Below are positions 1 to 64,000 of a stretch of DNA of 64,000 nt, one piece after another. The first letter of the stretch is position 1, and each line of letters starts with the position of its first letter. The DNA comes from Chiloscyllium plagiosum (taxonomy: Eukaryota): the NCBI RefSeq assembly GCF_004010195.1, contig NC_057749.1:19488661-19552660 (forward strand). Reading direction: 5' to 3'. Both the position numbers and the translations under genes were made by a program. The notes below the pieces were generated by a model. That model had not been told where the DNA came from and made no database searches. It was given only the letters and a program-made list of their open reading frames with translations.

Positions 1-200
1 TTTTTGAAGCAGGTGGGGACTTCGGTTTATAGGAAGGGGAAGTTGAAGATGCCGGTGAATATCTGCAGCAGTTGGTCACCCACAGGATCAGAGTGCTCAG
101 CCAGGGACTCCGTCTGGGCCCGTCGCTTTCCTTGGGTTGACTCCGAGGAAGACCAATCTAACACCTGCAGTGGTGACGGTGGGCACCTTCGAGGCAGGTG
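1..200 (-). mobile_element. Rex1/Babar-like (L2/CR1 group) LINE reverse transcriptase fragment, degenerate, cut by window edge
   Basis: Minus strand reads VFLGVNPRKATGPDGVPG*AL*SC and, after a frameshift, DQLLQIFTGIFNFPFL*TEVPTCFK, matching the NPRKA.GPDG.PG...DQL...FT.IFN.S...VPTCFK motif of these RTs. Confidence 0.7.
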
Positions 201-983
201 ACATCATTCAGCTCAAACCAAGCACAGAAAGCACTGAGCGCATCAGGGAGGAAGGGCCTTTGTCTGCTATCTTGCTCTGCTTCATTTTGTTCCCCATAAA
301 ATTGTTTAGGCCTTGCCACAGGTGGTGAGACACACTATTTTTGGTTTGGGCCTCTAATTTGCTCCAGTACTGCCTCTGGGCATCCCTGATGGCTTTGCAA
401 AAGTGAGATTAGGAATCGAAATTCAATGTCAAGGTAGGTTCAGAAAGAAAGATTGGATTCAGAGAGATAACAGACAGTAAAAAAAAAATCTAAAAGTGCT
501 GCTGCATAAGTAATTGTGAGCACATTGGCCTCATGCTTATTGCAACATAAATGTCAGCGTTGTAATTCTGCAGAACCATAAACACTAAGTGTTTGTGTTT
601 AAACTATAATCCTTCCCCTCCATGCATTGCCAGAAGTGCACTGTGCTGCAAATTTAATCTTTCACTTTGTTATAACCTCCATAGTTTTTAAACATCTTAC
701 CTCATACTGGTGCACCATAGCAACCTCAATTAAAAACTACTCTTAATGATAAATTATTTTAATGAGATTTAAATGTATGTCAAAATTACTTTGGCACTCA
801 CTCCACGCCGGCTGTCCCTGATTAATCTAAGTACTTCTTAATATTCATTTGAAATTATGTTTCCAAGTGTTTGCCTACAGTTGATATTAGTCACACTAAC
901 GTAACTGGCAGCAAACACTTTCCTTCCTTTCTGAATATGTATCGTACATTGGCTGCCATATACCAAGAACGACTGAAAAGGCC

Positions 984-1990
984 AAATGTATCGCACGGAA
1001 ACAAACCCTTCAGTCTAATTCATCCATTCCAACCAGATATCCTAACTCAATCTAGTCCCTTTTGCCAGCACCCAATCCATATCCCTCCAAACCCTTCATA
1101 TTCACATTCCCATCCAGATGTCTTTAAAATGTTGTCATTGTAACAGCCTCCACCACTTCCTTTGGCAGCTAATTCTATACATGCACCACCCTCTGCGTGA
1201 AAAAGTTGCCCCTTAGGTCCCTTTTAAACTTTTTCCCTTCTCACCCTAAACCTGTGCTCTCTACCGCTGGACTCACCCTCCCCAGGGAAAAGACCTCATC
1301 TATTTATCCTATCCATGCCCCTCATGATTTTATAAACCGACATCTTCAATTTCCCCCTCCTACACCCCTCAGCCTCTGACGCTCCAAGGAAAACAGCCCC
1401 AGCCTATTCAGCCTCTCCCTATAGCTTAAACCCTCCAACCCTGGCAGCACTTTTGTAAATCTTTTCTGAATGCTTCCAAGTTTCACAACATCCTTTCCAC
1501 TGCACACAGTATTCCAAAAGTGGCTAACCAACGTCCTGTACAGCCACAACATCACCTCCCAACTCCTATAATCAATGCTCTGACCAATGAAGGAAAGCAT
1601 ACTAAACCCCTTCACTATCCCATCTATCTGCGGCTCTACTTTCAAGGAACTACGAACCTGCACTCGAAGGTCTTTTTGTTCGGTAACATTCCTCAGGACC
1701 TTATCATTAAGTGTATATGTCCTGTTCCGATTTGCCTTTCCAAAATGCAGCCCCACACATTTATCTAAATTAAACTCCATCTGCCACTCCTCAGCCCACT
1801 GACCCAGCTCATCATGATCCCATTGTAATCTGAGGTAACCTTCTTTGCTGTCGATTACACCTCGAAGTTTGGTGTCATCTGCAAACTTACTAACTATACC
1901 TATGTTCACATCCAAATCATTTATATAAAATGACGAAAAGCAGTGGACCTAGCACCAATCCTTGTGGCACACCACTGGTCACAGGCCTCT
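984..1990 (-). mobile_element. CR1-clade LINE (HER1-like) 3' fragment
   Basis: ORF 1346..1915 has SKFADDTKL, QWAEEWQMEFNLDKC, ERLNRLGLFSLE; 3' UTR tail homologous to other copies in the window. Confidence 0.92.
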
Positions 1991-3384
1991 CTTTATCATC
2001 TTCTATTAAATCAATTTTCATCTCCAGTATTTTAAGTTAAACATAAATTATGAACTACAATTGAATTTCTCCAAACAACATAATCCAATTTAACTTTTAC
2101 ACATTTTTAAAAAACACTGAATTTCCTATCCATTAACCTTCTTTCTATTCAAATTTTCTCCCTCCCGCCCATTACCTCAGTGTACTTCCTCCCTTTGGAC
2201 GTCCTTTAATATTGTTAACCACATGTTTATCACCTGTCTTCCTTTGAAGTTTACCAAGTTATTTAAGAAATTACTGCTTTAATACAACCCCTCTTTGCTT
2301 CAACACATCTCAACTCTGTATTCCATTCTTCCCATGATCTCTGTGTGGATCACCATTTTGAAATGGTGGAAGGGTTTTTGCTCTCCAGTGCTCCCTCAAG
2401 TGATGATATTAGGAATATCTTACTATTTGTAGGGTCACCAAGGTCAGTGTGGCATTAGGGTAGTGGCAGACAAAGTCAGTCAGGCAAAAGAAGCTGTGCA
2501 ATGGCCGACGATGACTAAAGGTGCAAAGTAGCCCCAGTCACTGGTTTGCCACATCACCAAAATCAGCTCCCATCAACAGTTCATGCATTCATCCTGAAGA
2601 TTTGGGAAGAGAAAGGTCATTCCATCAACTCTCCTCAATTTCAGGAATGTAATAACTACCTTTGAGAAGCAAGATAAACCACATTATAGAAACTATATTT
2701 GGCAAAGAAAATCCACATAACATTTGCTCGCATCATCTTCCTGTGAATAAGGAAATCCCACTCCTCATCTCACCTAATAAAGTGGGACTTTAAACCTTTC
2801 AAAGAAATGCCTGACACTGTCTTTGCTGCCAGACAAATCAACAGAAAATATCATGGTCAGCAAAAATTCTTTACTGCTGTCATCAACTTAACAAAAGCAT
2901 CTAGCTCAAGCTAAATCATGAGGACTCTGCAGGTTGTGATCAAAAGATTTGACTGACCAAAAAATTTCTTAAATAATCCTGCAATTGCTCTGCGATTACA
3001 TGACTATGATTGTCTTCTGGAAAACAGACACATTCTAAATCCAGACCAAGATCTAGCAAGGTTGCATGATAGCCACCATTCTATTTACAATCTACCTGAC
3101 ATTCAACTCAATAATCAATTGCCCGTGGCTGTCAGAATTATATACCACTACAATGGAAACCTATAACTTCAGTTGGATCCATGTCAAAACTAAAGTGACC
3201 ACTGGAGATACATGAACTACAGTTTAAAGATGACTGCAGCTCATTGCTCACTTTGCCTTAGATTTGCAAGTCTGACTTGACATCTTCACTTTTAATATAA
3301 GAAACGTGGCCTGACTGTGCATGTTGCTAAAAACAAACCTCACTTTGATGATGATATTGGAGGGCGAGACAACAACCTAATGGA

Positions 3385-3700
3385 ATTATAATTACACTAC
3401 TAATCTAGAGACCTGGGTAATGTTCTGGGGACCCAAGTTCAAATCCTTATTCAATAATGAAAAAAAAAATTTGGAATGAAGAGTCTAATGATGATCAGGA
3501 ATCCATTGCCAATTGTCAGGAAAAGCCCATCAGGTTCACTAATGTCCTTTAGGGAAGGAAATCTGCCATCCTTACCTGGTCTGGCCTACGTATGATTCCA
3601 GACCAACTGCAATGTGCTCGAGTCTGAAGTGCTCACTGGGAATGGGCAATAAATGCTGGCCTAGCCAGCAATGCCCACATCCTGTGTATGATTGAAAAAT
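3385..3700 (+). mobile_element. Short tRNA-headed SINE-like element (family X) sharing 5' body and 3' tail with the LINE at 8420-13885
   Basis: B-box-like AGTTCAAATCC at ~3437; body GGTTCACTAATGTCCTTTAGGGAAGGAAATCTGCC; tail GGGCAATAAATGCTGGCCTAGCCAGCAATGCCCACATCC. Confidence 0.7.
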
Positions 3701-4102
3701 CATAACTTTGGTCAGCCACATATTCCACCTTGCATTCAGATTAAAAGAGAGACTGTGTTGAATACTTCGTATACACTGGCCCCACCTCTTGTAAAAGGCC
3801 ACGGTTGACAAGGGATTGGCTGTGCTGGCTCACTCTTCTGCACTAGAGTGTTTAACAACAAAGACCTCAGCAAATCAACAGAAGTCAAAGTGTACAGGGC
3901 AGCTATCTACATCTGTACTGCACCAAGATCTGAAATGCATATTAGCACATTACAGCAAGAGAATTTCCATTCACTAAGCCACATGGCTCCAGAATCAATC
4001 AGACTCTCAAACAAATGCAACTCCACAAGAATTCAGACAGAACTCCTACGAAATTAACTGGACAAGTGACTGATGGTCAAAAAGTAATTTTTGACCCAAA
4101 AA

Positions 4103-4430
4103 GGGGGCACAGTGGCACAGTCGTCAGCACTGCTGCCTCACAGCGCCAGGGACCCAGGTTCAATTCCTGCCTCGGGCAACTGTCCGTGTGGAGTTTGCAC
4201 ATTCTCCCCGTGTCTGCGTGGGTTTCCTCTGGGTGCTCCTGTTTCCTCCCACAGGCCAAAGATGTGCAGGTTAGGTGAGTTGGCCATGCTAAATTGCTCG
4301 TAGTGTTAGGTGGATTAGTCAGGGGTAAATATAGGGGAATGGGTCTGGGTGGGTTGCTCTTCAAAGGGTTGGTGTTGGACTTGTTGGGCCGAAGTGCCTG
4401 TTTCCACACTGTAGGGAATCTAATCTAATC
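4103..4430 (+). mobile_element. HE1-like V-SINE, full length
   Basis: tRNA-like head (GTGGCACAGT.GT...GGTTCAATTCC), V-domain GTGTGGAGTTTGCACATTCTCCCCGTGTCTGCGTGGGTTTCC, CR1-derived tail GGGCCGAAG..CCTGTTTCCACACTGTA ending in (AATCT)n. Confidence 0.9.
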
Positions 4431-5767
4431 ATTTCCCAGCTCAATCCAGTGCCTACATTCCAGAGGAAGACAACGAAAATGTAATGATACATTGAAGTAC
4501 AGCAGCACTGACATTAATGACAGGGAAGAGCTTGCTATCATTTATAATGGTGACAAATTGCCCATCAATCTGCATCACACTTTCCTTAATGAGTAGATGA
4601 AGTGGCAGCAGCAAAACAAAGAGAGAAAGGTATTTCTTTACTCAGGTTCCCGTTACCCGATGTGCCCAGAGATCTATCAGTTGAGAACTGGGCCGTTTGA
4701 TCACATCAAGACTTATGGCAGAAACTCATGACCCTGTGAAGACATCATCCTCAAAACTGAGGGAAAGCTGACAACAGTGACATCTCTTATGTGGATTCCA
4801 CCCTATTGATCTGTCAGCTTGCTTCGATAACATTTCTGCCCAGTTACTGGAAACAGATGACTCTTAGCTCAGTGAACTTAGCGTTTACGTGGTAAACACT
4901 CTTCAAACACCTTTCTGTATTTTCAGTGAACCTAATTACACTAAGTCACTAATTCCACTTTGTTCTATTATGTCAATTACTGTCATAAGAGTGATACAGC
5001 ACAGAAACTGAGCCTTGGGTCTAAAGTCCATGCAGAATATAATTCCAAACCACCTGCCTGCTCCTGGCCTGTATCCTGCCAAACCTTTCATAATAACAGC
5101 TTCATTTCAATTTTTCAAAGCTAGATCAAGGAGTCTTTCTTAGTTTGTTGGACTATAAACATTCCAATATAAAAAGTATCATTATATACATTCTAAAGTG
5201 GATTGACCACCTGTAGCACACATATATCTTGACCGCAATCTACTCTGGGATCATTAAAATTACTCAGTCTTACTGCTTGTTTTCTTTCAATAGACAACCA
5301 ATCATCTCCATCTTATCAAATGCACCAAGAATTACACCAGTTATCTTTCCACTTTTTAATGTTATATATAGTGATGCTATAGTAAATAGGAACCATATTT
5401 CAAGAAGATTGAGCCTTCACTCTTTTCTCAAGGAGAACTATGGATGGGCAACTAAGTTGGCCTTACCAGCAATGCCCACATTCCATACAAGTTGACCAAG
5501 CCCAAAGAGCACTCATGCTCCAGCAGCACGATGAAATCGTTTGCTCAGCTTCCCCATGAATTTCCTTTCCTTCCGATCACTAACGGTATTATAAATTCAA
5601 AGGCTAAGCATGGAGTCCTGTTCAAACATTATCCAATTCATCCTAATTACAGAATAACTTTATTTCCTCTGCAAAAGTACTCATTATATTCAAATACTTT
5701 GGGTTGGCGTGTAACAACATTTATTTAGAATGAAATTATATTCATAGTGATATTTATGACCTCCATT

Positions 5768-6718
5768 TAGAGTCATAGAATCAGAGATGTACAGCACAGA
5801 AATAGACCCTTCGGTCTAACTATGCCAACCCAATCTAGTTCTACCTGCCAACACCTGACCCATATCCCTCCGAACCCCTCCCATTCATATACCCATCCAG
5901 ATGCCTTTTAAATGTTACAATTGTACCAGCCTCCACCACTTCCTCTGGCAGCTCATCCCATACACGCACCACTCTCTGCATGAAAAGAATTGCCCTTTAG
6001 ATCTCTTTTATATCTTTCCCCTCTCATCCTAAACCGATGCCCTCTCGTTCTGGACTCCCCCAACCCAGGGAAGAGACTTTGCTTATTTATCTTATCCATG
6101 CCCTCGTGATTTCACAAACCTCTATACAGGTCACCCCTCAGCCTCCAACGATCCAGGGAAAACAGCCCCATCCTACTCACCCTCTCCCTATAGCTCAAAC
6201 CCTCCAACCCTGGCAACATCCTTGTAAACCTTTTCTGAAGCCTTTCAAGTTTCACGACATCCTTCATATCATAGGAAAGAGACCAGAATTGCACGCAATA
6301 TTCCAACAGTGGCCTAACCAACGTCCTGTCCAGTCGCAACATGACCTCCCAACTCCTGTACTCAATACTCTGACCAATAAAGGAAAGCATAACAAACACC
6401 TTCTTCACATCCTATCTACCTGTGACTCTACTTTCAATGAGCTATGAACTTGCACTCCAAGGTCTCTTTGTTCAGCAACACTCCCTAGAACCTTACCATT
6501 AAGTGTACAAGTCCTTGTAGTAAGACTTGCATTCCCAAAATGCAGCACCTCGCATTTATCTAAATTAAACTCCATCTGCCACTCCTCAGCCACTGGCCCA
6601 TCTGGTCCAGATCCTGTTGTAATCAGAGGTAACCTTCTTCATTGTCCACTGCACCTCCAACTTTGGTGTCATCTGCAAACTTACTAACTATACCGCTTCT
6701 GCTCGCATCCAAATCATT
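5768..6718 (-). mobile_element. CR1-clade LINE (HER1-like) 3' fragment
   Basis: ORFs 6405..6593 and 6112..6408 (WQMEFNLDKC; LVRPLLEYCVQFWS; RLRGDL); tail ending CTATGACTCTA. Confidence 0.93.
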
Positions 6719-6859
6719 CTAGGGCAGCAAAGTGTTACCATTCCTAGTTTGTTAAAATCTTTTTGAAGTCTTGTTTGCACCAAATCAATTTGCTTATTTG
6801 AAATGTTGATGCTTGTAAAATATAAATGAAGTAGTAAATTGTTTTTAGTGACATTGATA

Positions 6860-7035
6860 GTACAATAAATGCTGGTCAATACACGGAGAAATCTCTAGCT
6901 CTTCTTCAAAATACAGGAATCATGAATATTGCATCAAACAGGCAGTATTTCCAATAGGGCAGCATAGCCTCAATACTACACTGAAGCATTAGACTGGATG
7001 AAATGTCTAGAGACTTGAGCCTATGACTTTCCGAT
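6860..7035 (-). mobile_element. Deu-domain SINE fragment (degenerate)
   Basis: Reverse complement resembles the element at 42470-42845. Confidence 0.45.
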
Positions 7036-7097
7036 TCAGGTAAGACAGAACACAAACAGGGCAACACATGATTTCAAATGACAAATATTTGGTAATA

Positions 7098-7676
7098 CTA
7101 ATACAGGAGTTGGGAGGTCATGTTGCGGCTGTACAGGACATTGGTTAGGCCGTTGTTGGAATATTGCGTGCAATTCTGGTCTCCTTCCTATCACAAAGAT
7201 GTTGTGAAACATGAAAGGGTTCAGAAAGGATTTACAAGGATGTTGCCAGGGTTGGAGGATTTGAGCTAAAGGGGGAGGCTGAATAGGCTGGGGCTGTTTT
7301 CCTTGGAGCGTTGGTGGCTGAAGGGAGACCTTATAGAGGTTTACAAAATTATGAGGGGCATGGATAGGATAAATAGACAAAGTCTTTTCCCTGGGGTCGG
7401 GGAGGCCAGAACTAGAGGGCATAGGTTTAGGGTGAGAGGGGAAAGATATAAAAGAGACCTAAGGGGCAACTTTTTCATGCAGAGGGTGGTACATGTATGG
7501 AATGAGCTGCCAGAGGGTGTGGTGGAGGCATCTGGATGGGTATACGAATAGGAAGGGTTTGGAGGGATATGGGCCGGGTGCTGCCAGGTGGGACTAGATT
7601 GGGTTGGGATATCTGGTCGGCATGGACGGGTTGGACCGAAGGGTCTGTTTCCATGCTGTACATCTCTATGACTCTA
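7098..7676 (+). mobile_element. CR1-clade LINE (HER1-like) 3' fragment, inverted relative to 5768-6718
   Basis: LKGDLIEVYKIMRGMDR...RTRGHRFRVRG...NFFMQRVVHVWNELP; tail GTACATCTCTATGACTCTA. Confidence 0.93.
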
Positions 7677-8574
7677 GTGCATTCACGGGTCAGAAAATAT
7701 CTGCACCAAAAAATTCAAAATATCATACAGTTCAAAATCCCCTTGAATTTATGAAAAATGAATCCAAAAGTTGAAAAGTAGTCCCAGAGTAAAAAGCTCA
7801 AATACAAATTACATACTCTGGTAAATGCGCAACAAAACATTCCAAACCATTGTATTAAACAAAGTCACTTATTTCACTTTTACCCAGTGTTTAAATAATT
7901 TTTGAGACTAAACTTTTGTAGTTTGAGAAAATCTGAACGGTAATCAAAATAAATAACTTGTCGATGGGAGGGGACTGGGTCACAGATTCAGAGGAAGGGA
8001 ACATAAAAGGCTGAGTAAATCATCATCAACAAAGCAGCAGAAGACAGAGAGCAGCTCAGTACGAGAAAAGGAAAACAAGCTTGGATGCAAGGTCAAAGGG
8101 GATGACTAGGACAAGGTCCTACAAGTCCAGTGTCAGCCTGTTTCAGTCAAACAGCTTCAACTAAAGCAGGGTATTCAAATTGATAACATTTTAATATGTG
8201 TATATTTCACTTTTAGCTAATTCTGATTTGTCAGCCTAGAGGTTTTTGAAATGTACTATACTTAATTATTATAATGCCAGAAACTAATCAATTAGTTGCA
8301 CACAGCAAGCTACCATAAACAACGATGAGAGGTTCAGAATGAAGGGGAGTCAAACTGGACTTGAATCTCTCTCTACAGATGCTGCCAAACCTGAATTTCT
8401 CCAGCATTTTCGGTGTTTGTTTAATGTTCTAAAAATCATGGCAAGTGGTGAAATTTGAACTCAATAAAAATCAGTAATTTAAAAAAAGTCTAAAAAAGTT
8501 TTCTTAAAATGAACAAATTACAATTACAGCCAACCAGGAACAGTTCAACAATTGCAAGTTTTTAGACATTTTTT

Positions 8575-8678
8575 AATCAACCTGCTTAGAGATATTACTA
8601 CATACCTGGAGCAGATGAGACTTGAACCTGGCCTCCTGGATCAAAGGTGAGGTCAATACCACAGCTGCACAAGAGCTC
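8575..8678 (-). mobile_element. Short tRNA-derived SINE head (related copies 12612-12690 on -, 41520-41605 on +)
   Basis: Reverse complement GCTCTTGTGCAGCTGTGG...CCAGGTTCAAGTC has A-box and B-box-like motifs; recurs three times. Confidence 0.55.
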
Positions 8679-8697
8679 TAACAAAGTCTTATGATAT

Positions 8698-9237
8698 AAG
8701 ACGGCAGCTGAGTAGGATGTTTCTGCTGGAGCTTGTCTGCTCCATCCATTTCTCTTTTTATCCCTCTGTTCTTTTGTCTTCCATCTTCTTAGAGAAGCTG
8801 TCCTGAACAGTCAGACTCAGCGCAAACCCAGCGAGGCTGTCTCAGTGGCACGGCATGGCAGTCTCTCAGCCTGGCATGGTGATTTTACGGCAGCCGAGGG
8901 GGTAGACTACCAGTCTCGAGGTGATTCCAGTGGGATCTCTTGGTCTCGAAGAGTCAAGGTGAAGCCAGTCTGGAGTCAAGGCGTGGGCTGGAAGTTAGGT
9001 GCCAGCATGAACTGGGTTGGAAGGACTGTTGTTCTGAACTTTTTATTTCTCTATTTTCTAACTTGTTCCTACGATCTGTAATGCTGGACTTGATATTTCT
9101 TTTTTTTTCCTCACCAAGAACTTATATTGAAGAATCTGTGCTAGGTACCTTGTATCTAAGATGGCACCATAAATGGGGACTTATAAACTTTTCACTGCAC
9201 TCATTTGAGTACATGTGACAATAAAGCTAATTCAATT
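8698..9237 (+). repeat. Unclassified interspersed repeat with a Rex/L2-like 3' tail, inserted in the LINE 5' region
   Basis: Ends GTACATGTGACAATAAAGCTAATTCAATT; lies between two contiguous parts of the family X/LINE head. Confidence 0.45.
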
Positions 9238-10390
9238 AATTGTCAACTGTTGTAAAATTCCACCTAGTTCATTCATGTCCTTTAGGGAAGAAATCTGCAT
9301 TACCTAGTCTTGACTGGGGGACTCTAGTGCCTCAACAACCTGGCTAAACCTTAACTACCCTCTGAAATTGCTGAGCAAGCCACTCAGTTATATCAAATTT
9401 CATCAATCTAGATGCTAGAAACAACAATGCCAAACACAGCTCTGTTGACACTGTAAACATTCTTCTCACCAATACCTGTGGACTTGTGCCAAGATTAGCA
9501 AACCAACAATCTGAACTGATCATACTCACAGATGCATACCTTAGAGAATGTACCAGATATCATCAAAATCCCTATGTCCTACCCCACCAGCATAGTGGTA
9601 TACAGTCAGGATGAGTTGCCCTGAGTCATTGACCACTGGATCCCATGAAGTCTCACGGCATCAGGTGAAACATGGGTAAGGAAATCTCTTGCTGATTACC
9701 ACCTATTGCCCCACCTTTGGCTGATGAATCAATATGAATCCTCCATATTGAATACCACTTGGCAGAAACAATGAAGGTAGCAAATACACTGTATTACAAC
9801 GTCCGTCACTAAGAGGGGCTCGGTAACTGCTAAAATTCTCAGATAGGATATGGCTGCAAAACTGGATCTGCAGCAGCTGATGAGAGAAGACGGAGTAACC
9901 TTTATGACCTCATCCTTACCAATCTACCTGTTGCTAATGCATCTGTCCATGACAGTAATCACTGCAGTCCTCGTGCAAACTATATCCTGTCTTCATATAA
10001 AGCACATCCTCTACATGTGAGGTAATACCACCATGCTAAATGAAACAGACTTCATGTGGAGAAAGTAAGTCAAAACTGTGCATACATTAGGCACTGTCAG
10101 TCAGCAATAGCAAGAGAACTGCTTTCAACCACACTTGTAACCTCATGCCCCAGCATATCCTACTTTAAATTTACCAAGCCAATAGAAAATGCCTGGTTCA
10201 AAGAAGAGTGCAGGAGGAATTGCAGGAGCAGTACTAAGCCAAGTCAAAGGTGAGATCTCAAGCTGGTGAAAATACAACACAATTTGAATGTGGAAGCAGC
10301 ATGCAATTAACAGGGCAATGTGATCCCATAACCAATGTATCAGATACAAACAGTGCAGTCCCACAACATCCAAACATGAGTAGCACAGGG

Positions 10391-11826
10391 TCATATAGTA
10401 TTGAATCAGATCCTTTGGTGTAACCAGTCGCATCCACCATGTTCCCAAACTAAACCAGTCCCACATGCCTATACTTAGCCCATAGCCCACCAAACCTTTC
10501 CTATTCATGAAACTTATCCAAAAAACTTTTAAACGTTCTAAGTGTACCTGCATCTATCATTTCGATACACAAACCATTGTGTAATAAAGTTGACCCTCAT
10601 GCCTTTATTAAATCTTTTTTCCTCTCACCTTAAAAATATGTCCCCCAGTTTTGAACTCCTTCACTCTAGAGAAAAGATCCTTGTCATTCACCTTGTCTGT
10701 GCCCATCATGATTTTATAAACCTCAATAAGGTCACCCCTCAACCTCCTACACGCCAGTGAAAAAAAGTCTCAACCTTGATAGTCCATTTTTACACCTCGA
10801 AGTTGCCATTCCTAGCAACAATCTGACAAATCTTCTCTGAACCTTTTCCAATTAAGTAATATCCTTCCTATAACAGGGTGATCAAACCTGCACACAGTAC
10901 ACCAGAAGAGGCCTCACCAAGTCCTGTGCAACCCTTTTTTAAAAGACTATTTACAGTGTGGAAACAGGCCCTTCGGCCCAACAAGTCCACGCCGACCCCC
11001 CCTAAGAGCAACCCACCCAGACCCATTCCCCTTCATTTACCCCTTCACCTAACACTACGAGCAATTCAGCATGGCCAATTCACCTAACCTGCACTTTTTG
11101 GCTTGTGGGAGGAAACCAGAGCACCCGGAGGAAACCCACGCAGACACGGAGAGAATGTGCAAACTCCACACAGAGTTGCCTGAGGCAGGAATTGAACCTG
11201 GGTCTCTGCGCTGTGAGGCAGCAGTGCTAACCACTGTGCCACGGTGCAATATGTCCAACTCCTATACTCAAAGGTCTGAGCAATGAAGGCAAGCATGCTG
11301 AACACCTTAACTACCCTGCCTATCTGTGATGCAAATTTCAAAGAAGTATGTACCTGATCTCTGTTCTACAACATGACCCAAGGCACTACCATTAATTATA
11401 TAAATTCTGTCTTTGTTTGTATTACCAAAATGCAATACCTCACATTTATGCACATTAAATTCCATTTGGCACTCCTCTTGATCATTGACCCAAATGATCA
11501 AGATTTCTTTGTACGCTTAGAAAAACCTCTTCACTGCCTACCATACCACTAATTTTGGTGTCATCTGCAAACTTTCTAACGTTGTCTCCTATATTCTCAT
11601 AAATCATTTATATAAATGAAAAAAACAAAAGTGGACCCAGTATTGATCCCTGTGGAATACCACTGGTCACAGGCCTCCAGTCCAAAGAAAACTTTCCACC
11701 ACCATTTGACTCCTACCATAAAGTCAATTTTGTATCCAATTGTGATTCCCATGTGATCTAACTTTATTAATTGGTCTACCATGCTGAACCTTGTCAAAGG
11801 CTTGACTAATATCTAAGTAAACAATC
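10391..11826 (-). mobile_element. CR1-clade LINE fragment nested in the CR1/L2 LINE and itself interrupted by an HE1-like SINE
   Basis: ECQMEFNVHKCEVLHFG and KVFSMLAFIAQTFEYRS, plus CR1 3' tail. Confidence 0.88.
10935..11247 (-). mobile_element. HE1-like V-SINE
   Basis: Reverse complement of the 4103-4430 family, head to tail. Confidence 0.9.
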
Positions 11827-13401
11827 TATCCTTCCTATTGGCAGCAGACAATTAATAACAGGAGGTGGGATTCCACAAATATCCCCATCTTTAGTGATGG
11901 GGGAGCTAGCAGTTTAGTGGCAAAAGACAAGACTAAAGTATTTGCATCCATCTGCAGCTAGAACTGTGAATGGAAGTCCCCAGCATTACAGATGCCAAGT
12001 CTTCAACCAATCAATTCATTCCATGTGATATCAAAACACAGCTAAAGATGCTGAAGACTGCAAAAGCTATGTGCCCTGATAACATTCTGGCAATAGTACT
12101 GACGACTTCTGCTTCAGAAGTTGCCAAGCCTCTAGTCAAGATGTTCAAACACAGTTGTAATAATACTGGCAACTACCTGACAATGTGAAATATTATGCAG
12201 TTCTTTGCTGTGTACAAAAAGAAAAGACAAATCCAACTCAACTAATTACAATCCTATTTGTCATCAAAAGCAAAGCAATAGAAGGTGTTGTCAATATTGC
12301 TATCAAATGGCACTTGCAAAGGAATAACTCTGCTCACTGGTGTCCACTTTGTGGTCTGTCAAGGCCCTCAGCTCCTGACCTCATTACGTCCTCAGTTCAA
12401 ACATGGATGAAAGAACGGAAATCCAGAAGCATGTCCTTGGCATCTAAGCAGCATTTGACAGAGCATGGCACCAGGGACACTAACAAAACCAGAGTCAATG
12501 GGATCCAGGAAAAATTCTCCACTGGCTGGAGTCATACCTTGCACAAAGGAGAATGACAGTGATTACTGAAGGTCAATCATCTCAGCCCCAGGACATCTCT
12601 GCAGGAGATTCAGATATGTTATTACCCACCTCTGAAACAGGTAGGGCTTACACATGAGTTCGTAGTCTGGAGATAGGAACCCTACCACCCCCATCTGTAT
12701 GCAACAAGACGCAAACAATATCTAGGATTGGGCTGATAACTGGCACCTATCATTTGCACAAGTTCAGGGGAATACCAACTCCAGCAAGAGAGGACCTAAC
12801 CATTTTGCCTTGACATTTAATGGGATTCCACAAATATCCCCATCTTTAGTGATGGGGGAGCTAGCAGTTTAGTGGCAAAAGACAAGACTAAAGTATTTGC
12901 ATCCATCTGCAGCTAGAACTGTGAATGGAAGTCCCCAGCATTACAGATGCCAAGTCTTCAACCAATCAATTCATTCCATGTGATATCAAAACATGAAACC
13001 CCCACTATCATCCCAGGGATTACCGCTGAACAGAAACTGAACTCGACCAGCCACTTAAATACTCTGACCACAAGACTAGGTCAGAGGTGGAAATTCTGCA
13101 GTGAATATCTCACTTTCTGACTCCCCAAAGTCCGTCCACAATCTACAAGGCAGAAATCAGATGTGTGATGGAATACTCCCCACTTGCCTGGATGGGTGCA
13201 GCTCCAACAACACTCAAGAAGCTTGATACCATCTCGGACAATACAGCCTACTTGACTGCCATCCCACTCACTATTTTAAACATCATTACCTTCACCACCA
13301 TCACACAACAGTGCGTACCATTTACAAGAAGGACTGCAACAGCTCATTAAGGCCTCTTGTACAGCACTTTCCAAGATTGATTTTTACTACCGTGAAAGAC
13401 A

Positions 13402-13635
13402 AGATGTGGAGGTGCCGGTGTTGGACTGGAGTAAATAAAGTTAAAATCACACAACACCAGGTTATAGCTGAAAATGTGTTACTGGAACAGCGCAGCAGGT
13501 CAGGCAGCATCCAGGGAACAGGAGAATCGACGTTTCGGGCATAAGCCCTTCAACACCAGGTTATAGTCCAACAGGTTTATTTGGAAGCTTTTGGAGCAGG
13601 ACGATAACCTCGTGTTGTGTGATTTTTAATTTTGA
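13402..13635. mobile_element. Penelope-derived family C fragment containing a family A fragment (13468-13550)
   Basis: Family C motif TCACACAACACCAGGTTATAGTCCAACAGG is split by the insert; 16 bp direct repeat CAACACCAGGTTATAG at 13452-13467 and 13551-13566. Confidence 0.75.
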
Positions 13636-13991
13636 AAGGACAGCGAATACACAGGAACATCACATGCAAGTTTCTCTCCAAGCCTCACACCACCCTGATG
13701 TGGAACTACATTGCTGTTCCCTCAATGTCACTGATTCAAAACTCTCCTCCTGGATGAAGGGTGAAAAGTTCCTACTGGCACTGCAGATGTTCCTACATCC
13801 TAAGGACTGCAGTAGTTCAAGAAGGCTGCTCACCACTATCTTCGAAATGGAAATTAGGAAAGGGCAGTAAATTTTGGCCTAGCATACCTTCAACTGATTA
13901 AAAGCAAGCCATGGGATCTTTTGCATCCAAATGTGCGAACAAGGGTTTTAAATTAAGCATTGTATCTGCAAGTCAGTACAGTCCCACAGTA

Positions 13992-14202
13992 GGCGGAAGT
14001 GGGTACTGCAGATGCTGGAGGTCAGAGTCAAGATTAGGGTGGTGCTGGAAAAGCACAGCAGGTCAGGCAGCACCCGAACAGCAGGAAAAATTTTAAAAAA
14101 AAAAAACGACATTTCGGGTAAAAGCCCTTTATCAGGAATTCGAGTTTTCCTGCTCTTCGGGTGCTGCCTGACCTGCTGTGCTTTTCCAGCACCACTAATT
14201 TG
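13992..14202. mobile_element. Penelope-derived family A inverted dimer
   Basis: CTGCAGATGCTGGAG...GGTCAGGCAGCA followed by its reverse complement; flanked by ACAGTC(C/A)CACAGTA at 13978-13991 and 14203-14216. Confidence 0.75.
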
Positions 14203-14783
14203 ACAGTCACACAGTATCACCACCATTGTCATAGTAGATTTTTGCGCTCAAGGGCTCGTGGAGGAATTTGAACCCACAAACATCCGACTCACTGAGTCAT
14301 GATTGATTGTGATCAGTATCAGCAATGTACATAGTGAAAAATGTATGGTAACAGAGATTTAAAACATTACACAGGATTCTGAAGTATTACAAGAGAAAAT
14401 ATGAACTATTTTGTATTGAAGTGCAGAGGGAAGCAATTGCCTGGCATGGATCTTGTTAAAAATGCCTAAATAAACGTACTTAAGATTACAAAAGTCCTAT
14501 CTCTCAAAGTATACATATACTCAGTAACCAACTGGTTTTGCCCCATGACAATCAACTATCTGAAAACTGGACAAAATACGAAAGTATATCAAATTTTTGA
14601 CCATACTCACTGGCTTACTAATTAGAAACTTACCATTAGCAATCTAAACTGTGGAATCAGGAGGCTGTATGTTTGAATGGAAACGGCTTCCATTGCGTTA
14701 CAAAAAAAAAAGCATTAAGCAGCATAGCCCATTCATCCCCTTGATCAGCTACATTACTTCATGAGGTCACAGCTCATTTAATC

Positions 14784-14997
14784 TTCTAGGAGAAAGTGAG
14801 AACTGCAGATGCTGGAGATCAGAGCTGAAAATTTGTTGCTGGAAAAGCGCAGGTCAGGCAGCATCCAAGGAGCAGGAGAATCGACGTTTTGGGCATGAGC
14901 CCTTCTTCCTGAAGAAGGGCTCATGCCCGAAACGTCGATTCTCCTGCTCCTTGGATGCTGCCTGACCTGTTGCGCTTTTCCAGCAACGCATTTTCAG
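14784..14997. mobile_element. Penelope-derived family A palindromic element
   Basis: Near-perfect inverted arms centred at ~14908; 16 bp direct repeat CACAGCTCATTTAATC at 14768-14783 and 14998-15013. Confidence 0.85.
14905..14940 (+). ncRNA. Putative minimal hammerhead ribozyme (PLE type)
   Basis: CTGAAGA-A-GGGC-TCAT-GCCC-GAAA-CGTC; stem I weak because it sits at the inversion junction. Confidence 0.5.
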
Positions 14998-16279
14998 CAC
15001 AGCTCATTTAATCACAACCTCAACTCCACCCTCCTGACTGTCCCCATAAATTTCCTGACTAGCTCTGAATCAAAAATTTAATTCAGCTTTCAATAAGTGC
15101 TCCTCGGATGCTGCCTGACCTGCTGTGCTTTTCCAGCGCCACACTCTCGACAGCCTCCACACTGTTCTCTGGATAAGAGAATTCCAGATTATCAACTCAG
15201 AAAAAAAAGTCATCCTCATTTCAATCTTAAATGAGAAGTCCCTTAGTTCTGGATTCTGTTCTGAGGTCTTGAAACAGCCTTCTCAGCATCTGCCCTGCCA
15301 TTCAAGAGTGAATGTTTCAAGGTCACCTCCCATTCTACTCAATGCCAATGGGTATAGATCTAACCTTCTTTCAAACGATCACCCCTTCACCCAGGAATCA
15401 GTCAGCACACAGTGAGCACACACAATATTGAAACACAACCAGACCTGTTAAAGGCCAAATGCTGATATAAATAAACCCACACGCAAGTGTGCTGTCTCCC
15501 AAGTGAATGACACACTTCAATTCCATCACATCTAACCTACTTCAAAAATACAGAACAACCTGCAGCCGATGTCTAAACTTTGAGACAAAACTGCAGTTTA
15601 TTTGTTTCATGAGTAGATTTACTTCCAGACATCCAAACAGCCCCAAATGTCAACCTAGAAAGTAGGCTGATGAATCACCCAGTGCAAGGGCTATGAATTT
15701 TCACTTGAAAGTGCCAAAGTGTAGTAAATTCTTCTGTCTGTTTGGAAGTGCAAGTAAAAACAATAGGGAGATGGTTTGATCAACCGATACATGTTTACAG
15801 TTGAAACTATGTTTAGGCTGCGACAAACATCAATATACATTGTGTAGCTGTAACGTAAGAACTATAGTGGGAACAACGTGAGTAACTGAAGTGCCATAAT
15901 GATACAAAAAGCTCATCCCACAAATTGGCAGATTTTTCAACTAGCCTATGAATGAGTCATATGAAAAAACCTTCAGCCCCTACTAAAAGCACAAAGAACT
16001 GACTGGGTTAATGCAAATACCATGAAATCTGGTAATAGTTGTATCTAATAATACTTCCTCCTCAGCAATTATGTTACAAGGTAGTTACGGTTAAATTGAG
16101 AAGCAGCATCTCAACTTGCATAAATTATTAAACTGTTCATTACCATTAGCTTTCTCATCATCAGGTAGTTTTGTGTAAATCTGTACCTTATGCAGCAAAT
16201 CACAATAATAAGCATTTATATTGTACTCTTTTATGTGAAGAAAAATGACAAGGTACTTCACAAGTAGACAAGAAAGCAA

Positions 16280-17490
16280 GGGCAAAAAGAAATTCCATGT
16301 CAAAGCAAGGAAGGTTAAGATTATGCAAGGGGAAAAATGAAGACATACCATATTGCAAAGGCCAGAGGAGTGGAAATCTTTTAAAAATCAACTTTGGGCC
16401 ATTTTTAAAAAGTAATAAAAGGAGTAAAAGGTTAATTATGAAAGAACTAATCCAAAATATGAAAATGGATCACAAAAGTTGCTATAAATATATAAAAAAA
16501 GAATAGAGTAACCAAAACGAAAGTTGGTCCCTTAGAAGACTGGGTAGTCGATAGTGGGGAACACATGGCAGACACAGAATCAATACTTCGCCTCAGTTTT
16601 CACAGTGGAGGACAATGAAACTACCTCAATTGTTACAGGTAACAGAGACTATAGAAAAAGAGGAACTTTTAAAAATTGCCATTACGAGGGGAAGAATTAC
16701 AGAGCAAACTATTGGGATTAAAAGCATGAAAGTCCCCTTGGCCTGTTGGCCTACAGCATAGGGTCTTAAATGAAGAGTCTGGAAAAATGGGTCCTTTTCT
16801 AGTTGACAAGCTATAACAGGGTTTGGTCCTCAGGCCCTAACTTTTTACAATCTATATCAGTGACTTGAACGCAGGGATAGAATGCACTGCAAATGAGACT
16901 AAAGAAAGTTGGAAACTAAGTTTCAATGAAGAAATAAGAAATTTAAAAGCGGATACAAATAGGTTAGGTGAATGAACCAAAATCTGGCAAATGGAGTTTA
17001 ATGTGAATAGTGAGAGATCATCCATCCATTTTGGTTAAATAAAATAAACAAGGCAATTTAATCACGTAAATGAAGAGAAACTTCACAGTGCTTCAGTACA
17101 GGGGGATCCAGGTACTCTTGTGCATGAATCACAAAAGGCTCATACATAGATACAGCAGGCAGTAGTTCTAGTTGAACTGCTCCTAGTTCTTATGTAGAAT
17201 GGATGGTTACCATTGTGGGGCAATCACGATCAAGATGTCAACTTTGAGTTCAAGGATGACAGATTTAAAACACAGATGAGGAAGAATTACTTCTCACAAA
17301 GGGTCATGAATCTGCAGGCGTTGGGAAACGAAATACATTTGAGGGGATAAACAGATTTTTAATTAATGGGTTAAAAGATTACGGGCAGCACGCAGGAAAG
17401 TGGAGTTGAGGCCGCAACGATCATATTAAATGGTGGTGCAGGCTCAGGGGGCTGAAATGCCTTTTCTTCCTTCTAGCTTTCATGTTCTTA
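16280..17490 (+). mobile_element. Old, internally deleted CR1 LINE remnant
   Basis: Degenerate CR1 ORF2 segments (NMKMDHKSCYKYIKK, NQYFASVFTVED, IWQMEFNV) and CR1-type 3' UTR. Confidence 0.75.
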
Positions 17491-18605
17491 AGACAGTTAG
17501 GAAGAGAGACTAGAGTGGGAAACACTGATTAAAGGAGGATTGAAAGGTTTAAACAAAATGGAAGAATGGAAGAGCAAGGAATTTTCGGCTAACAGAATGA
17601 AGTGCCAGGCATTGTACATTTTCCAGTTAAATAAAAACTTGGGATAACTGTTTGCTGATGTATTCCCCACAGCAATGGCTCAAAGTCCAATTACCTACTA
17701 ATTAGTACCCTTTTCTCATGCACTGTTATTCTCGAATTCTTAGGCATTCTTGGGATCTGTCCTGATGAGTGCAAAATTGAAAGCTTCAATGATGAGTCTC
17801 TTCTTTCAGCAATAAGCATGCGAGTTATACAGATGAAGATGTTTATGGTCAACATATAACACATTATTATCCAGTAACTTGCTTCAAATGCATAACAAAA
17901 TAAATGAATGAATGAACTACTTTGATTACAAATTATTTCTTCAAAATCTATATGCAGGTTCCCAGGACAGATATGGTGATGGAAGATTATTTTTATGTCC
18001 TGAAGTGCTCTTACGCACAATTGAACAATTATATTTCCCATCACTAAATCACCTCTTCACCACCACCAATAAATCACCAGCATTTTCCAATGATTATTTT
18101 AAATGCAAAGCCCACTAAGGGCAATACAGACCATCAAAAGGTGAGGGAGAGGGACTGAATCAATGGGAGAGATGGTAGATTACAATTACCCTTGTTTGAC
18201 AAATCCAATATCAAGCCAAAGTAGGCTCATAGTAATTGCTGGCCAGCCAGTGACAACCAACACTCAACTAGGTAAATTTTATGAAGAGGATCTCTCCACT
18301 CATTGTTAGACAACCATAGAAGTTAATGCCCTCATTTGTTCTGAGGGAGGGTTATTGGGCCCAAAACATTAATTCTACTTTCTCTACACAGATGCTGCCT
18401 CACCTGGTAAGTTTTTCCAACAATTTCTGTTTTCTGCTGTTCTTTTGGTTTTTTGCCCCAATAGATTTGATGGCCTTAGCTGTACAAGTACAGAAACTCA
18501 TGAATGCAATGGTTACACAGTCAACATTAGACTAGCTTTTTATTCCAAATTTATATTGAATGCAAATTTCCACCACTTGAAAATGACTGTTTCCCATGGC
18601 AATTT

Positions 18606-18875
18606 AGAGTTATAGAGATGTACAGCACGGAAACAGACCCTTTTGAGGTCCATGTCAACTAGATATCCTAACCTAATCTAGTCCCATTTGTCAGCATTTG
18701 GTCCATAATCTCTCTAAACCATCCCTCTTTATATACCCATCCAGATGCTTTTTAAGTGTTGCAATTACACCAGCCTCTACCACTTCCTCTGGCAGCTCAT
18801 TCCATACACCCACCACCCTCTGTGAAAACGTTACCCCTTTGGTCTCTTTTATATCTTTCCCCTCTAACCCAAACT
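18606..18875 (-). mobile_element. CR1 (HER1-like) 3' end
   Basis: Homologous to 5768-6040. Confidence 0.88.
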
Positions 18876-19208
18876 TGTAATTTGCAATTATAATAAATTA
18901 TGCACTCAAGAGGGAGATAGCACAGGGCAGGGCAACACTAGGCACATGGACACACAAGATGGCCACTGAGCCATCAGTTGGCCAACCTGACACGTAAGAT
19001 GGCTGCCGGATCACAACATGGTGAGAAAAAGCAGAGCAGATACAGACACTTTCTGAGGCCACCAGAATGCTAGCACAATGCACTCTTTTAGTTTAAGGCT
19101 GGTGGGGGAGAGAATACATATGAGCAACGAACACTGCCCACCAAAGTATATGGGTTCAGCCAGCACCTCTTATAGAAATGCTAACAACTTGATACAGACT
19201 CAATGAAA

Positions 19209-19762
19209 TGTTAATGTCCTGGGCTGCAGTAATTGCCCTTGGCCTTGCTGAATTGCCTGTAGTGTTAGGTGCATTAGTCAGGGGTGAATGTAGGGGAATG
19301 GGTCTGGGTGGGTTGCTCTTCGGAGGGTCAGTGTGGACTTATTGGGCCGAAGGGCCTGTTTCCACACTGTAGTGAACCTAATCTAATCTAAAAAGGGATT
19401 AGCGCCCATTACTACAGCAATGGATTTCCATGCAGGCATTGAAACTGACATTGTCAGTTCCAGTGTAAACAATGACCACACGGAAATTAATAAAGGCTGT
19501 CTGGGACTGACAAAGACTGTATCGAAACTATCAATGATTCTGTAACGATTACTATAAACAAACCATGTGCAAAGACAATAGTCTCATGTATCAAAAGATG
19601 TATAAACATTTCTCAACGTGTTCCAGGTTCAGAGAAAACTTGCAACTGACTTCTGTGTCATTGGTGTCTTTCTCTCCCCAGAGCTCCGGCATTTCCTTAT
19701 GCAATAAACTCTGTCATTGAACTCCAACTCTGACTCCAAGACTGGTGATTTTCCCCACAACA
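19209..19762 (+). mobile_element. Possible solo LTR (5' boundary uncertain) with an HE1 3' half at 19241-19393
   Basis: TGTT...AACA ends, TATAAA at ~19601, AATAAA at ~19703; no target duplication found. Confidence 0.4.
19241..19393 (+). mobile_element. HE1-like SINE 3' half
   Basis: Matches 4285-4430, including the (AATCT)n tail. Confidence 0.88.
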
Positions 19763-20210
19763 TGCACGATTAAAACCAAACCATGATCGCAGTGGGAATA
19801 ATTCTCACCTACCTTTCTGAATTGTTACCGTTATCTTTGCTCTGTTCCTACAGCCAGAAAGCTCAAACACATCATTCCTTTCACTCTGATTCTGCATTTT
19901 GCCATGCAGTTTAATCCAACTTTTAAGTTAACCTTGTTTCACTATTAATCATCTTATGTTTATAGTCCAGCTGCACTTACTCTTTGGACATTTGTACTAT
20001 TCCTTAGATTAGTCTACCTTAAATGATGTGAATTACAATTTGTGAAAGAGTGTTACTGTGCACAGATTAATATTTAACACATATACACAGGAGAAGATAA
20101 TCAAAAGTTGAAGGCAAAAGTTAGATGGAAAAAGCCAAGGGCGTACCAAATGCCCTCACAAAAACCTACTTCACCCACACTAAACGTTGCAATTTGACAG
20201 ACTAAAATCT

Positions 20211-20336
20211 CATTCAGAACTTATGCTCGAAAAGTTGACTCTCCTGCTCCTCGGATACTGCCTGACCTGTTGTGCTTTTCCAGCACCACACTTTTCGACT
20301 CTGATCTCCAGCATCTGCAGACCTCAATTTCTCCAT
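20211..20336 (+). mobile_element. Penelope-derived family A fragment
   Basis: CTCCTGCTCCTCGGATACTGCCTGACCTG...CTCCAGCATCTGCAG; flanked by AGACT(A/G)AAATCT. Confidence 0.75.
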
Positions 20337-20596
20337 AGACTGAAATCTTTCATCGATGTTGCAAAAATGATGGTTACGAAATCAAACTGTCATGGTGGTA
20401 CTCTCAGAGTACTGTTCTGTAGTTACGTCTACCCCGGGAGATGTACAATGGTACTCAACATTAGAAAGCAGAAATAATCCATGGATGGTGAGCGTCATGT
20501 CAGGTGTGGTTTCTGATGACTTCCTGTCAGCTCAGGTCAAGGCTGTGGAATTGAGCAATTATTTCAATAGTGCAACATTTCCCATGAAGAAAAATA

Positions 20597-20798
20597 CAGA
20601 ATAGTCCACAAGCATAAAGCTGTGGATATGTTGAATAATATATACTATGAAACAAGCATATTACTGATAAAACATGAGGGTCTCTGGACAGTATACTCAA
20701 TTTGGGGCAACAGCTGTCATTAATTTGCAACATGACAGTTGCAAGCAAGGCATATATTATTCAACATATCAACAGGTTTATGCTCATGGACTATTCTG
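20597..20798. mobile_element. MITE-like element, Tc1/mariner-style (TA-flanked, CAG-starting inverted repeats)
   Basis: ~50 bp imperfect inverted repeats CAGAATAGTCC...TTGAATAATATAT and ATATATTATTCAA...GGACTATTCTG, with TA on both sides. Confidence 0.6.
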
Positions 20799-21989
20799 TA
20801 TTTTTCATTTTTGCCATGACAGCTCTGACAAAGAATAGATTTGCTGCCAGAACTTTGATGCATGCAAAGTGTGATTAATCTTTTTGGGAACCAGTCCTGT
20901 CAGACAGCATATTCACTTTAACAACATTATGACGACAAAATACTTTAAGATCTAATAATCTACCACCAGTGCTGAATCATGGTGTGACTCTGATCATAAC
21001 AGCCTCAAACAACCAATGATAATCCATACCTACAATAAGAAACAGCATCTAATACAATTCTATAACAAATCTCATACACAGATGCTTCTGACTGTGAAAC
21101 ATCATCATACAGTTTAGCTAATCTAATGATTACAAGATAAATATAGAGAGCTATTCACCTCCATCTAGCCCCTCTATGTAGAATGAGTGCACCCAACTGC
21201 TTTATGGCAGCGAGTTTCGATGAAAAGTATGAGAGTAGGGAGACCACTAACATTAAGTTAATGTCACTATCAACTTTTTTTTTTTAAAACAGTTTTTCAA
21301 AACACTTGATGCCAACAGATGCTGGCATTTTGATTTAGGAATTACATACCATCAAGCTAGCAGTGCTGAGAGAGGTCTTTTTCAAATCTCCAAGCTCACA
21401 AAAAAAGTGTAGTGAAAATAAAAGAGTTGCCTGGGTGTGAAGCACTCATATACACCGTTTTTTTAAAAAAAACTTGGGCCATTTTGGAAATGATATCCTT
21501 TTACAATGCTGGTTTTCACACAAAGCCATTTAAGACAGTGAAGAATAAGTTACTCCACTGTTTATAACAGCAAATATTTATGCAGCACTTCTAACATAAC
21601 AAAGCATTCTAGGTTGTACAAGTGCCACATAAGGAGATATTAAGCCAGATGACCAAAACCTCAGTCCACGAGGTAGAGTTGAAACATGTTTTAAAAGAGG
21701 AAAGAGAGGTTGAGATAGGAGCGTACGCAATTGAAGATATGACCACCAGTAACTAACTTGAGAGCCCTTTCATAGATCTACAACAGTATGATGGACTCAA
21801 GTGAAGCAATTAAAATTTGTGATGCCCAAGAGGAGCGAATCAGGTAAATGCAAATTTCCCAGAGGTTACGGGGGTGGAGAAGATTATGGAGATAGAGGGG
21901 GCTGAGACTATGGCGGTCTTGAAAGCAAGAATGTGAACTTGAAAATCAATACTGGGAGCCAATGTTGGTCAACAAATACATAATACCGC

Positions 21990-22125
21990 GAAAGTGAGGA
22001 CTGCAGATGCTGGAGCTTAGAGTCAAGATTAGAGTGGTGCTGGAAAGCACAGCAGATCAGGCAGCATCCAAGAAGCAGGGGAAAAAAAAAAAATCAACAT
22101 TTCGGGCAGGAGCCTTTCATCAGGA
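21990..22125 (-). mobile_element. Penelope-derived family A fragment
   Basis: AAAGTGAGGACTGCAGATGCTGGAG...TTCATCAGG; AATACATAATA duplicated on both flanks. Confidence 0.78.
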
Positions 22126-22709
22126 ATACATAATAACCTCTGTCCTAGCTTCATTCAGGAGGTTGAGCATTTCTTTTTCGGCTCAGTAAGTAGTGCTGGA
22201 CTCAGAGCTCAAGATACCTCAAACAACAGCACATCATGACTTTCACACCAACTGGTAGCACATTCCAGGATACAACTTACTCTTACTGTTGCTATACTGT
22301 CAGCTTACCTGTTGAGTTCAGTGTACATGGGGCTCTCTCAAGTTTACCTTCGGAGCATTTGGATGGGGTAGGTGGCAAGGCAGGTTGAGCTCTCTTCATT
22401 GGAAGTTTAGAAGAATGAGAGATAAATAATTGAAACAGAGGATCTTAAGAGTTCTTGACAGGGTCAGAGAAACCAGAGAAAAGAGCGTTAGTTTAAAAAC
22501 GTGTCTCCCACTTAAGATAAATATAGAGAATTTAATTTTCTTCATGAATCTTTGAAACTCTCTTCCCCAGAGAAGGGCTGAAGCTTGTACCATTGAATAC
22601 TTTTAAAGGCAGGAGTAAAGAGATTCTTGACTAACAAGGGAGTCCATCAGAAAGTCAGGTTGTGGCCACAATCAGATCAGCCATGTCGTAGAGAGGCCAA
22701 AAGCTTTGT

Positions 22710-22918
22710 TGGGTGGACGGTTGATCTACAATGCAGAGCAACAGTATGGATTCAAATTCCCACACTGGCTTACATGAAGCACACTAGGTGACGATGAAGG
22801 ACTATCCTTTACAACCTTGTCCCATGCCTGAGGCACAGTGACTCTCAGGTTAAACCAATGCCTCTCTCTGAGGGAGGAGCCCCATCATCTGTTGGACTAT
22901 GGTGACTTTGACTTTACC
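22710..22918 (+). mobile_element. tRNA-derived SINE, family Y (other copies 40820-41108 and 41320-41522 on -)
   Basis: Shared body CCTGAGG...GTGAC.CTCAGGTTAAACCA and tail GGACTATGG.GACTTT across three copies. Confidence 0.65.
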
Positions 22919-22952
22919 TTTCGGTCATTAAACTTGGCTAAAGAATATATAA

Positions 22953-23047
22953 TTCCTGATGAAAGGCTTATGCCCGAAACAGCGATTCTCCAGCTCCTTG
23001 GATGCTGCCTGACCTGCTGTGCTTTTCCAGCACCATACTCTCAACTC
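22953..23047 (+). mobile_element. Penelope-derived family A fragment starting at the hammerhead core
   Basis: TTCCTGATGAAAGGCTTATGCCCGAAAC...; AAG(A/G)ATATAT on both flanks. Confidence 0.75.
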
Positions 23048-23326
23048 GAAAGGATATATGGCAACACATAATACCTCAACATAAATGTAATGGTAACATT
23101 TAATAATTTAATTTTATAATACACACCCTAACTACAATAAGCATATTTGACAATGTCCTACATGATAATGGGATACTCTTAAAGCATAGACAAAGTGTCC
23201 ATTTTGAGCAAGGGCTGCATAGTCTAAGCAGAGTTTGAAAGAGCACTTGAAGAAATCAGAATTATAAAACCTCTGACACCGATCCATATAGTCAATGGCC
23301 CCCACAGAAGGTGTGGAATCACACAT

Positions 23327-23660
23327 TTAGATTAGATTAGATTACATTAGATTTAGATTACATTACAGTGTGGAAACAGGCCCTTCGGCCCAACAAGTCC
23401 ACACCGACCCGCCGAAGCGCAACCCACCCATACCCCTACATTTACCCCTTACCTAACACTACAGGCAATTTAGCATGGCCAATTCACCTGACCTACACAT
23501 CTTTGGACTGTGGGAGGAAACCGGAGCACCCGGAGGAAACCCACGCAGACACGGGGAGAACGTGCAAACTCCACACAGTCAGTTGCCTGAGGCGGGAATT
23601 GAACCCGGGTTTCAAGCGCTGTGAGGCAGCAGTGCTAACCACTGTGCCACCGTGCCACCC
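23327..23660 (-). mobile_element. HE1-like V-SINE, full length, young-looking
   Basis: CpG-rich intact head GGGTGGCACGGTGGCACAGTGG, V-domain and long (AATCT)n tail. Confidence 0.92.
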
Positions 23661-23963
23661 ACGAAGCTGAACAACAGGAAGCTAATACAAGCAGGTTTGG
23701 CACATGGTGAAGGAGGAGTTTACCATGGAAACCAAGCATATAAATAAATGTTTGTTGAACTGGTGTAAAAATAAATGCCACTTTGGCAACTGACTAGGCC
23801 TGTTTTCAGGACATATGCTATATCTAAATAGATCAGGAAGCACAAAACTTGCAAGGAAAGCACAGTGAAAAATCATTTAAGTTAAGCGAAGAGGACATGG
23901 AGGGTTCTGCTGCCACAAATGAATTAGTGAGTTTATGAAATCCAGCAGCCAGATGTGAACACA

Positions 23964-24588
23964 TGCGACGACACTATGGCTTTAAGAGATGTATCTTGTC
24001 CTGGGTTTTGTTTGGAGAGAGATTTTAGGTCAGAGATGACAAGATGGCTATTGAAAGGCCATAAAGTGAACAGCTTGTGAGGACTTGGGTTGTTTATCCT
24101 TTTTCAAAAAAAAAAGTAGGAATAATAGAATCAGCCTAAATGGGTCAGGCAAGCTCCCACAGAATGAGGATTTTTAGTTTTCAGCAATTGTTGCTGGGGT
24201 CTCAGCTGGGTTAGGAAGCTGCAGTACATCTCCCTCTCTTTGAGTTTTCTCTGAAGGTAGATTTGCATGTGCGATAGTCTATTTTACTGAATTTGCCTTT
24301 TCCAAGGGTGTGTTTATTGGATGTTACTATATTGAAACAATTAATGTTAAGTAGTCTATTATTCTGTTAAGTTTTCCAATAGAGTTACATTATTCCAATT
24401 TCTTCTGTCTTTTGTTTATTCTTACGCTATGATTAAAATACAAGTGTTATTTTCGCTTAATGTCAAATAGTTTGACCAACTGAACTGCATCTGGAATGTA
24501 ACACCTTACACATGTTTAAAATAAGAAAAGTTAGCATCCAGAATATCTTCTGAATATATTTTGAGGGGGTTTGGCCTGGTCCATAACA
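23964..24588. mobile_element. Solo LTR (Gypsy/ERV type)
   Basis: 5' TG...CATAACA 3' with 4 bp duplication CACA at 23960-23963 and 24589-24592; 625 bp, non-coding. Confidence 0.6.
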
Positions 24589-24683
24589 CACAGCAAATGC
24601 TCTCAGTACCGACTGTTAACAAGCTGCACAATTTCTAACTCAGGAGAGTGAGGCCACTTTATTGCTGGGGAAAATAACAATTA

Positions 24684-24983
24684 TAGAGTTACAGATGAAC
24701 AGCATGGAAACAGACCCTCAGTCCAACATGTCCACGCCAACCAGATATTCTAACCTAATCTAGTCCCATTTGTCAGCATTTGAGCCAAATCCCTCTAAAT
24801 CCTTCCTATTCATTCACCAATCCAGATGCCTTTTAAATGTTGCCATTGCACCAGCCTCCATCACTTCCTCTGGCAGCTCATTCCATACACACACACCACC
24901 CTTTACGTGAAAAAGTTGCTCCTTATGTCCCTTTTAAATCTTTGCTCTCGCACCCTAAACGTAGGTCTTCTAGTTCTGGACTT
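24684..24983 (-). mobile_element. CR1 (HER1-like) 3' end
   Basis: Homologous to 5768-6060. Confidence 0.88.
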
Positions 24984-25297
24984 CATAGAATCATAAAAGC
25001 CCTACAGTGTGGAAACAAGTCCACACCGACCCTCCGAAGAATAACCTACCCAGACCCACTCTCCTACTACCTAACTAATGCACCTAACCTACACATCCCT
25101 GAACACACTCTAGGCAACTTTAGCATGACCAATTCACCTAACCTGCACATTTCTGGATTGTGGGAGGAAACCGGCGTACCTGGGGGAAACCCACGCAAAC
25201 ACAGGGTGTGTCCGCAAACTCCACACAGATAGTTGCCTGCGGCTGGAATTGAACCTGGGTCCCTGGCACTGTGAAGCAGCAGTGCTAACCACTGAGC
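24984..25297 (-). mobile_element. HE1-like V-SINE variant
   Basis: V-domain and tRNA head in reverse orientation. Confidence 0.85.
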
Positions 25298-26264
25298 TGA
25301 CTTCTTTAAGCAAACTAAATATTGACAAACTGGAAAACAAAAATAATATTAAATATAACAATCTAATCTCAACTTGCTAGTTTACTAGTTGTTACAGATG
25401 CATATGTAATTCAAACATTGTCTGCAGGTCAGCAAGAGAATGAATTCTAATAAGCAGGCCTTAGGATGCAAGATGAAAAACAAGACTCTGGTAAACAAAA
25501 TTTGTCAACTGCCAGGATTATATCGTGTTGAGAATTTTCTTCTCTGGATGCAAGCTCTTTGCAAGTTCAATTTCAGTCACCCTGTCCTAATGTGCCTCAG
25601 AACAGAGACTTTCAATTCTTAAGCTGTACAGTGGACATCCCAAATGGCCTGACAGCAAATCTTTCAAATATCAAGTGAACAACTGTTTTTCTTTCAAATT
25701 AAAAGGAAATATCTCCCCAGCCTTAATGCTAAACTGGCCCAAGTTTTCTTTCTCCCAAGTGTTTCTACACCAAATCCAAAAGGTTCTCTGGCATTTGTAT
25801 GTTAGGTGGCGAGGGGTGTAAAAACACAGAAATAGCACGATGCTGATTATATACCCTGCTCTCACAGGGTAGGACTAATTAACCAAACTGGTCTTCATTG
25901 GAACACACAGAAAATTGACAAGAGCACAGTGTTCCAATACTGCAGATTCAAAACTGCTGCAGAAATACTCTACAGATGCCAATGGTTTGTCATGATCAAT
26001 GGCATTAAGTGTTACAACATTTCTGGAAGCATTCCAACTAAACTCAGACACTTGAGGCACATTCTACCGATGACAGGGAAATGACTGTTTTATCGGTGAA
26101 TTGTGTTGATTGGAGCTAAAATGTCACCAACACTATTCAGCTTGGCACATCCAATGCTCCTTTCTTGTTTCTAGAATTGCTTCCTTGTGAAGCTGAAAGC
26201 TAATCACCAGTATAACTGCAGGAAAACAGCATCAGGTTCCCTCATATGTGAGGTCATGAGCATC

Positions 26265-27560
26265 TTTATTCTACACTTCTCCCAAAGGATTGTGAATCTG
26301 TGGAATTCCCTTCCCAGTGAATCAGATAAGACTCCCTTGTGAATGTTTTTAAGATGTGGAAGTGCTGGTGTTGGACTTGGGTGGTCAAAGTCAAAAATCA
26401 CATGACACCGAGTTATAGTCCAACAGGTTGATTTGAAACCGCAAGCTTTTGGAGCCCCCACTCCTTCCTCAGGCAGCTAGACAGAGAGAATGCATCAGAC
26501 AAAATTTATAGTAAAAGATCAAAGGGTCATACAACCAAAATAGCTTCAGGTTTTAGCAGAATAAAAGGTAAGAATCACAACACCAGGTTATAGTCAAACA
26601 GGTTCATGTGGAAGTACAAGCTTTCGGAGCACTGCTCCTTTGTCAGGTAGCTAGTGGTTAAAATGTGATGCTGGAAAAGCACAGCAGGAATGCAGCATCA
26701 AAGGAGAAGGATAATCGACGTTTCGGGCAAAAGTCCTTCTTCAGGAATGAGGAGGGTGTGCCAAGCAGGCTAAGATAAAAGGTAGGGAGGAGGGACTTGG
26801 GGGAGGGGCGTTGGGAATGCGATAGGTGGAAGGAAGTTAAGGTAACCTCCTTCCACCTATCGCATTCCCAACGCACCTCCCCCAAGTCCCTCCTCCCTAC
26901 CTTTTATCTTAGCCTGCTTGGCACACCCTCCTCATTCCTGAAGAAGGGCTTATGCCCGAAACGTCGATTCTCCTTCTCCTTTGATGCTGCCTGACGTGCA
27001 ACACATTTTTAAGCTCTGATCTCCAGCATCTGCAGTCCTCACTTTCTCCTAGGTAGCTAGTGGGGCAGGATCAAAGGATTTATAGCGGGGGGGGGGGGGG
27101 GGGGGCAGCGGTGCATGTGCATGTACACATTTGTACATTTGAATTTGCAAATACATTCTGTTTTAATCAATCAAAACTTGCACCTCCATTCAAACTGATT
27201 AAAGATTTAATAGCCATTTAGGTTTGTTCAATACATTTGCCTAAGTTGTATAACCCTTTGATCTTTCACTGTAAATTCTTTGTCAGATGTATTCTCTCTC
27301 ACGAACTGCCTGAAGGAGAAGCAGGGACTCCGAAAGCTTGTGGTTTTGAATCAATCTGCTGGACTCTATCCTGGTGTTAAGGAATTTTATTTTTAAGGCA
27401 AAGATAGATAGATCTTTGAACCGTAAATAATTAAGGGTTATGGCAAGCTGGCAGTTAAGTGGATCGGAGTCCATGAAAATATCAGCCATGATCTTATTGA
27501 ATATCGGAACAGGCTCGAGGGGCCAGATGGCCTACTCCTGCTCCTATTTGTTAAGTTCTT
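26265..27560 (+). mobile_element. Old CR1 3' fragment split by a Penelope family C composite (26354-27389) that contains a family A inverted dimer (26658-27050)
   Basis: CR1 sequence resumes across TTTTTAAG duplicated at 26346-26353 and 27390-27397; inner AGGTAGCTAGTGG duplicated at 26645-26657 and 27051-27063. Confidence 0.8.
26934..26969 (+). ncRNA. Putative minimal hammerhead ribozyme (PLE family A); partner copy on minus strand at ~26714-26748
   Basis: ATTC-CTGAAGA-A-GGGC-TTAT-GCCC-GAAA-CGTC-GATT. Confidence 0.6.
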
Positions 27561-28289
27561 ACACACACTTCGAACCTAACTTGTCACCACTTGTTCACAT
27601 CCACATGCAACCCCGCAGTCTCTTGGGAAGCAAAAACCTGTCAGCAAAAAAAATTCAGGAGCGATGAAGGAGCAGTACAAATTAAATCTGGAATGAAGTC
27701 CTCCGCAACTTCCACAGATGATCGAAGTGAAAAAGCAGGGTCCATTATACATGCTGCATCTTCCCACATGCAGTTATTGGTCACCAGGGCAATGGACGTG
27801 GCTGCACAGGAATAATTCTTTAGCACCCCAGAACAGGAATAGCAGCTAAATGTGGAGAGACACATCCTTTACTCTACCCAATCAAGTAATCTCCAGTGCA
27901 ACAAAACTGTACTGCACTATATTTTACCAAATAAATGTTATTTTCAAGGTGAGGTTTGAACTGAACGTCTAGACTGCTTAAACCAATGCAGCCAACTTCA
28001 AGGCTCAGTACAACCACAGGTCTGTGACAGCAGTGTGACTCAAGGAAGCAATCCCTTTGTGCCATTGCAGCATTTTAAAATCCTGTAACTTCCCAAGAGT
28101 CTGGCCTGCTCTGGACCTAATAGAAATAGGATTTGGACTAACCACCAGAGAGGAGAAACTTTACTTGTCAAACATCAGCATTGATTTGGACCAAATTTCT
28201 AGTGTCTAATGCAGGTCATCATCCTGTCCCAGGAACATTTCTCACAGAGAGGAACAGATTCAGTCAATGTCAGAGCAACACAGAGCAAA

Positions 28290-28510
28290 CACAGAAGGAA
28301 GACTGCACAGCCTAAGGTGCTATATTCCAGATGAGACAATGAATCAAAGCTGTATCTGCCCCTCAGACATTTTCAAAGATCTCATTCAACTAACATCACT
28401 AAGAAACATTTTGGACATTATCACATTGCTGCTTGTGAGAGTTTTATGTGCACAAATTGGCTGAAGCAGTTGCCCACAATAACTCAAAGTATTTCACTAC
28501 CTATGAGACT
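28290..28510 (+). mobile_element. Deu-domain SINE fragment
   Basis: GATGAGACAATGAATC...CATTATCACATTGCTGCTTGTGAGAG...GCACAAATTGGCTG; homologous to 42470-42845. Confidence 0.6.
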
Positions 28511-28558
28511 GGAGTCCAAAGACAAAAAGTCAAAAAATTTTTGTCTTGAATGCATCAG

Positions 28559-29503
28559 CGTCATAGATTCATACAGATATATAGCAGGGAAACTGAGCCT
28601 TCAGTCCAACTCATCCATGCTGACCAGATATCCCAACCTAATCTAGTCCCACCTGCCAGCATCCGGCCATATCCCTCAAAATCCTTCCTCTTCATATACC
28701 CATCCAGATGCCTTTTAAATGTTATAATTGTACCAGCCTCCACCACTTCCTCAGCAGCTCATTCCATACACATACCACCCTGAGTGAAAAAATTGCCCCT
28801 TAGATCTCTTTTATATCTTTCTCCTCTCAAACTAAACCTATGCCCTCTAGTTCTGGACTCCCCCACCCCAGGGAAAAGACTTTGCCTATTTACCCTATCC
28901 ATGCCCCTCATAATTTTAGAAACCTCTAAGGTCACACCTCAGCCTCCGAAGCTCCAGGGAAAACAACCCTAGCCTCTCCCGATAGCACAAATCCTCCAAC
29001 CCTGGCAACGTCCTTGTAAATCTTATCTGAATTCTTTCAAGTTTCACAACATCCTTGCGATAGGAAGGAGACCAGAATTGCACGCAATATTCCAACAGTG
29101 GCCGAACCAATATCCTGTACAGTCGCAACATGACCTCCCACCTCCTGTACTCAATACTCTGACCAATAAAGGAAAGCATACCAAACACCGCCTTCACTAT
29201 CCTATCTACCTGTGACTCCACTTTCAAGGAGCTATGAACCTGCGCTCCAAGGTCTCTTTGTTCAGCAACACTCTCCAGGACCTTGCCATTAAGTGTATAA
29301 ATCCTGCTAAGATTTGCTTTCCCAAAATGCAGCACCTCGCGTTTATCTAACTTAAACTCCACCTGCCACTTCTCAACCCATTGGTCCACCTGATCAAAAT
29401 CCCGTTGTAATCTGAGGTAACCTTTTTCGCTGTCCACTACACCTCCAATTTTGGTGTCATCTGCAACCTTACGTTAAACTATACCTCCTATGTTCACATC
29501 CAA
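28559..29503 (-). mobile_element. CR1-clade LINE (HER1-like) 3' fragment
   Basis: ORF 28916..29437 (KWQVEFKLDK; LVRPLLEYCVQFWSPSYRKD). Confidence 0.93.
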
Positions 29504-29819
29504 AACAGAAGTGAGAAAGATTTGTATTAAAAGAGAAGTCAATTTGTATAGCATGAGAAGTGGCTGCAATAGGGTTAAGATTAGCTGTTGATTGGTGGGG
29601 GCATCATTGGCATAAATCTGCAGAGAGACCAGTTAATTGTCAATCTTAGTTCTCAAAGTGTTTAAGTGGACCCCCTGGGCTATGCTGCACATCACGTCTT
29701 TTTGTGCAAATATTTGACATGGCAATTGATTACTCATATTTTCAAATCCAAGACATCTGAATGGAAATAATCTTCATTTTGTAACAATTTCATTTCCAAT
29801 CTAATATGGGATGGGTCTT

Positions 29820-30510
29820 TGATTCGCTATAAATTCGACAAATCTTTGCAATTAGCGATGAGCTGCAGCTGCAGGGGGTGCACTCCACGCGGGGTCTCAG
29901 TGCCATAGCTCGGTGCTTACACCAGAAAAGATAAAGAGCAGATCGCGATTTCCACACTCTAAACACTTGTACGCGCCACTGCTGATTCCTCATTGCCTCC
30001 CTCCCACTCACTGCTGTGCTGCCTCGCTGTTCACAATCCCCGAGAGAGCAACGGAACAGGGTGGGGAATGGGAGAGGGGCAGTGAAGTGTCAGGAGCAGA
30101 GTGACCAAGGATGTAGCAAGCAAGGTAGCGAACGGACACAGTGTAGAATGGGGAGCGGGAAAGCTGTGAGCAGAGCGAGCGACAAGAGGTCCTTGTGTGT
30201 CAATGTACCGCGGATCTGCAGTAGGGTCGAGACAGCACCAGCTTCCAGCGACATCGGTGGTTCACACTTTCTCTGCTCATGAAAGGAGGTATTATTAAAA
30301 GAGCTGTCGCGATACCCAAACATGCGATCTCCCCTCCACACCAAGTTCATTGTAAAGATGCTGAATTGTTTAATCGCGGAGACGTTTGCGATGTTAAGGG
30401 GAGCAGACTCCCAAAAGCCCTAAGTCGGCATCAAACATCAGGCGCAAATGCTGAGTAAAGCTCCCCTTATACTTCGCCAATCCCCTTCTTGCGGCCTCTC
30501 GGAATGCTAT
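29820..30510. promoter_or_regulatory. Intronic CpG-rich island, candidate alternative promoter or enhancer
   Basis: Dense CG dinucleotides (TCGCGA twice, ACGCGG, ACGCGC, CCGCGG) in CpG-depleted surroundings; no repeat recognised. Confidence 0.55.
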
Positions 30511-31121
30511 GTCAGTGCCAAGTTCTTTGTGTAGTTGGTTTGAACAATGTGTATTAATACCAATCAATGAGTTTGGCCTGGGGTGGGACCCAAGAGGATT
30601 CTCAGAAAGCAAAGTCAACTTACTCAAAGATTCTGTGTAAACAACCCAGTGTAGGAGACAATCTTCAGACTCCCTAGATAGACTTTACTAACTACAGCAA
30701 ACCAAACTTATGACAAAAATTACAAGAATGCATAAAACCACAACAATATTTGCAGCAAAATGCTGTTAGTGGAGGATAATTATAGAACAAATTTTACTTT
30801 TTCCAGCAAAATTGAGTGAGGAATGGTTAAATACAAAAAATTGTAACTTGAAACCAATCCTGATATATTTCAGTGGTGATCAACTCCCAAAACTTCTCCA
30901 TTGTGGTTAAGATTAGCAGCTTCATTATCCACAGATAGTCATGCTAACTGAAGACAGATCAAACCGCTTTACCAATGGACCTTTCTGCTAGAGATGACTC
31001 CCACCTCATCAGTCTGAACTGTATGTGAAACTGGTGTGATAAACAGAGAAGACAAGAGCTCTGAGCAAGCACAATTAAATTAACTTGGTTAGAAATAAGC
31101 AAAAATGAAAGAATGATTTAT

Positions 31122-31513
31122 TTTCCCTGGAGCATTGGAAGCGGAGGGGGCCTCCTTATAGAAGTTTAAAAATCATGAGAGGCATGGATAGGGTGACTAG
31201 CCAAGGTCTTTTCCCCAGGGTAGGGGAGCCCAAAACTAGAGAGCATAAGTTTAAGTTGAGAGGGGATAGATTCAAACAGGACCCAAGAGGCAATGTTTTC
31301 ACGCAGTGAGTGCTGTGTGTACAGAATGAGCTGCCAGTGTAAGTGGAGGAGGCTGGCACAATTACAACATTTAAAAGGTGTCCAAGTAGGAAGGGTTTAG
31401 AGGGGCATGGGCAAAATGCTGGTCAATAGGCTTGATTAATTTGGGATACCTAGTTGGCATGTATGAGTTGGACCAAAGCGTCTGTTTTCACCCTGTACGA
31501 ATCTATGATTCTA
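31122..31513 (+). mobile_element. CR1 3' fragment
   Basis: Homologous to 7300-7676. Confidence 0.88.
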
Positions 31514-31884
31514 AGCAAGTGAAACTCAGGAAATCTGACACCCATCATCTGCCACAGATACTCTTTCAATTTCAATAGGTAACCTCAGAGTATCATTCTG
31601 ATTCACATCTTTCAAAAATAATTACATTTGAGGGGTTTTGATAAATAAGAAGAAATTATTGCCAGTCAAGAGAACTGGCAACCACAAAAAACACAATCCT
31701 GGCAGTCTAAATGCAAAGTCTGAAAAGTTGGTAAAAGGAGGGTCAAGTATGACTTCAAAAGGAAACTGGATATATATACTTGAAACGAAACTTGGCAGAC
31801 AAGAGGGTATGGGGCTAATCGGGTGACTTATACAGGAATGATCAACCAACGGCCTCCGTATTCACCGAAAGATTTTATGAACTG

Positions 31885-33130
31885 AGAACATAAAAACTAG
31901 CAGCAATACGTCTCACACTTGTCACATTACACTTTGTCTGCCCTTTGAACTTGCTCTGTCCATCAATAGGATTATAGCTCATCTCAGTCTCAATCTCAAC
32001 TCCACTTTCCTGTCCACTCTCCATAACTCTTTAGCCCATTACTAATTAAAAATCTGTCTATCTCCTCCCTAAATTTACTTAATGTCCCAGCATCCACCAT
32101 ACTCTGTGGTAGTGAATTCCATGGGTTCATTACTCTGAGAGAAATAATTCCTCCTTAACTATTTTTAATCTGCTTTCCCTTATCCTTAAAATAATAACTT
32201 CTTGTTCTAGATTGTCCACAAGAGGAAAACTTCTATCAAAGTCTGCTTCATCAATCTCCTTTTGATTTCCTCTTATTCTTCTGAATTCTAATAATGGCCT
32301 AAATTGCTCAATTTCTCCTAAGGTAAACCTCAACTCTAGAATCTAGTGAATTCCTCTGAACTGCCTCCAATACAACTACATACCTCCAAAGGGGAATGAA
32401 ACTGTATATAATACCCCAGGTGTGGTCTCAATACTACCTTGTACAATTGCAGTAACACTTCTCTATTCCTTTAGCAATAAATGCCAAAATTCTATTTTCC
32501 TTCCTTATTACCTACTACACCTGCATATTAGTTTTCTGCAACTCAAGCACAAGGACACCCAGATCTTTCTGCACCTATACCTTCTAAAATTTCTCTCCGT
32601 TTAAATAAGCTGCTTTACCGTTTGTCTGACCAATATGGATAGTCTCACACTTGTCACATTACACTTTGTCTGCCAAATTTTTGTCCACTCAACTAACCTA
32701 CCCATATCCATTTGTAAATTTCTTATTTCTTTATTGCAATTGACTTTCCTATCTATTGGAGTGTCACCTGTAAATTTAGCTATAATATCTTCTATCCTTG
32801 CAGTCAGGGCCCAAGGACCAAACCCTGTGATGCCTCACTAGTTACAGCTTGCAAAATAGAAAATAAACCATTTATCCCAACTCTCTGATTTCTGTTGGTT
32901 AGCCAATTCTCTCGCCAAGATAATAAATTACCCTTAACCCCACATGGTCTTGCCTTAAGGGTGTTACATTATCATTTTTCCAAACTACAGGAACTTTACC
33001 ACATCTAGGGAATTTTGGAATATTATAATCAATGTATCCACTCTCTCTGCTGCCACTTAATTTAAGACATCTTGGATGCAGGGCAACAGGCCTCGGGGAC
33101 TTGCCCACCTTCATCCCAATAGTTTAATCA
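31885..33130 (-). mobile_element. Old CR1 remnant
   Basis: KVGKSPRPVALHPRCLK, LEFRRIRG and old-type CR1 tail. Confidence 0.75.
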
Positions 33131-33519
33131 GTACTTTTTCCCTAATGATGATGATTGTTCTAAGTTCCTCTGTTTCTGCATTATCAGTTACTATTATGAT
33201 GGTACTACTGTGGTCCACCATGAAAACCGGGGAAAAATATTGATTTCATGCACTCATCATTTCAGTGTTCCCCATTCTCATCTTAACGTTGGCAGCAACA
33301 AGTAAAAGTCACAGTCATACAGAAGGTTACAGCCCAAATAAACAGGAGAAGGCCACACAACCCCTTATAAGATTGTGACTAATCTTCAACCTCAACCTCC
33401 CTGTTCATTCCCCAAATCATTTGATTTAAAATTCCGATAATTTTACCCGTGAATGTATTGATTAACTGAGCAGCCACAGCCATGATGATTTACAGCCAGG
33501 ATATTAAAAAAAAAAAATC

Positions 33520-34705
33520 GAGAAAATAGGTGCCTTTTGAGTCTGCCCCACCATTCAATATGATTGTGGTTGATCATGTATTTTCAGTAACCCACTCCCA
33601 CTTTCTCTCCATAGCCATTGATCTCTTTAGTTGCAAGGGCCACATCTGGCTTCCTCTTGAATATATCTAACAAACTGGCCCCAACAGCTTCCTGTGGGAG
33701 AGAATTCTACAGGCTCACAACTCCAAGTGAAGAAATTCTTCACTCTGCCCTGAATGGCTTACCTGTTAGTGTTAGACTGGGATTCATGGTTCTGGATTTT
33801 CCCAACATCAGGAACATTCTTCTTGCATCCAGCCTGTCCAGTCCCATCGGGATTTTATATGTTTAAATGAGATCCCCTCCCATTAGTTTTCTAAATTCCA
33901 GCAAGTACAAGCCCAGTCGATCCAGTCTTTCTTCATTTGTCAGTCCCACCATCCCCAGAATCAGTCTGGTGAACCTATGCTGGACTCCCTCAACAACAGG
34001 AATGTCCTTCCTCAGACTAGGAGACCAAAACTGCATACAACACTCAAGGTGCGGCCTCACCAAGGCCGTGCATAACTACGGCAAAAGATCTCTACTCTTA
34101 TGATCAATTCCTCTCTCTACGAAGGCCCGCATACCATTAGCTTTCCTCACTGCCTGCTGCACCTGCATGCCAACCTTCAGTGACTGTTCCACCACGACAC
34201 CCAGGTGTCAGTGCACCTCACCTTTTCCTAAACTGTTGCTATTCAAATAATAACCTGCCTTCCTGTTTGCCACCAAAGTGGATAACATCACATTGATCCA
34301 CACAATACTGCATTTGCCAAGTATATGCCCACTCAGCCAGCCTGTCTAAGTCACCCTGCAGCCTCTTAGCATCCTCCTCACAGCACATATGGTCACCAGC
34401 TTATTGTTATCCACAAATTGGGAGATATTGCATTTAATGTCTTTGTTCAAATCATTAATGTATATTGTGAACAGTTGGGTCCTCCACTTGTCACTGTCTG
34501 CTGCTCTGAAAAGGACCCATTTGCTCCAACTCTCAGCTTCCTATCTGCCAACTAGTTCTCTATCCACATTAATACATTACCTCTGATACCATGAATTTTA
34601 ATTTGCCTTACTAACTTCTTGTGTGGGACCTTGTGTCAAAAGCCTTTTGAAAGTCCAAATACACAACATCCACTGCTGTATGCTTATCCTCTCTACTGGT
34701 CACAT
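33520..34705 (-). mobile_element. CR1 LINE fragment (distinct subfamily)
   Basis: AVDVVYLDFQKAFD; VRPHLECCMQFWSPSLRKDI; ERLDRLGLYLLEFRK. Confidence 0.9.
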
Positions 34706-34749
34706 CAAAAACATTCCATGAACTGGAATCAGAAATAATGGTGACACTT

Positions 34750-36455
34750 CCAAGAACAGTCATCTTCCAAGAATCCTTAGATTCAGGAATGTTCCAGAGG
34801 ATTGGGAAACTGGCAATATAAGACATCTTTATTCAAAAAGGGAGATTAAAAAAAAGGTAGCTATTTGCCAGTCAGTTTAATATCCGTCACTGGAAAAACG
34901 TTAGAGACTATTTTAAAGAGTGTAGCTACATGGCGTTTAAATAATCAAGCAGAGTCAGCATGACTTCATGAATGGGAAATCATGTCTGACAAACTTATGG
35001 CAATCTTTTTTTTGAGGTAGCAAGCAGGAGAACCAGTGGACGTAATATATTTGGATTTCCAAAAGGCACTTGACAAGATATCAAAATAAGGCCAATTAAT
35101 AAGACATGAGCCCATAATATCAGTGGTAATATATTACCATGAGGAGAGAATTGGCTAACTTTTAGATAGTTGGGATAAAAAGGGGATTCTCAGGATGGCA
35201 ACACACAACTAATGAAGTACCAGCAGGATCAATGCTGGGCCACAATTATTTACAATTCATAATGACTTGGATTAGGAAAGTGAACATAATCATTACCAAG
35301 TTGACAGATAGTGAAAATAGATGGGAAGTCAATTGGCAAGGACAACACAAAGAATCTTGAGGGATATAAACAGATTAAGTGAGTTGGTAAAAACTTTGCA
35401 GATGGAAATCTCATGTGGCAAAATGTGAAGTGTTGCAGTTTGGTTGGAAGAACAAAAGAGCTGACTATTATTTAAATGGAGAAATAGTGCAGAAAACTGC
35501 AACAGAACAATCTGGGGTCTGCATAAGAAATTCACAAAAAACGTAGTGTGTAAGTTCAGCAGTTAATAGCAAAGGCAAATGGAATGTTGGCCTCTATTTC
35601 AAGGAAATGGGAGTATAAAAATACAGTAGTCTTGCTAAAACTATACAAAGCACGAGTCAGATCACACCTGGAATACTATGAATAGTTTAGGTCCTTTTAT
35701 CTGGAGGAAGATATACTTGCAGAGGTGATGGTGCAGAGTAGTTGCACTAGGTTGATCCTGGGTGTGAAGGGGCTGTCCTTTAAGGAGAGGTTTAGTAAAT
35801 TAGGAACACACAATTCTAGAGAAATTCAACAGGTTTGTATTCTGTGGAGAGAGAAAAACGTTAACATTTCAAGTTCAGTTCTGAAGAAGCGTCATTACAG
35901 TCAGGAAACACTGCTTCTGGCTTTCTCTCCGTAGGTGCTACCAGATCTGTTGAGCTTCTCCAGAATTCTCTGTTTGCAGTTTTGATTTCCCTACCAGAGG
36001 ATGGATGTTGTGGAGGGCGTGCAACAAAGGTTTACCATTATGGGATGGCAGGACTGATGGATGAAGGAAGACTGAATCCACTAGGTAGGGGTCTGTGTCT
36101 GTGCGTGATAGAAATCTATAAACTTCTAACAGGAATACACAATGAAACATCTTCAACTGGGAAGTCCAGTACCAGGGCTCACTGTTTAAGGATACAGGGT
36201 AAGCCATTTATGACTGACATAAAGAGAAATATCCTCACCCAGGCTGTGGAATTCTGTGCCACTGAAAGCAGTTGAGTCCAAAACATTGAATATTTTCAAG
36301 GAACTAAACATAGATTGTACGGCTAAACTACTCAAAGGGTATGAGGAGAAAGCAGAAACAGGGTACAGAGTTGGATAATCAAACAGGATCCTAGTGAATG
36401 GCAAGGCAGACTCAAAGGGCCAAATGGCGTACCTCTACTCCTAGGTTTTATGCTC
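34750..36455 (+). mobile_element. Old CR1 remnants (two pieces) with a Penelope family B palindrome at ~35805-35985
   Basis: VDVIYLDFQKALD remnant near 35035; RLILGVKGLSFKERFSKLG; CR1 3' UTR at 36380-36455. Confidence 0.75.
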
Positions 36456-36469
36456 CTACACTTTATGAT

Positions 36470-36752
36470 CGTAGAATCTCTACAGCAAGAAAGCAGGCTT
36501 TTCAGCCTGAATCCATACTGACCATCCAAAGAGAATCCTATCCAGACCTCCACCCTATCCCTATAACTTTTCATTTCCTATGGCCAATCCAGCTGACCTG
36601 CACATCTTTGGACTGTAGGAGGAAACTGAAGCACCAGAGGAAACCCACAAACATGGGGAGAATGTGTAAACTCCGTACAGTCACCTGAGGTGGAACCGTA
36701 CCCGGGTTTTCGGTGCTGTGAGGCAGCACCACTAACCACTGAGCCACCATGC
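36470..36752 (-). mobile_element. Divergent V-SINE (HE1-related)
   Basis: Head GCATGGTGGCTCAGTGGTTAG and V-domain GGAGTTTACACATTCTCCCCATGTTTGTGGGTTTCC. Confidence 0.8.
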
Positions 36753-37169
36753 TAGGAGAAACACAATACTGAATGGACACAAATAAATGATATTAGAGAC
36801 CAACTGTAATCTTCATGTGATGAGCAGTCAGAGGTGGAAAATAATTGAACAAAGCTATACAGATATAAATCAGTACCTAATTTAAATTCATACCATAAGT
36901 CAATATTCTTGTGTAATAGTTTGCTTTTATTGAGAGAAATAGTTAAACTAATGGCAAATGAGGCAGAAATTTAGCTGCTTGAAGCTTAGGTTTAAGAGCT
37001 TGAGGATTTTTGAGACATGCCCATGGCAATGAAAATAGTACTGATGTTTAACAAATTTACATGGGTGCATTCTATTTTAAGTGCAAATAGGTTAAAGCAA
37101 AAAAGTGACATCAAGAAATAATGTTCACAGATCAGATATCCTTGCATATTACATACAGCTAAATATTTT

Positions 37170-37268
37170 AGCTGAAAATGTGTTGCTGGAAAAGCGCAGC
37201 AGGTCAGGCAGCATCCAGGGAACAGGAGAATCGACGTTTCGGGCATAAGCCCTTCCTGAAGAAGCCCT
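37170..37268 (-). mobile_element. Penelope-derived family A stub abutting a CR1 5' truncation
   Basis: GCTGAAAATGTGTTGCTGGAAAAGCGCAGC...CCCTTC followed by a short inverted CTGAAGAAG. Confidence 0.8.
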
Positions 37269-37272
37269 CCCC

Positions 37273-38430
37273 AATTTCAGCAAGGCATTTGATAGGGTTC
37301 CCCATGGTAGGCTCATTCATAAAGTCAGAAAGTATGGGATACAGGGAGATTTGGCTATCTGAATCCAGAATTGGCTGGCTGACAGAAGGCAGAGAGTGGC
37401 TGCAGATGGAAAGTATTCTGCCTGGAGGTCAGTGTTGAGTGGGATCCCGCAGGGCTCTGTACTTGGGCCCCTGCTCCTTGTAGTTTTTATAAATGACTTG
37501 GATGAGGAGGTTGAGGGGTGGGTTAGTAAATTTGCAGATGACACAAAGGTTGGAGGTGTCGTCGATAGTATAGAGGGCTACTGCAGCACGACATAGACAG
37601 AATGCAGAGCTGAGCTGAGAAATGGCAGATGGAGTTCAACCTGGATGAATGCGAAGTGATGCATTTTGGAAGTTGAACTTGAATGCTGAATATTGGATTA
37701 AAGACAGGATTCTTGGCAATGTGGAGGAACAGAAGGATCTGGGTGTGCAAAAACATAGATCCCTCAAAGTTGCCATCCAAGTGGATAGGGTTGTTAAGAA
37801 AGCATACGGCGTTTTGGCTTTCATCAACAGGGGGATAGAGTTTAAGAGCTGTGAGGTTTTGCTGCAGCTCTACTAGTCCCTGGTGAGGCCACACTTGGAA
37901 TACTGTGTCCAGTTCTGGTCGCCGTGCTATAGGAAAGATACAGAGGCTTTGGAGAGTGTGCAAAGAAGGTTTACCAGGATGCTGCCTGGACTAAAGGACT
38001 TGTCTTACAAAGAGAGGTTGAATAGGCTCGGACTTTTCTCTCTGGAGAGGAGGAGGAAGAGAGGAGACCTGATAGAGGTGTACAAAATAATGAGATGAAT
38101 AGATAGAGTCACTAGCCAGAGACTTTTCCCCAGGGCAGGATTGACTGGTACGAGAAGTCATAGTTTGAAGATATTAGGAGGAAGGTATAAAGGTCAGAGG
38201 TAGGGTTTTTACACAGAGTTGTGAATGCATGGAATGCGTTGCCAGTGGTGGTGGTGGAAGCAGAGTCATTGCGGACATTAAAACGACTGCTGGACATGCA
38301 TATGGATAGCAGTGAGTTGAGGGGTGCGTAGGTTGTTACTATATTTTACATTAGGATTAAATCTCAGCACAACATCGTGGGCCAAAGGGCCTGTTCTGTG
38401 CTGTACTTTTCTATGTTCTCTATGTTCTAT
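37273..38430 (+). mobile_element. CR1 LINE RT and 3' fragment
   Basis: SGIPQGSVLGPLLLVVFINDLD, SKFADDTK, RPHLEYCVQFWSP, GDLIEVYKIM; tail CTATGTTCT repeats. Confidence 0.93.
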
Positions 38431-38693
38431 CACAGTTCAACCAGTTCATCACAGAACTACAAATAACCTCATGATGTGACACAATAAAACTATCAGAAAA
38501 TGCAGTCCACTTCCAATAATTGAAAGACGTACAAGAATTCTAATTAAACAAATGCATTGTTATGCACTTTTTTTTTGAAGTAATACTGTATTTATAAATA
38601 GCTGCAGAAACAGTGGGCACAAGAAAAGAACTACAGGTCAGGATGATTCATTCATTTAGAGCAAAACAGGTAAGACAGCTCAAAGACATTGAA

Positions 38694-38905
38694 ATAAAGA
38701 ACTGCAGATGCTGGAAATCTGAAGCAAAAGCAGAAATTGTTTTGAGAAACTCAGCAGGTCTGGCAGCACCTGTGGAGAGAAAGTGGAGTTAATGTTTCAG
38801 ATCCAGAACTGAAGAAGGTTCATGAGACCAGAAATGTTGACTTGGCTTTTTCTCCACAGATGCTGCCACACCTGCTGAGTTTCTCCAGGAATTTCTCATT
38901 TAGGT
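38694..38905. mobile_element. Penelope-derived family B palindrome
   Basis: Arms AACTGCAGATGCTGG...GCAGCACCTGTGGAGAG and CTCCACAGATGCTGCC, centre CTGAAGAAGG; TCAAAGACA(T/A)TGAA at 38680-38693 and 38906-38919. Confidence 0.75.
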
Positions 38906-40854
38906 TCAAAGACAATGAACATTTGATCTGTTGAGGTGGTAAATTCTGGGTGGATTGACCAAAGTTAGGGAGAAAATTGCCTTCCAACTCATTTTATAAC
39001 ACACTTCAGCTCAATCTTGATGCCAAATGAATGACTGTCACATTTCCCTGTCCATGTCACCCATGCTACACCGGCTCTCAGTCATGTTTTGGTTTTAGAA
39101 TTCTCGTTCTGGTTTCCAAGTTCCTCCATGGCCTTCCTCCCAATTCTAATCTCATCCAATCACATCCACATCCCTCTGACATACAGCAAGTTGTCGCAGA
39201 ATGCTGTAGTTGCATTTTTGAAAAGCACAACCCCATATAATTTAAAGTTTCCTATTAAACCAAACTGAAGAATTGCAGGCAGATTCTATAGAACCTTTCA
39301 CGGCAGAGCAAACAAAAGTGCAGTACCATTTCCTGTAAGCAGAGGTACTTTGTTTCACTGCTAAATTACTGCATTCGTAAAGAAATAAACTTTAAAAATG
39401 GAAGAGGAATTTACTCTTTCGACTTGCATCCTGCTAACGGACTCTCTTGTTCCCACCAACCCACTTGCTGAACTTCCATCTTTCCTGCTTGCCACTTCCA
39501 TCTCCCAAACTCTCTTGATAAGAAGGCAAAGAGGGGCAAAAGACAGGAAAAGCAGTTTCAATTTGCAGAAGATGCGATGCAAGCTGCAGACGCTATGAGC
39601 AAGAGGGATAGTGGCTTTAGTGAGTAGGAGAGGTCACAAGCTGGAAGGTTAGTGAGGGAGGGGCCATCAGAAAGTGGGAGAGGCCAATGGGTTGGCAAGA
39701 GGGTAGGTCAGGGAACAGAAGAGGCTCCAAACCAGCAGGTCAGCAGATGAAGGAAATGAGGAAATTGAAGAGGCGCAGCACTATGTCAGACACAGCACCA
39801 CATTAGATTCCTGATGCCAAATGGAAGTGAATTATATTGAAGCAAACCAACTTAACACAGGATCTGGTGTGCTGTACCTCTCTGACTAAGTTATGGATCG
39901 CCAACTAACAGCAAAACAAAACAGCACCATGTGTAGTACTGTGTCGTTCTTTATTTTGTAATGCACCCATGACACACCCTGGGATATTTCATTCTATTGA
40001 AGGCACTATGTAAGTTGTACAATTTATCATCTCCCCAGGTACAAAGGACTGACAGCCATAAGATTTTCTTGGTAGTCTTTGCTTTTCAAATTCAAACTGG
40101 ATAATTCTGCAAATATTCAATATAGTTGCAGTTAATTTGCATCACCATCTTCCATTAATCTTCACAAAGTATTGAATAAAACAGCAAAAGGTCACTGAAT
40201 CACTGATTTTTTTTTGTGATAAAAGGAGTTAGAAATCTGAACAATCCCTACCTTCAGGTGGGTTAGGAAAATGTGAATTTTTTTGCTATGCTCTGAAACA
40301 TTTTCAGAGACAATGGGTTTAAGTAGAACTGGCAAACCCCTGCTTGTCTCATCCAAAGTAAGGCCACATGCAGTCTGTGAGGCAGCAATCATTTCACAGC
40401 ATAACCACAGCCAATCTTTGCACTCAGCACACGTCTCCTGCCATACATACGCAACACACCAACACCAGTGCCTCAGTTTTTTTCTAATTAGAATCATAGA
40501 AATTGATCTGTATCAGCTACAAAGAAACGCACGTCTAGTTTATTCAGATCTCGAAGTAATGAATGTTCCCAAATCAAAGGCAAGGCAGCTTTTTAAAACA
40601 CACTTCCACATTCAGCTTGAGGAGCCCCTGCACCACCAAATGGTTTGAAGCAGTTGCCAAGGCAACCAAGTAACCACTCAGCAGTCAATAATTAGGCTGA
40701 TTCTGAGAAATGTGGCTCTCATCACATCCAACCCTGCTCTCAGCCAATCACACAATCCTGACAATTCTAAATACTGGATGGGGAAACCTTGTACAAGATC
40801 AATCTATCCTCATCAAGATTTCTGTGTCGCCATTGTTTTACCAGACCATATGTG

Positions 40855-40943
40855 TGAGAGAGAGAGACACAGACAGAGACACAGACAGAGACACAGACAG
40901 AGACACAGACAGAGACACAGACAGAGACAGAGAGACAGACAGA
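40855..40943. repeat. Compound microsatellite (GA)n plus (GAGACACAGACA)n inside a family Y SINE
   Basis: Read directly; about five 12-mer units. Confidence 0.95.
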
Positions 40944-41319
40944 AATGACTGGTGGTGATTTAACCTGAGGGCCACCATACCTTCTCAACCTCTCCCCTGA
41001 CCCAAGCTGAGTCCTTCATGGTAATCTCAGCTAGTGATCAGAACTGAACCCACGCTATTGGCATCACAGTGCTTCGCAGACCAACCGTCCAGGCAACTGA
41101 GCTAAACCATCAAGGTTAGTCACTGTAACATGCACAAAATGCGATAAGTTTATATGACCAAGGTTGGGTGAACTAGTCTGGAGGAAAAAACAAGTCACAT
41201 AATAACCTAAAGTGCTTGGCATTAACACAAACCAACTGCAAATATGATTCAGCCTCAAGCTAGTGAAAGTCATTGCAGATGAACAGCCTTGTCCATGGTT
41301 GCACATAGTAATGTAAACA

Positions 41320-41522
41320 TAAAGTCGCCATAATCCTACCAGGCCATGGGGCTGCTCTCCCATTAGAGAAGTGGTTTAATGAGAGGGTCACCAAGCCTCA
41401 GGTGAGACAAGAGGTTGAGAAGGACTGTCCTTCATGGTAACTTTAGCCAGTGTGGAAATTGAACCCATGCTGTTGGTGTTATTTTGCATCACAGATAATC
41501 CATTCCACGAAGTGAGCTAACC
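41320..41522 (-). mobile_element. tRNA-derived SINE family Y
   Basis: Reverse complement GGTTAGCTCAC...GGGTTCAATTTC (A and B boxes); homologous to 22710-22918. Confidence 0.7.
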
Positions 41523-42469
41523 CTACCTGTGGACCAAGAGGCCCAGGTTCAAGTCCCAGTTGCCCCAGATGAATGTCATCACATGTCCAAACAGATGGAT
41601 TAAAATAACTAGAACTCTATCCTTCTAATTGAACTGGATGACCAAGTAAAAGAATACCTACAGATCATATCCAGTCAGAGAAATCTTGTTTTACTCCATG
41701 GGGAAAAAATTGTCTTCCTTCCAAACACAAAAATCTCAATACCTATAAAGTTAAGCTTAAATTTGAACAACTGAGTGAATGTCTCCTGTAAGCATGCAAG
41801 GAATGCCATTCCTCACTCCAAATTACTTTTCGACTTTGAACACTGCTGTTTATGTCACGACACCAGCTGTATAGTACTGGATGACTGTCTCCTGACTGCT
41901 ATGGTATGCAACTATATTACAGACATGACAACATGCAAGATCACTTCCCATCCTCAGCACTGACACTACACGCAATTTCAGCAGCGGCAAGTGGGAAAAC
42001 AAATATATAGATTTAGTATAAGAGGCCAATCTGCACTCAGTGGGTTAACAGGTCAGTCTGAGGACATCTGAAGGTTAAGAACAAAAGGAATTATGTCACA
42101 ATGGTGAAGGATCAGACAAGCAGAGTTTTAGAAGCACTTTAAATAGTTTAGTTCTTACTGGGCAGAAAGCTGAAAGATAAATGGAAGATACTGGGACTTC
42201 TGCTTATGGAAATACACTGCATTTTTGATTTGTAGCTGCCAAATTTGAAACATTTTTAATAAATCACATGGGCTTCAGTGACAGGCACTTGGGCTCCTAT
42301 CGACAGAGGTGTCCCAGCAACATCTGTAATCCCAGCTACCACCATCTTACTGAGTCCAAAAACAGTGAAACCTTACTCTCAGCCACTTCTCTAAAGGATC
42401 CTGAAAGGAAGAGTTGGCTCACCGTGGATGAGTCAAGTTTGAGGTTGAGCTGCAGATCACAACTGACTC

Positions 42470-42845
42470 ACCCTAGTCACAAGGTCATGGATTCAGAGAC
42501 TCGACCACGATTTAGGCTGACACACACTTGTATAGTGCTGATGGAATGCTACACTGTAGGCAGCCCCATCTATTGGATGGAAATTATTAAACTTAGGCCC
42601 TAATTGCCAACTTGGATCGGCAAAATATTCCAGAATCCTCGCTTGAAGAACAGGGAAGTTCTCCCCTGCAACAGACCAATATTTATCCTTCAACCACCAT
42701 CTACACAGACAGACGACCTTATAATTATCTCAATTATCACAATGCTGTTTGCAGGACCTTGCAGCCCACAAATTATCTGATACAATTTCCCACATCACAA
42801 CTGTGACTACTTTGTTGGTTGTGAAATACTTGTAAAAAGCATTTC
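42470..42845 (+). mobile_element. Deu-domain SINE (SacSINE1/AmnSINE1-like), degenerate
   Basis: GGCTGACAC...GTGCTGATGGAATGCTACACTG...GAAGAACAGGGAAGTTCTCCCC...CCAATATTTATCCTTCAACCA resembles the Deu-SINE consensus as I recall it. Confidence 0.65.
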
Positions 42846-45800
42846 TCTGAATCTGGGGTTCCTGCAGCGCACAGATTGACAGGGTGGAAGGAATTCAGTG
42901 CTGAATGTGTAGCAAACAGACACTTGCACCCCAAATCAGGAATGGTGCTATAAATTTGAGTTCGAAGTTTTTGTATTTCCTGTGAAACAGGCAATACTAG
43001 AGGGCGCTCGGCATTTTCAGAAACAATTCCGAAACTAATAAGTCTCCACAATCATCTGGCAAGAGGAAGACTCGCTTCATTTTCAAGTTGTACACAGTGC
43101 AGTGTTGTCAAAGACTGGAACCTCGCCCTCAGCTTGAGCAATGCCAGCACATGAACTATTTCCATCCATCAGATCTGAATAAGGCCAAAACCTTAGGAAT
43201 GAAACAAGATGACATGTTTACTTTGATAGATGGCAGCACCTGAAACCAATCCATTAATGGAGCATGGCACTACACCCATAGATTCCTGATCTTGGCCCCA
43301 TTACCACGAATGACAGAGGGAGGTGCTCAGAGGAAGAGATAAGAATAGGTGCATCCACACAACCAATATCCCCCAGGCGACTCGTAGTGGCTAATTCCAA
43401 TTAGAGGTTGGCTGTGGTGCAAATCATATGCCCCCTTAATCCACAAGCTGGGGAGTGAGGGAAGGGCCAGTAGGCAGAAGATGATGTGTACTGCTCGAGT
43501 CCACATAGTTCACAAGACATGTTAAAAATTGATGCATTTTCCCCCCAAAAGCCCCCAACCAGAGATGGCTTTTATTTAGAAACAGTTGACCAAAGGACTT
43601 GTCTCCACCTAAATGAAGGTCCTTCAGCCTATTGTATGTGTTAGAGGTACATCCTGCCTAAGAAAGAGGCCCCAGCTGCCAATGATGGAACATATCTTGC
43701 TCAATCCTCCCGCCTTATACACAGAAAACAAAATAATTTAGCCCAATCAATCCATCAGTGTTTTCATTCAACATGAGCAAATAGGTGATTGCCATTTGGC
43801 CTGTTCTGTCTGTGCTGGCCCTTTGACAGCGCTCACATATGCTTCCACTTCTGTTTCACTATAGCCATGTATCATACTGATCTGCCCAATCCTATCACTG
43901 AAACTGGACGATAAAATATCCTCAACTTCAACTGTTTCTAAATTAACAGGACCAAATGAACTTATTTATTGAGCTTAATAAATTTTTCATCCAAAACCTA
44001 GCTGCCTGCAACCCAATCTTGCACCAGGTCCCATTCAGGCCTCTGCTCCAAGTAACAGTAGCTCACAATCCAGCAACAATTGGATCATAAAGTTCTCATC
44101 CTTGTGAACCAAGTCTCACAAAGCCTCACCCCTCCCATCTCTAATCTCTTCCATGCTAACAATCCTCACAGAATGCTACATTCCTCCAATTCTAGACTTT
44201 TGGTGCGTTGATGATTTCCTTTGACCCTTTCACTGGTGACTGACACTCTGAAAATCCCTCCACAAATTAATCTGCCTCCGACTCTCCTCCTCTAAAAATT
44301 CTCCTTGAAACTACTTCAGTCAATTGTCCTAAAATCCCATTACACAGGCGCCAACTTTTGTTACTCAGCGAAGCGCATTTTACCACCTTAAAGCCAAAGT
44401 TATTACACACAAAATGATTACTGCCCTTGGAGTTCAAAAAAGACAGTGGATGCACAGACTCAAAACAACAAATATCAACAAGTGGTTATGCAGTCCCAGC
44501 TTGGGGACACAGTCAGAGACAGTCAGGATACTGGAAATTGTTGCATAACAGACAGAGGCTGTTCGTTAACACTCTACATGGACAGAGACGTTGACATCAA
44601 TACTTTTAAAAAATTACCAAAGCTTTAAGTGTCAGGGCTCCCCAGCACGTTTCCTCTCGCTCATCAATCAGGCTTGACACCACACCACTTCAAAGTTTCC
44701 GAATATCTGTGTGGCACTTGCATGGCTGATCTTCACCAGACTCTACCTTGCCAGACAGTAACAGACTCAGAATATGACACTCTTCCTTTCTAATTATCTG
44801 CCCTACCAGTAAAGTTGCAGACAGAATATCAAGTGTCAAATAGTAATACAGAAACTTGAGAAAATGAAACTCAGCTAGAAATGAAAAGGACTACGGGATA
44901 TCCATTATGAAGGATTTTTAATCATGCAAAATGGAAAAGCAATTATGGGTACTGAGTTAATGTTAGGGGACTATTCAACAAGGCGAAGCAAAGAACTAAT
45001 TGTTTTTGAACAGATTATGAAACTCCTACAGCCATTGCGAAAGGAGAAAAATCTACAATAGTTTACGAAAGGATACTGAACCGACATTTGGAAACAGGAA
45101 AATCTTCAAAGTCAAGATGAAATGGCAGCACTACAAGTGTTAGGATGCAGCCCCTTCAAAAGGTGACTGATCAAACAGACACCTCTCCTCTGCTGTAATA
45201 TTCTATTATTCCATGATAGTTCTTCATAAATTAGTAATGTGAAAATTTACTGCATTGCCTAATATCTCAGTTCAGATTAAATTCTCATCATGTAATCAAT
45301 CTTTGAGGATTCAGAACTAATGTATATTTATTTTAGACCTATTTATAGCTAAGCAGGTAAAATTGCAACTATTTGCGGCTTCCAGGAGCAACCTATTCAA
45401 CTCACGCAATGGTCAGATTAAGCTTTTTTAAAAACCTCATCAATTTTTGGGAAAAATTCATAACATCACCATATTACACGGGTGTTGTCTCAAACTCTCA
45501 CTTTAAAATGTCCCACACCTCTGACATGAGATTACTTAATAGCTTTTGTTTCATCGTATTTTCAGTTCAAAAGTTGATTACATCCCATTATTTCTTGCAA
45601 ATTCCAGCCCCGAACCAAGCAAATGCCACTGACATGCTTAGGAAGGTTCACAATATTTCAGTGGGACCAAGTTACAAGGGAAGAAGGGTACTGATTCTAC
45701 AAGAGGTAAATGGCACAGCACTGCCAGAAGCAGTCATGAAGTCAGGTAATGAATGCAACAGACTAAGATTAAACGAAGTCAAAATTGAACTTCAAAACAA

Positions 45801-46429
45801 GTCATGGAAATATGTAAAATCGAAACCTCGAAACAATCACTGAATATCCAGTTTGAGCTTATAGTCAGAAAAAATGCAGCAATAAATATTTGAGATCATA
45901 CCCCCACATTATACAGATAACGGAGGGCAAATTCCCATAACAAAATAAAGAAAATCTTATATCAGATTACAGAAACAACGCAAAGTTGCACACTGCAGGT
46001 TCTTTCTGATTATTAACTTTGTTAGATGAATCAATCACTGGGCTAAAAGGACAGAGCACACTGCCCAGCCCTACAAAACTCTCATTAGCACAATGGGAGG
46101 GTCCAATAGAGATGTCTGTTAGAGAGAAGGCAAAAATATCCAGTACATAGGGGTGAGAGACAATCTAGAAAAGGCACAAATCTTCTTAGTGGATAATGTA
46201 CTTGAGGTATGGGGCTGGATAATGTTCATGTGTGAACAGGGTGGGGAGGTTGGAAGAGACAGTCAAGGTGCAAAGGAGAGGCAGTCAAGGAGGATGTTAA
46301 GAGGTAAAGGTGGGTGTGCACTTACATACCACTTACATACCACTTCATGCAACTAAACTATCCCAGGTTGAATTTCAGACTTACAGCCGCATAACACTTC
46401 CCAACCTCTCACTGAGAAGGTTCACCTGC

Positions 46430-47400
<971 letters not shown>

Positions 47401-48039
47401 CTTTTATCAAGGCATCTAGGCTGATTGAGAGGTGATGGACTCAAAGAAGTTTCACCAGTCACACAGAAATAAATTGTAAGCTAAGAAAACAGTAAATGTG
47501 CTAGTATTTACAGAGGTATTTTAATTAGTCTGACAAGTTTTCGTACCAAATCCTTACTTTTTGTTATTTATTCACAGGATCTGGGCATCACCAGCGAGGA
47601 TATTCCACTTCTGGAATACACTTTCTGCAGAATGGAGGCAGGTTCAAAAGGAGATTTAGATGGTTCTCTGAAAATGAACAGCGTTACAGGGTTATGGAGT
47701 AAGGGAAGCAGAGTGAAACTAATTGAAATGCTTATTCGGAGAGCAGTAGAGGCATGAAGGGCTGAATGGACGACATTGTAACAATTCTGTTATTTGTTGC
47801 CGATCCCTAATTGGTCCTTGAGAAACTGGTTATTGAACCACTGCGGTCTCTGTGGTGTATGTACACCAAAACGCTCTATGGGAGGGACTTTCAGGACCAA
47901 CAAAGGAACTTTCCATTAGATAGAGTGCAGCTTTTAAAGGAAATTTCATATGGATTTCCCATGTTCTCGTTTAGATCGTAGAGGCTGTACGTTTGGCAGG
48001 CTACACTACGATCTTGTGCATGGAAGCACTGCTCAATTT

Positions 48040-48500
48040 TAGTTATTCATTTTTTTGGTGGGATGTGGGCATTTATTGCCCATCCCTAGTTTTCCTTCAG
48101 AAGGTGGTGGTGAGCTGCCTTCTGAACCACTGCTGTAGTTAGCCCACAAAGCCATTAGGGAGGGAATTCCAGGATTTTGATCCAGCAACAATGAAGAAAC
48201 AGTGATATATTTCCAAGTCAGGATGGCAAGTGACTTTGAGGGGAACTTGAAGGTGGTGGTGTTCTCATATATCTGCTGTGCTTGTCTTTCTAGATGGAAG
48301 CGATCGGGGGGGGGGGGGGGGGGGGGTTGGAAGGTGCTGTTTATTGGTGATGGTCATAGCCTGGCATTTGTGTGACATGAATATTACTTGTCACCCCAAG
48401 CCTGGATATTGTCCAGATCTTATTGCATTTGGAAACAGACTGCAAAGTATCTGAGGAGTTGCAAATGGTGCTGAACATTGTGTAATCATTGGTGAATGTC
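48040..48500 (-). mobile_element. 3' and internal fragments of the CR1/L2-type LINE, with a poly-G run at 48306-48326
   Basis: Reverse complement of the 52860-53205 tail (TTTATTGCCCATCCCTAG...GAAGGTGGTGGTGAGCTGCC). Confidence 0.8.
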
Positions 48501-49051
48501 GGCGATATTTGTTTCTATCTGTTTTATTTAATATTTAAATTTCCTGTGCTTAACCTGAACATGCTATGTATGAATTTGGAAGTGTCAAAGACCCCATCTG
48601 CTCTTTGAACTGTTTCTTTGTGTGAAAATACTCTTCTAATTCCTTTTGGTCTGTCTCTTTTCTGAAGACAGTGACTCAAACAGGGTATAATTCACTTCGT
48701 ATTAGCAATCTTTCACGTTTTTGCCCTTATTCATTTTAGAACAAGGTGAAATATTAGTGAAAGTGTTGAAGTTTTTGAAGCAGAAAACAGAGAATGCTCT
48801 CCATCAGAGTCAAAAATATACAATTAAGGATTTGGGAAAAAAGGGCTCATCCTACTAGGTTGACCATCGTTCCAATGCTTGCTACTTTGCTCTCTAGAAG
48901 AGATCTCTGTAGCTTCTCAGCTCTTACCAAATGGCCAAAATACAGAGGTTTCTTTTGTGGGTGTCACTTTTTAAGAATTCTTTTTACTCTTGCAATTTCC
49001 AGTACCTCTGCAATATTTTACGGTCATGCCAGTGAAGAGCTGATATTCAGA

Positions 49052-49237
49052 AAAACCAAAGAACTGTAGATGCTGAAAATCAGAAACAAAAGCAAAATGT
49101 TGGAAAGATTCAGCAGATCTGGCAGTGTCTGTGGAGAGAAGGCAGAGGCAACGTTTCAGGTCCAGGGACCCTCCTTCAGAATGGTTCTGAAGAAGGGTCG
49201 TTGGAGTCAAAATGTTAACTCTGTTTTCTCTCCACAA
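49052..49237. mobile_element. Penelope-derived family B palindrome
   Basis: Centre CCTTCAGAATGGTTCTGAAGAAGGGTC; inverted arms. Confidence 0.75.
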
Positions 49238-49668
49238 GAGTTAATATCCTCCAAGGCATTTGAAGAACTGTTCTGATCTCCAAGTGAAACCATTGAATCT
49301 TTTATATCCTCTTGAAAGGACAGCTGGGGCATTTTCAATCATTAAGTTCTCATCTTGACCTCTGGAGTTCTTTCTAATGGAATACAGAATACTGTTTTGA
49401 CTTGGTATTGACTTGGTTGCAGTCACTCAGCCCTCATCATCTACTCAAGATATTTGTTTTGTCTGGGTATGCTCCTTAGCCTTCAACTCTCCTAAGGAAC
49501 TTAGGAACATGAATAGGCCATTCAGCCCATCAAGACTGCTCCTCTATTCAATTAGATCATGACTGATCAACTTATCTCATTGCCATCCTGTACTAGTCCC
49601 ATGTCCCAAGATGCCATTAGTCTCCAGAAATCTATTGATTTCTATTTTGAACCTGCTTAATGATTGAG

Positions 49669-49893
49669 ATAAAAACTGAAAGAACTGCAGATACTGTAAA
49701 TCAGAAAAAAAACCAGAAGGTGCTGGAAAAGCTGAGCAGATCTGGTTGCACCTGTGCAGAGAAATCGGGCTTAACATTTCAGGTTCGGTGACCCTTCCTC
49801 CGAACTGAGGAAAGGTCACCAGACCCAAAACATTAAGCCTAATTTCTCTTCACAGGTGCGGCCAGATCTGCTCAGCTTTTCCAGCAACCTCTA
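49669..49893. mobile_element. Penelope-derived family B palindrome
   Basis: 12 bp direct repeat TTAATGATTGAG at 49657-49668 and 49894-49905; inverted arms centred at ~49803. Confidence 0.8.
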
Positions 49894-49914
49894 TTAATGA
49901 TTGAGCTCTCAGCT

Positions 49915-50317
49915 CTTTTTTTCACTGGAGCAAAGGCGTTTGAGAGGTGATTTTATAAGTGGTTTATAAAATATTAAGGGATATAGATAAGGTGAATGGC
50001 AAGTGTCTTTTCCCGAGGATGGGGGATTTTCAAGACTAGTGGGGCATATTTTTAAGGTGAGGGGAGAAAGATTTGAAAACAAGAGAGGCAATTGTTTTAC
50101 GCAGAGAGTGATTCGTGTGTGGAATGAACTTCCACAAGAAGTGGTGGATGACAGTCACAACATTTAAAAGACATTTAGATATGTACATGAATAAAAAATG
50201 TTTTGGGGGATATGAGTCAGGCACAGGCAGGTGGGACTAATTTAGTTTGGGATTTTGGTCAACATGGACTGGTTGGATGGAAGGGTCTATTTCTGTGCTG
50301 TATTTCTCTATGATTCT
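49915..50317 (+). mobile_element. CR1 3' fragment
   Basis: Homologous to 56360-56762. Confidence 0.88.
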
Positions 50318-50402
50318 GAATGAAGAAATTCCTCTTTGTTTCAGTCTTAAGTTACTTGCCCCTTATCCTGAGACCATTCGCCATAGTTTATAACACACCA
50401 GC

Positions 50403-50608
50403 CAGGGCTGTGTTGCGTGCCTAGTGCCTGGGTTCAGGATATCTCATCTGGGCTGCAGAGGAACTTGGAGTGGGAAGGGAAAGTTCCAGTTTTCATGGTC
50501 CATGTTAGTAACAACGTTATAGGTAGAAAGAGGAAAGAGATTCTGCTGAGGGAATATGTGCAGCTAGGGGCTAAATTAAAACGCAGAACCAAAATGACAA
50601 TAATCTGA
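50403..50608 (+). mobile_element. CR1 ORF1 esterase (SGNH-like) domain fragment
   Basis: CCVPSAWVQDISSGLQRNLEWEGKVPVFMVHVSNNVIGRKRKEILLREYVQLGAKLK resembles the C.PGA...VVHVGTND motif of CR1 ORF1. Confidence 0.75.
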
Positions 50609-50682
50609 TATCACTGAGACGTGACTGCATGTGAATCAGAACTGGGATCCAAATGTCCAAGGATACACGTCCTATCAAAAGG

Positions 50683-51095
50683 ACAGGCAGAGGAGCTGAA
50701 TAGGTATATTGCATCAGTTTTCACAGCAGAAGACACCAGCAGAACACTAGAATTTCAAGAGACGGGGGCAGAGGTGAGTATTGTAGTCATCACCAAGGAG
50801 AAGAAACTGGGGAAGCTGAAAGATCTGAAGGTGGATAAATTACCCCGGAAGCCCAAAGGGGGAAGCAGAGGAGATTGTAGAGGCATTGGTGCTGATCTTT
50901 TAGGAATCATTAGAGTCAGGGAGCATCCCAGAGGAGTAGAAAATGGTGAATCTAACACCTAGTTTAAGAAGGGACAGAGGCAGAAGATTATAGGCTGGTT
51001 AACCTGACTTCAGTTGAGAAACATATCAGCCACGATCGAATGGAGGTACAGACTCAGTGGGCTGAATGATCTAATTCTGCTGCTATATCTTATGG
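50683..51095 (+). mobile_element. CR1 ORF2 fragment joined to a 3' tail
   Basis: AEELNRYIASVFTAED...LGKLKDLKVDK. Confidence 0.8.
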
Positions 51096-51711
51096 TGCCA
51101 TGACCCCACATAATTCTGAATCAAAAACATGTGGATGGCACTTGACAATTGAAACAAAGCTACTTTTTATTAACCAATTAGATGAGAATTTGAATGTCAC
51201 AAAGGGCCATTATTCATACTTTGAAGACTATTCTATGTTCACTGCTCCAGTGTTTTGACATTAGATTATCTTCCAAAGTCTTCTGTTTTGAACTTGCCAG
51301 TTAATATCCTCAGAATGGCTCACCATTCACAATCTCCACAGTCAGATTTTTAAGGACTACTTCAATCGATTCAGAACAAGACAAAGCCTTTCAATCTCTG
51401 GAGTGTGCTCTGCCAATCGGTGGCTGTGACTGTACCTGAATTCCATTTACTCGTTTTCTTTCGTGAATACAAAAATCTAACAAAAAATTGATCCATCTCA
51501 GTTTTTGCTTCATACCAAATCTCAGCATTTTGGGACAGAAAGCTCCTGATTTCCACCACCTTTTATAAGGAGCTTCCTGAATGGCCTTGTTGTAATTTTA
51601 ATTTTATTCTCTCTTGTTTTGGATTCCTCCCCCTACCCCGATCTGTAGATTGACTAACAAAGCAAAAAAAAACAGTGATCTTAAAAGCCTCCTGATCCTT
51701 AAAGCATACAG

Positions 51712-51982
51712 ATGAAAGTGAGTACTGCAGATGCTGGAGATTAGAGTCGAGAGAGTGGTGCTGGAAAGGCACAGCAGGTCAGGCAGCATCCGAGGAGCAG
51801 GAAAATCGATGTTTCGAGCAGAAGCCCTTCATCTGGATTTCCTGCTGTGCTCTTCCAGCACTGCACTCTCGACTTAATGTACAAGTCTAATCTCCTGAAG
51901 AAGGGCCTGTGCCCGAAACGTCGAATCTCCTGTTCCCTGGATGCTGCCTGACCTGCTGTGCTGTTCCAGCATTAAAATTTTA
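51712..51982. mobile_element. Two adjacent Penelope family A insertions (51712-51873 inverted; 51894-51982 on +)
   Basis: Second insert is flanked by 13 bp ACAAGTCTAATCT (51881-51893, 51983-51995) and begins at CCTGAAGAAGGGC. Confidence 0.8.
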
Positions 51983-52859
51983 ACAAGTCTAATCTATGCA
52001 ACATGGAATCACAGAATGGTTACAGTGTTGAAGAAGGCCATTTGGCCCATTGTTTCCATGCTGGTTCTCTGCATGAGCAACGAAGTGCCACTTGCTCACT
52101 TTTTCTCCACAGCCCTGAAAATGTTTCTTCTTGCCCTTGCCTCCACCACCATGCTCTGAGGCAACAGATTGGGAGATTCCAGGTCTTAGCCCCTGGAATT
52201 TTAAAAATGTCCTCATCATTTGATAGCTTAACCTGGGCATCATTTCAATTGAGTCGATTCTACACACCCTCCAAGGCCATTATTTATTGGATAGTAAGAG
52301 CAAATGTTAGACCTTTTTTAAAAAAAAAATTCAATAGCTAATCTTTCAGTTTTGAGGCCTGGCTTTTTTACTGTCATTCTTCCCCACCTGGGACTCTTGG
52401 GATCCTCTAGTTTTGACAGAACAGCTGACTGTACACCTTCCAGTCTAGTGATCTCCCACATGATTTGCTACTCGGCTCCAGTGAAAGATCAACTCTGAAA
52501 TTATTCCTGATGTTTGATAGAAAGATGACCGGTCGAATTAAATCCAGTTGGGAGTGGGAGTGGGTATTGTGTTCAGCAATATGTAAAGGGGGTAAGGCCA
52601 AATTACATTGATATAAACCCCAAATGGATGTTAAGGACAAAGCCGGATTACAAAGTGAAGATTCCTAGATTCATACAATGGTCACAGCAATGAAAGAGAC
52701 CATTGAGCCCATAATGTCCTTGCTACTTTTTGGCAAGATTAAATGACAGTGCTGCACACAGCACACCCTGCCTTTTCCTTATGATCCTCTACATTCTTCA
52801 TCTTCAGGTTGTTATCCAATAACCTTTTGAAATCCAATATTCCATCAGTAGCATCCAGT

Positions 52860-53205
52860 CCTGCCACCACTGACAGTTAGTAGCAGCAGTGTCTACAGGG
52901 TGCACTGCAAAACTTCACCTCTGACAGCGCCTTCCAAACCACAACCACTTCCATCTAAAAGGACAAGGGCAGCAGATATATGAGAACACCACCACCTTTA
53001 AGCCACTCACCATCCTGACTTGGAAATACATTGCCATTCCTTCATTGTAGCTGGGTAAAAATCCTGGAATTCTCTCCCTAGCGGCATTGAGGGTCAATCC
53101 ACAGCAGGTGGACTGCTCACCACCACCTTCTCAAGGGCAGCTAGGGTTGGGCAATAAATGCTTGCCAGCCAGCGATGCCCACATTCCACAGATTAATAAA
53201 GAAAA
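52860..53205 (+). mobile_element. CR1/L2-type LINE 3' end
   Basis: Homologous to 13300-13885; ends GGGCAATAAATGCT...GCCCACATTCC...AATAAA. Confidence 0.82.
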
Positions 53206-53317
53206 AGAAACATTCTTGGGCAGCATATCCTAATCACTCGCTGAATGAAGATATTTTCTTCCTCAAGTTTTTTTTAACCAATCACCTTAAATCAGTGCTC
53301 TCTGTTTTTCAGTTTTC

Positions 53318-53580
53318 TTTCATTCCTTCATGGGGTGTGGACATTGCTGGCTGCAGTTAATAGTTAATCACTTTACTGTGGGTCTGGGGTCACAAATAGG
53401 TGACACCAGGAAAGGACAGCAGTTTTCCTCCCTGAAGGACATTAGTGAGCCAGATGGGCTTTTATAATAATTGAAAAGATCACCATTAAACTAGCTTAGA
53501 ATTTCCTAGTTTCTTTAAAATCAAATTTCACCATCAATCATGGTGACATTCAAATCCTTGTCTCCCAGAACATTTCCTGA
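53318..53580 (-). mobile_element. Family X short element
   Basis: Reverse complement of 3385-3700 (CCCTGAAGGACATTAGTGAGCCAGATGGG). Confidence 0.65.
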
Positions 53581-53639
53581 GGTAATATTCACACACATAT
53601 AGGATGCAAAACCTATACAAGTGGGAACATTTTCTCCTG

Positions 53640-55495
53640 AAGAACAAAGAACAAACTACAGTATGGCACACTGAACAAGCCCTTCAGCCGCCAAGCCTGC
53701 ACTGACACAGGAAACCTTTCTAAACTAAAAACCTTTTGCCTCTAAGCTGTCCATATTCCTTTATTCCCTGTCTATTCATGTATCGGTTAAGATGCATCTT
53801 AAATGCTGTTATTATATTTACTTCTACCACTTTGGCAGTTACCACCCTCTGTGTAAAATAAAGGCTTTCCTCCAACATCTCCTTTAAACTTACCCTCTTT
53901 TACCTTAAACCTATGTCCCTTAGTAGAGACATTTCTTACCTGACAAAAAGATTTGACTATTCGTGCCATTCATAATTTTGTAAATTTCTATCAAGTCCCC
54001 TCAACCTCCAACGTTCAAATGAAAACAAAGTTTGTCTAATTTTTCTTTATAAGCAATACCAGGCAACATCTGGCATACCCTGTGGCAACAAGAACTGTGC
54101 TCAATATTCCAAATGTGGCCGATCTAAAGTTCTGTACGGTTGAAACATGACTTGCCAATTTTTATCCCCTTTGCCAGGGGATCGATGAAAGCAAGCATGC
54201 TATATGCCTTCTTGACTGCCTTATCCACTTGTGTTGCCACTTTCAGGGAACTGTGGACCTGCCTAGAACCCTCTGTATATTGATGTTTCTAATGGTCCTG
54301 TCATTTACTGTCTACTTCCCTTCTTCCAAAACGCATCCTGTTGCATTTGTCTGGATCAAACTCCATCTGCCATTTCTTCACCCAAGTCTCCAGCCTATCT
54401 ATATGCTGCTATATCCTCTGGCAATCCTTCCCACTACCTGCAGCTCCCCCAATCTTAGTGCACAATACAAACTTACTAATCAGACCAACTACATTCTCTT
54501 CCAAATCATATATATATATATATAAAACAATATGGGTCCCAGCACTGATCCCTGCAGAACATCACTGGTCACTGATCTCCAGTCAGAAAAACACCCTTCT
54601 ACCACAACACGTCTATGATCCAGTCTGTTCTGTATCCATTTTGGTTCACCGGTATCTCCATGATGTTCAACGTTCTCACCACACCCAGAGATCAACACTT
54701 AGTACCATGCATCACCAAACCCTGCAGCCTTCTGGACTTAATATTGAATTCAATAATTTTAGGGCTTGAGTACCTTTTCCCCATGGTTTCCCCACCCCAC
54801 ACACCAGGCCTTGTCATCACATGTGCTGCTAGCACACATTGCCTATTGTGTTACTGCTACTAATAGTCCCCATTAACAGCTATTCATTCCCTCAGACTGA
54901 CCTTTAACCACTCTTTTGTCTGTCCAACTATGTCTCTTTCTCTTTGGACTCTATTGCCACTTATCGTTTACTCTTCCCCTCCCTCCACCCCATCTTCTGC
55001 CCTTTTCATAGCTACCATGAGTTCTGAAGAAGGGTCACTAGACCTGAAACATCCACAGATGCTGACAGACCTGCTGAGATTTTCCAGCAATTTCTGTTTT
55101 TGTTTCTGTGTCCATTTTACCAGCTCACTGCAGAGCCTGTCACCTGACATTCTGTATTAGCCTGCCATGAGAGATCTTGTCAAAGGCCTTCCTAAATTCC
55201 ATGTAGACAACATCTCCCCTACCCTGACCAATCATCTTTGTCACTTCCTCAAAAAATTCAATCAAGTTTGAGACATGACCTCCACCATCCAAAGCCGTAC
55301 TGCCTATTGCTAATATGTCTTTTTTTTTAACAAATGTGAGTAATTCCTATCCAGAAGAAACTTTTCCAATAATTTTCCTACCAGTGATGCAGACCTCACC
55401 AGTTTGTAATTTCCAAGATTATCCATGTTGCCTTCTTAAACAAACAACAATATTAGCTATTCTCCAGTCCTCTGGGACCTTCGCTGTGACCAAGG
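53640..55495 (-). mobile_element. CR1 fragment interrupted by a Penelope family B 3' fragment (54643-55103, +)
   Basis: VVVEGCFSDWRSVTSDVLQGSVLGPILF; insert encodes TLQPSGLNIEFNNFRA (PLE C-terminus) and is flanked by TTCTGT(A/G)TCCATTTT. Confidence 0.82.
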
Positions 55496-56074
55496 AGAGG
55501 CAACATCAACATCAAAATTTCAATGGGAACAGTGACCATAATTATGTAAGTTTAAGTATCTCCAAGCAGTTGTGCCCAAACTATGTATACCAGTTTCTGC
55601 TTAGTATTGTCATTGTCAGCCTTCTCTCGATTTAGTACTCCCACCAGGCGACTGTTCTTATCATCCGTAAAGTTACTTAAACTTACATAATGATGTTGCC
55701 TCTCCTTGTCCTTCCTGAAACATATGACAAACCTCTCTTTAAGTTTTGATTAAATCCTACCAGGGTTGGGTCAGACCACATTAGAAGTTCTGCATTAAGC
55801 TTTGAGGATTGCAATTCAGGAAGGATATATTCGCAGTGAAGGAGATGCTAAATTATGAGTTCTGGTTACATAGATATGAACATACAAGTTAGGAGTAGTT
55901 CGACGCCTCTTGACTCCTCAAGCCTGCTCCAACATTCAGTGACAATATGGATGGTCTGATTATGTCCCTGCCCACACTACTAAACTTTCTTATCTCCTGC
56001 TCAAACGTAACAAATGCCTGAGTGTATTGGAGATTAAATGGTAATCAGGGTGTTTAAAAATATTAATGCACCCG

Positions 56075-56762
56075 AGTGTTGCTGAACAAAGAGACCTTGA
56101 AGTGCAGGTTCATAGCTCCTTGAAAGTGGAGTTGCAGGTAGATACGATAGTGAAGAGGGCGTTATGTATGCTTTCCTTTAATAGAGTATTGAGTACAGTA
56201 GTTGGGAGGACATGTTGCAGCTGTACAGGACATTGGTTCGGCCACTGTTGGAATATTGTGTGCAATTCTGGTCTCCTTCCTATCAGAAGGATGTTGTGAA
56301 ACTTGAAAGGTTTCAGAAAAGAGCAATAGGGAGAGGTTGAATAGGCTGGTGCTGTTTTCTCTGGAGTGTCAGAGGCTGAGTGGTGACCTTATAGAGGTTT
56401 ATAAAATCATGAGGGGCATGGATAGGATAAATAGACAAGTCTCTTCCCTGGGGTGGGGTAGTCCAGAACTGGAGGGCATAGGTTTAGGGTGAGAGGGGTA
56501 AGATATAAAAGAGACTTAAGGGGCAACTTTTTCACGCAGAGGGTGGTGTGTGTATGGAATGAGTTGCCAGAGAAAGTGGTGGAGGCTAGTATAATTGCAA
56601 CATTTAAAATGCATCTGGATGGGTATATGAATAGGAAGGGTTTGAAGGGATGTGGGCCGGGTGCTGGCAGGTGGGACTAAATTGGGTTGGGATATCTGGT
56701 CGGCATGGACAAGTTGGACCGAAGGGTCTGTTTCTGTGCTGTACATCTCTATGACTCTATGA
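56075..56762 (+). mobile_element. CR1 (HER1-like) 3' fragment
   Basis: VAEQRDLEVQVHSSLKVE; NFFTQRVVCVWNELP; (CTATGACT)n tail. Confidence 0.92.
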
Positions 56763-57727
56763 TTAGGGAATATATGGAGCAACTATTTCTGCTGATGTAG
56801 TAAACTCAGGAGCAAAACTCAGGAAGCACTTTTCATATAAAGGAGAGTGGAAAACTGAAACTTTCTAACCCCTGTCAAAAGTTATGGATTCTGGGGGGTC
56901 ACTTGGAATTTTCCAGCTGAGGGTTGAGTTTTTACTCCTGAGTCGGGAGCCCAGAGTATGAATAATTCCTGGCTCAGTGGCAAGTGCCCTGGATCTTCCC
57001 GATTACATTCTGGGGTTGGAAGATTAATGAGAATCAGGCCTGCTGATCCCAGAAAGAGCTCAGAGGCAGCTGGGTGCCAAGGCAGGCTGGTTAACAGACT
57101 GGAATACATACAATCAAACACATAATCTCCAGCTCTCACTCCTCACATCCCCTCACTCCCAACACACCACATTCTTTATATATGCTAATTCATGCCACCC
57201 CATATCTCCCATCCATTCCCATGGCCCAACACATCCTCCATGCCAATCTATGCTTCTCTACTAACTCATTATGGCTCTTTATAACCTCTACCTCAACTTA
57301 GCGCCACATCATGTCAATCCATGATTCCCCATCCATCACCTTTTGCCCTTATACCCTCTATGTCAATTCAACCAGTACGAACCATGGAAGATCTCAGTGG
57401 GCATTCGGAAATGACTAAATTAGAGCTTAAAGTGTCTATTTAGGATATTTTTGTGAGTTTTAAAAAATTAATATTTTACATTTCTTCAAGTATTTAATCC
57501 CTTAAAAAAATATTTAATTCAAGTGCTTAATGGCTTATGAGGACATACATTTATAGTCATAGACCCAAATCAAAAACGTAGAGCTAACAAACTATGAACT
57601 TACAAACCAGGAATTGTGACAGTATGTTGTGGAATCAGACGTGCAGCAATGATGTTATAATGATTACCTTCAGACCTGTATCAATAGACAGACGAATGAA
57701 ATTTAGAGAAATTGCAAGCACTGATTG

Positions 57728-58515
57728 TCTGACTAAATATCATGTGGAACCCAGTTCAAAGGCAAACACAATCACCACCCTCTCAGAACAACCCAAAATA
57801 GACAACAAACCGGGCCTTGTGATTATGATAATGTCACTGGTCTATAATCCAGAGGCACACTCTAATGCTCTGATCCAATCAAAAACATTGTTGAAATTTA
57901 AATAAATTAGTAAATTATGGAACAATAATAAGGCACAACAATCGTGACCACAAAAAGTACCATCGATTGTTATAAAAATCCATGTGGATAACTAGTGCCC
58001 TTTAGGGAGCAAAAATCAGTCTTTCTTACCTGGTCCTGTCTCCATGAGACTTCAGGTCCTCCACATCCAGGAAATCCACTGAGTCACAAATTGTTCTGGG
58101 ATTGGCTCATTATAAGATGGTACTGGAATTGGATGTGAAGGATGCCACAGAGGCAGGGTTGATAGTTAATGAGGAGATGTTGGCTAGGTCTGGTGAGAAT
58201 TTGCTAGGCCTTGCAGTAGAAATCTTTCCAAAAGCAATGCAGCCCTTTGTCATTTCAGCTTGTGGATAAACTCCAGTTATGCCATTCATACCAAGGGGCT
58301 GGAATGCATATGAAGCCCTTCAAGTCATATGTGTGCCAGAGAATGTTTGACATGAGTCACGTGATTATATTTTAAATATAATAGTACATACTAAATGTAA
58401 TGAGGCGCCTCAGGTGCCATACATTTGACTGAAAGATCTGGTTGTATTGAGGTCACGAACCGAGGCTGACCGAGCCCAGAAATATCAAGACCCTCCAACA
58501 TGCAATTCCATCCAA
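57728..58515 (+). repeat. Copy 1 of an ~800 bp dispersed duplication (copy 2 at 62958-63943)
   Basis: Colinear shared blocks, e.g. AATATCATGTGG..CCCAGTTCAAAGG, TACCAAGGGGCTGGAATG, CCTCAGGTGCCATACATT, CTCCAACATGCAATTC. Confidence 0.85.
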
Positions 58516-59389
58516 TCCTATTCCCAAAGCTGTCCAATTTAGACCATTTTCTTTTCAACTGCAAAAGCGTTTTTATTCAGAAATGTCAAAAGCTTGTGGA
58601 TTTAAAGGTCTTGATAGTTCCACTGAGTCCAAATCACATACACTCATTAACAGTTTTAACAATCTCAAATAACATTTGAACGTTCTCAATATGGAACATG
58701 ACCTCTTCTAAAAGGATACTTGAACCTCTCCATAAAAACACTCAGTCTCTACACATAACCCCAGTGGTGGGGGCTATGTTCAGGCCAGGGATTTTGAGAA
58801 CTGTGGCTCCAGTGTCACTTCTCTGTGGGTACTAGATCAGTTCTTAATTTTAAATCTGAGATAGTTAACTTTTGTTAAGCAAAGGTATTAAGGAATATGG
58901 GCTAAACGCAGATATATGGAGTTAGGCCACAGATCAGCCATGATCTCACTGAATGGTGAAACAGACTCTAGGGGCTGCACAGCCCACTCCTGTTCCTATG
59001 TTCCTAAGCCAGTGACCCAGAGAGCCATGAGATTGATTGCTTTTGTACAAACTAAGCACTGCTGACATCAGAACAACAAATGCTGAAAATGTTCAGTAAG
59101 TTATGGAGTCATAGAGTCATTACAGCAGAGGAGGAGAACATCTGGCCATTGTGTCCATACCAGATTGATCTGGCAGCATTTGTGGATAGAGAAATGTACT
59201 TAACATTTCAGAACTTATTAATGGATATTTGGTGGGTTTGCATGTGAAGGGATCTGGAGCAATGGTGGGTAAGTGGAGATGAGGTATGGATCCGTCATGA
59301 TCTAATTGAATGATGGAGAAGATCTGAAAGATAGAAAGGCCTCCTGTTATTCCTACATTCCAAATAGATCTGTTTGTCCTCTCTGCTTG

Positions 59390-59807
59390 CTGGAGAAAGT
59401 GAGGTCTGCAGATGCTGGAGATCAAAGTTGAAACTTTATTGCTGGAACAGCACAGCAGGTCAGGCAGCATCCAGGGAACAGGAGATTCGACGTTTCGGGC
59501 ACAGGCCCTTCTTCAGGAATGAGCAGAGAGTGTTCAGCAGGAGAAGATAAAAGGTAGGGAGGAGGGACTTGGAGGAGGGGAGTTGGAAATGTGATAGGTG
59601 GAAAGAGGTCAAGGTGAGGGTGATAGGTCGGAGTAGGATGGAGGCGGAGAGGTCAAGAAGAAGACTGCAGGTCAGGAAGGCGGTGCCGGGCTGGAGGGAT
59701 CCGGCTGAGACAAGGTGGGGGGAGGGGGGATGAAGAAACTGGTGAAGTCCAAGTTCATCCCCTGCGGTTGGAGGGGATGACCTGCTGTGCTGTTCCAGCA
59801 ATAAAGT
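59390..59807 (-). mobile_element. Penelope-like element 3' fragment (family A) with short inversion
   Basis: Minus strand PLQPQGMNLDFTSF (end of the GIY-YIG ORF), followed by the hammerhead-bearing terminal region; 13 bp TCCTCTCTGCTTG at 59377-59389 and 59808-59820. Confidence 0.85.
59485..59520 (-). ncRNA. Putative minimal hammerhead ribozyme, best-preserved copy
   Basis: ATTC-CTGAAGA-A-GGGC-CTGT-GCCC-GAAA-CGTC-GAAT: 4 bp stem I, 4 bp stem II, palindromic ACGT in place of stem III, GUC site. Confidence 0.65.
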
Positions 59808-60310
59808 TCCTCTCTGCTTGATACTTTCTCAGTAAATCCATAAGCATTGGAAATCTGAATTAAGTGCAAAAAATTCCAGCAACACTTTCTCAGCATCTGC
59901 AGAGAAAGAGGATTTCAAATTGATTAGTTTTCTCCAGAATCACGACTTCTACTCCCCGTTGTAGGGCTGCCTGAGCTAAAGATTGTTCCCAAAATTTTCT
60001 GTTTTAGTTTCAGCATTCACGGCCGAGTGGAGTGTAATTGAAGTATGGGAGCTGAGAATGAGAACATTGAAATGAATGTGGTAGCACTGGATGTGGCATT
60101 CTGCCAACTGTCACAGACAACACTAGACCATGAGACCAAACAGTCAACTTAGTAGTGCCCAAAGAAACAGAACAACAGTCTGGAAAGTTGCAGTTTGGGT
60201 AAGGTATTAGGAAATGGCTATTGTTTTTGGAATGATACTTTGGTCCAAGCTTTTAGAAGAGGATGCAAAGCAGAAGATAGGAATTTTACTGAGCTTGTCA
60301 GCCCTTAAGG

Positions 60311-60439
60311 TTCCTGATGAAGGGCTTTTACCTGAAACGTTGATTCTCCTGCTCCTCGGATGCTGCCTGACTGGCTGTGCTTTTCCAGCAGTACACACTC
60401 GACTCTAATCTCCAGCATCTGCAGTCCTCACTTTCACCT
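60311..60439 (+). mobile_element. Penelope family A fragment starting at the hammerhead core
   Basis: TTCCTGATGAAGGGCTTTTACCTGAAACGTTG...CAGTCCTCACTTTC. Confidence 0.8.
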
Positions 60440-61544
60440 AGCCTTTAAAATAGACTTGCTCATCAAGTACAGATTGGCAGGTTTACGATCTGTATCTCAC
60501 AGACTGACCACAGTTGTCACTGTCAGCATTTAAACAGCATTGGCAATCTCGACAGTAACTGTTACACCACCACGTTTTGTACAACATTTAAGGATGTGAT
60601 GCTTTCAGTTATATTTAGTAGCCTAAGATCAAATGTGTCGAACGAAATAAAATAATTCCATTTAAACGTAATAATTTCCAGACCTCAGAACACCCCAAAT
60701 TACTTTATTCTCATTGAAAAAGTTGAAGTTGTGTCATTGTTGCTCTGCAGAGAAATATAAGTCAGTAAAAGAAAAAAAAACAACTTTAGTTTTCTCAAGG
60801 TTAACATACAAACGGTGATAATTAGTGGTTGTAGATGGCGAGTCCCTGTTGCTGTGTGTGTTTTGGTTGTGGAATCCATCAATTTTGTGGTTCCTCTGGT
60901 TGTTTAAAAAAATTCCTGTTCTGTTTCCTCTTTTGGTTCTAGTTCTTTTTTGGTGATTCCCCTCCAAAGTACCTTTGTGATTTCCTGTTGTCCAAGTTTT
61001 GTAATTTTAAAAAACATTGTTTCAATTTTGTTTTTCTATTTTGCCACATTTTATGCCAGATTAATGTCTTGCTATGTTTTCTATCTGGGCTGGAGTTTAA
61101 ATCATGGTTTTTGGACCTTTTTAAAAAGCCATTCATTAATTGAGCAGCCTTAGATGGGTAACATTTATTGTCCCTCCCTAATTGCCCATGAATCAGCTGC
61201 CTTCTTGAACTGCAGTCCTTGAGGTGTAGGGACACCCAGAGTGCTATTAGGGCGTTCTATGATTTTGAGCTACGAGCAGTGGTGTATTTCCAGGTCAAGA
61301 TGATTTGGGATTTGGAGTGAAATCTGCTAGAGGGAATGGAACCTGGAGAGTAAATATTGAACGTGATGGATGGCCTGCCGAACGAGAGAGCTGCTTTTTC
61401 CAGGGCATTGCTGAATTTCATTTCATATTGTTGGAGCTGCACTCAGCCAAGCGAGTGGGGTGTAGCCCATCACACCCTTGACTTGGGTCATGTGGTATGA
61501 CTTGGGGAGTCAGCTCTTAAAGAATAAACAAGAAAGATTCCATC

Positions 61545-62003
61545 ACACTCACTGTTACAAGGATGTTACCGAGTCTGGAAGGTCTGAGTTAGAATGAGAG
61601 GCTGGATAGGCTGGGACTTAGTTCCCCTGGAGCATAGGAGGCTGAGGTGAATTTTATAGAGGTTTATGAAGTAATGAGCATAGGTAAGGTGAAAAGCCAA
61701 TGTCTTTTCCCCAGACTAGGGGATTCCAAAACTATAGGGCATAGGTTAAGGTGAGAGGGGAAAGATTTAAAAGAGACCTGAGGGGCACCTTTTTCACACA
61801 GAGGGTGGTGTGTCAGAGGAAGTGGTAGAGGTTTGTACAATTACAATATTTAAAAGACATTTGGACAGGTACATGGATAGGAATGGTTTAGAGGGATATG
61901 GGCCACATTTCGGTAAATGGGACTAGTCAGCTTAGGAAACATGGTCAACATGGACAAGTTGGGCCGAAGGGCTTGTTTCTGTGCTATATGCCTCTATGAC
62001 TCC
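61545..62003 (+). mobile_element. CR1 3' fragment
   Basis: Homologous to 7235-7676. Confidence 0.88.
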
Positions 62004-62164
62004 ATCTCTGAATCTAGGACTCTTCTGAGTGAACTACATTGAGCAGGAAATCCTCTGATGTATTTACTAACCCACCCAGCTGATGGACAGTGCTTGGAAG
62101 CTGAGTATCTTCAATGCTTTTTAAATGTCACTCTTGTGATATTTCAGGTATCTATGATCATTGT

Positions 62165-62500
62165 CCATGTGTCTGACAAAAGACTTTCAAAATAACCCCT
62201 CTACTCTGAGCTTCATTGTGGCGATCGGTTATCAGCATGGCAGAGGAAATGCTACAAAGACGCCTTTGAAGCCTGCCTGAAAAGTGCAAAATACCCACCA
62301 GCTCATGGAAACATCTACTCTAAAGCCAGATAATTTGGAAAAGTAGCTACCACAAAGAAGTCAACTATTCTGAGTATTGCCAACAGGCCCAGATTGCAGC
62401 CATATACTAAGAATGAACAGAACATGCAGAAACTGGAGTATCTCACCCACTTGAGCAAATACCACGTGCCCCACCTGTGGCAGGGAGTGTGGATACTTGA
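62165..62500 (+). mobile_element. RTE-clade LINE C-terminal remnant
   Basis: RLSK*PLYSELHCGDRLSAWQRKCYKDAFEACLK and TTCPTCGRECG zinc finger. Confidence 0.7.
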
Positions 62501-62957
62501 GGGACTAAGAAGAAGTTAACCTGATAATTTAGAGTGAGAGTACTTTCAGCAGAACCAAATTAGCACACAGAAAAATGCACTTCTGAGACCTCACTGGTTA
62601 CATTGGGACATCCTGTGGTTGTGAAAGACACAATATGAATGTGAGAAGTTTTTTTTCTTGCAGCTGAAGTGAACAAAATAGAAACATCCATGGTTCAATG
62701 GAATAGTTCTGGTGTGGAAAATAAAAGAAATTAACGTTTTAAAAGATGTGGTCACTTTGATAACCAGGCCACACAGTGGCAAGCAGCCAACCTACAGAAA
62801 GAGGATGGGTGGAGATTAGCAGACATGGGGAAAGGACAAAAGATTAGCAAAACCAGGAAATAACAAATTAAACAGCAGTGTTATGGGAACACCTCCAAGC
62901 TCCTCTCCAAGTCACATAATGTCTTAACAGTCATCACTGGGACAAAGAGCTAGAATG

Positions 62958-63943
62958 ACTGACTGAATATCATGTGGGAGCCCAGTTCAAAGGGAGTCAC
63001 AACCAGCATTCTCTCAAGACAACTAAAGGTGGATGACAAAACGGGCCTTGTGATGATGGCTTAGTGATAATGTCACTTGTCTATAATCCAGAGGCCCACT
63101 CTGGGGAATAGCTGCTAATATCCCACCATGATAGCTGATGCAATTTAAAATAAATTAATAACATGGGGAATTATAATAAGTCTCAATAATGGTGACCATG
63201 AAAGTATCATCGATTATTATGAAAATCCAATTGGACCAGTAATTCCCTTTAGGGAAGGAAAATTTATCTTCAGGTCCTCTATAGAATTGGGATATCTGCT
63301 AAGTCATGAGTTGTTGCGGGAATGGTGCAATCAGACATGTGAATGTCACAGAGGTGGGATTGATAGTTATGAAGAAAGTTCGCTAAGATGTGGTGAGACA
63401 ACTTACTAGGCCTTGCAGCAGAACTCTCTCCAAAAACAATGCAACTCTGACATAGCTAAAAGGCTTAAGATTCAGCCTTATGTCATTTCAGCTTTGTGGA
63501 TGAACTCCACTCAAACACAATCGAAGCCATTTATACCAAGGGGCTGGAATGAATGTAAAACCCCTCAAGTCATATGAGCCAGCGAATGTTTGACATGAAC
63601 CATGTGCTTATTTTTTAAATATAATGGTACATGCTAAATGTAGTAAGGCACCTCAGGTGCCATACATTAGACTGAATGATCTGCTTCCAGTATTGTTGGA
63701 CTCGGGTGTACAAAGTTAAATATCACACAACATCAGGTTATGGTCCAACAGGTTTAACTGGAAGCACTAGCTTTCGGAGTGTCGCTCCTTCATCAGATGG
63801 TTGTGTACTCCACAACCACCTGATAAAGCTAGTACTTCCAATTAAACCTGTTGTGTGATTTTTAACTTGGTTCCAGTAAGGTCACAAACTGAGGCTGACT
63901 GTGCCCAGAAACATCAAGACACTCCAACATGCAATTCTGTCCA
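62958..63943 (+). repeat. Copy 2 of the ~800 bp duplication, carrying a Penelope family C palindrome at 63693-63870
   Basis: Colinear with 57728-58515; insert flanked by TTCCAGTA at 63685-63692 and 63871-63878. Confidence 0.85.
63765..63799 (-). ncRNA. Putative minimal hammerhead ribozyme (PLE family C)
   Basis: CAT-CTGATGA-A-GGAG-CGACA-CTCC-GAAA-GCTA-GTG: palindromic AGCT stem III, CUA site. Confidence 0.55.
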
Positions 63944-64000
63944 TTTTTGGGCAGGACCTTTCTACATCGACCCCATCGGCATGAGGTTGGAAATCAATCA

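Follow-up and report, generated by a model that had tools for sequence, protein, structure and literature searches.

Short repeats carrying hammerhead-like motifs are scattered through the 64,000-nucleotide stretch of the Chiloscyllium plagiosum genome analysed here (hereafter the window), and they are very probably dead-on-arrival 3' ends, each made up of a pseudo-LTR with an optional tail, of endonuclease-bearing Penelope-like elements (PLEs) with a minimal type I hammerhead ribozyme. Motifs of this kind have already been described; what is new here is a set of additional families and the position of the 5' edge of their copies. In an active element, the hammerhead would most likely act as a slow, probably protein-assisted double hammerhead, in which the ACGU or AGCU palindromes of two copies pair, stem I strands are swapped and cuts fall after GUC, GUU, CUA or CUU. 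We favour a double hammerhead because two nucleotides are too few for a monomer to close stem III, and its working would be family-specific through stem I. The genomic copies themselves would derive from uncleaved RNA by target-primed reverse transcription, which would have begun downstream of the hammerhead, at either of two sites separated by about 36 nt, and would often have added a second arm by fold-back. The uncut motifs found in these copies agree with the account given for another PLE, in which unprocessed RNA is the main template (PMC11167929).

Minimal hammerhead motifs in three repeat families

Positions within copies are given as offsets from C3 of CUGANGA, which is set to 0. In family A the motif reads CTGAAGA-A-GGGC-N4-GCCC-GAAA-CGTC, with C3 at 59516(-), 26938(+), 14909(+) and 51895(+), and in family C it reads CTGATGA-A-GGAG-N5-CTCC-GAAA-GCTA, with C3 at 63796(-); these five motifs are intact. 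The sequences quoted in a first-pass annotation of this DNA were all found where it had placed them. The copy flagged there, at 59485..59520 on the minus strand, was recognised as an intact family A minimal type I hammerhead by its sequence, by a descriptor and in a hand-registered table. It comprises the 5' strand of stem I (59520-59517), CUGAAGA with the extra A (59516-59509), stem II (59508-59505/59500-59497), GAAA (59496-59493), CGUC (59492-59489) and the 3' strand of stem I (59488-59485), with a predicted cut between 59489 and 59488. In its predicted fold, stem II has a pairing probability of 0.99 and stem I has 4 bp; across the predicted folds of all five intact motifs, the probability of stem II is 0.95-1.0 and that of the first pair of stem I 0.01-0.61.

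The descriptor, which combines the core, a stem II of at least 3 bp, GAAA, a 2-nt palindrome and UH, matched six sites in the window, whereas 300 dinucleotide shuffles averaged 0.027 matches and never gave more than one; the sixth match, beyond the five intact motifs, lies at 60314(+). The stricter table, in which 26 arms were registered by hand (indels put two rows out of register), returned exactly the five motifs that had been called intact (A 4/13, B 0/8, C 1/5), so that family B is degenerate throughout, as had been claimed, and the hammerheads of 21/26 arms are broken. UH at the cut site, the CUGANGA core and GAAA are all present in 5/26 arms. G10.1-C11.1 is G-C in 5/5 intact motifs, the stem III strands are self-complementary (ACGU in A and B, AGCU in C) and helix III is absent; the description of these sequences as minimal type I hammerheads with a palindromic stem III is thus borne out by both the descriptor and the table. 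Stem II differs among the families yet pairs in each, again as described (GGGC/GCCC, GGGUC/GACCC and GGAG/CUCC). The extra base between A9 and G10.1, which is A in 25 of 26 rows, had been taken as a departure from the canonical core; it is instead the rule, because the published consensus CUGANGAH includes, after position 9 and before 10.1, a conserved extra nucleotide (PMC4209133). The cut-site triplets named earlier were GUC, GUU and CUA; CUU has to be added, as it stands in place of CUA in a second family C subfamily (26646, 26472, 27310).

A merely chance resemblance to a hammerhead might be argued from the shortness of the motif and from the search with Rfam hammerhead models that the annotation had proposed, since a scan of the window at E up to 5 returned 29 matches, none of them a hammerhead. 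However, the six descriptor matches far exceed those in the shuffled sequence, pairing is retained with different stems in three families and in a family from outside the window (see below), and the motif sits within a pseudo-LTR; the probability that chance accounts for it is negligible. The microRNA matches in the same scan correspond to the inverted family A pair at 26.7-27.0 kb and were rejected.

The closing pairs of stem I also differ by family while retaining pairing (UC/GA, UU/AA and AC/GU), and helix I is 2-4 bp long across the families. One stem I position in the second family C subfamily is compensated (A-U, G-C, G-U); within A or B, no compensatory change was seen in the 26-arm table, where changes break pairs. 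The majority form of family A has a stem I of 2 bp plus a U-U mismatch, and the 4-bp stem I of the flagged copy depends on a minority letter at 59486: the other, mismatching base accounts for about 75% of RNA reads and for most of the contig depth in both of the organisms whose contig depth was summed. In co-folding, the lowest-energy predicted homodimers were not double hammerheads, the program being unable to represent the core, and predicted folds place head-to-head copies onto their own antisense arm. No intact copy has an intact partner of its own family on the same strand within 10 kb. Inserted copies decay and are probably inert, since each stands alone or pairs with its own antisense arm.

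The closest described relatives are the minimal hammerheads (min-HHRs) of metazoan PLE pseudo-LTRs, which lack helix III, have a palindromic 15.2-16.2 and G10.1-C11.1, and occur as several families per genome, mostly solo, with some opposite-strand pairs 100-700 bp apart; their dimers are cleaved weakly and their monomers not at all (PMC4209133). The window motifs resemble them in being type I and in the extra nucleotide, G10.1-C11.1, the palindrome, the short helix I and the solo truncated copies, and the layout of family A comes near that of the listed Nematostella (2) motif (PMC4209133). They differ from the min-HHRs of that paper in their short stem II (4-5 bp), and its 40-species list (Fig. 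S3) contains no cartilaginous fish (PMC4209133). Five intact motifs in 64 kb, if this held genome-wide, would exceed the highest numbers given there (about 4,000 in the coelacanth and 9,000 in Xenopus; PMC4209133).

Insertion structure and the link to Penelope-like elements

Family A comprises 13 insertions with 19 arms in the window, or 2,232 bp (3.5% of its length). The copies listed in the first-pass annotation exist, but the listing was an undercount, since there are 13 family A insertions, about 7 family B loci and about 5 of family C. The insertion that holds the flagged motif (59390..59807, minus strand) has a long, tailed arm at 59777-59390 (offsets -261 to +126), a short inverted arm at 59778-59807 (offsets +54 to +83) and a perfect 13-bp target duplication (59377-59389 and 59808-59820). 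Head-to-head pairs of the same family are found at 26658..27050, within a family C copy (arms from -99 and -93 that are 97% complementary, a 13-bp target duplication, an intact motif at 26938(+) and a stem II mismatch at 26744(-)); at 14784..14997 (joined inside the hammerhead, intact at 14909(+), with a 16-bp duplication and a tail on the left arm alone); at 13992..14202 (arm starts at -4 and +26, a degenerate motif and a 14-bp duplication with one mismatch); and at 51710..51878, an old pair with arms from about -2/-4 and +57. The solo stub at 51894..51982(+) runs from -1 to about +87 and has an intact motif (51895) and a 13-bp duplication. Further stubs lie at 13468..13550(-), from +5/+6, with a 16-bp duplication and inside a family C pair; at 15093..15151(+), from about +36 and without a hammerhead; at 20211..20336(+), from about -5, tailed, with its core partly deleted and a 12-bp duplication with one mismatch; at 21986..22127(-), tailed and degenerate, from -4 (3 nt being common to its 11-bp duplication); at 22951..23048(+), degenerate, from -4 and without a tail; and at 60309..60441(+), tailed, from -3, with a near-intact motif (60314) that has one stem II mismatch. 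At 37170..37266, a minus-strand stub from +5/+7 is joined to a plus-strand mini-arm (offsets -3 to +8). The junction of this 12-bp second arm (37254-37266) fits a fold-back of the cDNA end on the hammerhead's UUC/GAA self-complement. In two other family A arms (14096-14106 and 22083-22093), a run of T on the element strand immediately follows the predicted cut site, at a place occupied in the family consensus by a short stretch of pyrimidines; this may reflect slippage or be a trait common to a subfamily.

The longest family B copy (54719..55110, plus strand) contains the C-terminus of a PLE protein (TLQPSGLNIEFNNFRA-stop, 54719-54769), a pyrimidine-rich 3' region and a degenerate hammerhead at 55024. 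Degenerate head-to-head pairs of this family, both joined at the hammerhead, occupy 38694..38905, with a 14-bp duplication containing one mismatch, and 49047..49235, where the duplication is not above the null. A third degenerate pair, at 49669..49893, has a perfect 12-bp duplication and was missing from the earlier listing; an old degenerate pair lies at 35815..35980, and a degenerate stub at 18335..18435(+) starts at the hammerhead edge. In family C, both arms of the head-to-head pair at 63693..63867 start from -9; it holds the intact motif at 63796(-), which has a 3-bp stem I, and its 11-bp duplication, with one mismatch, scores no higher than the null maximum, which it equals. The second family C subfamily is represented by 26365..26535(-), with a degenerate motif at 26472 and TATAAAT at -38; by 26564..26657(-), with a degenerate motif at 26646 and TATAAA at -32, the upstream part of which continues at 27051, past the family A insertion; and by 27228..27395(+), with a degenerate motif at 27310. 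A head-to-head remnant at 13405..13640 has no hammerhead core and is split by a family A stub. The 3' ends of family C fall into two classes about 18-20 nt apart. Two family A insertions lie inside family C copies (26564-27395 and 13405-13640; duplications of 13 and 16 bp), and the interval at 26.3-27.4 kb contains a cluster of four PLE pieces; a preference for inserting into existing PLE ends is possible.

Across the families, target duplications measure 11-16 bp and score above the null maximum (a score of 8 among 300 random position pairs) at 10/22 loci (A 8/13, B 2/7, C 0/2), and head-to-head inverted pairs occur in A, B and C alike. Of the 19 family A arms, 10 end at about +83 to +92 and 8 at +121 to +129, and the mini-arm ends at +8. 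The longer end, which corresponds to a tail of about 36 bp, is found on exactly one arm in 5/5 full family A pairs. In 4/5 family A pairs an arm finds its best match in its own partner, which points to one template per pair.

A connection to PLE proteins comes from the C-terminus. We built a profile from 11 outside PLE RT/GIY-YIG proteins ending in T[LM]xPxG[LM]Nxx[FY], with the window peptides excluded. Among 127,936 positions in the window, it ranked 54719-54751 (family B) first and 59744-59776 (family A) second; shuffled windows reached the score of the B site in 0/300 cases and that of the A site in 1/300, compared with 129 for the third-ranked site. The family A remnant of an RT/GIY-YIG protein C-terminus (PLQPQGMNLDF...) lies at 59735..59776(-). 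The top two ranks indicate that in A and B the hammerhead follows the end of a PLE protein at a distance of 230-270 nt, and both peptides named in the earlier annotation are present, at 59735-59773(-) and 54719-54760(+). The PLE link that had been drawn from them accordingly stands for A and B (by the C-terminal profile, duplications and tails), whereas family C has the insertion structure but no peptide. What connects A and B to PLE proteins is an 11-residue motif. The window contains no full-length element; a scan of 64 frames (of 88 listed) turned up neither an RT nor a GIY-YIG domain, and tblastn of outside PLE proteins against the window gave nothing significant (best E 0.04). Homologues of the A peptide numbered 0 of 8 candidates, a phmmer search of 1.84 billion proteins with it returned 0, and the B peptide had 0 matches in PDB. 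Another repeat, present in two copies (58150-58400 and 63380-63600), has a translation that loosely resembles a PLE C-terminus and gave no profile score (58275-58304 and 63520-63549).

The downstream segments of families A and B are 75-88% identical over 30-40 nt. A and B are related families, because this segment, the ACGU palindrome and the C-terminal peptide are all common to both. The statement that at least three lineages had spread here therefore holds in that three families exist, with the qualification that A and B are related and that family C comes without protein evidence in the window.

Outside the window, a pattern scan of metagenome contigs returned six loci with the same core, which otherwise bear no similarity to families A-C; the same scan of viral contigs gave 0 matches. 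One of the six loci (L001) has a PLE frame upstream of the hammerhead. Here, on an animal-like contig, a decayed PLE with RT, cysteine linker and GIY-YIG (57-2400) is followed by the core about 560 nt past the end of the frame; the core and the stem II arms are those of family A, and stem I is GU/AC. More than 550 residues of this frame align to RT proteins and its last part was read as GIY-YIG, though word searches with the GIY-YIG piece matched 0 of 6, the RT piece had 0 matches in PDB, and Pfam gave nothing above cut-off on seven pieces.

These insertions share with endonuclease-positive PLEs their 5' truncation, head-to-head arms, tail, short duplications and an initiator-like motif (PMC3846280, PMC8557442); such elements have an inverted pseudo-LTR and a one-sided tail of 30-40 bp (PMC8557442, PMC3846280, PMC11167929). 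Unlike the copies described in the available passages of PMC3846280 and PMC8557442, those in the window are 85-130 bp long, with 5' ends clustered just before the hammerhead. The outside proteins that match the A and B C-terminus carry a cysteine motif before GIY-YIG, a trait of Neptune and Nematis (PMC8557442). With no RT or Zn-finger-like linker left in the window, the likeness to proteins that have this linker is confined to the C-terminal motif. Families A and B also resemble Poseidon of Anolis carolinensis, in which the hammerhead lies shortly upstream of two RT start sites, the template is uncleaved and no RNA-seq ends fall at the cut site (PMC11167929). As far as can be told from the sequences, Poseidon belongs to a different PLE clade from A and B. 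Its cleavage is protein-assisted, and cleavage is not needed in vitro; the Poseidon ribozyme needs the protein (PMC11167929). What the hammerhead does in the PLE cycle has been called unclear (PMC8557442), and further related papers are PMC6765202, PMC2377424 and PMC6155905. Our literature search, which reached few subscription journals, found none that deals specifically with PLE hammerheads in sharks or with 5' junctions lying at the hammerhead edge.

The 5' edge of the copies

The 19 family A arms start at +6, -4, +26, +5, -3, +36, -5, -4, -4, -99, -93, +7, -2, -2, +57, -1, -261, +54 and -3, the start of the 20211 arm having been read from its target duplication. Nine of the 13 insertions of family A include an arm that starts between -5 and -1 (with uniform nulls, p is about 1e-5 to 7e-9), and only 1/19 arms starts near the cut site. 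This suggests that copies beginning at the hammerhead edge are run-off copies of uncleaved RNA, made up to its 5' end. In its full form, which we judge to have about an even chance of being right, this reading takes the stubs as complete run-off copies of a transcript that starts in the upstream pseudo-LTR at -4 (families A and B) or about -9 (family C), with reverse transcription primed from within, at the tail sites that this 5' pseudo-LTR itself carries, giving products of 95-130 nt, and with an optional fold-back on UUC/GAA or UCAG/CUGA.

Several observations favour a transcript start at this edge. Among the 18 of 829 loose-end rows listed, the largest one upstream in RNA run X21 is at 59520, or -4 (194 reads), with diverse flanks (agreement 0.40); this row was listed for the RNA run alone. 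Depth upstream of 59520 falls to 18% in this run; subfamily differences at 59524-59543 contribute to the fall, and in X1 depth is back to 40-45% further upstream, both of which weaken the argument. The A at -4 is +1 of a match to the initiator BBCABW (background rate 0.017 per nt) in 3/3 family A arms with upstream sequence, as well as in the B copy at 35881, and the second family C subfamily has TATA-like boxes at -32 to -40. The match of arms to their own partners in 4/5 pairs also fits run-off copying, as does the anole PLE, where reverse transcription begins at two internal positions and these delimit the tail (PMC11167929). Against this, the B copy at 55024 lacks an initiator at -4, the TATA-like box of family A is poor (TTTTATCT), the -9 start and the TATA boxes belong to different family C subfamilies (the first and the second, respectively), and some starts share 1-3 nt with the flank. 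In addition, the transcript of a D. virilis PLE starts about 120 nt upstream, and there the end of an intron abuts stem I (PMC4209133).

That intron, which terminates at stem I (PMC4209133), is also a point in favour of another origin of the edge, namely that a step following reverse transcription fixes it, or that RNA processing does so, through nicking at ATT (-4 to -2), a 3' splice site or stalling. The anole PLE endonuclease favours ATT in its own pseudo-LTR (PMC11167929), and family B has AG at -4/-3 behind a pyrimidine tract. Yet AG is missing from -6 to -4 in family A, as is ATT from the corresponding place in family B, the agreement of 0.40 among loose ends reveals no common upstream exon, and structure should halt reverse transcriptase at the 3' side of the hammerhead (about +30), where few arms begin. 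We regard this alternative as rather unlikely, at roughly half the weight we give to run-off copying.

Still less probable is that the short copies form an independent non-autonomous family, SINE-like or composed of retrozyme monomers, that spreads from short masters, possibly via circular RNA. Their fixed-looking 5' edge, short length and very high copy number would suit such a family, and animal non-LTR retrozymes, which carry type I hammerheads, derive from PLE pseudo-LTRs and are known in one chondrichthyan (bioRxiv 10.64898/2026.07.22.740005). Retrozymes, however, are tandem hammerhead units (bioRxiv 10.64898/2026.07.22.740005), whereas copies in the window are solo or head-to-head: no tandem units occur among the mapped copies, and there are no tandem arrays among the 13 family A insertions. 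Furthermore, 3/19 arms extend upstream, one of them into the protein C-terminus, the same edge recurs in several subfamilies and in family B, and the junctions lie away from the site of cleavage and ligation. Of nine retrozyme dimers tested, eight did not cleave (bioRxiv 10.64898/2026.07.22.740005).

Run-off copying can be taken one step further. It is conceivable, though we would put it somewhat below an even chance, that the PLE transcript begins at the first strand of stem I and that reverse transcriptase runs off its capped end, yielding several hundred thousand strong-stop-like copies, each 95-130 bp long, of the element's uncleaved ribozyme.

Reads, host context and copy number

In an RNA run of this species, 3,130 of 12,955,460 polyA reads match the family A stretch 59340-59830, and 93% of these continue into unlike flanks, as expected of passengers in host transcripts. 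No pile-up of read ends was listed at the cut site or anywhere else, a single fragmented single-cell polyA library being a weak test. A second RNA run (X22) contributed no matching reads. The first coding exon of SNX27 (PDZ domain) lies in a G+C-rich region at about 47250-46971(-), where 57/61 residues are identical to the solved SNX27 PDZ; as this exon is the first coding one, sequence beyond about 47250 lies upstream of SNX27. No further SNX27 exons were recognised in the 64 frames scanned, and intron 1 may be longer than 46 kb, or the scan may have passed over later exons that are too short for it. The presence of five intact copies and of family A sequence in polyA RNA could be read to mean that some copies are functional host ribozymes, for example cutting SNX27 pre-mRNA. 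This is very improbable: most of the matching reads run into unrelated flanks, the motifs at 26938 and 14909 lie downstream of SNX27 exon 1 but antisense to the gene and locked in hairpins, the other three intact copies lie upstream of the gene, and none has the same-strand family partner within 10 kb noted above.

The window also holds a larger dispersed repeat (about 986-1900, 5790-6694, 7102-7663, 24715-24982, 28561-29482, 56074-56762 and 61540-62020), which looks like LINE 3' ends. A weak U6 snRNA match inside a repeat (28961-29069, minus strand; 25.5 bits vs a cut-off of 44) is probably due to chance.

Summed contig depth over the family A core is 2-5 x 10^5 times that of the flank in two organisms; this ratio, which is not a copy number, is consistent in magnitude with the 13 insertions found in 64 kb. 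PLEs are reported to be absent from birds and mammals (bioRxiv 10.64898/2026.07.22.740005).

In summary, these data add three families to a class of hammerheads described in 2014. If the side points hold, the copy number would be perhaps 10^5 or more, compared with published highs near 10^4, and so many insertions would allow cut (+28 junction) and uncut (-4 junction) templates to be counted in vivo. If the PLE transcript does begin at the first strand of stem I, 5' junctions would reveal, from DNA alone, where transcription of each PLE family starts, and the hammerhead would not, in vivo, generate the template's 5' end.
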